Positions 1 to 35,471 of a stretch of DNA of 35,471 nucleotides are shown one piece after another; position 1 is the stretch's first letter; every line of letters begins with the position of its first letter. A model generated the notes under the pieces. The model ran no database searches, was not told where the DNA came from, and worked only from the letters and a program-made list of their open reading frames with translations. The position numbers were made by a program, and so were the translations under genes. Source of the stretch: Bacteroidales bacterium (GTDB lineage: Bacteria > Bacteroidota > Bacteroidia > Bacteroidales > JAOZQN01); assembly GCA_029938985.1 (NCBI GenBank), contig JAOZTW010000001.1, positions 1 to 35,471 on the forward strand, in the 5' to 3' direction.

Positions 1-2
1 TA

Positions 3-188
3 TCAACACATTATAGCCATGTCCAGTTTTTTACCCATTATTTTAGAGGTCAGAATATCAATTATTTGTAATAAAATATAACTTTTTCCAACTCTACGCT
101 GTCCTGTAAATGCTTTTATTATTTGTTTATCAATAAAAGGAATAATTTTTTGTAGATATTTTTGCCTTTTTATAATATTATTTTTCAT
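3..188 (-). CDS. AAA-family ATPase (DUF4143-type) N-terminal fragment. An in-frame stop at 3..5 leaves only about 61 aa, so it is truncated, disrupted or a remnant.
   Basis: Walker A 'GQRRVGKS' follows MKNNIIKRQKYLQKIIPFIDKQIIKAFT, the usual N-terminal layout of this ATPase family. The ORF-track ATG at 221 lies inside the 40-bp tandem repeat, so I prefer the ATG at 186..188. Confidence 0.4.
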   Translation of the reverse strand: MKNNIIKRQKYLQKIIPFIDKQIIKAFTGQRRVGKSYILLQIIDILTSKIMGKKLDMAIMC

Positions 189-200
189 TTGCAACCTATT

Positions 201-330
201 TATAAGTAAAACTTTTTGCAAATATACAAAATACTTTTCGTATAAGTAAAACTTTTTGCAAATAATTAAAATACTTTTCGTATAAGTAAAACTTTTTGCA
301 AATATTTAAAATACTTTTCGTACAAGTAAA
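201..330. repeat. 40-bp tandem direct repeat, three full copies plus a partial fourth
   Basis: Units at 201-240, 241-280 and 281-320 read 'tataagtaaaactttttgcaaataNNNNaaaatacttttcg'. They differ only in a short central variable patch. 321-330 'tacaagtaaa' starts a fourth unit. Confidence 0.9.
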
Positions 331-349
331 GTTTCATAAGAAATATATC

Positions 350-532
350 GGTTTACAGTCAAATATTGTGATGTCTTTACTTAAACCTAATTTATTTATT
401 TTAAATAAAATACAATCTTTTATGTGTAAAGCGTTCACGCTTTACTCGTTTGATTATCAACCAATTTTACGTGTAAAACGTGGACGCTTTACGCATAAAA
501 GTATATTTTATCACAATATTTAACTGTAAACC
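350..532. mobile_element. 183-bp element bounded by 23-bp inverted repeats and enclosing two related hairpins; MITE-like or a structured RNA
   Basis: 350-372 'ggtttacagtcaaatattgtgat' matches the reverse complement of 510-532 at 22 of 23 positions. Internal hairpins are 426-445 'gtaaagcg ttca cgctttac' and 473-492 'gtaaaacg tgga cgctttac'. Confidence 0.45.
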
Positions 533-619
533 ACTTTTTAATTTCGGCATTTTTCATAAATGCAAATTACTGTGTTATTTTGATTATTTTAAAATCCTCA
601 TTTACAATAAGTAAACTGC

Positions 620-641
620 GGCATTTAAAAATAAAAATGCC
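620..641 (-). terminator. Possible weak hairpin terminator downstream of the methyltransferase gene
   Basis: 'ggcattt' at 620-626 pairs with 'aaatgcc' at 635-641, 28 nt past the stop at 669. A similar 'gcattt..aaatgc' hairpin lies at about 547-567. The U-tract on the minus strand is poor. Confidence 0.25.
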
Positions 642-668
642 TTAATTTCTTAAGTCTTATGTCCAGAT

Positions 669-1742
669 TTACTTCCGTTTTGTAAACACTATCGCAGAAT
701 ATTCTCCAAATTTACTCATGAAACTGCTATATTTATCTTCAATTTTAATCAAATTATCTAATATTTTTTCACCAAATAACCATTTATGAACATAAATATT
801 CAAAAAATATTTATTTGTACTTCTCCAACAATGGAATTCAATATCTGCACTAAAATCAAAAGATTTTTTAAACCATCTGCGGCTATGTGGATAAAAATAT
901 AATCTTGGTTTTGATTTTGCCAGTCTTACATAAATTTTTCCTGCGAAATATCTTAATATTCTATAAAGTTGAATCAGGTTTAATGAAATGTTCATAAACC
1001 AACTATGATAAAACCAGTTATAAATAATTACTATTTTAGAATTTTGTTTTGCAACTCTGTACATTTCATTCACAGCAATCTTCTGGTCATTTTTAGGAAT
1101 ATGATATAATGTGTGTTGCGAAAGCACTGTATCAATAGAATTATCTTGAATTGGAATATTGGTAATATCACCACAAATATAAATCCCCTTTTTTCCTGCG
1201 TTATCAATATTTATTTTTGCTTGAATCAAAGCATTTATTGATATGTCAACACAAATTCGATAATTATATCCATCAGATAAAGACATATATTCTGGCAATC
1301 CAATCGGTCCGGAAGCAATATCTAATATATAATTGCCATGTTTTGGATAGAATCGTGAAGCTTTTGCAAAAGAATTTTTAATATATTTTGAGGATACCTC
1401 TCTAAAATCAACCCATTTTGGACTATCCTCATATATTTTAAGAGAATCCTTAACTTTATAATTTACTTCGTTGTAATAATCAAAAACTCTTTTCTTATCA
1501 AACGATAAGTTATCCCTTTTTTCTTGAGATTCTCCAATATGTACAGCGTAATGCTCATGTAACACAATTATATCATCAAATATAGGAAAAAAGTATTGTT
1601 TTGTGTTATCAACCAAACCGAAAGAAAGATTATGGAATTTTTCATAGTCTTTTGGTAAATCATAGTTTAGAAATTCTTCTTTCTCGATCAGTTTAAGTCC
1701 ATTTTTTGTTATCGGACATCTTAATTTTTTAATAAAATCCAT
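669..1742 (-). CDS. Class I SAM-dependent methyltransferase with an N-terminal Trm112-like segment
   Basis: N-terminus 'LRCPITKNGL...PIFDDIIVL' is Trm112-like. SAM motif I is 'ILDIASGPIG', followed by 'DISINAL' and 'GDITNIPIQDNSIDTVLSQHTLYHIP', typical of Methyltransf_11-type enzymes. Confidence 0.8.
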   Translation of the reverse strand: MDFIKKLRCPITKNGLKLIEKEEFLNYDLPKDYEKFHNLSFGLVDNTKQYFFPIFDDIIVLHEHYAVHIGESQEKRDNLSFDKKRVFDYYNEVNYKVKDSLKIYEDSPKWVDFREVSSKYIKNSFAKASRFYPKHGNYILDIASGPIGLPEYMSLSDGYNYRICVDISINALIQAKINIDNAGKKGIYICGDITNIPIQDNSIDTVLSQHTLYHIPKNDQKIAVNEMYRVAKQNSKIVIIYNWFYHSWFMNISLNLIQLYRILRYFAGKIYVRLAKSKPRLYFYPHSRRWFKKSFDFSADIEFHCWRSTNKYFLNIYVHKWLFGEKILDNLIKIEDKYSSFMSKFGEYSAIVFTKRK

Positions 1743-2165
1743 ATGTTATTACTAATTTATAATTATTGTACTAATGCTTGTTAAACTTACATACAACGAA
1801 TATGTGTGATGACAAGCATTTTGTAGTTTTTTTTAAGTTAAATAAGAAGTTAAAAGTTATCGAATATATATGTCAATTTTTAAAGAGGTTATTTTTATAT
1901 TATGTAGGGCAAAAAATAATTGTATATTACTTATATTCAAATCTTTTACAACGAAGCATAATGCTAAAAATTGACGTTTATTTATGGTTAACTACTTAGG
2001 AACAAAACATATAAAAAAACCAAAAATAGCTGACATTCTACATGTTGCGTGTAAGAGATGTAATTTCGAATTACGCATTGGCAAAAGTAGAGTAAATATT
2101 CAAGAAAGTACAAAATATTTTGACTTATTTTCATTTTTTAAATTTTCAACGTACCCTTATTATAA

Positions 2166-2318
2166 TCATCTAATTTTTATTACTTTTGCTTGAATACCAG
2201 CAATTAATTGATTACCCTCATGAAACAATTTTGCCACAACCGAACCAGCAGCTACAACTGTATGCTCAACAAGTTCCAGACCTGACAGATTGTACAATTT
2301 GTAGTTAATAAAAAATTC
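2166..2318 (-). pseudogene. C-terminal remnant of a hexapeptide-repeat (LbH) acetyltransferase
   Basis: The minus-strand frame reads 'EFFINYKLYNLSGLELVEHTVVAAGSVVAKLFHEGNQLIAGIQAKVIKIR*'. The 'AAGSVV.K....GN.L.AG.PAKVIK' pattern is the usual C-terminus of sugar O-acetyltransferases. There is no start codon and an upstream in-frame stop lies at 2319-2321. The patch is locally GC-richer. Confidence 0.45.
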
Positions 2319-2463
2319 TTATGAATAAATAATTGGCTTAGTTTCAATATAATGAAAATAATCATTTAAAGAATAATTTTTACTAATTGATTGTGATTAA
2401 CAAAATCTTTATAAATTAATTTAAAAAATTGATAAAATACGCTTTTAATTTATTGTAGTTTGA

Positions 2464-2499
2464 GAAAAAAACTTAAACAATGCTATGTATAAGCATTGT
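2464..2499 (-). terminator. Rho-independent terminator closing the 10749..2483 operon
   Basis: On the minus strand, 'acaatgct' (2492-2499) pairs with 'agcattgt' (2477-2484) as an 8-bp perfect stem with a 7-nt loop that contains the TAG stop. It is followed by 'ttaagttttttt'. Confidence 0.6.
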
Positions 2500-3583
2500 C
2501 GCCATCACCAGAATAAAATTCAAAATTCTTGTTTTCAAATAATTTAGATATTTTTTTTGAGGCATAAAAATTTTTATTAAATTGTTTAGAAAATAAATAA
2601 GCCGATTTTTTATTAAATATTTCTAATAGATTTTTGTCAAACAAAGTTATAGTAAAAATTTTATTTCTTCTAATTATTTCTTTTAAAATACAATAAATAT
2701 TATTAATTTCATTTTTTTCGTAAAATATGTAAGGTATTTCTATATTTTTATTTCTTATTTTTATTATAAAAAAAGCAGATATTACATTATTTGAATTATA
2801 TATTTTTATGTTATTGTAACAAAAATTTTTACTTATTGAAGAAAAATAATATTTCATATTAAAATTATCAATAAATGGTGCATTTATTACCCAGGGAAAT
2901 TTTTGAAAATGATTAAATTCACTAATGTTTCTTTTAAATGGATTATTTTTATTTTTATTTAAAATAAAATCATATAATTCATTGTCAATATCTTTAATAA
3001 AAACAAAATTTATATTGTTAATTTTATTTGTTCCAAATTTTGATTTTATATTTATAAAAAAATTAAAAGATTTATCTATAATTTTTAAAGCATATTTTAT
3101 TTTTTTAAAAATTTCAATTTTTTTAGGTAAAATTTGATGTGAAGAAAATCTAAAATAAAATCTTTTGCCTTTCAATGATTTAATTTTTTCAAAATGTTTA
3201 CTTTTATCAAAAACAGCTTTTGCATTGGGTGCAAAATTTGAAAAAAAAATATTATCTTGCAAATCCTCAACTATTTTATTTAGCATTTGTATTGAGTAAC
3301 CTTTTCTTCTTTGCTCTGGTTTGACCCAACTACCACTTGTCCAATAAATTTTATATTTTATATCATTAATAAAAATACAATCCGAAAAAATAGTTCTATA
3401 ACCAATAATTTCATTTTTAATATATAAAATATATATTGCTACATCATTTTTCTCGGCTCTATGATTTTTAATATACGATTTTGCTCGATGTACAGAAATA
3501 GGTAAGTGAGGCATATTTTTGTACTCGTTGGAGTTAATAAAACTGTTTAAATCTTTTATATAAATTTTTTTTATTCTATTCAT
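2483..3583 (-). CDS. GNAT-fold acyltransferase, two-lobed and FemX-like in size
   Basis: GNAT motif A-like 'WVKPEQRRKGYSIQMLNKIVEDL' sits in the N-terminal half, followed by a second lobe of about 200 aa. The gene lies 10 nt downstream of the carrier-protein gene. Confidence 0.6.
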   Translation of the reverse strand: MNRIKKIYIKDLNSFINSNEYKNMPHLPISVHRAKSYIKNHRAEKNDVAIYILYIKNEIIGYRTIFSDCIFINDIKYKIYWTSGSWVKPEQRRKGYSIQMLNKIVEDLQDNIFFSNFAPNAKAVFDKSKHFEKIKSLKGKRFYFRFSSHQILPKKIEIFKKIKYALKIIDKSFNFFINIKSKFGTNKINNINFVFIKDIDNELYDFILNKNKNNPFKRNISEFNHFQKFPWVINAPFIDNFNMKYYFSSISKNFCYNNIKIYNSNNVISAFFIIKIRNKNIEIPYIFYEKNEINNIYCILKEIIRRNKIFTITLFDKNLLEIFNKKSAYLFSKQFNKNFYASKKISKLFENKNFEFYSGDGDNAYT

Positions 3584-3593
3584 TTATATAAAT

Positions 3594-3827
3594 TTATTCA
3601 GTGTGTTTTTTTGAAACAGCTATAGAAATATCATTAATTGTTTCAAAATCAATAATTTCATCTAAATCAAAACTTAGATTAAACTCATCTTCTAAGCTAC
3701 TAATAATAACTGCATGATTTAACGAATCCCAATTTTCAATATTTTCTAACTGAGTATCTTTAGTAATATTACTATTCGAAATTTTTAATTTTTTTGATAT
3801 TAAATTAATAATTTTTTCTGTTATCAT
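3594..3827 (-). CDS. Stand-alone acyl/peptidyl carrier protein, 77 aa
   Basis: 'MITEKIINLISKKL...IENWDSLNHAVIISSLEDEF' carries a DSL phosphopantetheine-serine motif in a helical protein of about 77 aa. I trimmed the ORF-track start at 3965 because it overlaps the upstream gene. The ATG at 3825-3827 lies 19 nt after that gene's stop. Confidence 0.75.
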   Translation of the reverse strand: MITEKIINLISKKLKISNSNITKDTQLENIENWDSLNHAVIISSLEDEFNLSFDLDEIIDFETINDISIAVSKKHTE

Positions 3828-3846
3828 TTTTAATCTGTTTAAATTT

Positions 3847-6126
3847 TTAATTGTTATATTTAGTTTGTGCAAAAATATAAATTGAATTAACATCTGCAAA
3901 ACCAATTTTTTTATAAACTCCATTTCCCACCTTAGTTGAATGCAAAACAAATTCAAATATTTCATTTTTTATAGCTTCATTTATTGCATACAAAGTTATG
4001 GCAGTTCCAAATCCTTTTTTTCTATAATTTTGGTCAGTTGCAATCATATATAATCCTGCTATACTGTTGTTTACATACAACAAAGAAGTAGCCACTGCTA
4101 CACCTTTATAAGTGGCAAGATACAAATAAAAATTGGGATTATTAAGAATTTCGGAGAATAAAGTTTCGGTTAAACTGCCGTTTGAATTAAGTGCATTATT
4201 AGCTATTTTTAACCAAGATTCTAATTGTTCTTGTTTTGTTATTTTAACAATATTTAAGTTTTCATTATATTTATTTTCAATTATTTTATCTTTAAAACAA
4301 TACATTCCTTGCCATTTTGTGATAGGAAAAAAATTATTTTTTTTTAATTCTTTATATTTAAAATTTGTAATATCTGAATTAATAATCCATTTTTTAGGAA
4401 GTTCGTTATTACTAATTAATTTTTTTATTTTAATTAAATTTTCGTCAAAATTTTGTTTATCAATATTTTTATTTAAAATAAAATTAAGCCATTTACCTTT
4501 TGTATTAATAATTGCCGAGAAATCTTTTTCTTTATATGTAGATATATCTTTGTGTGCTATCCAAGAATTATAAAATTGAATTAAATTTGTTTCAATTTTA
4601 AGTTTTTGTTGTTTAATATTATTTTTTTTTACAATCATATCTTTGATTTTATTTCTGTCAGTTTTTCCACTCAAATTTATTGGAAATTGTTCTAATTCAA
4701 TAATTTCGCTTGGTAGCATGTAAGTTGGTAATTTTTTTTGCAAATATTGAAAAAGTGTTTTTTTATCTTTTTGCAAATTTAAGCAAATAAGTTTAATATC
4801 ATGTAAATTTTCAGAATTTTTTATTGCCAAAGCAACAAAATTATCAGCACTCCCCCACTCCACTGCCACGCTTTCAATTTCTTCAAGTTCAACTCTATAG
4901 CCTTGTATTTGAACTTGATTATCAATTCGCCCAAGAAAATAATAATTTTCATTATCATTTTTTATAACTAAATCTCCTGTTTTATAAAATCGGTATTCTT
5001 TATTGTTGTATATTTTGTTAAAAAACTTTAATTTATTGTTTTCAATATTATTAAAATAACCAACTGTTATTTGATTTCCTGCAATACATAATTCTCCTTT
5101 TTTACTGTTTTCTAATATATTATTTTCAATATCTACAACAACAGCAATAGTTGAACCAAAAGTTTTCCCAATAGCTACTATATTATTATTACTTAGATAA
5201 TTATCGTTTTTATGTTTTGTCCAATTAAAAAAATGAGTATCAACAGTTGCCTCAGTTGGTCCATAGGCATTAAATATTTGAGCGTTTGCAATACATTTTT
5301 GCCATTTCAAAAGGTCTGTTTCAAATAATGCTTCTCCTCCAAAAAGTTGTAATTTTATATATGGAAGATGTATTTTATCAAAGTATGATTTTAAAAAAGA
5401 TAACATAGATGGTGTAAATTTTGCAACCGTAATATTATATTTTTTCATAATTTTATATGCCTCTAAATATTTTACTTTTGTTGCAGAAACAGTATAAACA
5501 CTTGCTCCAATAAATAGCGGAAACAGAAAGGAAGGAATTGAGGCATCAAAAGTTAAATCATAAATTTGAAGGAATCTGTCATTATTATTTAAGTTATTAA
5601 AAAAATATTTATAATCTACAATAAATGAATTCAAATTTTTTAATGAAATTTTCACTCCTTTTGGTTGCCCTGTGCTTCCTGAAGTAAAAAATATATACAT
5701 TAAATCATTGTAGGAGAATTTTGAAAAATCTACATTAATATTAATATTTGATTTAATAAAATTTGTATTAACTACAATATTTTCAAAACTATATAATTTA
5801 TTAAAACTTGCTGTACTTGTCAAAATCAAATCTGGTTTTATTTGATTTAAGATTTTTTTATTTCTACTTTTAGGGTGTTTTGGATTCAATGGAACAAAAA
5901 TATTATTAGTAAACCAGCTGGCTAAAATACTTGCATAAGTTTCAATATCATTGTTTACATAAATAACAATAATATTTTGTTTTTCATTTACCTCTTGTTT
6001 AATTAGAAAAATTATTGTATCAATTACCTTTTTAAAATACTCATAAGAATATTTTTTTCCATTAATAAAAAAAGCTGTACTTTTATTATAAAGTGATAAA
6101 TTTTTATGTATAGTCTCTAAAAACAT
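3847..6126 (-). CDS. NRPS-type amino-acid adenylation enzyme (DltA/AlmE-like) fused to a C-terminal GNAT acyltransferase region of about 250 aa
   Basis: Adenylation core motifs are 'FFTSGSTGQPKGV' (A3), 'FDAS' (A4), 'NAYGPTEATV' (A5), 'YKTGDL' (A7), 'GRIDNQVQIQGYRVELEEIE' (A8) and 'LSGKTDR' (A10). The C-terminus has GNAT motif A 'YMIATDQNYRKKGFGTAITLYAINEA'. Confidence 0.85.
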   Translation of the reverse strand: MFLETIHKNLSLYNKSTAFFINGKKYSYEYFKKVIDTIIFLIKQEVNEKQNIIVIYVNNDIETYASILASWFTNNIFVPLNPKHPKSRNKKILNQIKPDLILTSTASFNKLYSFENIVVNTNFIKSNININVDFSKFSYNDLMYIFFTSGSTGQPKGVKISLKNLNSFIVDYKYFFNNLNNNDRFLQIYDLTFDASIPSFLFPLFIGASVYTVSATKVKYLEAYKIMKKYNITVAKFTPSMLSFLKSYFDKIHLPYIKLQLFGGEALFETDLLKWQKCIANAQIFNAYGPTEATVDTHFFNWTKHKNDNYLSNNNIVAIGKTFGSTIAVVVDIENNILENSKKGELCIAGNQITVGYFNNIENNKLKFFNKIYNNKEYRFYKTGDLVIKNDNENYYFLGRIDNQVQIQGYRVELEEIESVAVEWGSADNFVALAIKNSENLHDIKLICLNLQKDKKTLFQYLQKKLPTYMLPSEIIELEQFPINLSGKTDRNKIKDMIVKKNNIKQQKLKIETNLIQFYNSWIAHKDISTYKEKDFSAIINTKGKWLNFILNKNIDKQNFDENLIKIKKLISNNELPKKWIINSDITNFKYKELKKNNFFPITKWQGMYCFKDKIIENKYNENLNIVKITKQEQLESWLKIANNALNSNGSLTETLFSEILNNPNFYLYLATYKGVAVATSLLYVNNSIAGLYMIATDQNYRKKGFGTAITLYAINEAIKNEIFEFVLHSTKVGNGVYKKIGFADVNSIYIFAQTKYNN

Positions 6127-6189
6127 TTTTCTAATAAAATTTTGGTTGAGTTAATAAAACATTGTCTTCTTCTAAACATGAGTTTAGAA

Positions 6190-7197
6190 TTACATTTTTA
6201 TATTATTTTTGCCAAAAAAAGATTTTAAAAAATAATAGAAATATTCGTATTTAATAATATTTTTAGCCTTTAAATTTGATATTTCCATAGGTATTCGTTC
6301 AATATTTTTTTCCGAAAAATGATGTTTCAAACCAAAAGTACCAAATGTTAGTTCAAAATTATTTTTAAATATTATATTAAAAAATGTTTTACTTACTTTT
6401 GCATCGGTAAAAGGAAAAGCAAAAATTTTGTAATTCAAATTAAATTTTTTACAAATAAAATCAGAACTGTTATTTGTTTGTTCCACCTGCTCTTTTAAGC
6501 TTAATTTTTTATATTCAGGATGATTAACACTATGACATCCAATTGAAAAACCATCTGCAATTAATTTATTTATTTGCACTGTTGTTAAATAAGGTTTTTC
6601 TTTTTTTAAAAATTCATTAAAATCTAAATTTATAAGCTCTGCAATTTCGTTCAATTTATTTTTATCTGAATATTTAATTTGTTTAAGCCAATCAAATATA
6701 TTTATATTTAAGTGATTATCTTTTTGTATATAATTTAGTAATTTATTTTTATTTTTTGAATTATTTATTATTTCTTCAATAATTAAACTTATTTTATATC
6801 TATAAAAAAGTGATTTATTATCAATAAAATGCGAGTTTAAAAAAAAAGTTGCAGGAATACCTTTTTTTTTAAGTATTGGAGCAATAATATCATAACATTC
6901 ACTTAATCCATCATCAAACGAAAGAAAAAAAGATTTTTTAGTAATTATTTTTTCTTTATAAAAATGTTTTTTTAACTGCAGATAATTAATAGGTTGATAA
7001 TATTTTAATAAATAATCTAAGTCATTTATAAATTGTTTTTCGTTTTTTAATTGATATAAATGTTTAATATGTGCCAGTTTATTGTTACTTATTGTATGAT
7101 AAAAAGGCAAAATTATTTTCATATCAACTCCATTTATTAATAATTTAGATGGAATAACACTTGAAATTTTTTGAATAATATTTTGATATTTGTTCAT
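6190..7197 (-). CDS. Polysaccharide deacetylase (NodB/CE4 family)
   Basis: The NodB motifs 'SFDDGLSECY' (Asp-Asp) and 'GCHSVNHPEY' (His-x-x-x-His) are both intact. Confidence 0.8.
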   Translation of the reverse strand: MNKYQNIIQKISSVIPSKLLINGVDMKIILPFYHTISNNKLAHIKHLYQLKNEKQFINDLDYLLKYYQPINYLQLKKHFYKEKIITKKSFFLSFDDGLSECYDIIAPILKKKGIPATFFLNSHFIDNKSLFYRYKISLIIEEIINNSKNKNKLLNYIQKDNHLNINIFDWLKQIKYSDKNKLNEIAELINLDFNEFLKKEKPYLTTVQINKLIADGFSIGCHSVNHPEYKKLSLKEQVEQTNNSSDFICKKFNLNYKIFAFPFTDAKVSKTFFNIIFKNNFELTFGTFGLKHHFSEKNIERIPMEISNLKAKNIIKYEYFYYFLKSFFGKNNIKM

Positions 7198-7201
7198 AAA
7201 A

Positions 7202-8095
7202 TCAAAATTTCTTAAATAATCTAAATATTTTAGGTATTCTATTTTGATTATAATTTGAATAGAAAAACTCTTGAAAATTAAAACCTAAAGCAAGTTCTTT
7301 AATATTTTCAATATACTTACCGTCTAAGTGAAGTGAGATATTTTTTTTTGAATTAATTTTAATAAAGTAGTTTATCAAAAAAATAGCTGCATCTACATTT
7401 TCACAATTTAAAAATAACAGATTAACATTATGTTTAGAAAAAATGAAAAAAGATAATCCTAATAATTTATTTTTATTATCGTAAACTCCAAGTAAAACGG
7501 AGATTTTTTTTAATAACGATTTTGAAATCAACCTTCTCAAATTATCATAATCCTCTGGTAGTTCAAAATAATTTTTGTTTTTCAAATAATTAATTACAAT
7601 ATGAGGAGAAACTCCAGCTTTAACAAAATATTTATTATTATTTCCTGTCTGAATTGATTTTAAACAATTCCAAGAAAAAATTTTCACTATGGAGGAATAA
7701 GGTTCAATTAAATCTAAGGTATAATAATTTTTATTTTCTAAAATTAGTTGTTCTGGAAAAATATTATGTTTGTTGAAATTCAGATTTATTTTTTTGAATT
7801 TCTCTGGAATAAAATTTATAAAAGCCTCAGTATCTGCCTCATTTAGAGTTGTTGTGCTGTAAATCCCAAGCTGAAATACAAAAATAGGTTGAAATATAAC
7901 ATTGTACTTCAATTTTGAGTAATATATTAAAGGTAACACTTTTTCGTAATCACCATGTACAATTGCCGCCCAATTAGAACTCATGCAATCTAAATACCAG
8001 GAATATGCAAATACCTGACAATTAATAGATTTGGAAATACATAAATCCCATTTACGATATTCAATTTCTTTATTTTTTAAAAATTTTAATTTCAT
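7202..8095 (-). CDS. FemAB/Acetyltransf_6-like (GNAT-fold) acyltransferase family protein
   Basis: N-terminus 'YRKWDLCISKSINCQVFAYSWYLDCMSSNWAAIVHGDYEKVLPLIY' matches a conserved Bacteroidota family with an acyl-CoA N-acyltransferase fold. It lies 4 nt from the deacetylase gene and shares an ATGA overlap with the upstream gene. Confidence 0.55.
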   Translation of the reverse strand: MKLKFLKNKEIEYRKWDLCISKSINCQVFAYSWYLDCMSSNWAAIVHGDYEKVLPLIYYSKLKYNVIFQPIFVFQLGIYSTTTLNEADTEAFINFIPEKFKKINLNFNKHNIFPEQLILENKNYYTLDLIEPYSSIVKIFSWNCLKSIQTGNNNKYFVKAGVSPHIVINYLKNKNYFELPEDYDNLRRLISKSLLKKISVLLGVYDNKNKLLGLSFFIFSKHNVNLLFLNCENVDAAIFLINYFIKINSKKNISLHLDGKYIENIKELALGFNFQEFFYSNYNQNRIPKIFRLFKKF

Positions 8096-10749
8096 TTTTC
8101 TTTTATCTCAAATCTTTTATTTATTTCGCAATTATTTGCATCTCTCACGGTTACAAAATACTCACCTTGTGATATGTTTTCCAAAGTAGCTGTTGTATTA
8201 CCATTTGTCCAACTAATTGCATAAGGTTTAGTTCCACCAGAAAGAGACAATTCAATTTTACCATCACTTTTGTTTTTCGAAGGTAAACTAAAATTTGCTA
8301 TTATTTCAAATTGTTCTGGTTTATTTATTACGGCTTCTTTTGTAATAGTACAATCATATTTATCGGTTATTTCAACAACATAAGTACCGCTATCTAAGTT
8401 CGTTAAAGATTGTACGTCTCCCCCACCCGACCAACTATATAAATATTCAGGAACTCCTCCTTGTGGTTTTACAAATATTGAACCATTATTTTTTTCAAAA
8501 CAAGTAACATTTTGTATTTCAAGTTCAGCTGTTAAAACATTTGTTGGTGTTTTAACATTTACAGTTTTATTTTCCTTACAACCATTAGTATCAATTATTT
8601 CTATTTTATAATCTCCAGCGGTTAATTGACTAATAATAGAATCTGTAACTCCATTTGACCACTTATATTTGTAAGGAGCTGTTCCGCCCGTTACAGATGC
8701 TAATACCTCACCATCATTTCCCTTAAAACAACTGACATTCTTGGGGTTAGCATTAATATAAATTCTTCGTGCAGGTTGATTTACATATATAATTCTTTCA
8801 TTTTTACAATTATTTTTATCAATAACAGTAATACTATAAGGTCCAGCTCTCAATTTATTTATCTTATCTTTTTCTTCCCTATTAGACCATTTATAGCTAT
8901 AATCTGGAGTTCCCCCAGTTACAAATAATTCAATTTTTCCATCTTCTCCTCCAAAACATTTTACATCAGTTGTGGTATAATCTATCTTAATTGTGTCTTC
9001 TGGTTGTGTAATTTCAATAGTATCATTAAATACGCAATTAAATTTATCAATTATTTGTAAATGATATTTTCCTGCCTCCAGTCCAGTCATTCGTTTATTT
9101 TCATAAGTATCTATCCATAAGTACTTATAACCTCCTCCACCACCTTCAGCATCTGCTTTTATTGTGGCATCGTTTCCTCCAAAACAATTTACATTTTTAA
9201 TATCATACCTTGCAGTTAATGGATAGTCTGGTTGTTGAATATTTACTCCTTGTTCATAAGTACAATCGTGAGAATCAGTTAATAATAAATTATATCTTCC
9301 AACTCCAAGATTACTTGCTTCTTCTGTAGTATCTCCTGTTGACCATTTATATCTATAAGGTGGAGTTCCGCCCGAAGCCGATGCTTTTGCAACTCCATCA
9401 AAACCATCTTTACAGGTTACTTTTGTTGTTTCAAACTTGAGTGCAAGCGGAAAATTTGGTGTAACAATTGTTACACTATCTGTTCTTACACAATTGTTAT
9501 CATCTTGAACTATAATTCCATATATTCCTTTTCTTAAATTATAAATAGAATCTTGTTTTTTTGCATTTGTTGACCACACGTAATAATAAGGTGGTACTCC
9601 ACCAGAAATATTTGCAATAAGTTTACCATCATTTTCTTTATAACAGGTAATTTGATGTATATCAACATTTAGCATTAAAGAATCTAAAGGTTCGGTTAAT
9701 GTAAAAGAAGTAGATGCTTTATTGTTCTTATTATCAATTACCTCAACTGAATATGTGCCAGCAAGCTCATTAATTAGGTTTTCGGTAGTGTCTCCATTAG
9801 ACCATTTATATTTGTAATCAGGTATTCCTCCACGCACAAGTAAGTCAACAATTCCATTATTTCCTCCTTTACAAAACGGATTTCTTACATAGCCATCAAG
9901 ACTCAACATTTCTTCAAACTTGAATGAAATTTGAGTTACATTATCATTCTCATCAAGAATTGCTTCTGCAACAGGTATTCCTTCATTTTTAGCATACCAA
10001 CGATATTGGGTATATTTAACACTTTTAGAATATTTTAAACATGGCTCCCAATATCCTGTATTTACTGGACCCAATGAATCTGATGTTATTTCTGTTGAAT
10101 TTTCTTTTCTTCTATTTGTTCTAATTCGCTTTTTGATAACTGTTTTTTCGCACAGTACATCAAAAGTGTTAATAGCAGTTCGCAGTTCGGCTTGTTCAAT
10201 AAATTCGGTATGTATTTCTAAATCAATAAAAGACATAATAGAATCTATTGAAACATCGTAATTGTCTTCAAAAGCAGATTTAAACACTATATCGTTTTTA
10301 CTTACAATAGAATCTCCTTCTGTTAGTGGGAAATTATACTGTAAAACAAAGTCTGGAAATTGAACAAAAGCGGGAGTTCCAATGTGTAAATAATCTCCAA
10401 TTACTCCTGCCTGCTGTAATCCGTTTTCCGACAAGTTCCAATAATTTGCTTTAGAAAACCTATATGTTTTTACAATATTTATTGAGTCAAAATACTTTCC
10501 ATAAGTAGTTTCACTCGGTTTTTGAAAACGTATAGTATCGTAACTATCTTTTTTTAAAAATGAAAAATCCCAAGTATTTCCTCGTTTAAAATTTTCTATT
10601 TTAACTTCTTCTTCGCTTTTAAAAGTAGAAATTGCCATTATAAAATTCTCTCCAGGTTTTGCAAAATCGTTGTAGTCAATTTCAATTTGTGCAAAAATTG
10701 ATAATGGAAATATCAGAGTTATTAAAATGATTGATAGAAAATTTTTCAT
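8092..10749 (-). CDS. Secreted SprB-repeat protein: signal peptide, a 270-aa domain of unknown function, then eight SprB repeats. No recognisable T9SS C-terminal domain.
   Basis: The signal peptide is 'MKNFLSIILITLIFPLSIFAQ'. Eight repeats with a period of about 76 aa fit 'C.GG.DG.I....GG.PPY.Y.WS.G'. The protein ends at a repeat boundary ('NCEINKRFEIKEK'). Confidence 0.85.
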   Translation of the reverse strand: MKNFLSIILITLIFPLSIFAQIEIDYNDFAKPGENFIMAISTFKSEEEVKIENFKRGNTWDFSFLKKDSYDTIRFQKPSETTYGKYFDSINIVKTYRFSKANYWNLSENGLQQAGVIGDYLHIGTPAFVQFPDFVLQYNFPLTEGDSIVSKNDIVFKSAFEDNYDVSIDSIMSFIDLEIHTEFIEQAELRTAINTFDVLCEKTVIKKRIRTNRRKENSTEITSDSLGPVNTGYWEPCLKYSKSVKYTQYRWYAKNEGIPVAEAILDENDNVTQISFKFEEMLSLDGYVRNPFCKGGNNGIVDLLVRGGIPDYKYKWSNGDTTENLINELAGTYSVEVIDNKNNKASTSFTLTEPLDSLMLNVDIHQITCYKENDGKLIANISGGVPPYYYVWSTNAKKQDSIYNLRKGIYGIIVQDDNNCVRTDSVTIVTPNFPLALKFETTKVTCKDGFDGVAKASASGGTPPYRYKWSTGDTTEEASNLGVGRYNLLLTDSHDCTYEQGVNIQQPDYPLTARYDIKNVNCFGGNDATIKADAEGGGGGYKYLWIDTYENKRMTGLEAGKYHLQIIDKFNCVFNDTIEITQPEDTIKIDYTTTDVKCFGGEDGKIELFVTGGTPDYSYKWSNREEKDKINKLRAGPYSITVIDKNNCKNERIIYVNQPARRIYINANPKNVSCFKGNDGEVLASVTGGTAPYKYKWSNGVTDSIISQLTAGDYKIEIIDTNGCKENKTVNVKTPTNVLTAELEIQNVTCFEKNNGSIFVKPQGGVPEYLYSWSGGGDVQSLTNLDSGTYVVEITDKYDCTITKEAVINKPEQFEIIANFSLPSKNKSDGKIELSLSGGTKPYAISWTNGNTTATLENISQGEYFVTVRDANNCEINKRFEIKEK
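8095..9873 (-). repeat. Eight tandem coding repeats of about 228 bp (SprB repeat units)
   Basis: The repeat-initial Cys residues at aa 293 and 369 show the period, which continues to the C-terminus. Confidence 0.8.
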
Positions 10750-10777
10750 TCTAAAGATTTATAAATTGTTTTTATTG

Positions 10778-10785
10778 CAAAATTA
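10778..10785 (-). promoter_or_regulatory. Bacteroidota-type -7 box (TAnnTTTG) candidate for the SprB-repeat operon
   Basis: The minus strand reads 'TAATTTTG', 29-36 nt upstream of the ATG at 10749. Confidence 0.3.
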
Positions 10786-10871
10786 ATAAAAAAGCAAATA
10801 AATATCTATTTTATTACCTTTTTTTATTAAAAAAATATTATTTTTCATATTTAATTTAAAATAAATAACTT

Positions 10872-11507
10872 ATGGAAAGTTACAATTTTTCTCAAATTAC
10901 GTTTCAAATTTTACGTAAAATAACAAATATAGAATTAGGAGAAGAAGAAAATAAATTTGATGAATGGTTTGGTTATAACTACAAACTAAACAATGAAGAA
11001 GAAAACTTTTTGCAAAATATTATTAAAAAAGAAAAAATATATTTGCATTTATACAACGAAGAGCTTTTAAAAGCAAGGTTTTTACACCCTTTGTTAAATA
11101 TGGTAGATTTTAGAACCAAAAATTTTAGAGACTGGTATGCCTATCCAATATCGGCAGTTGTAAATGGCTACAAATTATCGGGACTACCAGATTTTATGGT
11201 TGCCACAGGATTAGAATTTCCAGAAAAACCATATTTCTTTATTCAAGAGTTTAAAAAACAACTTACTAACTCCGACCCATTAAGACAATTACTCTCAGAA
11301 ATGGCTGTTGCAATATCGTACAATAAAGTAAAAGAAACACAAGGAGCTTATAATATTGGTCAATTTTGGAAATTTGTTATTCTCACAAAATTGGACGAAA
11401 GCAAATATCAATATTATGAGTCGCAAAGTCTTGATTGTCTTAAAATTAATGATTTAAAACAAATTTACCAAAATTTACAAGCTGTTAAACATAAATATTG
11501 TAAGTAA
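10872..11507 (+). CDS. Hypothetical protein with a PD-(D/E)xK nuclease-like signature (HsdR-N-like)
   Basis: 'GLPDFMVATG...PYFFIQEFKK' fits the D...(D/E)xK spacing of restriction-endonuclease-fold proteins. No neighbouring gene is an obvious partner. Confidence 0.4.
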   Translation: MESYNFSQITFQILRKITNIELGEEENKFDEWFGYNYKLNNEEENFLQNIIKKEKIYLHLYNEELLKARFLHPLLNMVDFRTKNFRDWYAYPISAVVNGYKLSGLPDFMVATGLEFPEKPYFFIQEFKKQLTNSDPLRQLLSEMAVAISYNKVKETQGAYNIGQFWKFVILTKLDESKYQYYESQSLDCLKINDLKQIYQNLQAVKHKYCK

Positions 11508-11562
11508 AATTTTAAGTGAAAAACTATTCACGCTAATTTTAGGCATATTAAAACAAATAACT

Positions 11563-11757
11563 GGCTACTATATTAAGACTTAAATACAAAAAATTATGAT
11601 TTATGTGAAATATTTTGGCATTTTTTTGTTGTAAAAATATTAAAATATGCTACCTATATAAAATATAATTTAAGTATTTGTCATAATATTCAGACGTTTC
11701 CAAGTCCTCCTATTTTTTGCCTTGTGGCAAAAAATAGGGGACGTTGGAAAGTCTTTT
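11563..11757 (-). repeat. Dispersed repeat family R1, copy a (inverted relative to copy b), containing a long imperfect palindrome
   Basis: The reverse complement aligns with 33236..33402: 'aaaaagactttccaacgtccc.tattttttgcca.aaggcaaaaaata..ggacttggaaacgtctgaata..atgaca...' and ends in 'ttaagtcttaata..tag'. The palindrome core is about 11690..11756. Confidence 0.8.
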
Positions 11758-11882
11758 TCATAAAATAATACTTTAGAAAATTAAATAGTTTCAAATAATT
11801 CATCATTAGTAATTTGTCTTAAATCAAAGAAATAGCAAACTAATTTAGTTATTTGCAAACTTATTATTTTCCAATTCCAAAA

Positions 11883-12665
11883 CTAACTAACAGCAAATTC
11901 TGAAAGTTTTTTCAAGAAATTTTTCTTTTTCCCTTCCGAAACATCTACCTGTTTGTCGGTAGTTAGAATAACATATCCACCACGTCCTTTAACATATTTT
12001 TTAATATATTTTAAATTCACAAGATGTTTATTATGGATTCTACAAAAATTTGAATTGCTCAACATTCGTTCGTATATTTGAATTGATTTAGAAACTACAA
12101 TTTTTTTCTTAGTTGTTAAATAAAAAGTAGTATAATTATTGCTCGATTCACAACGCAGAATATCATCTAATTGAATAATATTTAAACCTGAAGAAGTAGG
12201 TAAAATAAGTCGGTCTAAATTTTTGTTAATATTGCTATTAAGTACTTTTATCTTTTCTTTTAAGTCTTCGTTTTTTGCATCATCAAATCTACCAACCGCT
12301 TCTTTTAATTGCATACCAGTAACAGGTTTCACAAGATAATGTAAAGCTGAGAACTCAAAGGCTTTAAGGGCGTAGTGATTATAGGCAGTTATAAAAACAA
12401 CTTCAAGAGAAGTGTCATTAATTTTTTCTAAAACCTCAAAACCCTCACCATCAGGCATACTGATGTCTAAAAATACAAGTTCTGGTTTGTTTTTATTAAT
12501 AACCTTAATCCCCTCTGCCACAGATTGTGCCACTGCAACTACCTCAACTTGTGGACAATTTTTTTCAAGAAGTTTTGATAAAATTATCAAACTATTTTTT
12601 TCGTCATCAATAAGTACAGTTTTAATTTTTTTTTCATTCATAATATTATATTTTAGTTGTTTCAA
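11883..12665 (-). CDS. LytTR-family response regulator
   Basis: The receiver domain shows 'KTVLIDDE...ELVFLDISMPDGEGFEVL'. The C-terminal LytTR region shows 'ILRCESSNNYTTFYL...FCRIHNKHLVNLKYI'. The alternative start at 12641 (MNEKKIK...) may be the true one. Confidence 0.9.
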   Translation of the reverse strand: MKQLKYNIMNEKKIKTVLIDDEKNSLIILSKLLEKNCPQVEVVAVAQSVAEGIKVINKNKPELVFLDISMPDGEGFEVLEKINDTSLEVVFITAYNHYALKAFEFSALHYLVKPVTGMQLKEAVGRFDDAKNEDLKEKIKVLNSNINKNLDRLILPTSSGLNIIQLDDILRCESSNNYTTFYLTTKKKIVVSKSIQIYERMLSNSNFCRIHNKHLVNLKYIKKYVKGRGGYVILTTDKQVDVSEGKKKNFLKKLSEFAVS

Positions 12666-12684
12666 ATGTTTTTTTCAATATGCC

Positions 12685-15615
12685 TTATTCAAAAGATTTG
12701 TAAGGAAAAGTTAATACAGCTTTTGTACCTGTAGAATTATTGTTATCATCGTATAAATCAATTATTTCAACAGAGGTAACAGAGTTAGATAGTACATTTA
12801 TTAAATTTATTCTCTCTTCTATATTTCTTAGTCCAGTAGAAACATGGTTTTTTCTTCGTTTAGATATTTCGGCCGATTTTTCTCTACCAATTCCATTATC
12901 TATTATAATACAAATAAGTTCGTTAGCTGGTGTAACTGATATATCAAGAGTTAATATTCCTTCTTTGGCTTTTGGTGCCAAACCATGCCAAATTGCATTT
13001 TCTAAATAAGGTTGTAAAAGCATTGGAGGAATTTTTATATTTGAAATATTTACATTATCTTCATAATTTATTCTAAATATAAAACTTTCGTCAAATCTCA
13101 TTTTTTCAAGTTCCAAATAAAGTCTTAATGTTTCTAATTCTGTTTCTAATAATATAAAATTCTTTTTTGAATTTTCAAGCACCATTCTCATTAAACTTGC
13201 AAAACTTGTAAGGTAAGTATCAGCCGTATCTGGGTCATTTTCTAATATATATCGTCTAATTGAGTTTAAAGCATTAAAAATAAAATGAGGATTCATTTGA
13301 GCTCGTAAAGCTTTTTGTTCTGCAAACATCAATTTATGTTTATTATGCAATTCCTTCTCCATACTTCTATAAATAATAAAGAAGACAAAAAAAGTTATTA
13401 TTATTATCAATAAAATTACAATTATCTGAAATAAAATTGTTTGTGTAAATCTTTTTGCAATTTTAAATTCTAATTCATACGAATTTTCGTTCCAATATCC
13501 ATCTTCGGCAGAGGCGGTTACATAAAATTTGTACTTACCATAAGGCAGGTTTGGAAAACGAACAAAATTATTAACTGTTTCAACCCAAGTATCATCAAAA
13601 CCCTCCAAGCGATACCTATATTTTACCTTATTACTTGCCTTAAAACTAATTGCTTTAAAATATACGGTTATATTATTTTCTTTATTATGTAAATTGTAAC
13701 TATTTTTCAATTCCAACGATTTATTGTTAACCATAAAACTATCTAAAATAATTTTTGGAGGAACAAAATTTTTCTTTAAATTATCAGGAAAAAAAGACAC
13801 TAATCCTTTGCTTGTTCCAAGATATATACAGTTTTCAACCATTGCTATATCTTTAATTTCTTCGGAATAAAGTCCCTCCGATTTTGTGTATTTTTCATGA
13901 TTAAAAGCAATGCTGTCGTTTAATGAAATTGTTAATTTGCACAAGCCCTTATTTGTTCCTAACCACAGAGTGTTAGTATTTTGTATAAAAATAGTATTAA
14001 TAAAATTTGAATTTAATCCTTGAGCTACTGTCAAGTTTTTTACATCTTTAGTAATTGGATTGTAAACAATTAAACCTTCACCACCTGTTGCAAACAACAA
14101 ATATTTGTCAATTTGTTTTATATCATTAATTCTTGATTTGAACAACAAATTATAAAAACCATAAAACTCTAAAGTAGTATTGTAACAATACAAACCATTT
14201 ATTGAACCTATCCAAACAACTCCTTCGGAATCTTCAAAAATTGAATTTGAAATAGGAATATGATTTTGAGTATAAGTAAAATGTATGCTATCGCCCAAGT
14301 ATTTTTGAAAACCATTATGCAGGGTTGAAATAATAGAAGAATCACCAGATTCACAAAGATTGTAACCTCTACTCAAAGTATCAATAATCTTTGTTTCTCC
14401 GTTATACATTTTAAATAACTCTTTTCCTAAAAACCAAATTGAATTATCCGATTTCTTAAAAATATCTAAAATAGGATAATCTCGTTCTCGTTTCAGTGCT
14501 ATATTTTGAATAGAAAGAATTTTTTCTTTATTCAATTTACATTTAAAAACCTGTTTGTTATAAGTTGAAAAATACAAATAATCTTCGGCAATTTCCATAG
14601 ATAAAATATTAAAATCACTGAAACCATATTGTTTATAAGAATTAAATTGAAACGACGAAACAAAATATACTCCATCTTCAGTCGTAGAGAACCAGTAATT
14701 TCCTTCTCTATCTTGATATGCAGAAATAGGAGATTTCCCTCTCAAATAAATTGTAACTTTGGAATCTAAATCTTTTTCTGGATAAAAATAAACTCCCTCA
14801 TACATTACGCTAACCCAAAAATTACCTTTATTGTCTGACATTAAACCCGAAATTTCATTTTTGTAAGTTCTACTTTTAACTATTACTTTATCTTTTACAT
14901 AAAATAACATATTTCCTTTTGAGAACAAATATTCATTATAACCAACTTTTGCAAAATATCTTCTTAAACCTATTGTTTTTTTGGTTTTAAAATAATAAAC
15001 ATCATTTTTCACTTTCAACATTAAAGTATCTATTGAGTAATTATTATGTAAATCGCACCAGATATAGCCTTTAGGCATCTCCTTGAAAAAAAATGTACTA
15101 CTATCAGAATAATTAGATAATTCATCTGTTATTGCTCCATTTTCTGTTATTTTATACAAGCCACCAATACTTGGCATTAACCACAAACTGTTCTGTGCGT
15201 CGATATAAATATTATCTATAAAATAATTTTTTGACAATATTTTTATTGTATCATTATATTGGAATTGAACAATTTCTCCATTTTCAATATAACTCAAATC
15301 ACCATCATAGGCTGATAACCAAATCCTGTTTTTGTAGTCCTCAAATATTTTTATCACAGAGTTTGAGGACAAACCATCTCTAACTGTGTAGTTAACAAAT
15401 TCATGCCCATCAAACCTACTAATTCCTTTGCTTGTAGCAAACCACATATATCCATCTTTGTCTTGCAGTTGTGAATACACTTCAGAACTTGGTAATCCTT
15501 GTTCAACGCTATAATGCTCAAATGCAGAGTTTTGAGCTTTCAATATCATTGAAAAAAGAACGATAAAAATGGTTAGTAATATTCTCGTATTTAATGGTTT
15601 TAACATTATAGTCAT
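12685..15615 (-). CDS. Sensor histidine kinase: periplasmic beta-propeller repeats, a Y_Y_Y domain, one TM segment, then LytS-type His_kinase and HATPase domains
   Basis: Repeated 'G.W.GT..GL' propeller motifs precede 'YRYRLEGFDDTWV' (Y_Y_Y). TM segment is 'ILFQIIVILLIIIITFFVFFIIY'. 'NPHFIFNALNSI' is the LytS-type H-box and 'DNGIG' marks the ATPase. Confidence 0.9.
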   Translation of the reverse strand: MTIMLKPLNTRILLTIFIVLFSMILKAQNSAFEHYSVEQGLPSSEVYSQLQDKDGYMWFATSKGISRFDGHEFVNYTVRDGLSSNSVIKIFEDYKNRIWLSAYDGDLSYIENGEIVQFQYNDTIKILSKNYFIDNIYIDAQNSLWLMPSIGGLYKITENGAITDELSNYSDSSTFFFKEMPKGYIWCDLHNNYSIDTLMLKVKNDVYYFKTKKTIGLRRYFAKVGYNEYLFSKGNMLFYVKDKVIVKSRTYKNEISGLMSDNKGNFWVSVMYEGVYFYPEKDLDSKVTIYLRGKSPISAYQDREGNYWFSTTEDGVYFVSSFQFNSYKQYGFSDFNILSMEIAEDYLYFSTYNKQVFKCKLNKEKILSIQNIALKRERDYPILDIFKKSDNSIWFLGKELFKMYNGETKIIDTLSRGYNLCESGDSSIISTLHNGFQKYLGDSIHFTYTQNHIPISNSIFEDSEGVVWIGSINGLYCYNTTLEFYGFYNLLFKSRINDIKQIDKYLLFATGGEGLIVYNPITKDVKNLTVAQGLNSNFINTIFIQNTNTLWLGTNKGLCKLTISLNDSIAFNHEKYTKSEGLYSEEIKDIAMVENCIYLGTSKGLVSFFPDNLKKNFVPPKIILDSFMVNNKSLELKNSYNLHNKENNITVYFKAISFKASNKVKYRYRLEGFDDTWVETVNNFVRFPNLPYGKYKFYVTASAEDGYWNENSYELEFKIAKRFTQTILFQIIVILLIIIITFFVFFIIYRSMEKELHNKHKLMFAEQKALRAQMNPHFIFNALNSIRRYILENDPDTADTYLTSFASLMRMVLENSKKNFILLETELETLRLYLELEKMRFDESFIFRINYEDNVNISNIKIPPMLLQPYLENAIWHGLAPKAKEGILTLDISVTPANELICIIIDNGIGREKSAEISKRRKNHVSTGLRNIEERINLINVLSNSVTSVEIIDLYDDNNNSTGTKAVLTFPYKSFE

Positions 15616-16223
15616 TAGTCTTCAAATTTATAACTCAATTGTTTGTTTATAATAGAACTTTTAAATGTTTTTCTATGAAATTCTGACAAACCGTTTTCTT
15701 TAATAGCCAATTTATGTTGTTTTGTTGGATATCCTTTATTTTTATTCCAGTGATATACAGGATACTTCTTGCCTATTTTTTGCATATATTCATCTCTGTA
15801 TGTTTTAGCAAGTACAGATGCTGCTGCAATAGAAAAAAACTTTGCATCTCCTTTTATAATCCATTCATGATTAATTTTTTTATATTTTTTAAATCTATTT
15901 CCATCAACAATAATAAATTTTGGAGTGATAGTTAAATTATTTAACGCTCTGTGCATAGCAAGAATAGAAGCATTTAAAATATTTATTTCATCAATTTTGT
16001 TATTATCAACAATTCCAATTGCATAAGCAAGAGCTTCTTTTTCTATTTCAATTCTCAAAGATAATCTTTTTTTTTCAGATAATTTCTTAGAATCGGTTAA
16101 AAATTTATGAGAATAATTTTTTGGCAATATAACAGCAGCAGCAAACACAGGTCCTGCCAAACATCCTCTACCCGCCTCATCACAGCCAGCCTCCATCAAA
16201 CTTTTAGTATAACTACTTTTCAT
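15615..16223 (-). CDS. rnhB: Ribonuclease HII
   Basis: 'GCDEAGRGCLAGPVFAAAVIL', 'DSKKLS', 'NILNASILAM' and 'ASVLAK' are characteristic of RNase HII. Confidence 0.93.
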   Translation of the reverse strand: MKSSYTKSLMEAGCDEAGRGCLAGPVFAAAVILPKNYSHKFLTDSKKLSEKKRLSLRIEIEKEALAYAIGIVDNNKIDEINILNASILAMHRALNNLTITPKFIIVDGNRFKKYKKINHEWIIKGDAKFFSIAAASVLAKTYRDEYMQKIGKKYPVYHWNKNKGYPTKQHKLAIKENGLSEFHRKTFKSSIINKQLSYKFED

Positions 16224-16228
16224 ATTTT

Positions 16229-16372
16229 TTATTTTGAAATGAAATTCAGTTGAAATTCAATTATAAATCTTTTATATTCATATTTTTTACCACATTTTTT
16301 TGTTTTCAACTGAATTTCCATTGAACTTCAACCGTTTTTCAACTGAATTTCCATTGAATTTCATTTCAAATT
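16229..16372. repeat. Intergenic array of GAAATTCA words at roughly 11-bp phase in two opposed blocks, forming a 16-bp long-range inverted repeat
   Basis: The plus strand reads 'tttgaaat gaaattcagtt gaaattcaatt' at 16233-16262. The minus strand reads 'tttgaaat gaaattcaatg gaaattcagtt gaaaaacggtt gaagttcaatg gaaattcagtt' across 16303-16370. A related array lies at 22493..22547. Confidence 0.75.
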
Positions 16373-17077
16373 TCATTTAACTATTGTTCCAATTTTTTCT
16401 CCCATAATAATTTTTTTAAGAGTTTCTTTATCACTCATTTTAAACACTATTATTGGTAAATTGTTTTCATAACAAAGTGTAAAAGCAGTTAAATCCATCA
16501 CTTTTAATTGTTTCTGCATTACCTCATTAAATGAAATTTCATCAAATTTTGTTGCATTTTTATCCTTTTTTGGGTCTGCTGTATATACTCCGTCCACATT
16601 TGTACCTTTCAACAACACATTTGCATTAATTTCTACTCCCCTTAGAGCCGCCCCTGAATCTGTGGAGAAAAAAGGATTTCCTGTTCCGCCTGCAAATATA
16701 ACAATTTCATTATTATTTAAAGCATTTTCTGCTCTATCTTTTGAATATCGTTCTGCAAAAGGCTCCATAAAAGTAGATGTTAAAACCCTTGCTTTTATAT
16801 TATTATCTATAAATTCAGACTGTAAAGCAATAGCATTAATTACAGTAGCAAGCATGCCCATATAGTCGCCTTTTAATCTATTAAAACCTTTTTTTGCTCC
16901 CTTTAAACCTCTAAAAATATTTCCCCCTCCAATTACAATTCCAATCTGAACTCCCATTTTAGAAATTTCAGAAATTTCATTAATAAAAACCGATAAAGTT
17001 TCATGGTCTATACCAAAGCCCTTACTTCCTCCTAATGCCTCACCACTCAATTTTAAAAGAATTCTTTTATATTTCAT
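16373..17077 (-). CDS. pyrH: UMP kinase
   Basis: 'YKRILLKLSGEAL', 'IVIGGGNIFRG' and 'VIFAGGTGNPFFSTDSGAALRG' are the characteristic PyrH motifs. Confidence 0.95.
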   Translation of the reverse strand: MKYKRILLKLSGEALGGSKGFGIDHETLSVFINEISEISKMGVQIGIVIGGGNIFRGLKGAKKGFNRLKGDYMGMLATVINAIALQSEFIDNNIKARVLTSTFMEPFAERYSKDRAENALNNNEIVIFAGGTGNPFFSTDSGAALRGVEINANVLLKGTNVDGVYTADPKKDKNATKFDEISFNEVMQKQLKVMDLTAFTLCYENNLPIIVFKMSDKETLKKIIMGEKIGTIVK

Positions 17078-17349
17078 ATTATTTTTTATTTTTACAAAAA
17101 TTTACTTAATTTTTTAGTAACTATGTAGATATTATTTGATTATTTGCATAAAAAAAATGAATTTAATAAAAATACTAATTACAATATTATATCATAAACT
17201 GTTAAATATCAGGATTATAATCCATTAAATTATTTAAATAACTAAATGTCAAAAATATATAAACACAATCAATTTATCAAAAAATACGTTTACACTTTAA
17301 TAAATTTTAAAATTTAATAATAATTGTTTATTTTTTTCAAAAAAAGTTT

Positions 17350-17357
17350 TAATTTTG
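17350..17357 (+). promoter_or_regulatory. TAnnTTTG -7 box candidate
   Basis: 'TAATTTTG' lies on the plus strand but 185 nt upstream of the ATG at 17542, so the assignment is weak. Confidence 0.2.
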
Positions 17358-17541
17358 CAACATTATTATTTTTTAAACAAAAGATAAGTATCTGTTAATT
17401 TAGAAATCAAGGAATTAAGAGTTTTCAAAATTCAAATTTTAATACCTTTCTTAAAATACCCTTAAAAAACCTTGAGCTTTTTTAAATTGAAATTATCTTA
17501 TACAAATTATTAAATCATTAATTAACTAAACTTTATTTATT

Positions 17542-18405
17542 ATGAAAAATTATTTATCAACATTGATTTTTATTCTGTTTTTTGTTGTAAGTGGCTATGC
17601 TCAAATAGACATGATTCAAGTAGATGGCACTAGTGCCGATGGATACACGATGGGAAATATCAATGCAGGAGTACAAGACGAAGGAAAAGAGCACCGGGTA
17701 GTTGTTGATGCATTTCAAATTGCATCTAAAGAAGTAACATTCCAAGAATTTGATTTGTTTTGCAATATGACAAGTTATCCAAAACCAAGCGATCAGGGTT
17801 TTTCAGATATTACGGGAGATGACAAAAAAAATGCTCAACTAAGAGATTCGTTACCAGTAATAAATGTAACTTGGATGGGGGCTGTAATGTATTGTAATTG
17901 GTTGAGTAAACAATATGATTACAAACAGTATTATATTATTGAATTAGATACATCGGGTGTGTTGGCGTTTAAAGGCATAAATCCAGACAATGATGGATTT
18001 AGATTACCAACAGAAGCAGAATGGGAATGGATGGCAAAAGGAGGAGCTACACCACCTCCACATTTTTCTTATGCAGGAAGTAACAATTTAGAAGAAGTAG
18101 CTTGGGTACAAAGTAATTCTAAAGCCAAAACTCAGCCAGTTGGCACAAAAAAACCAAACGAACTTCAAATTTACGACTTATTAGGAAATGCTCCAGAATG
18201 GTGTTACGACTATTATGGTGCAACTTACTACACTGCACAAGGAAATGGGAACAACCCCAAAGGACCATCTTCTGGAATAGCAAGAGTATATAGAGGTGGG
18301 AGTTTTAACTCACCTACCGCAGGATTTAGATATACTAAAAGATATAAATTATCTCAAACTGAAAGTATTGGTCCCATTGGTTTTAGAGTAGCAAGAAATA
18401 AATAA
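17542..18405 (+). CDS. Secreted FGE-sulfatase (SUMF1/GldK-like) fold protein, paralog 1
   Basis: The signal peptide is 'LIFILFFVVSGYAQ'. Family motifs are 'RLPTEAEWEWMAKGG', 'GNAPEWCYDYY', 'RVYRGGSF' and 'IGFRVARN'. Confidence 0.85.
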   Translation: MKNYLSTLIFILFFVVSGYAQIDMIQVDGTSADGYTMGNINAGVQDEGKEHRVVVDAFQIASKEVTFQEFDLFCNMTSYPKPSDQGFSDITGDDKKNAQLRDSLPVINVTWMGAVMYCNWLSKQYDYKQYYIIELDTSGVLAFKGINPDNDGFRLPTEAEWEWMAKGGATPPPHFSYAGSNNLEEVAWVQSNSKAKTQPVGTKKPNELQIYDLLGNAPEWCYDYYGATYYTAQGNGNNPKGPSSGIARVYRGGSFNSPTAGFRYTKRYKLSQTESIGPIGFRVARNK

Positions 18406-18446
18406 TTTAGTTTTTGAATATTAACAAATGATTTCAAATAAATATA

Positions 18447-18487
18447 AAATCCTTTAAGAGTTGTAAAACGAGCTTAAAGGATTTTTT
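18447..18487 (+). terminator. Rho-independent terminator
   Basis: A 12-bp perfect stem pairs 'aaatcctttaag' (18447-18458) with 'cttaaaggattt' (18473-18484) around a 14-nt loop. It runs into a T6 tract. Confidence 0.7.
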
Positions 18488-18744
18488 AGATTATAATTAA
18501 GAGGAAATGAAATAATAAAGTAAGTCCAAAATACACAGTTTTTTTGTTTTTTTAATAATTTAACAATCTGCAAATAGCGAGATATTTAATGACTTTTTTA
18601 AAATTAAAAAAAAACAAGTAGATTGGTGATGAGTAGTTGACCATAAATAAACGACACTTTTTAAGGTCAATTTTAGCATTATGCTTCGTTATAAAAGATT
18701 ACCTACTTAACTTTTTTTCTTGTTCACTAAAATACATAAATAAA

Positions 18745-19611
18745 ATGAAAAATTCGATATTTATATTATTTTTAATATTTTCAATAGTAACAAATAGTTA
18801 TTCACAAAACCCCAAAATGGTATTAGTTGCAGGAACTGGCACAGAGGGTTACACAATGGGAAATATATATTCAAAAACTCCTGACGAAGGGCATGAACAC
18901 ACAGTTGTCTTAGATGCTTTTTATGCAGGTAAGTTTGAGGTAACTTTTAAGGAATTTGATTTTTTTTGTAAATCTACAGGTTTTCCAATTCCCTCAGATC
19001 AGGGTTTTGCAAGCGAAACATCAAATAAGGAAATTAACAAAAAAATAAGAGATTCACTCCCAGTAATTAATGTAACCTGGATTGGAGCTATTATGTATTG
19101 TAATTGGCTTAGTAAAATTGATAACTTAGACCAATATTATATCACAGAATTAGATACAATTGGTAATTTTAGTTTCAAAGGAATAAAAGCAGAGAACAAC
19201 GGCTACCGACTACCAACAGAAGCCGAATGGGAGTGGATGGCAAATGGTGGTGCAAAAAAGAAAGGTTATGCGTTTTCGGGAAGTAACAATATATACGAAA
19301 TTGCTTGGATAAAAGAAAATTCTGATGCTAAAACACATAAAATAGGTACTAAAAAAGCTAACGAACTTGGAATTTATGACTTAAATGGGAACGCCCCAGA
19401 ATGGTGTTATGATTATTATTCAAAAAGCTATTACGCAAGCAATAAAAATAAGGATAATCCCAAAGGTCCAAACAATGGTTCATCAAGAGTTTATAGAGGT
19501 GGGAATTTCAATACTCCAAAACAAAACTACAGGATAACAAGAAGATACAAGTTAACACAAAGCGAAAATATTGGTCCAATTGGTTTCAGACTTGTTAAAA
19601 ATAAGAATTAA
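18745..19611 (+). CDS. Secreted FGE-sulfatase fold protein, paralog 2 (tandem duplicate)
   Basis: It is colinear with paralog 1: 'RLPTEAEWEWMANGG', 'GNAPEWCYDYY', 'RVYRGGNF', 'IGFRLVKN'. I moved the start from the ORF-track TTG at 18637 to the ATG at 18745, which gives signal peptide 'MKNSIFILFLIFSIVTNSYSQ'. Confidence 0.85.
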   Translation: MKNSIFILFLIFSIVTNSYSQNPKMVLVAGTGTEGYTMGNIYSKTPDEGHEHTVVLDAFYAGKFEVTFKEFDFFCKSTGFPIPSDQGFASETSNKEINKKIRDSLPVINVTWIGAIMYCNWLSKIDNLDQYYITELDTIGNFSFKGIKAENNGYRLPTEAEWEWMANGGAKKKGYAFSGSNNIYEIAWIKENSDAKTHKIGTKKANELGIYDLNGNAPEWCYDYYSKSYYASNKNKDNPKGPNNGSSRVYRGGNFNTPKQNYRITRRYKLTQSENIGPIGFRLVKNKN

Positions 19612-19657
19612 CCCACGTTATTCATAAATTTTCGTTATGAAAAGCCTAAAAAATAAG

Positions 19658-19701
19658 CTCTGCGAATTAGACACATTAAATTCGTAGAGATTACTTTTTT
19701 T
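19658..19701 (+). terminator. Rho-independent terminator
   Basis: An 11-bp stem pairs 'ctctgcgaatt' (19658-19668) with 'aattcgtagag' (19679-19689), including one G-U pair. A T7 tract follows at 19695-19701. Confidence 0.6.
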
Positions 19702-19740
19702 ATTTTACAAACCATTAAAGTCTTGATTTTAGTTCTTTGT

Positions 19741-19843
19741 TTAGTACCCATACAAAAGTTTTTACACAATTGTATTTATTTAATCTGTTGGTTTATAAGC
19801 ACACTATTGTATCATTGAACCATTGAATAATTGTATAATTCCT
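19741..19843 (-). repeat. Dispersed repeat family R2, copy a, abutting the nadA stop codon
   Basis: The reverse complement 'aggaattatacaattattcaatggttcaatgatacaat...ttataaaccaacagattaaa...gtgtaaaaacttttgtatgggtact' aligns with 24020..24122. Confidence 0.8.
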
Positions 19844-20826
19844 TACTTACCCATCTCCAACATTCGTTCAATTGGTTTTTTGGCTTTTCTAATTAATTCA
19901 TCTTCTAAAATTACCTCAGGTTGTTCAAATTTTAAAGCATTATAAACTTTTTTTATTGTATGTTTTTTCATGTTTCTGCAAATACTCATTAGCATGTGAG
20001 GATTTTTTGGTGGCAATGGAATGTAAATCTTATCTGGATTTGCTTCTTTCATCTTATGTATTATGCCTGGTTCTGTTGCAATTATAAATTTATTATTACT
20101 ACTTTCTTTTGTAAAATTCAAAATTTTTGCGGTTGACCCAATAACATCTGCATAAGACAAAACTTCCTTGTTACATTCAGGATGTGCTAAAACAATTGCA
20201 TCATCATGTTCTTTTTTTAGTGTTTTAAGCCGTTCTGCGGAGAAGTTTTCATGAACAATACATAAACCATCCCAAAGCACCATTTCTCTACCTGTAATGC
20301 TATTTATATAGCCTCCTAAATTTTTATCTGGACCAAACACAATTTTTTGTTCTCTTGGCAAACTATCAATAATTTCTTTTGCATTTGAAGAAGTACAAGT
20401 TATATCACTAAGAGCTTTAATATCTGCAGTTGTATTTACGTAAGTTACAACAACATGGTCAGGATAATCTTTCAAAAATTCTTCAAAAGCTTCAGCTGGC
20501 ATAGAATCGGCCATTGGACAACCCGACTTTAAATCTGGAATAATTATTTTTTTGTGTGGAGATAATATTTTTGCAGTTTCTGCCATAAAATGTACACCTG
20601 CGAAAACAATAATATCTGCATCTGTATTTGCTGCCTGTTGCGAAAGCCCCAAACTATCGCCAACATAATCTGCAACATCTTGAATTTTACTATCTACATA
20701 ATAATGTGCCAGTATTATTGCATTTTTTTCTTTGCACATTTTTCTTATTTCGGTATGTAAATCTATTTTTTTATCAATTTCCCAATCAATAAAACCTTTT
20801 TTTTGTATTTCTTTGTTGTTATACAT
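19843..20826 (-). CDS. nadA: Quinolinate synthase
   Basis: 'ILAHYYVDSKIQDVADYVGDSL', 'VFAGVHFMAETAKIL' and 'LAHPEC' are characteristic NadA motifs. Confidence 0.93.
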   Translation of the reverse strand: MYNNKEIQKKGFIDWEIDKKIDLHTEIRKMCKEKNAIILAHYYVDSKIQDVADYVGDSLGLSQQAANTDADIIVFAGVHFMAETAKILSPHKKIIIPDLKSGCPMADSMPAEAFEEFLKDYPDHVVVTYVNTTADIKALSDITCTSSNAKEIIDSLPREQKIVFGPDKNLGGYINSITGREMVLWDGLCIVHENFSAERLKTLKKEHDDAIVLAHPECNKEVLSYADVIGSTAKILNFTKESSNNKFIIATEPGIIHKMKEANPDKIYIPLPPKNPHMLMSICRNMKKHTIKKVYNALKFEQPEVILEDELIRKAKKPIERMLEMGK

Positions 20827-20905
20827 TTTCTTATTATTATTATTAATTAATTTATAAATTATATAATGTTTATAATAGGCTGTTAGTACTGTTGAAAAAT
20901 AAATT

Positions 20906-20913
20906 CAAATATA
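20906..20913 (-). promoter_or_regulatory. TAnnTTTG -7 box candidate for nadA
   Basis: The minus strand reads 'TATATTTG', 80 nt upstream of the nadA ATG. Confidence 0.25.
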
Positions 20914-21002
20914 TTTTTATTTTAGATTATTAAAAAAATGAGTAGCTTTACTAACAGTTTTATTTTTTATTTACTTTCTTAAATTAAGTTAATTAGCTTA
21001 GT

Positions 21003-21173
21003 TTATCAACAACTGTTAATAAGTGGAGTTGTTGATAAGTTTTATTACAAATACATTATTTTTTTTGTGAACAAACTGAGTATTTTTTATTGAAAACTAT
21101 TAATAACTTTGTGTTTTTTGTTAGTTATGCACAAAAACGGTTTTTATTGCATGTTTATTCTTTTTTATTCACA
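21003..21173. promoter_or_regulatory. Cluster of DnaA-box-like 9-mers; either an oriC-like region or DnaA-regulated promoters
   Basis: 'ttatgcaca' (21125-21133) and 'ttattcaca' (21165-21173) match TTATNCACA exactly. 'ttatcaaca' occurs at 21003-21011 and inverted at 21030-21038, and the minus strand of 21066-21074 reads 'ttgttcaca'. These three each have one mismatch. All lie in a 600-bp AT-rich divergent spacer. Confidence 0.35.
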
Positions 21174-21348
21174 AAAAGTTTTTACAAATTGTTAATAAGT
21201 TGTATTCTATTTAAGTTGTTATATATATGTTTATTACGTGTTTTTTTCAAGTTTTAAAAATACAATTGTAAAGATTTTGAATGAATTAACATGTTAATAA
21301 CTTTAAAATATTTATACAATAGATATTTATGGTTTAATAAAATAATAT

Positions 21349-21356
21349 TAGTTTTG
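21349..21356 (+). promoter_or_regulatory. TAnnTTTG -7 box candidate for rpiB
   Basis: 'TAGTTTTG' lies 79 nt upstream of the ATG at 21435. Confidence 0.25.
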
Positions 21357-21434
21357 TAAAATAAATAACAAATTTATAAATTTTGTAATATAAAACAACA
21401 ATTAAATGTTAATAATCTTATAATAAAAAATAAA

Positions 21435-21881
21435 ATGAAAAATAAAATTGCTTTTGCCTGCGACCATGCAGGTGTAGATTTGAAAAATGAGTTAATTAAA
21501 TATTTAGAAAAATCTGAGTATTCTATTACAGATTTTGGTACTCATACAACAGATAGTGCAGATTATCCTGATTTTGCCCATCCAATGGCTAAGGCGGTAG
21601 AAAACAATGAATTTATTTACGGAATTTCTATTTGTGGGAGTGGAAACGGAATTAATATGACAGTAAATAAATATTCAGGAATTCGTTCGGCATTATGCTG
21701 GAACACTGAAATTTCTGAACTTGCTCGTTTGCATAACAATGCTAATATTTGTTCTCTTCCTGCAAGATTTATTAGTGTTGAATTGGCAAAAAAAATTGTT
21801 GATATTTTTTTTAAAACAGATTTTGAAGGTGGTCGTCATCAAAGGCGAATAGATAAAATAAGTAAGGGTAAAATTTGTTAA
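21435..21881 (+). CDS. rpiB: Ribose-5-phosphate isomerase B
   Basis: 'KIAFACDHAGVDLKNELIKYL', 'ICGSGNGINMTVNK' and 'ARLHNNANI' identify the RpiB/LacAB family. Confidence 0.92.
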   Translation: MKNKIAFACDHAGVDLKNELIKYLEKSEYSITDFGTHTTDSADYPDFAHPMAKAVENNEFIYGISICGSGNGINMTVNKYSGIRSALCWNTEISELARLHNNANICSLPARFISVELAKKIVDIFFKTDFEGGRHQRRIDKISKGKIC

Positions 21882-21918
21882 TAAAGATTGAAATATATGC
21901 TATATATTTTCTAATTTA

Positions 21919-21949
21919 CTTTTCAAAAACACAGCTTGTTTTTGAAAAG
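21919..21949 (+). terminator. Hairpin downstream of rpiB; possible terminator
   Basis: A 13-bp perfect A/T-rich stem pairs 'cttttcaaaaaca' (21919-21931) with 'tgtttttgaaaag' (21937-21949). The trailing T-run is only 2 nt. Confidence 0.4.
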
Positions 21950-22015
21950 TTCATGAATAAAAATCATGTAATAAATATTAATTTAAGAATTATATTTTTT
22001 TTAAAATAGTTTTTT

Positions 22016-22023
22016 TAATTTTG
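22016..22023 (+). promoter_or_regulatory. TAnnTTTG -7 box candidate for the Rrf2 regulator gene
   Basis: 'TAATTTTG' lies 30 nt upstream of the ATG at 22053. Confidence 0.35.
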
Positions 22024-22052
22024 TAGCAATATTAACTACAATAAATCACTGT

Positions 22053-22493
22053 ATGATGTTATCAAGTACCTGTAAATATGCAATTAGAGCAATAATTTAT
22101 CTTGGATTAAATAATAAGGAGGGTGAAAGAATAGGAATAAAAGTAATAGCCGAAGATTTAAACATGCCTTCACCATTTTTAGGGAAAATAATGCAGACTC
22201 TCGCAAAAAACAAAGTATTAACTTCAACCAAAGGACCTCATGGTGGTTTTGCTCTGTACAAAAAACCTGAAGATATTTCAGTGCTGAGTATTATAGATAT
22301 ATTTGATGGATTGGATTTGTTTGACGAATGTGTTATTGGTTTAAAGATATGTGAAAAAAAACCTGAATATAAAAATAAGTGTGTTTTTGGTAAAAAAGTT
22401 GACCCATTAATAAATTCTTTTAAATCAGAGTTTGAAAACCAAACACTTGCTAATTTTATGAATGATTATAAAGAAGTTGGACATTTTATATAG
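22053..22493 (+). CDS. Rrf2-family transcriptional regulator
   Basis: 'STCKYAIRAIIYLG' and the wHTH segment 'IAEDLNMPSPFLGKIMQTLAKNKVLTSTKGPHGGF' are typical of Rrf2 proteins. Confidence 0.88.
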   Translation: MMLSSTCKYAIRAIIYLGLNNKEGERIGIKVIAEDLNMPSPFLGKIMQTLAKNKVLTSTKGPHGGFALYKKPEDISVLSIIDIFDGLDLFDECVIGLKICEKKPEYKNKCVFGKKVDPLINSFKSEFENQTLANFMNDYKEVGHFI

Positions 22494-22547
22494 AAATTCA
22501 GTGAAAATACAGTTGAAATTCAATGGAAAATACTGTTGAAACTAATG
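22493..22547 (+). repeat. Second GAAATTCA-word array, related to 16229..16372
   Basis: 'gaaattcagt gaaaatacagtt gaaattcaatg gaaaatactgtt gaaactaatg' starts inside the Rrf2 stop codon. Confidence 0.6.
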
Positions 22548-22596
22548 ATATATAAAACTAAAAATTGTCGTAAGCGAAAATAATTTCTATTGTATT

Positions 22597-22947
22597 TCAA
22601 TTGAATTTCTTTTTAATAAAACATACAATTATTCCAACTGTTGCTCCAATGGTGTCTGCAATAAGGTCAATTATATCTCCACTTCTTGAACTAATCAGAT
22701 AGTGTTGTTCTATTTCGATAAACAAACCTAATGCAAAGGAAAATATGAAAATATAAACAATATTTTTATTTTCAAAACAAAATAATAGAGCCAAGAAAAA
22801 AAATATACCAAAATGCAATATTTTATCAAAATGAGGAATATTGATAATACTCGTTCTGGGAAGATTACTACTTGGTAAAGAACAAAATATAAGTATAATA
22901 ATAGTCCAAATAGATGATTTCCAATTTTTTTTTAATAAAAGAAACAT
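22597..22947 (-). CDS. VanZ-like family membrane protein
   Basis: It is a four-TM small protein with 'DKILHFGIFFFLALLF' and 'DIIDLIADTIGATVGI'. Confidence 0.75.
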   Translation of the reverse strand: MFLLLKKNWKSSIWTIIILIFCSLPSSNLPRTSIINIPHFDKILHFGIFFFLALLFCFENKNIVYIFIFSFALGLFIEIEQHYLISSRSGDIIDLIADTIGATVGIIVCFIKKKFN

Positions 22948-22999
22948 TTATAATTACCAATTAGTTAATTTTTGTAAATATTTTTATAAATAACAGTAG

Positions 23000-23026
23000 T
23001 TTAAGGTGTAAACCAATTCCTAATTC
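23000..23026 (-). repeat. Conserved 3'-flank motif, copy 1: (ATTAGGA)n then ATTGGTTTACACCTTAAA
   Basis: The minus strand reads 'gaattaggaattggtttacaccttaaa' immediately after the TAG stop of the 23027 gene. Confidence 0.7.
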
Positions 23027-23914
23027 CTAATGGTGAAACACGTCGCTCTCATCGTACACACCTTTTTGAAACAATTGTGAGTGATCGTTGTTTTTTGGAC
23101 GAAACATAAAAGTAAAATCTAAAAGTGCTGTATATGAAACATTTGTTGTTGGATAGTTTGCATATGCAACTTTATATCCCACAGCCATTCTAATACGCTC
23201 TTGTTTGCCCATTAGCCAGTATAACAGACCCTTATGTTCCATTGCCCAGTAATCTGTATTATTTCCTATAGAAAAAATATCAACATCAATAGTATAATTT
23301 AACCATGGAAATAGTTTAGCATCTAAATCTAAACCAAAATACCATAATAATTTTTTGTGATAAATAGACGACTCTCTATAATACAACGAGTTTTCAAAGT
23401 AGGGTAGGGTAGTCTCTCCTGTACGAAGAGCTAACTTATTTCCTATTTTAAAAGTGAGTAAAAAATTCTTCTCCGAACATGTTTTTCTTCTTTTTATTAT
23501 TACAGTTAATAAAAGTTCGTTTCGGAAAGCAAAAAACGAAGGAATTATTGCATCAGATGGTATTAATCCATTTCTTAAACCCTTGTTTCTAAAATATTTT
23601 AAAGCCCATGTAGGATAATTTACACCATGTATGCTACCGATAAGAAAATTTCTGCTTTTCAAATAGTTTTTGTGTTTTTGTCCTTTGTGGTAATACCAGG
23701 TTACTTTTGCATTTAATTGTGGTAATTTGAACCAAAATAATGGTTTGCCTTGCAGTTCTAAATAACTTGTTAATCCATATTTTGTGAAATAAAAAAGACT
23801 AAAATCTATTTCTCCTTTGGGAATAGTGCGAGCAGTACCAACAGTCCATATTGGAGTTTGAGAAAAAGTTATTGTACTAACAAATAGTAATGTTATTATT
23901 AAAATTTTTTTCAT
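23027..23914 (-). CDS. Hypothetical outer-membrane (beta-barrel-like) protein
   Basis: The signal peptide 'MKKILIITLLFVSTITFSQ' follows from the ATG at 23914. The alternating aromatic/hydrophobic pattern suggests beta strands. The ORF-track start at 23986 would make the A14 tract coding. Confidence 0.5.
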   Translation of the reverse strand: MKKILIITLLFVSTITFSQTPIWTVGTARTIPKGEIDFSLFYFTKYGLTSYLELQGKPLFWFKLPQLNAKVTWYYHKGQKHKNYLKSRNFLIGSIHGVNYPTWALKYFRNKGLRNGLIPSDAIIPSFFAFRNELLLTVIIKRRKTCSEKNFLLTFKIGNKLALRTGETTLPYFENSLYYRESSIYHKKLLWYFGLDLDAKLFPWLNYTIDVDIFSIGNNTDYWAMEHKGLLYWLMGKQERIRMAVGYKVAYANYPTTNVSYTALLDFTFMFRPKNNDHSQLFQKGVYDESDVFHH

Positions 23915-23946
23915 AAAAATTGAAAATATTTTGTTTGGTTTGTAAC

Positions 23947-23960
23947 TTTTTTTTTTTTTT
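23947..23960 (-). repeat. Homopolymeric A14 tract (T14 on the plus strand) 33-46 nt upstream of the OMP start codon
   Basis: I counted the run directly. It is the longest homopolymer I saw in the window. Confidence 0.9.
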
Positions 23961-24019
23961 CCTAAAAATAGGTTTAGAGAAAACAAAAAAGTAGTGTATT
24001 AAAACTTAATTATCTAAAT

Positions 24020-24216
24020 AAGGAATGATACAATTATTCAATGGTTCAATGATACAATTATAAGATTATAAACCAAAAGATTAAAACAATATAAATGTGT
24101 AAAAACTTTTGTATGGGTACTTAGCATGACAAGTGCAAATTTGAAATTTTTTATAACAAAAAGTTTATTATGCAGAAAAAACATAACTTTAAGTACTTAA
24201 GGTTAAATACAGTAGC
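24020..24216 (+). repeat. Composite repeat: R2 copy b (24020..24122) fused to a partial R1 copy c (24125..24216)
   Basis: 24020-24122 aligns with the reverse complement of 19741-19843. 24125-24216 ('catgacaagtgcaaatttgaa...cataactttaagtacttaaggttaaatacagtagc') aligns with 33308-33402. Confidence 0.75.
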
Positions 24217-24269
24217 TTGGTATTACTTACTTTTTTTCACTTTTTAAAAAAAATTGTAAATAATTGTAT

Positions 24270-24317
24270 TTTAAGGTGTAAACCATTTTCTAATTCTTAA
24301 TTCCTAATTCTTAATTT
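24270..24317 (-). repeat. Conserved 3'-flank motif, copy 2, with an expanded 7-bp repeat
   Basis: The minus strand after the TAA stop reads 'aaattaagaattaggaattaagaattagaaaatggtttacaccttaaa'. Confidence 0.7.
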
Positions 24318-24980
24318 TTAATCAATTTTAAAAAATCTTAAACCAAGATTAAAGGAAAACACACTGTGTCTTGCCGAAATTGGACTATCGCCACCATAAA
24401 TATTTGAAATAGCTGCATCGTATCTAAAGTCAAGACTTACAATCCTGTATCGCATACCTATCCCAAAAACAGCTCCTAACTCAAATAGTTTTGATGATTG
24501 TTCATAATTATTGTTTATTCTTTTTATTGGCATGCCCATATTTTCTGAATACATTGAGCGTGATGTATCAAGTAAAAGCGAGACTGAGGCTCCCCAGTCT
24601 GTATAGAAATTAAATTTTTTATTTCCAAATTTAATTCTATAAATAATTGGTACATTTAAGTAGCTCATTTTTTCGTTTACTTCGTAGTAGCCAGATTCTA
24701 AGCCAGGTATAGAATCTCTTAAGAAAGCACCTTTCTGTGTATAATTTACTTCAAAAACAAAAGATGTGTATGGAGTGTATTGGTATTCCATAAACAATCC
24801 GCTGTTGAATCTAAGCATTGGACTTGCGGTTGGTAGAATTTCTTCACCAACCAGCGAACATATATTTGCTCCTCCTCTAATTCCAAAATATTGAGCTTTG
24901 ATAGAGGACGAAAATACTAATATTAATAAAACACCTATTATTTTGAATGTTAATTGTTTATCGTCTTTTTTTTCTGGCAT
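24318..24980 (-). CDS. Porin-family outer-membrane beta-barrel protein (OMP_b-brl_2/PorT-like)
   Basis: The signal peptide is 'IIGVLLILVFSSSIKAQ'. 'YFGIRGGANI' opens the first strand and 'FSFNLGLRFF' closes the barrel. It is a paralog of the next two genes. Confidence 0.75.
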   Translation of the reverse strand: MPEKKDDKQLTFKIIGVLLILVFSSSIKAQYFGIRGGANICSLVGEEILPTASPMLRFNSGLFMEYQYTPYTSFVFEVNYTQKGAFLRDSIPGLESGYYEVNEKMSYLNVPIIYRIKFGNKKFNFYTDWGASVSLLLDTSRSMYSENMGMPIKRINNNYEQSSKLFELGAVFGIGMRYRIVSLDFRYDAAISNIYGGDSPISARHSVFSFNLGLRFFKID

Positions 24981-25668
24981 ATCTTTTTTCTTTATTAAAT
25001 AGAATTAATCCAATATTGAGTGTAAAAAATCTGTTTTTCATTATGTCTACCGAATCTTCTGGATTGTTTTCGATAGGGAAAAAACCAAATTTGTAAGAGA
25101 GATTTATGAAAAAATCGTATTTATATGTAATTGCTGACTGATAGCCTATTCCAAACACTGCACCAACATCATACATCCGTAAATCGTGAGTAAAACTTTT
25201 ATAAATTCCTGTAGTTCTACTAACTGAGTCTAAATAATGATAGTCTTGTTGCCATATTGAGTTTGCATTTATTGCTATCTCGCCATAGCCACCAATTTGT
25301 GTGAACAAATCACCCCATTGTTGTTTCCAAATTACTGGGAACATTATATAATCAACATTATTTTTAATTTTATAATCTACTCGTCTAATAATATCATTGT
25401 ATTCAAGTTTTTTTACGCCTCCTTGTTGTGAGTAAAAACAGCCAAACTCAATATAGCTGTGGTATTCAATAAAAACATCTAAAAACAAACCGCCAAACAT
25501 ACTTGTGCGAAATATATTACGACTATTATTTTCGTTGTCGCCGTTTAATTGGCTTAAATTACCACCAATTGTGTATCCAAAGTGAGTTTTTAATTGGCTA
25601 TACGAATTTAATGAAACCAAAATTAGAAATACAAATAAAGTGTGTTTTAATATTTTTGGCTTATTCAT
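24958..25668 (-). CDS. Porin-family outer-membrane beta-barrel protein (OMP_b-brl_2-like)
   Basis: The signal peptide is 'LFVFLILVSLNSYSQ'. 'MFPVIWKQQWG', 'YDVGAVFGIGYQ' and the terminal strand 'FFTLNIGLILF' are shared with the 25949 paralog. Confidence 0.75.
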   Translation of the reverse strand: MNKPKILKHTLFVFLILVSLNSYSQLKTHFGYTIGGNLSQLNGDNENNSRNIFRTSMFGGLFLDVFIEYHSYIEFGCFYSQQGGVKKLEYNDIIRRVDYKIKNNVDYIMFPVIWKQQWGDLFTQIGGYGEIAINANSIWQQDYHYLDSVSRTTGIYKSFTHDLRMYDVGAVFGIGYQSAITYKYDFFINLSYKFGFFPIENNPEDSVDIMKNRFFTLNIGLILFNKEKRYARKKRR

Positions 25669-25673
25669 TTAAT

Positions 25674-25701
25674 TAGTGGTTAGTTGTTAGTGGTTAGTTG
25701 T
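25674..25701 (-). repeat. Tandem 14-bp repeat (two units, equal to four 7-bp TAGTKGT units) 5 nt upstream of the start codon
   Basis: 'tagtggttagttgt' occurs at 25674-25687 and again at 25688-25701. The minus strand reads ACAACTAACCACTA twice, then 'attaa', then ATG. Confidence 0.85.
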
Positions 25702-25920
25702 TCGTGATTTTTTTTCAAACTTATTATTTATGTAAATATGCTGTAAAACTTTGTTTTATTTTATAGCTGATAAGTGGGGGAAAACTTTTTACCAGAATAT
25801 TATAATACTGATTAATAGGGTTTTAATGGAAATCAAATAAATTGTTCTTTTGTTTGAAAATCAGATAGTTAATTATTACAAAAAAGTTTTCTAGACTTTT
25901 CAGTTTATAAAAAATTATAT

Positions 25921-25948
25921 TTTAAGGTGAAAACCAATTCCTAATTGA
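25921..25948 (-). repeat. Conserved 3'-flank motif, copy 3
   Basis: The minus strand after the TAA stop reads 'tcaattaggaattggttttcaccttaaa'. Confidence 0.7.
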
Positions 25949-26770
25949 TTACCTATATCTTACTGTTTTTCCTTTTTTTCCGTAAAAAATTATTCCTGTA
26001 CTAATAGAAAAGTAGCTGTTTCTCATTATTTCTTCTGGGCGATACGCAACATCAATTGGTTTTAAACCAACATGAAAAGAAAAATCTATAAAAAAATCGT
26101 ATTCACGTTTTATCGGAATTTGATATCCAAAACCAATATTTAAACCTATGTCGTAAAAAAAAGGAATGTTGAGAGTGTCAGCTTTTGCTTTATCTCCAAA
26201 AATACCCGTCATAAAGTCTTTTGAAAATGGCATTTCTTTATAATGCTCTTCAAACATACCAGCTTTGTAATTTACTGTATCTCTTATAACTTTTGTGGGT
26301 TGCTCATAAATCATTTTTGTTATAGAATCATTGCGAAGTCCTATTTGTCCATAAACTCCAAGCCGAGTGTAGAACGAACCCCAATCTTGTTTCCAAACAA
26401 GTGGTATTGTGAGGTAATTTACCCTTCTTTTATATTTTTCTGTTATCTTTACAGTACCAACGTTAGATATTGTTGTATCTGGTTTTCCAAAATATGAATT
26501 TTTATATATAACACCTTGTTGTGAATATATTAGACCTGTTTGAAGTGTTGTCTTTCTGAAAAATTTTGCTTTATTTATTTGCTGTATCTTAATATCAAAA
26601 GTAATTCCTCCATTCAAACCTACCTTTCTAACTTTTTGAGAGTATCCAAAATCTGAACCACTTAATGTTGAGTAGTTTGTTCCGGCCGTTAGACCAACGT
26701 AGGTTTGTGAATTGGCTAAAGTTATTGTTAAAATTATTGAAATTAAATATAAGCTTATTTTTTTATACAT
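25949..26770 (-). CDS. Porin-family outer-membrane beta-barrel protein (OMP_b-brl_2-like)
   Basis: The signal peptide is 'LYLISIILTITLANSQ'. 'TIPLVWKQDWG', 'YDIGLNIGFGYQ' and the terminal strand 'YFSISTGIIFY' match the paralogs. Confidence 0.75.
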   Translation of the reverse strand: MYKKISLYLISIILTITLANSQTYVGLTAGTNYSTLSGSDFGYSQKVRKVGLNGGITFDIKIQQINKAKFFRKTTLQTGLIYSQQGVIYKNSYFGKPDTTISNVGTVKITEKYKRRVNYLTIPLVWKQDWGSFYTRLGVYGQIGLRNDSITKMIYEQPTKVIRDTVNYKAGMFEEHYKEMPFSKDFMTGIFGDKAKADTLNIPFFYDIGLNIGFGYQIPIKREYDFFIDFSFHVGLKPIDVAYRPEEIMRNSYFSISTGIIFYGKKGKTVRYR

Positions 26771-27072
26771 TGTTTTATGATATTTAAAAATTATTTACTG
26801 TTTTTTATAGATAAACGAAATATATACAATTTTAGTTTATAATAATTTAATGAAAATTTTTTTATGAACAGTAAAATAGTATGCTATGAGTTTGTAATAG
26901 TTATTAAGGTTTTTGAAAAATTACAAAATACATTAACAATAAGTCTGTTACGATTAAATTTCGTATCTTAAAGACAAAAATGTTGATAATAAATTTGAAA
27001 TTTATTTTTTAATAGTTAGTTTAACAAAATAAATTTTTTTCAAAATTAATTTATTTATTCAAATGAAAAAAA

Positions 27073-27080
27073 TATTTTTG
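27073..27080 (+). promoter_or_regulatory. TAnnTTTG -7 box candidate for the GNAT/flippase/dut transcription unit
   Basis: 'TATTTTTG' lies 17 nt upstream of the ATG at 27097. Confidence 0.35.
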
Positions 27081-27096
27081 CATTTTAATTCTCTAA

Positions 27097-27531
27097 ATGA
27101 TAATTATGCTTATAACTATACAATCTTTTAATCACAAACACGAGCTTTTTAAAAAAGCCATGGAGATTAGATTTACTGTTTTTGTAGAAGAACAAAATGT
27201 TGATAAAAATATAGAATATGATGGGTTAGATTTTGAGGCAGTCCATTTTATTGTAATTATTGATGACACACCTGTTGCTACTTTGAGATACAGAGAAACT
27301 GAAGAGGGGGTAAAAATTGAACGAATGTCGGTTCTTAAAGAACATAGAAGATTGGCGTATGGGCATTTATTGTTAAAACATGTTCTTGCTGGGTTGGTTT
27401 TATCAAAACATAAAATATATTTGAATGCTCAAGAATCGGCGGTAAACTTTTATAAAACAATGAATTTCAGTATTGTTGGCGACGAATTTTATGATGCTAA
27501 TATTAAACATTTTAAGATGATTTATAAATGA
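27097..27531 (+). CDS. GNAT-family N-acetyltransferase (ElaA/YjcF-like)
   Basis: 'IRFTVFVEEQNV....EYDGLD' and 'RMSVLKEHRRLAYGHLLLKHVL' (motif A) fit the family. An ATGA overlap links it to the next gene. Confidence 0.8.
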   Translation: MIIMLITIQSFNHKHELFKKAMEIRFTVFVEEQNVDKNIEYDGLDFEAVHFIVIIDDTPVATLRYRETEEGVKIERMSVLKEHRRLAYGHLLLKHVLAGLVLSKHKIYLNAQESAVNFYKTMNFSIVGDEFYDANIKHFKMIYK

Positions 27532-29027
27532 ATCCACTAAAAAAACTTGCTGGACAAACAGCAGTATATGGATTGAGTAGTATTGTAGGGCGTTTTTTAA
27601 ATTATTTATTAGTTCCGCTTTATACATATAATTTTGCAACTCACGAATATGGTATTGTTACAGAGCTATTTGCTTATGTTGTAGTATTACAAATACTACT
27701 AACTTATGGAATGGAAACTGGTTTTTTTAGGTTTTCTCAAAAAGACTATTCAAAAGACACAGTATTTTCTACAGCAATAACCTCATTGTTTTTTACAACA
27801 CTTTTGTTTCTTGTGGTTGGCATAGTTTTCTCAAAAAATATAGCAACAGTAATAGATTATCAACAACATGTAGAATATATAATTTATTTTGTATTAATTC
27901 TTAGTCTTGATGTGCTTACAGCCTTGCCTTTTGCTCGTTTGCGTTTGCAAAACAAGGCGAAAAAATTTGCTATTTTAAAAATTATTAATATTTCTGTAAA
28001 TATTGGTTTAAATTTATTTTTTATAGTTTTTTGTCCAATGGTTATTGAAAACAACCCAAATTCTATATTAAATAATGTTTATAATCCAGAAATTGGTGTT
28101 GGTTATATTTTTATTTCAAATCTTGTAGCAAGCTCCGTAGTTTTTATATTATTTTTACCAAGTTATTTTAAAGTAAAATATAATTTTGATAAAAAATTAT
28201 TAAAATCAATGCTTATTTATTCATTACCATTATTGCTAACAGGATTAGCTGGAGCTGTTAATGAGGTGTTTGACAGGATTTTACTAAAATATTGGTTGCT
28301 TGTTCCAGAAGGAATTGAAAATGGTGGTGAGTATGTTATGAAGCAAATAGGAATTTATGGAGCTAATGCAAAAATAGCTGTTTTAATGATAATGTTTGTA
28401 CAAGCATTTAGGTACGCAGCCGAACCTTTTTTCTTTTCCTTTGATAAAAAAAAGAATTCTAATACAGTTTTTGCTGATATAATGAAATATTTTATTATCA
28501 TTGCATTATTAATGTTTCTTGGAGTGATGTTTTATTTGGATATTGTAAAATATTTTATTCATAAGGATTATTTTGAAGGATTAAAAGTTATATTACCATT
28601 ATTTTTAAGTAGAATATTTGTTGGAATTTTCTTTATTTTATCTTTTTGGTACAAACTAAAAGATATTACTAGATATGGAATTGTAATAGTTATCACAGGT
28701 TCAATTACAACCATTGTGCTAAATTATTTTTTAATTCCTAAATACGGATATATTGGAGCTGCATGGACTAATTTTTCAACTTATCTTGTTATGATAATAA
28801 TATCGTTTATTTGGAGTAGAAAATATATGCCAATAAAATATGATTTTAAACGAATTTTTGCTTACTTTGCATTAGCATTACTTTTATATTTTGTTTCAAT
28901 TCAGTTTGAATACAATAATATCGCTATTAAATTGCTTGTAAACACAGGGTTGCTTTCAATTTATGTAGTAATAGTGGCATATTTTGAAAATATTTTTCAA
29001 TTAATAAAAAAGAAATTTAAAAAATAA
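27528..29027 (+). CDS. Polysaccharide biosynthesis protein, an oligosaccharide flippase of the MOP/Wzx-like superfamily
   Basis: It is a protein of about 14 TM segments with N-terminus 'LAGQTAVYGLSSIVGRFLNYLLVPLYT'. Pairing of this gene with dut is conserved in Bacteroidota. Confidence 0.8.
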   Translation: MNPLKKLAGQTAVYGLSSIVGRFLNYLLVPLYTYNFATHEYGIVTELFAYVVVLQILLTYGMETGFFRFSQKDYSKDTVFSTAITSLFFTTLLFLVVGIVFSKNIATVIDYQQHVEYIIYFVLILSLDVLTALPFARLRLQNKAKKFAILKIINISVNIGLNLFFIVFCPMVIENNPNSILNNVYNPEIGVGYIFISNLVASSVVFILFLPSYFKVKYNFDKKLLKSMLIYSLPLLLTGLAGAVNEVFDRILLKYWLLVPEGIENGGEYVMKQIGIYGANAKIAVLMIMFVQAFRYAAEPFFFSFDKKKNSNTVFADIMKYFIIIALLMFLGVMFYLDIVKYFIHKDYFEGLKVILPLFLSRIFVGIFFILSFWYKLKDITRYGIVIVITGSITTIVLNYFLIPKYGYIGAAWTNFSTYLVMIIISFIWSRKYMPIKYDFKRIFAYFALALLLYFVSIQFEYNNIAIKLLVNTGLLSIYVVIVAYFENIFQLIKKKFKK

Positions 29028-29033
29028 GTTTTT

Positions 29034-29465
29034 ATGACAATAAAAATAATAAATAAATCCAAAAATACTCTTCCTGCTTATAGTACAGAATACTCTGCGG
29101 GAATGGATTTAAGAGCAAATTTAGATAAAATAGTTATTATAGAACCATTGGAACGAGAACTTATTCCTACAGGTTTGTTTATTGAACTACCACAAGGATA
29201 TGAAGCACAAATACGTCCCAGAAGTGGATTGGCTATAAAAAATGGAATAACTCTGCTTAACGCACCAGGAACAATTGATGCAGATTACAGAGGCGAGATT
29301 AAGGTTATATTAATAAATTTGTCGAACACCAATTTTGAAGTAAAAAATGGCGAAAGAATTTGTCAAATGGTGATTGCAAAACACGAAAAAGTAGATTGGC
29401 AACAAGTAACAATTTTAGAAGAGTCGGGTAGGGGAGAGGGTGGTTTTGGACACACAGGAAAATAA
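29034..29465 (+). CDS. dut: dUTP diphosphatase
   Basis: 'AGMDLRA', 'RPRSGLA', '[11 protein letters not shown]', 'GERICQMV' and '[10 protein letters not shown]' are the five dUTPase motifs. Confidence 0.95.
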
Positions 29466-29502
29466 ATTTAAGAATTATAAATTAATAACTAAAATAATAA
29501 TT

Positions 29503-30477
29503 ATGAGCAAAGTAAATCCTAAAATAGATTTGGTTTTTAAGAAACTGTTTGGAACAAAAAAAAATATCCAATTATTAAAATCTTTGGCAAATTCTATTTT
29601 GCCAGCCGATGAACAAGTTGTAGATTTGGTTCTGAAAAATCCATATAATCCCTCCGATTATTTGAGTGGTAAAATTACATATCTTGATATAAAAGCTACA
29701 GATGAGAAAGGTCGTTGGTATGATATTGAAATTCAGTTAGCTCCTTACGATTTTTTTGGAATGCGAGTATTATACTATTGGGCAAAACTATTTGGTTCGC
29801 AACTACAAAGTGGTAAGACCTACGACAATTTACGAAAAACAATTGTAATAAGTTTAATCAATTTTAATTATTTTAAAGACCCTAAAAAAAAGAAACGGTT
29901 TTACAGACGAATAGGTTTGTGCGACTTGGATACCAAAATAGTATATCAACAAACAGATGGTTTGGAATTGATATTTATTGAACTGAGAAAATTTAAAAAA
30001 GAATTATCAGAAATTCATACCACAATGGAGCTTTGGCTAACATTTCTCAATAAAGCATCAGGATATTCTAAAGAAAGTTTGCCAAAAGAATTGTCGGAAA
30101 ATGAGGCTATAAAAAAAGCTATGGATGAGCTTGAAATAATGTATTTTAACAGTAAAGAACAACAGCATTATGAAGCACAAGAAAAAAAGTTTTTAGACGA
30201 GCTTTCATATAAAAAACAAGCCGAAAGAAAACAAGCCGAAGCTGAAAGAAAACAAGCAGAAGCCGAAAAAAAACAAGCCGAACAAGAAAAAGAACAAAAA
30301 AAGAATTTAAAAAAAGCGGAAAAGAAAGGAATGGAAAAAGGAATGGAAAAAGGAATGGAAAAAGGAATGGAAAAAGGAATGGAAAAAGTTGCAAAACAAA
30401 TGAAATTTGAAAATGAACCAATTGATAAAATTATAAAATTTACTGGTTTAACAGAAGCCCAAATTAATTTGTTGTAA
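29503..30477 (+). CDS. Rpn-family recombination-promoting nuclease, also annotated as a putative transposase (PD-(D/E)xK, PDDEXK_2/YhgA-like)
   Basis: The family signature N-terminus 'NPKIDLVFKKLFG' is present, as is the nuclease core 'YLDIKATDEKGRWYDIEIQ'. The C-terminal 'ITGLTEAQINLL' is also typical. I moved the start to the ATG at 29503, 37 nt after the dut stop. Confidence 0.8.
   Translation: MSKVNPKIDLVFKKLFGTKKNIQLLKSLANSILPADEQVVDLVLKNPYNPSDYLSGKITYLDIKATDEKGRWYDIEIQLAPYDFFGMRVLYYWAKLFGSQLQSGKTYDNLRKTIVISLINFNYFKDPKKKKRFYRRIGLCDLDTKIVYQQTDGLELIFIELRKFKKELSEIHTTMELWLTFLNKASGYSKESLPKELSENEAIKKAMDELEIMYFNSKEQQHYEAQEKKFLDELSYKKQAERKQAEAERKQAEAEKKQAEQEKEQKKNLKKAEKKGMEKGMEKGMEKGMEKGMEKVAKQMKFENEPIDKIIKFTGLTEAQINLL
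30325..30384 (+). repeat. Perfect 12-bp tandem repeat, five units, coding (KGME)5
   Basis: 'aaaggaatggaa' repeats five times from 30325. An imperfect 'aaacaagccgaa'-type repeat at about 30210-30290 encodes KQAEAE-type repeats. Confidence 0.9.
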
Positions 30478-30519
30478 ATTTATTAAATAAAGAATCAAAA
30501 TATAATAAACTTCAAACAC

Positions 30520-31521
30520 ATGAAACTAATTATACCAATGGCAGGTATGGGAACACGCCTACGTCCTCATACACTTACAACACCAAAACCATTATTACCA
30601 ATTGCAGGAAAATCAATAGTACAGAGACTAATAGAAGAAGTTAGCTCGGTTTTGAATTCCAAAATTGAAGAAATAGCCTTTATTATTGGAGATTTCTCCG
30701 AAGAAGTGAAGCAAAATTTGAGTGAAATAGCTACAAATTATGGAGCAATTCCAAAATTTTATACACAAGATGTGCCTCTTGGAACTGCACATGCTATATA
30801 TTGTGCAAAAAATTCTTTAGAAAATGAAGTTATTATTGCTTTTGCTGACACACTATTTAAAGCTGATTTTAAACTTGATACAGAAATAGATTCTATTATT
30901 TGGACAAAAGAGGTAGAAAATCCAAACCAATATGGGGTTGTAAAATTAAACAACAAAGGTTATATTACAGATTTTGTTGAAAAACCAAAAAAATTTGTTT
31001 CAAATCAGGCAATTGTTGGGATTTATTATTTTAAAGAAGCCGAAAAGCTTAGAGACGAAATAAAGTTTTTGATAGATAATAAAATTGTTGTTGGAACTGA
31101 ATATCAATTGACAACTGCCTTAGAAAATTTAAAAAATAAAAATTTTAAATTTAAAACTCAAACTCTTACTGAATGGTTAGATTGTGGAAATAAGGATATT
31201 ACTGTAAACACAAATCAAAGGATTTTACACCACTTGCCAAAAAATGAACTGATAGATCGCTCTGCAAAAATTACTAATTCTGTTATAAATGAGCCTTGTT
31301 TTATAGGCGAAAATGTTGTAATTGAAAACTCGATAGTTGGACCTTATGTTTCTGTTGAAAAAAATAATATTGTGAAAAATTCAAATATCAAAAATTCAAT
31401 TATTCAAGAAAATTCACATATTGAAAATCAAATTTTTTCAAACTCAATGATTGGAAACTTTGTGCAGATGATATCAAAAGTTCCAGATTTAAGTATTGGA
31501 GATTATACAAAAATTATTTAA
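30520..31521 (+). CDS. Sugar-1-phosphate nucleotidyltransferase with a C-terminal hexapeptide (LbH) region
   Basis: The NTP_transferase signature 'IIPMAGMGTRLRPHTLTTPKPLLPIAGK' and 'GTAHA' are present. The C-terminus has imperfect hexapeptide repeats ('IGENVVIENSIVGPYVSVEKNNIV'). Confidence 0.8.
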   Translation: MKLIIPMAGMGTRLRPHTLTTPKPLLPIAGKSIVQRLIEEVSSVLNSKIEEIAFIIGDFSEEVKQNLSEIATNYGAIPKFYTQDVPLGTAHAIYCAKNSLENEVIIAFADTLFKADFKLDTEIDSIIWTKEVENPNQYGVVKLNNKGYITDFVEKPKKFVSNQAIVGIYYFKEAEKLRDEIKFLIDNKIVVGTEYQLTTALENLKNKNFKFKTQTLTEWLDCGNKDITVNTNQRILHHLPKNELIDRSAKITNSVINEPCFIGENVVIENSIVGPYVSVEKNNIVKNSNIKNSIIQENSHIENQIFSNSMIGNFVQMISKVPDLSIGDYTKII

Positions 31522-33223
31522 AAAAATAGAAAAAGTGTTAAAATATTTATACATATTATTATTTATAGTAGTAGTTTTTTTTGGTTCGTGCAAAATAACA
31601 AAGCCGACAAATAAAAACCTTAATGTAAAGAACTTTAGTAACGAAAAACTAAAATTGCACCTATCGGAGGCTTTAAGAGAAATGTTGTATGAAAACTACG
31701 AGGAAGCTACCATACACTTAAACAAATGTTTAGAGTATGATGATAAAAATTCGGCTGTTTTTTATAAATTTTCAGAACTTTTTTCCAAAAATGGAGACTA
31801 TAACATAGCAATAAATTATATGCAAAAAGCCGAAGAATATAGCCCCAATAATATGCACTATAAGTATAGCCTTGCAAAATTATATGTGAAAAATTATCAA
31901 GTAGAAGAAGCAATTCCACTACTTGAGGAGGTAATATTGGTTACTAAAGGCTACGTTCCTTTTTACGAACTTGCACATTATTATAAATATTTAAACAAAT
32001 ATCCAGAAGCAATTAATACTTATAACAAACTTCAAGAAAAAGAAGGTGTTACAATATTTAATTCAAATCAAAAACTTGCAGTTTATAAGTCATATAAAAA
32101 TGAAGAAGAATATATAAAAGAACTTGTTTTTTTAGTAGATTATTTTCCTTATTCGCTTGAATATAATGTGGAATTATTTGATTATTATATAACTAATAAT
32201 ATGATAGATAAAGCTAATATAATATTTGAATCAATTAAGGAAAAACGAATGGAGACAGGGGAAATATATTTGTCTTTTGCTAAATTTTATAAAGAAAAAA
32301 ATAATTATGATAGCACTTATTATTGTCTAAAACCTGCTTTTAGGAGCGAAATAAGTGTAAACAGTAAGCTGTCAGCTTTTAATGATGAAGAGTTTTATAG
32401 TAGCAAAAATTATATTAATTCGGAAGTTGATACACTTTATAATTTATTGATAAACAGTAATCCAGATAATTATGAAACTTATTTGCAATATTCAAAATAT
32501 CTAACTAAAAATCATAAACTATACCATGCAACTAATGTTTTGGAACTATATAAGGTTGAGGATTATAATTTTCAGTTAAATGAAATGTTGATATTTTTGT
32601 ATATAGCAACAGAAAAGACTGAAAAATTAGACTCATTAACAACTTTATTGACTGATTTATATCCAAATATGTCTGATTTTTTTCTTTATGCAGGTATTTC
32701 TAAAATTCTATTACAAGACTATGAAAAATCGGAAAAGTTGTTACTTACAGGTTTAGATTTAATTTATAATCAAGAGGATTTATCTTCCCAATTCAATTTT
32801 TATCTTTCATATTTATATTTTGTTAAAAATGATGAACAAAAATTTGAAGAACATTATAAAATAGCAATTCAAAAAGCAAATCAATATTTTTATTTGCAAA
32901 ATGAATATTCACTATTTTTTTTAAAAAAAGATATTCATTCAGATAAAGCAAATGTTTTGATAAATACTTGTGTGACGGCTATGCCTGATAAAAATGATTA
33001 TCAATATACGCTGATATTTTATTATTATAAAATCAAAGATTATGAATTGGCATTGTATAAAATAAAGGAGTTGATTGAAAAATCGGAGATAAAAATTCCA
33101 AAATACTATGAATTATATGGTGATATATTATATGCTCAAAACAAAACCAAAGAAGCAAAAATGCAATGGAAAATTGCCTTTGAATTAGATAAATATAATT
33201 ATAATTTAAAAGAAAAAATATAA
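31496..33223 (+). CDS. Tetratricopeptide-repeat lipoprotein
   Basis: The lipobox-like segment is 'VVFFGSC'. Multiple TPR-like 34-aa units follow (for example 'AINYMQKAEEYSPNNMHYKYSLAKLY'). An alternative GTG start at 31535 would remove the 26-nt overlap. Confidence 0.7.
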   Translation: MEIIQKLFKKIEKVLKYLYILLFIVVVFFGSCKITKPTNKNLNVKNFSNEKLKLHLSEALREMLYENYEEATIHLNKCLEYDDKNSAVFYKFSELFSKNGDYNIAINYMQKAEEYSPNNMHYKYSLAKLYVKNYQVEEAIPLLEEVILVTKGYVPFYELAHYYKYLNKYPEAINTYNKLQEKEGVTIFNSNQKLAVYKSYKNEEEYIKELVFLVDYFPYSLEYNVELFDYYITNNMIDKANIIFESIKEKRMETGEIYLSFAKFYKEKNNYDSTYYCLKPAFRSEISVNSKLSAFNDEEFYSSKNYINSEVDTLYNLLINSNPDNYETYLQYSKYLTKNHKLYHATNVLELYKVEDYNFQLNEMLIFLYIATEKTEKLDSLTTLLTDLYPNMSDFFLYAGISKILLQDYEKSEKLLLTGLDLIYNQEDLSSQFNFYLSYLYFVKNDEQKFEEHYKIAIQKANQYFYLQNEYSLFFLKKDIHSDKANVLINTCVTAMPDKNDYQYTLIFYYYKIKDYELALYKIKELIEKSEIKIPKYYELYGDILYAQNKTKEAKMQWKIAFELDKYNYNLKEKI

Positions 33224-33235
33224 TTTTTGTTATAC

Positions 33236-33402
33236 AAAAAGACTTTCCAACGTCCCTTATTTTTTGCCATAAGGCAAAAAATAGTGGACTTGGAAACGTC
33301 TGAATATCATGACAAGTACTAATTTGAAGTTTTCTACAACAATAAAGGTTATTACACACAAAAATCATAACTTTCAGTACTTAAGTCTTAATACATTAGT
33401 AC
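33236..33402 (+). repeat. Dispersed repeat family R1, copy b
   Basis: It aligns with the reverse complement of 11563..11757 and, over its right half, with 24125..24216. The palindrome core is 33241..33300. Confidence 0.8.
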
Positions 33403-33433
33403 TTTTTTTAATTTATAAAAACCAATATTGAAA

Positions 33434-34249
33434 ATGAATAATACTTTAAAAAATAATCTTACATACATTGTTTTTGCAATATTTTTAATAATATCTTCCT
33501 GTGGTATTTTTAAAAATAATACAAATATAAAAAACACAAATGAATTAACCGAAAGTGAAAAAATTATTGATACTATAGTGTCTAATTATCTCAATTATAA
33601 AACACTTCTTATAAAATATAGTGCAAACTATAAAACAGATAAACAGTCTATTAATTTTTCTGGCACAATAAGAATGGTAAAAGATTCGGCTATGCTAATA
33701 ACAGTTTCTCCTGGTTTTGGAATAGAGCTTGGCAGAGTTTTAATTACAAACGATTCCGTGATGTTCTATAATAATTTTAACAACTCGTATCTTAAAGAAG
33801 ATAAATCTTATTTTGAAAAAAGCTATGGTTTAGATTTGCAGTTTTCTACTCTCGAAGCAATTTTAACAAATAAAATATTTACATATCCTGCAACCAACAA
33901 AATTTCTGATTATAAATACAGTGCAGATTCGCTGAATTATTTATATAGTTTTTTACGCAAGCATCCACGAAATGAAAAATTAACAGATTTTAAACACGAA
34001 TTTAAAATAGATAAACAGACCTATAGTGTAAAGCAACATTTTATAGAAGATAATGTTAATTTTAGAGGTTTAAATGTTAATTACACAGATTTTTTATATA
34101 TAAATAATTCTTTTTTTCCAGAAAAATTTTCAATATCACTTAAAGAAAAACAAAAACATGAATTGTCTTTTTCTTATAAAAAAGTAATGGTGGATAAATC
34201 GTTTAAATTAAATTTAAAAATTCCAAAAAATGCAAAACAAATTGAATAA
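33434..34249 (+). CDS. DUF4292-like lipoprotein
   Basis: The lipoprotein signal is 'IVFAIFLIISSCG'. It occupies the conserved Bacteroidota position between the TPR protein and the M23 protein. I prefer the ATG at 33434 over the ORF-track TTG at 33428. Confidence 0.55.
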   Translation: MNNTLKNNLTYIVFAIFLIISSCGIFKNNTNIKNTNELTESEKIIDTIVSNYLNYKTLLIKYSANYKTDKQSINFSGTIRMVKDSAMLITVSPGFGIELGRVLITNDSVMFYNNFNNSYLKEDKSYFEKSYGLDLQFSTLEAILTNKIFTYPATNKISDYKYSADSLNYLYSFLRKHPRNEKLTDFKHEFKIDKQTYSVKQHFIEDNVNFRGLNVNYTDFLYINNSFFPEKFSISLKEKQKHELSFSYKKVMVDKSFKLNLKIPKNAKQIE

Positions 34250-35384
34250 TATAATAATATTTTGTACTATATTTATAATTTCTATATTTCTAAATTTATC
34301 TGTTTTTTCGCAAGCAAGTAATTTTACAAACGAAATTGATAACTATGAAAATTTACTAAGCTCGGCAAGAACAAAAAACTATATAACAACCAATGAGTTA
34401 CTATTATTATCAAAAAAAATAGAAATAAGAGAAAGCTTTATTTCTACAATAAATTCGGAAATAAAAAAAATTGATAAAACAATAAACTCAATTCAGACCT
34501 CAATAGAGAGAATAAACAGTGATTTAGATGTGGCAAAACAACAATATGCTAAATTACTTGTGTTTACATACTTAAATAAGTCTGAATCTACTATTTTAAT
34601 GTATATTCTTTCAGCCAATAGTTTTAATCAAGCATACTTGCGATTCAAGTATTTGAAAATAATTGCTACCTACACCAAAAGACAAGCTGAGACAATATAT
34701 TTTTACAAGAAAGAGCTTGAATATCAGCAAGAAATACTTAAAAAGGAAAAAAATATCAGAGAGGATTTTAATAAATCATTTTTACTTCAAAAAAAATTAT
34801 TAACACATGATATTAAGAATCAATTAAATTCTATTGATAATTTGCAACAAAAATCTGATACTTTACGTAAACAGTTAGTGAAATACCATAAATGGCAAGA
34901 CGAAATTAATACATCGCTTACAAATGATGTTACAAATGAGCTTGATAATGCTAATGCAGAAGGCTTGACTAAAAAATTTGAAAACAATAAGGGGTTGATG
35001 CCAATGCCTTTATTTAATACTATCGTAATTAGCTCGTTTGGTGAGCATTCACATCCTACTTTGGATAAAATAAAAATTAAAAACGATGGTATTGATATTA
35101 CCTCACATTCAGACGACAAGGCAAAAGCTGTTTTTGAGGGTAGGGTAGCAAGTGTTGTGATTATTCCGAATCACAATTATTCAGTGTTGATTAAACATGG
35201 TGATTACTACACCGTTTATTCAAATATTATTAATATTAAAATAAAGAAAAACGAAAAAGTAAAACAAGGAGATATAATTGGACAGGTAGCAATTTCTGAT
35301 AAAAAATCATTTCCTGTGCTTAATTTTCAAGTTTGGCATTTGACTAATAAAAAAGACCCAATAGTTTGGGTAAAACGTAATTAA
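34230..35384 (+). CDS. EnvC-like murein hydrolase activator: coiled coil plus a degenerate M23/LytM domain
   Basis: A signal peptide and about 230 aa of coiled coil precede a LytM fold ('GIDITS...VFEGRVASVV...IKHGDYYTVYSNI...VKQGDIIGQV'). The zinc-ligand positions are substituted. Confidence 0.8.
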   Translation: MQNKLNNIIIFCTIFIISIFLNLSVFSQASNFTNEIDNYENLLSSARTKNYITTNELLLLSKKIEIRESFISTINSEIKKIDKTINSIQTSIERINSDLDVAKQQYAKLLVFTYLNKSESTILMYILSANSFNQAYLRFKYLKIIATYTKRQAETIYFYKKELEYQQEILKKEKNIREDFNKSFLLQKKLLTHDIKNQLNSIDNLQQKSDTLRKQLVKYHKWQDEINTSLTNDVTNELDNANAEGLTKKFENNKGLMPMPLFNTIVISSFGEHSHPTLDKIKIKNDGIDITSHSDDKAKAVFEGRVASVVIIPNHNYSVLIKHGDYYTVYSNIINIKIKKNEKVKQGDIIGQVAISDKKSFPVLNFQVWHLTNKKDPIVWVKRN

Positions 35385-35471
35385 ATTGTTGGCATTTTTC
35401 ACGAATATCAATTTCCTCGTTATTTTTGAAATATTAAAATACTCATTTACAAAGGTAAACTTTAATTCTAA

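Follow-up and report, generated by a model that had tools for sequence, protein, structure and literature searches.

We describe a set of five adjacent genes (positions 2483-8095, minus strand) in a 35,471-nt contig of a Bacteroidales bacterium, referred to here as the window, and put forward, with moderate confidence, the proposal that they form a cassette, widely conserved among Bacteroidota, that swaps N-acetyl groups for amino acids on an amino sugar of a surface glycan. The acceptor would be a cytoplasmic amino sugar precursor, nucleotide- or undecaprenyl-linked, and the destination may be a 'linking sugar', exopolysaccharide, a side branch of LPS or a similar cell-surface glycan.

A sequence-only reading of this DNA had described six tightly packed same-strand genes, and the ORF positions, all on the minus strand, bear this out. 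In the direction of transcription, these genes encode a SprB-repeat protein with a signal peptide (8092-10749; 885 aa), the FemX-fold protein p297 (7202-8095; 297 aa), a CE4 (NodB-type) deacetylase (6190-7197; 335 aa), an adenylation-GNAT fusion (3847-6126; 759 aa), a carrier protein (3594-3827; 77 aa, starting at an internal ATG of a 123-aa ORF) and the tandem-GNAT protein p366 (2483-3583; 366 aa). The ATGA overlap between the p297 and SprB-repeat genes is read directly at 8095-8092, and the ORF coordinates yield the reported intergenic gaps of 4, 63, 19 and 10 nt. A terminator-like hairpin with a T-run (2476-2500, minus strand; 9 pairs and a loop of 7, followed by the tail TAAGTTTTTT) closes the unit, as had been proposed. 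It overlaps the p366 stop codon, and the 11 kb scanned contain 6 sites of this kind where 1.9 would be expected. A Bacteroidota -7-like box, TAATTTTG, lies 28 nt 5′ of the first ATG (10778-10785, minus strand). It constitutes weak evidence for a promoter because this AT-rich window has many copies of the motif (TANNTTTG occurs 102 times, against 81 ± 8 expected), and it is the position of the box, not its presence, that is suggestive. All five cassette enzymes are devoid of transmembrane segments and signal peptides.

The SprB-repeat protein contains 8 SprB repeats (273 bits), one of which encompasses its C-terminus, and no T9SS C-terminal domain is detectable in it, the Por_Secre_tail score of 14.9 bits falling short of the cut-off of 27. 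The suggestion that its gene leads the operon as part of the unit had to be abandoned, since a SprB-repeat gene is adjacent in 0 of 80 FemX-family loci and in none of the nine other loci with homologues of the adenylation (A) domain. The SprB-repeat gene is a lineage-specific neighbour outside the conserved cassette, with which it is probably co-transcribed here. A cell-surface target, which coupling to this gene had suggested, is supported instead by the GT4, WbpS-like amidotransferase, flippase and sulfotransferase genes that neighbour related loci.

Synteny of the enzyme genes across Bacteroidota, a check that the sequence-only reading had called for, is observed for five of the six genes, which recur together in the order FemX-fold, CE4 deacetylase, A, GNAT, carrier, p366. 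This order is more than chance, as it recurs in unrelated contigs. Of the 10 A-homologue loci examined, 8 contain the A-GNAT-carrier-p366 core. The arrangement FemX-NodB-A-GNAT-ACP-p366 occurs in the same order at L001, L088, L091 and L096, and as NodB-A-GNAT-ACP-p366-FemX-b at L090; the cassette is rearranged at L002/L003, and at L004 another A-GNAT fusion is accompanied by ACP, p366 and a divergent Acetyltransf_6 gene. Five loci (L011, L024, L069, L079 and L083) have FemX-NodB-p366 without A-GNAT-ACP, and L092 has FemX-NodB-sulfotransferase-FemX-b. The variants form a nested series, from FemX alone or with VimE, through addition of the deacetylase and then of p366, to insertion of A-GNAT-carrier between deacetylase and p366; in a further variant a sulfotransferase replaces both A-GNAT-carrier and p366. 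On the strength of this nested distribution, the deacetylase and p366 can be argued to form an acyl-swap pair for which A-GNAT-carrier is a plug-in donor module. p366 also occurs with neither a deacetylase nor A-carrier nearby (L086, L093-L095), and therefore its acceptor need not be the product of the deacetylase.

Genomic context also bears on a quite improbable reading, namely that the genes are a small biosynthetic cluster for a diffusible natural product, for example an N-acyl amino acid or, as in the streptothricin/butirosin type, an amino sugar or nucleoside bearing an amino acid. The combination of A domain, free carrier and acyltransferases is a common motif in such pathways, as exemplified by butirosin BtrI/J/K/H, and an Orn/DAP-type decarboxylase gene accompanies the cassette at L002. 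The cassette, however, lies amid housekeeping genes (RadC, upp, MutS2, RNase P) at a chromosomal position conserved across Bacteroidota orders, the FemX family is found in at least 589 species genomes, a breadth atypical of a secondary-metabolite cluster, and no condensation, thioesterase, scaffold-forming, transporter or resistance gene was found. A further point in favour of a natural product is that the closest structural matches to p297 are Sba18 and Sbb17, enzymes that attach an amino acid to the streptothrisamine amino sugar (PMC12945691).

In the first step of the proposed N-acetyl-to-amino-acid exchange, the CE4 deacetylase would free an amine from its N-acetyl group, as suggested by its family, its metal/base motifs and the precedent of VimE. 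The 335-aa protein matches Polysacc_deac_1 (67 bits), and all of 15 homologues share residues D95-D96 (MT1) and H222-S-x-x-H226 (MT2); MT3 has another residue in place of Arg (FAFPF), and conservation does not extend to the MT5 His. The earlier description of an intact NodB deacetylase able to expose an amine thus holds for the metal/base motifs and requires qualification for MT3 and MT5, which are non-canonical. The protein is not of the VimE type, NF053580 being absent among its NCBIfam matches. Given that no signal peptide or transmembrane segment was detected in it (KD19 maximum of 1.23), the deacetylase is predicted to be cytoplasmic.

This predicted location is relevant to a highly improbable scenario of peptidoglycan precursor tailoring, in which the FemX-type enzyme adds a branch amino acid to the stem peptide while GlcNAc or MurNAc is modified by the deacetylase and GNATs. 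Such a role would fit the FemX/FemA fold of p297, the inclusion of peptidoglycan GlcNAc deacetylases in CE4, weak NCBIfam matches to the PgdA and PdaA models, and DUF5715 and M23 peptidase genes near some family members. Peptidoglycan deacetylases, however, act outside the cytoplasm, whereas the cassette enzyme has no export signal; the conserved upstream partner in related loci is a homologue of VimE, which acts on a diacetamido-uronic acid; a glycan of the Wzx/Wzy type is indicated by the flippase, GT4 and WbpS-like neighbours; and no interpeptide bridges are known from Bacteroidota peptidoglycan.

In the second step of the exchange, p297 would place an amino acid on the freed amine, probably from aminoacyl-tRNA, as its fold, its family and the VimE-VimA-like pairing conserved in relatives suggest. 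Structure prediction (AF2 pLDDT of 92) and Foldseek agree with the earlier FemAB-like assignment in predicting a FemX fold: the top PDB matches are the aminoacyl-tRNA-dependent synthases Sba18/Sbb17, FemA, FemX and MprF (TM 0.65-0.68, E ~3e-9), with TM values of 0.53-0.56 against MprF/aa-PG synthase catalytic domains. The window's own p297 has no Pfam or NCBIfam match, TIGR03019 included; this model is matched by 4 of 12 p297-family members (best E 2.6e-7). In the F-x-K-x-F-G-A stretch, the Lys of which we take to be the FemX catalytic Lys, p297 has Leu where several relatives have Lys. Based on fold and family membership, we regard p297 as a putative aminoacyl transferase of the VimA-like / pepcterm_femAB family.

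Directly upstream of the FemX-fold gene, 54 of 81 loci encode a 435-aa DUF7033 protein, and 20 out of 20 such DUF7033 proteins match NF053580 (UDP-2,3-diacetamido-2,3-dideoxy-glucuronate deacetylase VimE), with E values down to 1e-57. In Porphyromonas/Tannerella, VimE deacetylates at 2-N and VimA, reported by Veith et al. as a member of the TIGR03019 FemAB family, decides which of Ser and Gly is added (PMC7468200). GT4, AsnB/WbpS-like amidotransferase and Polysacc_synt flippase genes are found at L002, L083, L091 and L096, and other neighbours include UDP-GlcNAc 2-epimerase (15 loci), a T9SS plug gene (8 loci) and LpxK (7 loci). Together, the VimE-FemX pairing, the TIGR03019 matches and the glycan neighbours argue that half of the cassette follows the logic of the Wbp/Vim linking-sugar pathway. 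As the window contains no VimE homologue, Wbp gene, cassette-adjoining glycosyltransferase or T9SS gene, we infer the acceptor sugar from other genomes. The view that the gene combination is undescribed can be maintained for the A-GNAT-carrier-p366 module and not for the FemAB-like and deacetylase half. We read the module as an undescribed add-on to Vim logic, and a role in the anchoring of T9SS cargo is possible.

The third step, in which the A domain would activate an alpha-amino acid and transfer it to the 77-aa carrier as a thioester, is strongly suggested by complete core motifs, by the invariant Asp235 and Lys517, and by the invariant carrier Ser. The A domain spans residues 1-510 of the fusion (4597-6126, minus strand), with core motifs A3-A10 readable in its sequence. 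The 759-aa protein matches AMP-binding at 168 bits and the amino-acid adenylation model TIGR01733 at 284 bits, slightly below the cut-off of 317; the best PDB sequence matches of the A domain are NRPS A domains (LgrA, GrsA), DltA and AlmE (E ~1e-40 for DltA and AlmE, 4oxi), and D235 and K517 are invariant in 120/120 homologues. Judged by its sequence, and in accord with the earlier NRPS-type assignment, the domain is of the NRPS/DltA/AlmE type and predicted to be specific for an alpha-amino acid. Extraction of the specificity code, as had been recommended, yielded DAPKLGAVDK (family consensus DAHKLGVINK, in 63 of 120 homologues); the pocket residues K278, H/P at 239 and N/D at 331 hint weakly at an amino acid whose side chain is polar or acidic, and not at Gly or D-Ala. 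The inferred free-standing carrier with its Ser is corroborated by a PP-binding match of 36 bits and by the Ser of W-D-S-L-x-H, which does not vary among 7 cassette homologues (76-83 aa).

These matches would also accommodate a Dlt/Alm-type system, in which the amino acid on the carrier passes, by ester or amide linkage, to a lipid (lipid A or a phospholipid) or to an anionic, teichoic-acid-like polymer and so changes surface charge, GNAT-fold proteins standing in for DltB/DltD or AlmG and p297 acting as an MprF C-terminal domain. We deem this unlikely. The free-standing carrier, the DltA/AlmE structure matches, the resemblance of p297 to MprF/aa-PG synthase domains and the location of LpxK near the VimE-like/FemX pair in its 7 loci are compatible with it, but the DltA subfamily model scores the A domain at 240 bits, far below its cut-off of 476. 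In agreement with the absence of DltB, DltD and an LpxL-type AlmG noted earlier, no MBOAT, DltD or LpxL-type protein is encoded in the window; the five enzymes, unlike MprF and DltB, have no membrane segment; and the conserved partners are sugar-pathway enzymes (CE4, VimE homologue, GT4, WbpS-like, flippase, sulfotransferase, 2-epimerase).

In the fourth step of the exchange on a glycan amino sugar, the fused GNAT and p366, both of which keep a CoA/phosphopantetheine loop, would between them process the carrier-bound amino acid and deliver it onto the sugar amine; alternatively, one of the two may cap the amino acid with acetyl-CoA. The GNAT module comprises residues 511-759 of the fusion (3847-4596, minus strand), with Acetyltransf_10 and Acetyltransf_1 matches at residues 656-749 (GNAT span 657-749). 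Among PDB entries it matches best the active GNAT at the C-terminus of VipF, a tandem-GNAT protein, and its YRKKGFG loop and motif-B Tyr are conserved in 7 homologues. The fusion is rare (2/120 homologues), the GNAT being a separate gene of 234-264 aa in nearly all relatives, and the same 759-aa ORF was recovered from an independent Logan assembly. For p366, the AF2 model (pLDDT of 89) matches Eis-type and N-myristoyltransferase-type tandem GNATs in Foldseek (TM ~0.5, E 2e-12); its N-terminal half gives a weak GNAT match (21 bits), and the N-terminal CoA-loop residues R92-x-x-G95 do not vary. As modelled, p366 is a tandem-GNAT acyltransferase of an uncharacterised family, the 734 clusters of which (E<=1e-30) are annotated only as hypothetical or GNAT. 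The three GNAT-type transferase candidates named earlier are thus all tandem-GNAT-like by structure or sequence matches. The attendant objection, that FemX- and MprF-type relatives of this fold normally take aminoacyl-tRNA and not aminoacyl-S-carrier, is less severe than stated, because GNAT-fold enzymes using acyl-S-carrier donors are known (FeeM, OlsB and LuxI).

Several known systems resemble the cassette in part. DltABCD (teichoic D-alanylation) and AlmEFG (Vibrio lipid A glycylation) likewise combine a stand-alone A enzyme with a small dedicated carrier for envelope modification, but the transferase candidates of the cassette are soluble GNAT-fold proteins and its code does not resemble the ones that specify small or neutral amino acids. 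In Nod-factor synthesis, the cytoplasmic CE4 enzyme NodB de-N-acetylates GlcNAc and the amine is re-acylated from an acyl-S-carrier protein (NodA/NodF), NodA having a different fold and transferring a fatty acyl group; the cassette would similarly pair deacetylation with re-acylation, but with an amino-acid donor and GNAT transferases. The XrtA/PEP-CTERM exopolysaccharide set (TIGR03098 ligase, carrier, TIGR03099 decarboxylase, TIGR03019 FemAB, TIGR03006 deacetylase and TIGR03108 amidotransferase), a marker set that is itself functionally uncharacterised, shares an AMP-forming ligase, carrier, FemAB-like protein, polysaccharide deacetylase and AsnB-like amidotransferase and, at L002, a decarboxylase; it differs in that TIGR03098 scores 164 bits against a cut-off of 592, TIGR03006 is not matched and no exosortase is present. 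Orf11/Sba18/Sbb17 of streptothricin-type antibiotics (PMC12945691), the best structural neighbours of p297, N-aminoacylate an amino-sugar amine from aminoacyl-tRNA, but belong to Actinobacterial secondary metabolism and share ~9-10% identity with p297. Finally, in the Wbp/Vim linking-sugar pathway of P. gingivalis and T. forsythia (VimE deacetylase, VimA amino-acid transferase, VimF glycosyltransferase and WbpS amidotransferase; PMC7468200) there is no counterpart of A, GNAT, carrier or p366, and the cassette deacetylase is an ordinary Polysacc_deac_1 protein; the two systems would nonetheless share their logic, in which a cytoplasmic deacetylase strips a sugar N-acetyl group and a FemAB-like transferase installs an amino acid.

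The cassette, carried on the minus strand at 2483-8095, comprises the genes for a 297-aa FemX-fold protein (p297, 7202-8095), a 335-aa CE4/NodB deacetylase (6190-7197), a 759-aa fusion of an adenylation (A) domain with a GNAT module (3847-6126), a 77-aa carrier protein (3594-3827) and a 366-aa tandem GNAT (p366, 2483-3583); the gene for an 885-aa SprB-repeat protein (8092-10749) is the first of the six-gene run. Re-reading of the ORFs in this very AT-rich window (about 20-30% G+C) places all six on the minus strand exactly where the sequence-only reading had put them. The ATGA-type overlap that it described, with the stop of the 885-aa gene lying over the start of the 297-aa gene, was read directly as gaaaaATGAaatt at 8095-8092, and the remaining spacers are indeed 4, 63, 19 and 10 nt long. 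For the carrier, the internal ATG of a 123-aa ORF is taken as the start, a short form favored by the size of homologous carriers (76-83 aa). The terminal hairpin and T-run were likewise found, at 2500-2476, overlapping the last stop codon. Ahead of the first ATG, TAATTTTG is located at a distance of 28 nt; since the window has 102 copies of the pattern TANNTTTG where 81 ± 8 are expected, only the position of this upstream box is informative, and after this count the TAnnTTTG box was no longer taken as statistical support for a promoter. Between the deacetylase and A-GNAT genes, the 63-nt spacer (6127-6189, minus strand) contains a small perfect inverted repeat (CTAAAC-TCAT-GTTTAG) and has no TAnnTTTG box on the minus strand.

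On its sequence, the A domain is predicted to be an alpha-amino-acid enzyme. The AMP-binding match covers residues 16-358 of the fusion (168 bits), and the score against the amino-acid adenylation model TIGR01733 (284 bits) falls slightly below its cut-off of 317, with larger shortfalls for the DltA models NF003417 (240 vs 476 bits) and TIGR01734 (226 vs 560 bits). The solved structures closest by sequence are NRPS A domains (LgrA, GrsA 1amu), DltA and AlmE (4oxi). Core motifs A3-A10, which had been reported as complete, are all readable (TSGSTGQPKG, FDAS, NAYGPTE, YKTGDL, GRIDNQVQIQGYRVELEEIE and SGKTDR), and both Asp235, expected to contact the alpha-amino group, and Lys517 are invariant in 120/120 homologues. 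The specificity code, which the sequence-only reading had proposed to extract, is DAPKLGAVDK in the window; the Stachelhaus columns were placed with a GrsA segment as anchor, and were validated by the code DAWTIAAICK that this anchor returned. Among the 120 best homologues, 63 have the code DAHKLGVINK and 101 have K278. We take the basic residues at 239 and 278 to be closer to the published Asp/Asn/Glu/Gln codes than to the Gly/Ala codes, a likeness that is indicative only, and they weakly suggest a pocket like those for Asp, Asn, Glu or Gln rather than for Gly or Ala. A literature search on these specificity codes returned nothing.

Residues 511-759 of the fusion form a GNAT module that has both a CoA/phosphopantetheine loop (YRKKGFG) and a motif-B Tyr; its strongest similarity is to VipF, a tandem GNAT, in the active half of that protein. 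In relatives this GNAT is encoded by its own gene (234-264 aa), overlapping the A gene by 4-11 nt, and the fusion itself occurs in only 2 of the 120 homologues; an identical 759-aa ORF is present in an independent assembly. The carrier site W-D-S-L-x-H is invariant.

The p297 protein has no match in Pfam or NCBIfam. Its predicted structure (pLDDT 92) has a FemX-type double-GNAT fold, and in Foldseek it aligns to FemX (1ne9/6snr) with a TM score of 0.68 and a probability of 1.0, consistent with the double-GNAT architecture of FemABX proteins. Within the stretch F-x-K-x-F-G-A, several relatives have a Lys that may correspond to the catalytic K305 of W. viridescens FemX, and window p297 has Leu. 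In the PDB, p297 comes closest to Sba18/Sbb17, which are aa-tRNA-dependent amino-sugar aminoacylases, together with FemA, FemX and MprF; the chemistry of these enzymes is summarised in PMC12945691. TIGR03019 (pepcterm_femAB), the family reported for VimA by Veith et al. (PMC7468200), is matched by 4/12 members of the p297 family, window p297 not being among them. The p366 protein is a tandem GNAT of the Eis/N-myristoyltransferase type (pLDDT 89) whose first half has an invariant CoA loop. Its family comprises 734 clusters at 50% identity (E<=1e-30), all annotated as hypothetical or as generic GNAT, and a metagenome scan with p366 yielded only 3 loci.

In the deacetylase, MT1 (FDDG) and MT2 (HSxxH) are invariant, MT3 is non-canonical in that its Arg is replaced (F-A/S-F-P-F), and the MT5 His is not conserved. 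Among NCBIfam profiles, this protein does not match NF053580, the model named 'UDP-2,3-diacetamido-2,3-dideoxy-alpha-D-glucuronate deacetylase VimE', and domain scans of the window ORFs found neither a VimE nor a DUF7033 protein. In other genomes, the DUF7033 proteins encoded before the FemX-fold gene all match NF053580 (20/20, best E 1e-57), at 177 bits, where the equivalog cut-off is 440. We do not place DUF7033 and NodB in the same family, as hhalign gives a probability of 0.3 and no relationship; the DUF7033 alignment had no match when searched as a profile against the PDB, and nothing on DUF7033 was found in the literature. The closest relatives (loci L091 and L092, each from another genome or contig) lack DUF7033 at the corresponding position as well. 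An ordinary CE4 enzyme may have displaced VimE, or VimE may be encoded elsewhere in the genome.

Conservation of the cassette was assessed at ten loci with A homologues, comprising the window and loci L001, L002/L003, L004, L088, L089, L090, L091, L096 and L097. Co-occurrence in other Bacteroidota, a check that the sequence-only reading had proposed for the six genes, is seen for the five cassette genes: A-GNAT-carrier-p366 is present at 8/10 loci (with p366 fragmented in L091), an adjacent CE4 deacetylase at 8/10 and a FemX-fold gene at 9/10. Three loci (L001, L088, and L096 from assembly GCA_054029055.1) have the canonical order (VimE-like) - FemX - NodB - A - GNAT - carrier - p366. Locus L089, with the divergent A code DFACLCAVFK, belongs to a different LuxC/LuxE/MBOAT cluster. 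There the A homologue heads a cluster (8001-17524) with three tandem paralogous proteins of 226-241 aa that have no Pfam match; the other genes of that cluster encode a carrier, an SDR, a second AMP-ligase, LuxE, LuxC and a convergent MBOAT protein.

The FemX family extends to at least 589 species genomes, and among the 80 best loci listed all belong to Bacteroidota. The scan of genome contigs used the p297 alignment and drew mainly the 'housekeeping' subfamily, FemX-a, one of two FemX-fold paralogue groups; the observed co-occurrence with A-carrier genes (1/80) is therefore a biased, low estimate. At these 80 loci the usual arrangement is RadC - DUF7033 - FemX - upp, to which a deacetylase is added in about a dozen cases, and in five loci (L011, L024, L069, L079, L083) the deacetylase is accompanied by p366 without A-GNAT-carrier. 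Locus L092, which encodes the closest relative of p297 (49% identity), has deacetylase - sulfotransferase - FemX-b at 3534-6316 in place of A-GNAT-carrier-p366, an arrangement that recalls N-deacetylase/N-sulfotransferase logic. FemX-b, the second paralogue, follows p366 in L086, L090, L091 and L094 and is absent from the window, where tblastn found no remnant of it downstream of p366. Because of these observed variants, we describe the system as modular and nested, with A-GNAT-carrier as an insert between deacetylase and p366. In L068 and L090, too, the cassette has sulfotransferase genes at its flanks.

The SprB-repeat gene, regarded by the sequence-only reading as the leader of the operon, does not hold up as a sixth conserved member, for it is present in the window only among the ten A-homologue loci. 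Its product has a signal peptide and eight repeats, the last 70 residues being themselves a SprB repeat, and its scores against the type A models of the T9SS C-terminal sorting domain fall short of the cut-offs (Por_Secre_tail, PF18962, 14.9 vs 27 bits; TIGR04183, 14.5 vs 23). Because it ends in a repeat without a recognisable sorting domain, it cannot be called T9SS cargo. Since it lacks both a C-terminal sorting domain and conservation alongside the cassette, we rejected it as the system's leader or target; the coupling between the two is a peculiarity of the genome of the window.

Several other features of the window were recorded. The 740-nt spacer after the p366 gene holds an open stretch (2170-2290, minus strand) whose translation ends in SGLELVEHTVVAAGSVVAKLFHEGNQLIAGIQAKVIKIR and a stop; it resembles the C-terminus of a left-handed beta-helix (LbH, hexapeptide) sugar N-acetyltransferase and may be the remnant of a gene, possibly a WbpD-like one. 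At 2258-2233 there is a second terminator-like hairpin. Downstream of the cassette, a class I SAM methyltransferase of 357 aa is encoded at 669-1742 (minus strand); BLAST found no match between it and the methyltransferase encoded directly after p366 in L079. Linking sugars of P. intermedia are partly O-methylated (PMC11969387). Just upstream of the cassette and on the same strand are a Reg_prop/Y_Y_Y histidine kinase and a LytTR response regulator (11883-15615, minus strand). A Reg_prop/Y_Y_Y hybrid kinase directly precedes the VimE-like gene in L096 (1-3749), and a histidine kinase follows p366 in L094 (11178-13259); these kinases may reflect a recurrent regulatory linkage or coincidence. 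Farther along the plus strand are two adjacent paralogous FGE-sulfatase (SUMF1-like) genes (17542-18405 and 18637-19611), and a 144-aa GNAT gene overlapping by 4 nt that of a 499-aa Polysacc_synt flippase, then a dUTPase and a PD-(D/E)XK transposase-family gene (27097-29027 and 29440-30477). The flippase shows only marginal similarity to the cassette-adjacent flippases of other loci.

The identities of domains and folds, the conserved motifs, the synteny and the nested distribution are what the data show; from them we infer the catalytic steps and the acceptor, and propose that the cassette exchanges, in the cytoplasm, an acetyl for another acyl group on an amino sugar destined for a surface glycan. 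The deacetylase would free an amine, and the VimA-like p297 would aminoacylate an amine, probably from aa-tRNA; the A domain would charge the carrier with an amino acid, to be processed and transferred by the fused GNAT and p366, both of which have phosphopantetheine/CoA loops, and one of these two may cap the amino acid with acetyl-CoA. That some variants have a sulfotransferase, and others only p366, suggests an alternative fate for the freed amine, which may undergo N-sulfation, or N-acylation by a CoA donor. Hydrophobic segments are absent from all five enzymes, the only signal peptide being that of the SprB-repeat protein. The solubility of all five argues against three other accounts, in which the system would aminoacylate a lipid or polymer in the manner of Dlt or Alm, produce a small natural product, or tailor peptidoglycan precursors. 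The DltB/DltD and AlmG components, which the sequence-only reading had already noted as missing, are indeed absent, with no MBOAT or DltD match among the window ORFs scanned and no lipid A biosynthesis acyltransferase domain in the window (Pfam). Also counting against all three are the partners from sugar pathways and a housekeeping position on the chromosome that is shared by several orders, and we consider them less likely than the modification of a glycan amino sugar.

[quoted passage not shown] Cargo is anchored via an amino acid on an LPS linking sugar, and both amino acid and sugar vary by species; for some species, among them Prevotella intermedia with its N-alanyl-deoxyhexose, the biosynthetic route is explicitly unknown (PMC11969387). 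The cassette, attached to VimE/VimA-like genes, adds a dedicated system for amino-acid activation and carriage, and constitutes a concrete candidate for N-aminoacyl sugar diversification in Bacteroidota surface glycans. It also provides a working hypothesis for two large uncharacterised families, p366 and the FemX-a/b paralogues. A further proposal, to which we give rather little credence, is that A-GNAT-carrier-p366 is a tRNA-independent, NRPS-like installer of the amino acid on the LPS linking sugar to which the T9SS sortase PorU attaches cargo, or of a second amino acid on the same sugar. If true, this route would count among the 'several different biosynthetic pathways' postulated for Bacteroidota linking sugars beyond VimA/VimE alone (PMC11969387), and would be a new example of glycan N-aminoacylation in which a GNAT-fold enzyme takes an aminoacyl-S-carrier protein as its donor.

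Compared with the Vim pathway, relatives of the cassette have similar recurrent neighbours, namely a GT4 glycosyltransferase (VimF-like), an AsnB-type amidotransferase (WbpS-like) and a Wzx-like flippase. Other recurrent neighbours in keeping with that pathway are a UDP-GlcNAc 2-epimerase gene (15 loci), LpxK, found near the VimE-like/FemX pair at 7/81 loci, and a T9SS plug gene (PF17116), located about 3.5 kb downstream of FemX-a on the opposite strand at 8/81 (L005-L084). The window lacks a VimE homologue, a Wbp gene, a cassette-adjacent glycosyltransferase and a T9SS gene; neither WbpA/B/E/D genes, whose products supply a 2,3-diacetamido uronic acid, nor a T9SS with PorU sortase were found within its 35 kb. 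The vim loci have been likened by Veith et al. to PEP-CTERM exopolysaccharide loci (PMC7468200), which share the parts list of the cassette: ligase, carrier, FemAB, deacetylase and amidotransferase. The XrtA/PEP-CTERM set was not recovered in the window, with TIGR03098 at 164 vs 592 bits, no TIGR03019 or TIGR03006 match among its proteins and no exosortase. In L002, an Orn/DAP/Arg-type PLP decarboxylase gene (4938-6209, minus strand) stands with AsnB, GT1 and FemX-b beside A-GNAT-carrier-p366, recalling on-carrier decarboxylation (BtrK, butirosin) and TIGR03099 of PEP-CTERM loci. What the sequence-only reading observed is confirmed and its interpretation partly supported. Its statement that the combination is not a described pathway applies to the A-carrier donor and the tandem GNATs; the Vim-type chemistry is known. 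A literature search for VimA combined with an adenylation or carrier protein found nothing. Carrier chemistry of the Dlt/Alm type would here be carried over from lipids and teichoic acids to sugar amines, and the cassette combines Vim-type deacetylate-and-aminoacylate chemistry with a Dlt/Alm-type adenylation/carrier donor and two uncharacterised tandem GNATs.

Follow-up and report, generated by a model that had tools for sequence, protein, structure and literature searches.

N-(aminoacyl) and N-(N-acetyl-aminoacyl) amino sugars are frequent on bacterial surface polysaccharides. To our knowledge, no enzymes have been assigned to most of these aminoacyl sugar groups. Several described systems handle related chemistry. 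In Dlt (DltA, DltC, the MBOAT protein DltB, and DltD) and in Vibrio AlmE/AlmF/AlmG, as in the locus described below, a stand-alone adenylation enzyme is found with a small carrier. In mycothiol synthesis, MshB deacetylates, MshC ligates the amino acid, and the tandem-GNAT enzyme MshD N-acetylates the cysteinyl amine, with the C-lobe of MshD binding acetyl-CoA. A deacetylase together with a FemAB-like enzyme is an established route to N-aminoacyl sugars in Bacteroidota (PMC7468200). In this Wbp/Vim linking-sugar pathway of Porphyromonas and Tannerella, the CE4 enzyme VimE frees the 2-amine of the sugar, and VimA, of the GNAT/FemAB family, adds Ser or Gly (PMC7468200).

We analysed a 35,471-nucleotide stretch of DNA from a Bacteroidales bacterium (the window), in which an amino-acid adenylation (A) domain is fused to a GNAT-fold tail. 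The preliminary description, made from the letters alone, had placed this fusion in a single open reading frame. The frame is indeed intact, and it lies on the minus strand, which had not been stated. The fusion and its neighbours are as follows.

2476 to 2500, minus strand: hairpin resembling a terminator, where the 366-aa gene ends
2483 to 3583, minus strand: 366-aa Eis/N-myristoyltransferase-like tandem GNAT, after the carrier gene (AlphaFold2, Foldseek)
3594 to 3827, minus strand: stand-alone 77-aa carrier protein (PP-binding, E 7.2e-09; WDSL)
3847 to 6126, minus strand: A-GNAT fusion, 759 aa, without an internal stop
3850 to 4275, minus strand: C-terminal canonical GNAT lobe, about aa 618-759 (Pfam Acetyltransf_10/1/7, alignment A1, VipF profile match)
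4276 to 4641, minus strand: N-terminal degenerate GNAT lobe, about aa 496-617 (AlphaFold2, Foldseek, family alignment A1)
4624 to 4641, minus strand: fusion junction, with the Met496 codon at 4639-4641 followed by an A9 run at 4625-4633, without a linker
4642 to 6126, minus strand: A domain of NRPS/DltA type, aa 1-495 of the fusion (Pfam AMP-binding, TIGR01733, motifs)
6190 to 7197, minus strand: 335-aa protein of the CE4 polysaccharide-deacetylase family, directly upstream of the fusion (Polysacc_deac_1, E 2.2e-18)
7202 to 8095, minus strand: 297-aa protein of a weakly FemX/Acetyltransf_6-like family (no Pfam match of its own)

The Pfam AMP-binding family PF00501 matches aa 16-358 of the fusion with an E-value of 4.9e-49. 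The NCBIfam amino-acid adenylation model TIGR01733 matches with an E-value of 1.3e-84 and 284.4 bits, which is below its cut-off of 317.4. The core motifs are FTSGSTGQPKGV (147), FDAS (193), NAYGPTE (286), YKTGD (381), GRIDNQVQIQGYRVELEEIE (399) and LSGKTDR (485), and the whole ANL/NRPS-type set A3, A5, A7, A8 and A10 was located. LgrA module 2 is the best solved relative of the domain, and DltA models and DltA structures are among its better matches. Judged by its sequence, the window A domain is a member of a divergent subfamily of amino-acid adenylation domains. Its A10 catalytic lysine is Lys488 (nt 4663-4665), in the context FPINLSGK, which fits P-x-x-x-S-G-K. It had been proposed that the domain spans about aa 1-510 and ends at LSGKTDR of A10. 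The domain and the A10 lysine stand, but alignment with split homologs places the boundary at aa 495-498. Asp235 and the pocket were mapped with a GrsA-PheA segment whose numbering is self-consistent. In this mapping the Asp235-equivalent is Asp194 (nt 5545-5547), inside the A4 motif FDAS (193-196), and equivalents of Asp235 and Lys517 are present in 120 of 120 homologs of the A subfamily. Conservation of the Asp235-equivalent argues that the pocket takes a free alpha-amine and, thus, that acetylation would occur after loading and not before it. On the same ground we rejected the idea that the GNAT acetylates a free amino acid prior to activation. The pocket code is DAPKLGAVDK in the window A domain against a family consensus of DAHKLGVINK; the Lys at position 278 is reminiscent of Asp/Asn codes.

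The tail had been described as free of condensation, thioesterase and reductase motifs, and Pfam and NCBIfam scans of the fusion matched none of these families. The GNAT motif A recognized earlier in its C-terminal part proved genuine. Both Acetyltransf_10 (PF13673, 31.3 bits, cut-off 23.6) and Acetyltransf_1 (PF00583, 28.1 bits, cut-off 20.7) match aa 656-749 above their gathering cut-offs, and QNYRKKGFGTAITLYAINEA, which begins at aa 699, contains an R-x-x-G-x-G loop. This is the CoA pyrophosphate loop of the C-lobe, R702-K-K-G705-F-G707 (nt 4006-4023). In family alignment A1, columns G210, G212 and Y243 are invariant; they are both glycines of the loop and Tyr738, which precedes the G-F motif. 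The AlphaFold2 model of the tail has a pLDDT of 90 and a pTM of 0.87. Foldseek matched 240-290 columns of it to VipF, 4ius (TM 0.73), 5kf1, 7q3a, 1ozp and 2wpw. VipF with acetyl-CoA, 4ius, the glucosamine N-acetyltransferase, MAB_4324 and MshD lead the Foldseek and profile matches (1ozp and 2c27 are the MshD structures among the fold matches), and the profile search gave VipF 6wqb with an E-value of 1.9e-10. According to the model, the tail is two consecutive GNAT folds, and not some other fold. The earlier guess of a second, degenerate GNAT lobe at its N-terminal side is supported by this model and by the tandem-GNAT matches; this N-lobe lacks the CoA loop and has a conserved W-x-G-M motif. 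FemX and MprF had also been named as relatives worth comparing. The GNAT fold was found, but not the kinship: in Foldseek with the tail as query, FemX-type and MprF folds rank 30-49 (TM 0.47-0.50), behind acetyl-CoA-dependent tandem N-acetyltransferases. A Pfam scan of the tail gave no FemAB (PF02388) match, and PF13480 scored 18 bits, under its cut-off of 22. Thus, the tail most resembles the acetyl-CoA-dependent tandem N-acetyltransferases, and the CoA loop and Tyr738 suggest the use of acetyl-CoA.

The carrier is not fused to the enzyme, as had been reported: the stop codon of the fusion is at 3847-3849 and the ATG of the carrier at 3827, which leaves a gap of exactly 19 nt. Its predicted phosphopantetheine-attachment serine is Ser35 in WDSL (nt 3723-3725), and its position after the GNAT is conserved in relatives. 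The AlphaFold2 model of the 366-aa protein (pLDDT 89) has 3n7z, 2i00, Eis2 and NMT as its top Foldseek matches; by sequence (PDB, Pfam/NCBIfam), the family gives only a weak N-terminal GNAT signal. In every examined cassette that has a 366-family gene, the gene directly follows the carrier. The 366-aa protein is a candidate off-loading acyltransferase. In the 297-aa family, the member of locus L005 matches PF13480 (1.7e-09) and FemAB (0.0024), and it is the sole member matching either. The profile of this family (A3) has weak matches to FemX-type PDB entries (E 0.1-0.5), and four members tested gave no match to the pep-cterm_femAB model TIGR03019 at E-values up to 1. The link of the family to FemAB, as seen in these sequence matches, is weak. 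The hairpin at 2476 to 2500 is likely, from its sequence, the 3' end of the operon. The cassette in the window is translationally coupled to a gene for an SprB-repeat surface protein. A sigma-70 promoter scan was uninformative in this AT-rich Bacteroidota DNA (93 sites in the window against 77 expected). The window contained no tRNA or Rfam features and no MBOAT match (tblastn; Pfam on the window ORFs).

We then compared the locus with other genomes. The loci were gathered with a hand-designed degenerate DNA pattern of the A4 region and read in off-centre 8-kb blocks, and the counts given here describe a sample. A pattern search of genome contigs built on a three-sequence alignment of the tail produced 388 pattern matches, of which 0 were confirmed. 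Among the matches listed in the sampled species genomes, at least 35 species have split and at least 3 have fused A/tandem-GNAT pairs, and the best 150 representatives of the tail family include one fusion. The fusion is therefore unusual, as had been supposed. Where gene calls were read, the split A and GNAT genes either share 4-11 nt or are separated by about 10 nt; in A/tandem-GNAT loci the carrier comes about 0.8 kb after the A domain. Judged by sequence, A, GNAT and carrier genes form a conserved triad in Bacteroidota and Ignavibacteria. It occurs in at least about 40 species of these groups, in three different genomic contexts. Among the matches listed, 40 loci have the tandem GNAT; a 366-family gene is present in 25 of them, the CE4 deacetylase in 19, and a 297-aa family gene in 16, and an MBOAT gene is nearby in only 2. 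In L015, L029, L060 and other tandem-GNAT triads, no 366-family gene was found within a few kb of downstream sequence. In L120 and L022 the triad stands beside a hexapeptide transferase inside an O-antigen-like sugar cluster. Sister triads with a GNAT of about 220 aa have an MBOAT gene within the 8-kb block in 16 of 35 loci among the matches listed; two of these triads, L113 and L034, have no transferase gene after the carrier in the same operon. A related cassette, L067, consists of deacetylase, A domain, carrier and 366-family protein, without a GNAT, and its deacetylase is 41% identical to that of the window. Since the homologs are overwhelmingly split, the novelty lies in the conserved gene triad and not in this polypeptide alone. 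The preliminary description had pointed to the fusion as unusual; it is real and rare, with fused homologs elsewhere. A literature search found no publications describing the triad or the cassette.

The Bacteroidota cassette probably decorates an amino sugar with an amino acid or an N-acetylamino acid. As to how, we tentatively favour a reading that may well be correct, in which the amino acid on the carrier is N-acetylated by the GNAT, and the acyl group then passes to a deacetylated amino sugar through another enzyme. The A domain would use ATP to activate an alpha-amino acid and attach it as a thioester to the phosphopantetheine arm of the 77-aa carrier, a step consistent with the domain identities. 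The fused tandem GNAT would sit on the A domain's mobile C-terminal subdomain and, with acetyl-CoA, N-acetylate the alpha-amine of the carrier-bound amino acid. The CE4 deacetylase may free the amine of an N-acetyl amino sugar, in a nucleotide- or lipid-linked precursor or in a glycan. Then the 366-aa protein, the 297-aa protein or both would transfer the N-acetyl-aminoacyl group from the carrier to the sugar amine, which would yield a surface glycan bearing an N-(N-acetyl-aminoacyl) amino sugar. Bacterial O-antigens are known to contain amino sugars of this type, with N-(N-acetyl-alanyl) and N-(N-acetylglycyl) substituents (PMC3210612). L067 lacks the GNAT and keeps the deacetylase, A domain, carrier and 366-family protein, which suggests that the GNAT has a tailoring role and is not the off-loader. 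The triad also remains constant when the neighbouring transferase changes, and this is the pattern of a tailoring enzyme.

The coupling of the A domain with the GNAT, up to their fusion, fits an off-loading GNAT equally well. It is possible, although we doubt it, that the tandem GNAT itself uses the aminoacyl-S-carrier as donor in place of acetyl-CoA and places the aminoacyl group on an acceptor amine, for example, a sugar amine freed by the deacetylase. The GNAT would then be a carrier-dependent functional analogue of FemX/VimA, and the 366-aa and 297-aa proteins would perform other acylations, such as capping. In the loci read, the A and GNAT genes overlap or abut, and they were fused in two independent lineages, as expected for two enzymes that hand over the same carrier-bound intermediate; in the sister triads L113 and L034, with their GNAT of about 220 aa, no transferase gene follows the carrier in the same operon. 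GNAT-fold enzymes with acyl-carrier donors exist (LuxI-type synthases and FeeM-type N-acyl amino acid synthases). Because CoA and carrier proteins both have a pantetheine arm, the fold and the CoA loop are also compatible with an aminoacyl-carrier donor. However, the nearest structures of the tail are acetyl-CoA-dependent N-acetyltransferases, the CoA pyrophosphate loop is strictly conserved, the operon offers other off-loader candidates, L067 manages without the GNAT, and the candidate transferases vary with the context while the GNAT persists. The preliminary description had suggested that one polypeptide, acting in trans on a carrier, combines activation with transfer. An A domain with a two-lobed GNAT and a carrier in trans was confirmed; transfer by the GNAT is possible but is not the best-supported role, and the evidence just listed speaks against the GNAT as transferase. 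We consider it unlikely that the tandem GNAT is a new class of carrier-protein-dependent aminoacyl transferases and that the cassette builds an amino-acid-bearing sugar for surface attachment or decoration in Bacteroidota other than Porphyromonas. If this were true, the GNAT would be a tRNA-independent counterpart of FemX/VimA, and the sugar would serve surface proteins or glycans like the T9SS linking sugar.

Two other explanations were considered. It is very unlikely that the GNAT acts as a Pat/AcuA-type protein lysine acetyltransferase and switches off the A domain by acetylating Lys488 of A10. Acetylation of the A10 lysine of ANL enzymes by GNATs is well established, and AcuA forms a complex with AcsA (PMC11255334, PMC11619455). 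This precedent in AMP-forming acyl-CoA synthetases, the P-x-x-x-S-G-K context and the plausibility of a regulator adjoining or fused to its target favour this idea, but an inactivator covalently fused to its own target domain would be an odd design. An NCBIfam scan of the tail gave no match to AcuA/Pat or to a curated lysine acetyltransferase (the best matches were weak ones to RimI-type N-alpha-acetyltransferases), the substrates of its structural neighbours are small-molecule or sugar amines or protein N-termini, and no sirtuin or AcuC deacetylase partner was found among the scanned window ORFs. Similarly improbable is an assembly or sequencing indel that merged overlapping genes, or a recent neutral fusion without functional meaning, where a separate GNAT could still arise from the internal start Met496. 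Almost all homologs are split, the ancestral genes overlap by a few nucleotides in different frames (11 nt in L001), so that a 1-nt change would suffice for their fusion, the junction contains an A9 homopolymer, and the source is a metagenome assembly. A separate Logan assembly yields the identical sequence and product, though both assemblies may derive from the same reads. In alignments to P0021+P0121 and P0030+P0127, Met496 coincides with the start Met of GNAT homologs that stand alone, and in a three-frame view the C-terminus of the A domain, this relic start and the GNAT share one frame on either side of the A9 run. The run was rejected as a cause of the fusion, because a length error there would break the GNAT and not create a fusion. 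Fused orthologs occur in two Saprospiraceae species; they share 57% identity with each other but only 30% with the window fusion, the nearest relatives of which are split genes (46-52% identity). This indicates at least two independent fusion events, and preservation at 57% identity across two species indicates that fused forms are viable and selected. An artefact, which had been named beforehand as a way in which the claim could fail, is thus argued against by the second assembly, the shared frame and the Saprospiraceae orthologs. In the 759-aa protein, the products of two normally separate genes are naturally fused end to end, a genuine but rare arrangement.

The fusion acts as a Rosetta stone: it physically ties a dedicated adenylation enzyme to a tandem GNAT and in this way points to the triad. 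If the proposed chemistry is true, the cassette would decorate glycans with amino acids by way of a carrier protein, alongside the tRNA-dependent Fem/VimA route and the MshC-type ligase route. It would give glycobiologists candidate genes for glycan modifications, and a GNAT acting on a carrier-bound amino acid would join the known NRPS-like tailoring steps.

The layout is not that of a standard NRPS or Dlt system, as had been stated. A canonical NRPS module is C-A-T, whereas the window has no condensation domain and its carrier is a separate 77-aa ORF. In Dlt and Alm, the amino acid loaded on the carrier decorates a cell-envelope polymer, as is proposed for the window cassette, and an MBOAT gene is linked to sister loci whose A domains belong to the same subfamily. 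However, the window A domain falls short of the DltA equivalog cut-offs (225.6 bits against 559.85 for TIGR01734 and 240.5 against 476 for NF003417). In the window no MBOAT or DltD-like gene was found, a GNAT lies between ligase and carrier and is fused to the ligase, and the genes alongside encode a CE4 deacetylase and cytoplasmic GNAT-fold acyltransferases. The MBOAT-less window led us to reject a classic Dlt system, and MBOAT is scarce in the tandem-GNAT loci listed. VipF, the C. acetobutylicum glucosamine N-acetyltransferase, 4ius and MAB_4324 share the fold of two lobes, of which the N-lobe is degenerate and the C-lobe binds acetyl-CoA. Their sequence identity to the tail is only 10-17%, and they show neither fusion nor genomic coupling to an adenylation enzyme and a carrier. 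The formyltransferase-A-PCP module of LgrA (linear gramicidin synthetase) likewise has a tailoring domain fused to an A domain, and this domain modifies the carrier-bound alpha-amine before transfer, as proposed for the window GNAT. The window differs in having a C-terminal tandem GNAT in place of an N-terminal formyltransferase, a separate carrier and no condensation domain. With mycothiol synthesis the cassette would share its logic (deacetylate an amino sugar, attach an amino acid, N-acetylate its amine), with the order of steps here deduced. There is no membership at the sequence level: the deacetylase is CE4 and not of the LmbE/MshB type, activation is by an ANL domain and carrier and not by a CysRS-like ligase, and the host belongs to Bacteroidota and not to Actinobacteria. 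The Wbp/Vim pathway is likewise from Bacteroidota, and the window operon also has a CE4 enzyme and a weakly FemAB-like protein. Compared via the model that VimA matches, TIGR03019, the 297-aa family differs from VimA, and no Wbp genes were found among the window ORFs. Beyond these, the window cassette has a dedicated adenylation enzyme, a carrier and two more tandem GNATs. In the parallel with VimE/VimA, the carrier protein would replace tRNA or direct ligation.

The A-GNAT fusion is encoded by an uninterrupted 759-aa ORF. Its N-terminal 495 aa match the NCBIfam amino-acid adenylation model TIGR01733 (E 1.3e-84) and also DltA models, all with scores below the curated cut-offs, and aa 16-358 match Pfam AMP-binding (E 4.9e-49). 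All core motifs of the adenylation (A) domain were found: FDAS gives Asp194 as the equivalent of Asp235, and LSGKTDR gives the A10 lysine, Lys488. The equivalents of Asp235 and Lys517 are invariant in 120 of 120 A-domain homologs. The pocket code is DAPKLGAVDK in the window protein and DAHKLGVINK in 63 of 120 relatives. The closest solved structures are two LgrA A domains, followed by GrsA-PheA and DltA. At the other end of the protein, aa 656-749 match GNAT families above the Pfam gathering scores, and no condensation, thioesterase or reductase family was matched in the fusion. The protein belongs both to the ANL/NRPS adenylation superfamily and, in tandem form, to the GNAT superfamily; membership tests place it outside DltA, the C-A-T NRPS module and FemX/MprF. 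The operon that contains it has the following order:

8092..10749, minus strand: SprB-repeat protein of 885 aa, with SprB repeats and an apparent N-terminal signal peptide
7202..8095, minus strand: 297-aa protein of a weakly FemX/Acetyltransf_6-like family
6190..7197, minus strand: CE4 deacetylase, between the 297-aa gene and the fusion
3847..6126, minus strand: A-GNAT fusion
ATG at 3827, minus strand: PP-binding carrier of 77 aa with a WDSL serine (Pfam match)
2483..3583, minus strand: 366-aa protein with a two-lobed GNAT model, after the carrier
after the 366-aa gene, minus strand: terminator-like hairpin, the last element of the operon

The fusion stop codon lies at 3847-3849, so that the gap to the carrier ATG is exactly 19 nt. 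The preliminary description had reported an A domain, a GNAT tail and a separate carrier 19 nt downstream. The ORF and the Pfam and NCBIfam matches agree with every detail of this layout, to which we add the strand, left unstated there. The A domain had been drawn to about aa 510; its boundary lies at aa 495-498.

The fusion is genuine, and it is both rare and recurrent. A whole-protein search returned 3,394 homologs, of which the best 120 were inspected. Nearly all of these are A-domain proteins (480-510 aa) whose alignments take in no more than the first 65% of the query, and a single one (P0109, 779 aa) shares the full architecture. A search with the tail alone found stand-alone proteins of 247-273 aa, encoded on the contigs of the A-domain homologs, immediately downstream of them. 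At the related locus L001, there is an 11-nt overlap between the A and GNAT genes, which are read in different frames; the carrier gene follows them. In the window, the C-terminus of the A domain runs directly into M496-I-V-K-K-N-N-I, which aligns with the stand-alone GNAT N-terminus M-I-N-N-N-E-I. Therefore, this is an end-to-end fusion that has no linker and retains a relic start codon. Right after Met496 the coding strand carries an A9 homopolymer (window 4625..4633). A length error in this run as the source of the fusion is ruled out, since one reading frame runs through A domain, ATG and GNAT on either side of it. Slippage in the run could conceivably turn GNAT expression on and off; at its assembled length the frame is kept. 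A separate Logan assembly of run SRR21545381 contains an identical 7,250-nt stretch with the same 759-aa product.

We searched the tail-family profile against 1.84 billion representatives. The family is large (805 representatives at E<=1e-30). Fusion to an A domain occurs in just one of its best 150 members, the window protein; in two more the fusion partner is a PLD-like domain or a CPT-type kinase. A locus scan with a degenerate pattern, one genome per species and off-centre 8-kb blocks, whose counts are samples and whose absences are weak evidence, gave at least 119 loci, mostly in Bacteroidota and some in Ignavibacteria. By HMM classification of the scan matches listed, A and tandem-GNAT genes are split and adjacent in at least 35 loci and fused in at least three: the window and two Saprospiraceae loci, L005 and L030. 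The two Saprospiraceae fusions share 57% identity across the junction and only 30% with the window protein, whose nearest relatives are split. Therefore, at least two independent fusions have occurred, one of them maintained through speciation. The architecture is as unusual as had been suspected. Most homologs are split, but not all, as L005 and L030 demonstrate. The single frame across the junction, the identical Logan assembly and the Saprospiraceae fusions set aside the doubt about an assembly artefact; an artefact or a neutral fusion is a minor alternative. The fusion is a rare variant, and its value is as evidence of physical linkage for an uncharacterised and fairly widespread triad of A, GNAT and carrier genes.

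The tail (aa 496-759) was modelled with AlphaFold2 from an alignment of nine family sequences (mean pLDDT 90, pTM 0.87). The model consists of two consecutive alpha/beta lobes. Its best Foldseek matches in the PDB are Legionella VipF with acetyl-CoA, the Kribbella GNAT 4ius (TM 0.73), the C. acetobutylicum glucosamine N-acetyltransferase, MAB_4324, the mycothiol synthase MshD and the clavulanate tandem GNAT. Each of these has two lobes, and the majority have acetyl-CoA or CoA in the solved structure or an annotation as acetyltransferase. VipF is also first by the tail-family sequence profile (E 1.9e-10). In the C-lobe, two features do not vary across the family: the CoA pyrophosphate loop R-x-x-G-x-G (R702...G705, G707) and the tyrosine of the Y-x-x-x-G-F motif. 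The N-lobe lacks a loop of this kind. Thus, the suggestion of a second, degenerate N-terminal lobe was right. The suggested affinity to FemX and MprF is not the closest one: FemX-type aminoacyl-tRNA-dependent synthases and MprF enter the ranking no earlier than place 30 (TM ~0.48).

In relatives the order of 297-family, deacetylase, A, GNAT, carrier and 366-family genes is repeated, often with a DUF7033 protein ahead. The model of the 366-aa protein (pLDDT 89) is nearest to Eis-like acetyltransferases (3n7z, 2i00, Eis2) and N-myristoyltransferases. One member of the 297 family matches PF13480 (1.7e-09), the family profile finds FemX-type enzymes in the PDB at E 0.1-0.5, and TIGR03019 was not matched in a model search. 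In the window, the SprB-repeat gene and the 297-aa gene start overlap by 4 nt (ATGA type); therefore, translation of the surface-adhesin-like gene and of the cassette appears to be coupled. In the 885-aa protein, no domain of the Por_Secre_tail type was identified. Proteins with T9SS tails flank the cassette in L001, L008 and L011.

The composition of the cassette varies. Among the tandem-GNAT loci listed (at least 40), 19 have the deacetylase, 25 the 366 family, 16 the 297 family, four a hexapeptide transferase and two an MBOAT. L067 has deacetylase, A, carrier and 366-family genes and no GNAT. L008 (WLH_MAG_45, 7879..12102) has genes for DUF7033, 291-aa, 385-aa (366 family) and CE4 deacetylase proteins without A, GNAT or carrier; therefore, the acyltransferase and deacetylase core can work with another acyl donor. 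This set adjoins a flippase, a hexapeptide transferase and a methyltransferase. In L006 (GCA_029935815.1 JAPOGS010001583.1, 1545..3534) a 297-family gene comes after the gene for the closest available relative of the window's 366-aa protein (59% identity), and A, GNAT and carrier were not detected in the 1.5 kb available upstream. Thus, the arrangement is labile even between close relatives. In L120 (371..7404) and L022 (74..7858), A, tandem GNAT and carrier lie within an O-antigen-like sugar cluster. Behind them come genes for a hexapeptide-repeat transferase, an amidotransferase of the PP-loop (Asn-synthase/QueC-like) type, a HisF-like protein, a GFO/IDH oxidoreductase and glycosyltransferases; GT2 is part of the cluster as well. 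The gene set resembles acetamidino-sugar (WbuX/Y/Z-type) pathways.

In a sister branch of this A-domain subfamily, a different, single GNAT of ~220 aa lies between the A and carrier genes, in a three-gene unit (L113, L034 and ~33 among L024-L126, in Bacteroidota including Chryseobacterium gleum). Among the matches listed, 16 of 35 sister loci have a DltB-like MBOAT gene within the 8-kb block, and none of the 35 blocks contains deacetylase, 366 or 297 genes. This form has the look of a Bacteroidota Dlt-like system to which a further GNAT has been added. Two loci (L024:1185-4202, L092:464-3508) encode ~1,010-aa proteins with two tandem AMP-binding domains of the subfamily, with an MBOAT gene located a few hundred nt downstream.

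What the cassette does beyond its domain identities we can only infer. The A domain would load an alpha-amino acid onto the carrier. The GNAT, attached without a linker to the mobile C-terminal part of the A domain (its subdomain), may then N-acetylate the tethered amino acid with acetyl-CoA. The CE4 deacetylase would free a sugar amine, and the 366-aa and/or 297-aa protein would move the N-acetyl-aminoacyl group onto it. We tentatively prefer this tailoring role because the nearest relatives of the tail are acetyl-CoA-dependent N-acetyltransferases, because the L067 cassette exists without a GNAT, and because the triad is constant while the plausible off-loading transferase varies (366/297, hexapeptide transferase, MBOAT). 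The same three observations argue against the mechanism proposed in the preliminary description, where the tandem GNAT itself is the aminoacyl transferase. That mechanism seems rather unlikely to us; it stays live because the donor site of a GNAT binds a pantetheine arm, which CoA and carrier proteins share. A minor alternative is that the GNAT would serve regulation, by Pat/AcuA-like acetylation of Lys488 in the A domain. The product predicted from the tailoring role is of a type well documented in bacterial polysaccharides, the N-(N-acetyl-alanyl)- and N-(N-acetylglycyl)-amino sugars (PMC3210612).

The source appears to be a Bacteroidota MAG of ~25% GC, as indicated by the SprB repeats and homolog taxonomy. 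Several further genes were noted in the rest of the window. At 27097..29027 (plus strand), a gene for a 144-aa single-domain GNAT overlaps a 499-aa Polysacc_synt flippase-family gene by 4 nt. This makes a second glycan-related pairing that involves a GNAT, and a PD-(D/E)XK transposase-family gene (29440..30477) comes after it. Positions 17542..19611 (plus strand) encode two neighbouring FGE-sulfatase paralogs (287 and 324 aa) that resemble the formylglycine-generating enzyme. A 357-aa class I SAM methyltransferase (669..1742, minus strand) is encoded ~740 nt downstream of the cassette terminator on the same strand, and its gene is absent from the cassette in every relative examined.

We found no description of the cassette or of the A-GNAT fusion in the literature. 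In Actinobacteria, deacetylation followed by aminoacylation is established for mycothiol (MshB/MshC/MshD). The reaction order proposed for the cassette would be similar, and MshD is itself among the fold matches of the tail. For the T9SS linking sugar in Bacteroidota, VimE/VimA are known to follow the same logic (PMC7468200); the cassette falls outside the VimA family by membership test. The proposed on-carrier GNAT step would be comparable to the formyltransferase of LgrA. As a whole, the cassette appears most like the stand-alone ligase-carrier pair of the Dlt and Alm systems for envelope glycan decoration.

Follow-up and report, generated by a model that had tools for sequence, protein, structure and literature searches.

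Introduction

In Escherichia coli, the chromosomal origin of replication, oriC, lies between gidA (mnmG) and mioC, and transcription of gidA is thought to help its opening. The locus described here, a divergent spacer between nadA and rpiB in a Bacteroidota genome, resembles E. coli oriC in that it is not adjacent to dnaA, in that strong and weak DnaA boxes stand beside an AT-rich DNA-unwinding element (DUE; here a candidate one), and in that a flanking gene is transcribed away from the DUE side. The two loci differ in their flanking genes and share no sequence homology, and at the locus described here we found neither a GATC/SeqA system nor IHF or Fis sites or 13-mer repeats. By the window we mean the whole 35,471-bp stretch of DNA that was analyzed.

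A second point of comparison is the basal unwinding system (BUS) of Bacillus subtilis and other bacteria, which consists of a DnaA box, DnaA-trios and an AT-rich tract (PMC8287927, PMC6669920). The published search rule requires a DnaA box with at least three DnaA-trios (3'-NAN-5', preferably 3'-GAT-5') no more than 16 bp away and AT-rich DNA beyond them (PMC8287927). In the window, the box-like TTATAAACA at 20867 stands beside a (TAA)5 run on the nadA-sense strand, giving a permissive trio pattern followed by A/T-only DNA, and the combination of TTATAAACA and (TAA)n matches the rule; the rule is, however, trivially satisfied in any 84%-AT sequence, GAT-type trios are absent there, and the adjoining box is a variant that is not conserved in the closest relative. 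Bacteroidetes are not mentioned in the main text of the BUS paper.

For Prevotella intermedia OMA14, PMC4755523 describes a multi-box, skew-defined oriC on chromosome 1 that lies far from dnaA, as predicted with Ori-Finder/DoriC, and states that such a position is common in Bacteroidetes. The nadA/rpiB spacer is a similar locus, being intergenic, carrying multiple DnaA boxes, lying at a GC-skew transition and standing apart from dnaA. Both origins are predictions; the copy in our window has weaker boxes in a much more AT-rich background. A preliminary description of this DNA, made from the sequence alone, had termed the location non-canonical. It is not, because dnaA-distal origins are reported to be common in the phylum (PMC4755523), and because about half of the 59 nadA loci examined below likewise have a box cluster next to nadA. 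The probable nadA/rpiB origin is thus a solid find, and an ordinary one for its phylum.

Results

The nadA/rpiB spacer and its genomic setting

The window is the entire contig C712 of an assembly (G000) that comprises 5.77 Mb in 993 contigs, with ~28% GC and a completeness of 99.5%. The source organism is an uncultured, deep-branching Bacteroidota lineage with a very AT-rich genome. Its NadA is at most ~60% identical to that of named Bacteroidota, and in our comparison with relatives its family was made up of the source genome and a single congener (G001). The proposed oriC region is the 608-bp spacer at 20827-21434, which is 84% A+T and is flanked by nadA (quinolinate synthase A; 19843-20826, minus strand; Pfam PF02445, E 2.9e-121) and rpiB (ribose-5-phosphate isomerase B; 21435-21881, plus strand; Pfam PF02502, E 2.4e-56). 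Both genes are transcribed away from the proposed origin, on opposite sides of it, and nadA is the conserved anchor gene of the locus.

A single dnaA gene was found, on contig C638 (473-477 aa, Bac_DnaA E 4e-57, no internal stops). Its product can be aligned over its full length with solved DnaA structures, the domain-IV helix DHSTVLH is conserved in it, and judged by its sequence the source genome encodes an intact, functional-looking DnaA initiator. The gene occupies C638:4110-5540 (locus L001:1093-2514), and its domain IV reads ...SLSVIGAETGGKDHSTVLHS..., with serine in place of proline at one position and of threonine at another relative to B. subtilis. We take the two substituted positions to be base-contacting ones in E. 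coli DnaA, and the changes may relate to tolerance of the variant box TTATNAACA described below.

DnaA boxes in the spacer

The spacer contains two exact TTATNCACA boxes, TTATGCACA at 21125-21133 and TTATTCACA at 21165-21173, both on the plus strand and both at the coordinates given in the preliminary description. The three one-mismatch sites claimed there are likewise present, namely TTATCAACA at 21003 (plus strand), TTATCAACA at 21030 (minus strand), and TTGTTCACA at 21066-21074 (minus strand). The inverted TTATCAACA pair forms a palindrome at 21003-21038 with perfect 12-bp arms (21003-21014 and 21027-21038), again as reported. Five further one-mismatch sites, all on the minus strand, had escaped the first reading. 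Four are copies of TTATTAACA, located at 21014 (in the loop of the palindrome), 21190-21198, 21292-21300 and 21407-21415, the last of these 20 bp upstream of the rpiB ATG. The fifth is the position-6 variant TTATAAACA at 20867-20875, on the inner edge of an A/T-only tract. Two of the boxes are therefore of consensus class, none is a perfect TTATCCACA, and most sites are one-mismatch variants. Relative to nadA, the array lies at -177 to -347. A direct repeat had also been described around the exact boxes, and this is real, but in a different register: the copies, at 21112-21137 and 21152-21177, are 26 nt long, 81% identical and spaced by 40 bp, and the GTTTTTA tail assigned to the repeat matches only if a 2-nt indel is allowed between them.

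Since the motif is AT-rich, and one-mismatch sites occur at 1.75 per kb genome-wide, a cluster of this kind might have arisen by chance among AT-rich 9-mers, given a spacer of 84% A+T, with a coincident switch in gene orientation that mimics a skew change. As a null model, the spacer was shuffled 20,000 times with its dinucleotide composition preserved. The two exact boxes compared with a shuffle mean of 0.075 (P = 0.002 for at least two), the eight one-mismatch sites with a mean of 1.83 (P = 0.00025 for at least eight), and none of the 20,000 shuffles matched the combined score. Over the whole 5.77-Mb assembly, the segment 20949-21198 was the best-scoring 250-bp window, with a score of 11 compared with 8 for the next and at most 7 for all others, and with the relaxed consensus TTATN[A/C]ACA the spacer again ranked first (8 sites in 450 bp). 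The DnaA-box cluster is thus above chance, and it lies in a non-coding region, as is characteristic of oriC.

Two other clusters were rejected as rival origins. The score-8 runner-up, on contig C368, owes its rank to four exact TTATCCACA in ~650 bp that fall within the coding sequence of a giant ORF, in its repeat IDIEQDVDK. At C368:2400-3150, this ORF, which is open at the contig start and spans at least 1578 aa, is built from ...IDIEQDVDK... units that place the four perfect TTATCCACA on the antisense strand, and a repeat of this type would be a false positive for origin finders that rely on box clusters. On contig C358, the second-densest cluster of variant boxes in the genome, six TTATTAACA copies form a simple tandem repeat of 16-17 bp, (ATTATTAACAATTATYT)n, at 2262-2385, directly upstream of an 854-aa ORF (2385-4946, plus strand), with no exact boxes; it may be a length-variable promoter region. 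An origin adjacent to dnaA was also rejected: on C638, the 725-bp spacer that precedes dnaA contains no exact box and does not rank with the top-scoring windows.

These scans bear on another reading of the spacer, in which it is a DnaA-titrating or -reactivating site of the datA or DARS kind, or a relic or inactive origin, and the active oriC lies on an unassembled or poorly assembled contig. A fragmented assembly could indeed miss a true origin that is AT-rich and bears repeats, and the copy in the source genome has few strong boxes. Against this, strict and relaxed consensus scans found no comparable box cluster elsewhere in the assembly, 99.5% complete as it is, and the spacer upstream of dnaA contains no exact box.

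A candidate unwinding element next to nadA

Between the boxes and nadA lies an A/T-only tract of 37 bp at 20831-20867, 5 bp from the nadA ATG, which reads ...TTAATTAATAATAATAATAA on the nadA-sense strand and is the candidate DUE. The least-stable 40-mer of the spacer, at 20838-20877, overlaps it and has a dG of -33.5 kcal/mol, placing it in the top 1.3e-5 of 40-mers genome-wide. An AT-rich element of unusually low duplex stability, as calculated in silico, therefore adjoins the boxes, as it does in known origins, and its predicted role would be to unwind.

The DNA that separates the A/T tract from the box cluster also contains a perfect 9-bp inverted repeat, CTGTTAGTA (20880-20888) and TACTAACAG (20949-20957), with its arms 60 nt apart. 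Its core, CTGTTAG / CTAACAG, is conserved in the congener, and it could be a nadA operator or a leader hairpin; a search of the spacer for known RNA elements gave no Rfam match at E up to 1.

Strand asymmetry switches at the spacer

Strand asymmetry was measured as third-codon-position GC skew (GC3) per gene, expressed on the plus strand, and was evaluated at the contig level, since the assembly consists of 993 contigs. On the left of the spacer, 12 of 14 genes had a negative GC3 skew; on the right, 13 of 15 had a positive one. When the 105 contigs with at least eight genes were scanned for change-points, C712 ranked first, with a z of 6.8 compared with 4.5 for the next, and the split fell exactly between nadA and rpiB. 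Because the skew passes from negative to positive, the polarity is that of an origin, and the possibility that the spacer is a replication terminus was ruled out.

Gene orientation also shifts at the spacer, as had been noted in the preliminary description; we counted 11 of 14 genes on the minus strand on the left and 10 of 15 on the plus strand on the right. The skew was therefore regressed on both gene strand and side. The effect of side was 0.14 (z 5.1), while that of coding strand was 0.03 and not significant, and genes that run against the local trend show the same pattern, with a skew of +0.149 for minus-strand genes on the right and -0.057 for plus-strand genes on the left. At the contig level, the spacer thus lies at a switch between leading and lagging strands, as oriC does. 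Coincidence between an AT-rich spacer and a change in gene orientation does not explain a side effect that survives removal of the coding-strand effect, and with the shuffle results we regard it as the least credible account of the locus.

Replication-type GC3 skew on the other contigs was weak (~0.05, compared with 0.14 on C712), so that the C712 switch is about three times that of the rest of the genome; frequent intra-replichore inversions in a repeat-rich genome could explain the weak skew elsewhere. Change-points of terminus polarity, from positive to negative, were seen on contigs C723, C397 and C502 (z -4.4 each), which may mark the replication terminus or recent inversion breakpoints.

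Conservation and turnover of boxes in a congener

In the congener, the divergent nadA/rpiB layout is kept, with a spacer of 857 bp that is 72% identical over the homologous part. It contains three exact boxes, including a perfect TTATCCACA, together with TTATCCACt and ATATTCACA. The box TTATTCACA at 21165 lies within the best-conserved block, TTATTCTTTTTTATTCACAA, and is identical in the congener. The other exact box of the spacer, TTATGCACA, is replaced there by an exact TTATTCACA on the opposite strand, ~6 bp away, and the TTGTTCACA site at 21066 by ATATTCACA on the minus strand, a few bp off. At the position of the palindrome, the congener has TTATCCACt with a facing TTATCAAC at a different spacing. 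The variant TTATTAACA at 21190 appears by eye to line up with the perfect consensus box of the congener, TGTGGATAA, in a stretch that is ambiguous, as MAFFT places a 10-nt gap opposite that box, and the correspondence between the two is suggested on this basis. The copy of TTATTAACA at 21292 lies within a further conserved block, AATTAACATGTTAATAACTTT. Turnover of boxes within a preserved cluster is what origins show. The element is conserved in related genomes, in that the homologous spacer of the congener has more and better boxes and that enrichment upstream of nadA extends to the level of the phylum.

A repeat element of ~79 bp is present in the congener in three copies, at C19:3433-3513, C122:51-129 and C944:88-165, two of them near contig ends. 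Its inverted ends mimic DnaA boxes (TTATCCACA...TGTGCATAA), it is absent from the source genome, and it may be a MITE-like element.

The spacer also contains TAACTTTG at 21104-21111, within the conserved block TTAATAACTTT (congener counterpart, TAACTTTT). It resembles the Bacteroidota -7 promoter element, TAnnTTTG, and as a putative promoter element it would drive rightward transcription through both exact boxes, ~315 nt upstream of rpiB. The preliminary description had named DnaA-regulated promoters as the alternative to an origin, that is, the boxes would be DnaA operators for the divergent nadA and rpiB promoters, and the spacer a region of transcriptional control. Both promoters must fall in the spacer, the boxes lie between the two genes, one variant box is close to the rpiB start, and the conserved TAACTTTG, as a putative promoter element, may fit such a role. 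Promoter regulation cannot, however, yield the skew switch observed here, which is of the replication type and does not depend on gene strand.

Skew-defined origins at nadA in two relatives

Chromosome-scale skew was examined in 20-kb windows sampled along three large records. In G030, a complete 4.87-Mb genome of the same order, skew stayed below zero between 0.54 and 2.55 Mb and was positive past that point, and at 2-kb resolution the 529-bp spacer that precedes nadA marks a jump from -0.25 to +0.10; nine of nine genes to the left of this switch had negative GC3 skew, whichever strand they were on. In the 4.83-Mb contig of Chitinophaga sp. YR573 (G041), all 11 sampled windows before nadA were negative and eight of the nine after it were positive, with five exact boxes at the skew switch and dnaA 843 kb away. 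Both loci have the same order of elements as the window (box cluster, least-stable tract, nadA start), the same skew polarity, and a nadA gene that is transcribed away from the origin. They differ in the number of exact boxes, which is five in G041, three in G030 and two in the window, and in the far-side gene, which is not rpiB in either of them; a divergent rpiB adjoins nadA in the congener and in 10 of 80 nadA loci. A universal rule for the phylum was rejected on the third record, a complete Polaribacter chromosome (G042), where skew switches at ~0.3-0.45 and 1.5-1.65 Mb, in both cases away from nadA at 2.33 Mb. Linkage of the origin to nadA is therefore widespread rather than universal.

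These comparisons weigh on both of the remaining alternatives. If the boxes served only to regulate promoters, the chromosome-scale switch at the homologous spacer of G030 and G041 would be left unaccounted for, as would the fact that the layout of boxes plus A/T tract stays while the far-side gene varies between lineages. We consider it very unlikely that the spacer is a transcription-control region and not an origin, and the preliminary alternative of promoters as the sole function gives way to a strand-independent skew switch that recurs at the homologous site in relatives; DnaA control of the promoters may be a secondary role atop origin function. Similarly, titration sites create no skew switches, while in relatives the skew places the origin at the homologous position, and a datA- or DARS-like site or a relic origin, with the active oriC missing from the assembled sequence, appears to us extremely improbable.

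Boxes upstream of nadA across the phylum

To place the locus in the phylum, we used 59 nadA loci with full flanks from diverse Bacteroidota. In the 750 bp just upstream of nadA, exact boxes were enriched ~10-fold and one-mismatch boxes ~5-fold, and the boxes were concentrated at -450 to -100 relative to nadA. Box content exceeded the 95th percentile of background in 30 of the 59 loci and the 99th in 20, and about half of the loci were without a cluster. In 47 of 59 loci, the nadA side had the higher skew (p 1.4e-7), and with the strands separated the means of the two sides were about -0.03 and +0.08. The least-stable 40-mer of each ~9-kb locus lay within 300 bp of the nadA ATG in 34 of the 59 (58%).

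The variant TTATNAACA is present in seven copies in the spacer of the window compared with 0.38 expected (matched in none of 5,000 shuffles). In the 59 relatives, it showed the strongest enrichment of any box-like 9-mer upstream of nadA (14-fold, compared with 7.5-fold for the canonical box). Other variants that are equally AT-rich, TTATNCAAA, TTATNTACA and TTATNCATA, showed no enrichment upstream of nadA in the same set. Selective enrichment of TTATNCACA and TTATNAACA is a further argument against chance clustering of AT-rich 9-mers, and that of TTATNAACA argues for a real second class of site at these origins.

Discussion

The studies described above make it highly probable that the nadA/rpiB spacer at 20827-21434 is the chromosomal replication origin of the source genome. 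The possible oriC of the preliminary description is borne out by the best box cluster of the assembly, the strongest strand-corrected skew switch, conservation in the congener, and a skew-defined origin at the homologous spacer in two relatives.

By analogy with the DnaA/oriC paradigm, DnaA encoded on C638 would bind the array at ~21003-21200, which consists of two consensus-class boxes (TTATGCACA and TTATTCACA) and several weaker variants of the TTATNAACA or TTGTTCACA form. DnaA would then oligomerize towards nadA and open the A/T-only tract that abuts the nadA start codon. Forks would leave in both directions, and transcription of nadA and of rpiB would each be co-directional with its own fork. 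We speculate that transcription of nadA away from the tract could aid opening by way of negative supercoiling, as has been proposed for gidA at E. coli oriC.

The wider pattern suggests that in much of Bacteroidota the origin may be physically anchored to nadA, the unwinding tract lying directly against the start codon of that gene, and that the box code may have two classes, of which TTATNAACA (A instead of C at position 6) would be a genuine second one, bound weakly by DnaA or bound by another factor. We put this combined proposal forward tentatively, and give it a little less than an even chance of being correct. The nadA-anchored lineages may include Chitinophagales, many Sphingobacteriales, several Bacteroidales lineages and the deep lineage of the source organism. 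In the indexed literature, we found neither an anchoring of the origin to nadA nor the TTATNAACA box class, and the indicator-gene table of Ori-Finder 2022 lacks nadA and any entry for Bacteroidota. Loci of this nadA-adjacent type are probably among individual DoriC predictions already.

For the organism itself, the origin fixes the assignment of leading and lagging strands on C712, the largest contig of the assembly, and provides a fixed point for scaffolding and for estimating the growth rate (peak-to-trough) of an uncultured lineage. More widely, nadA could act as an origin indicator gene for much of the phylum, in which dnaA-based origin finding fails, and a nadA-adjacent origin fragment could underlie oriC shuttle plasmids in Bacteroidota that are poorly served genetically. 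The enrichment of TTATNAACA raises a testable question on how DnaA boxes are recognized in Bacteroidota.
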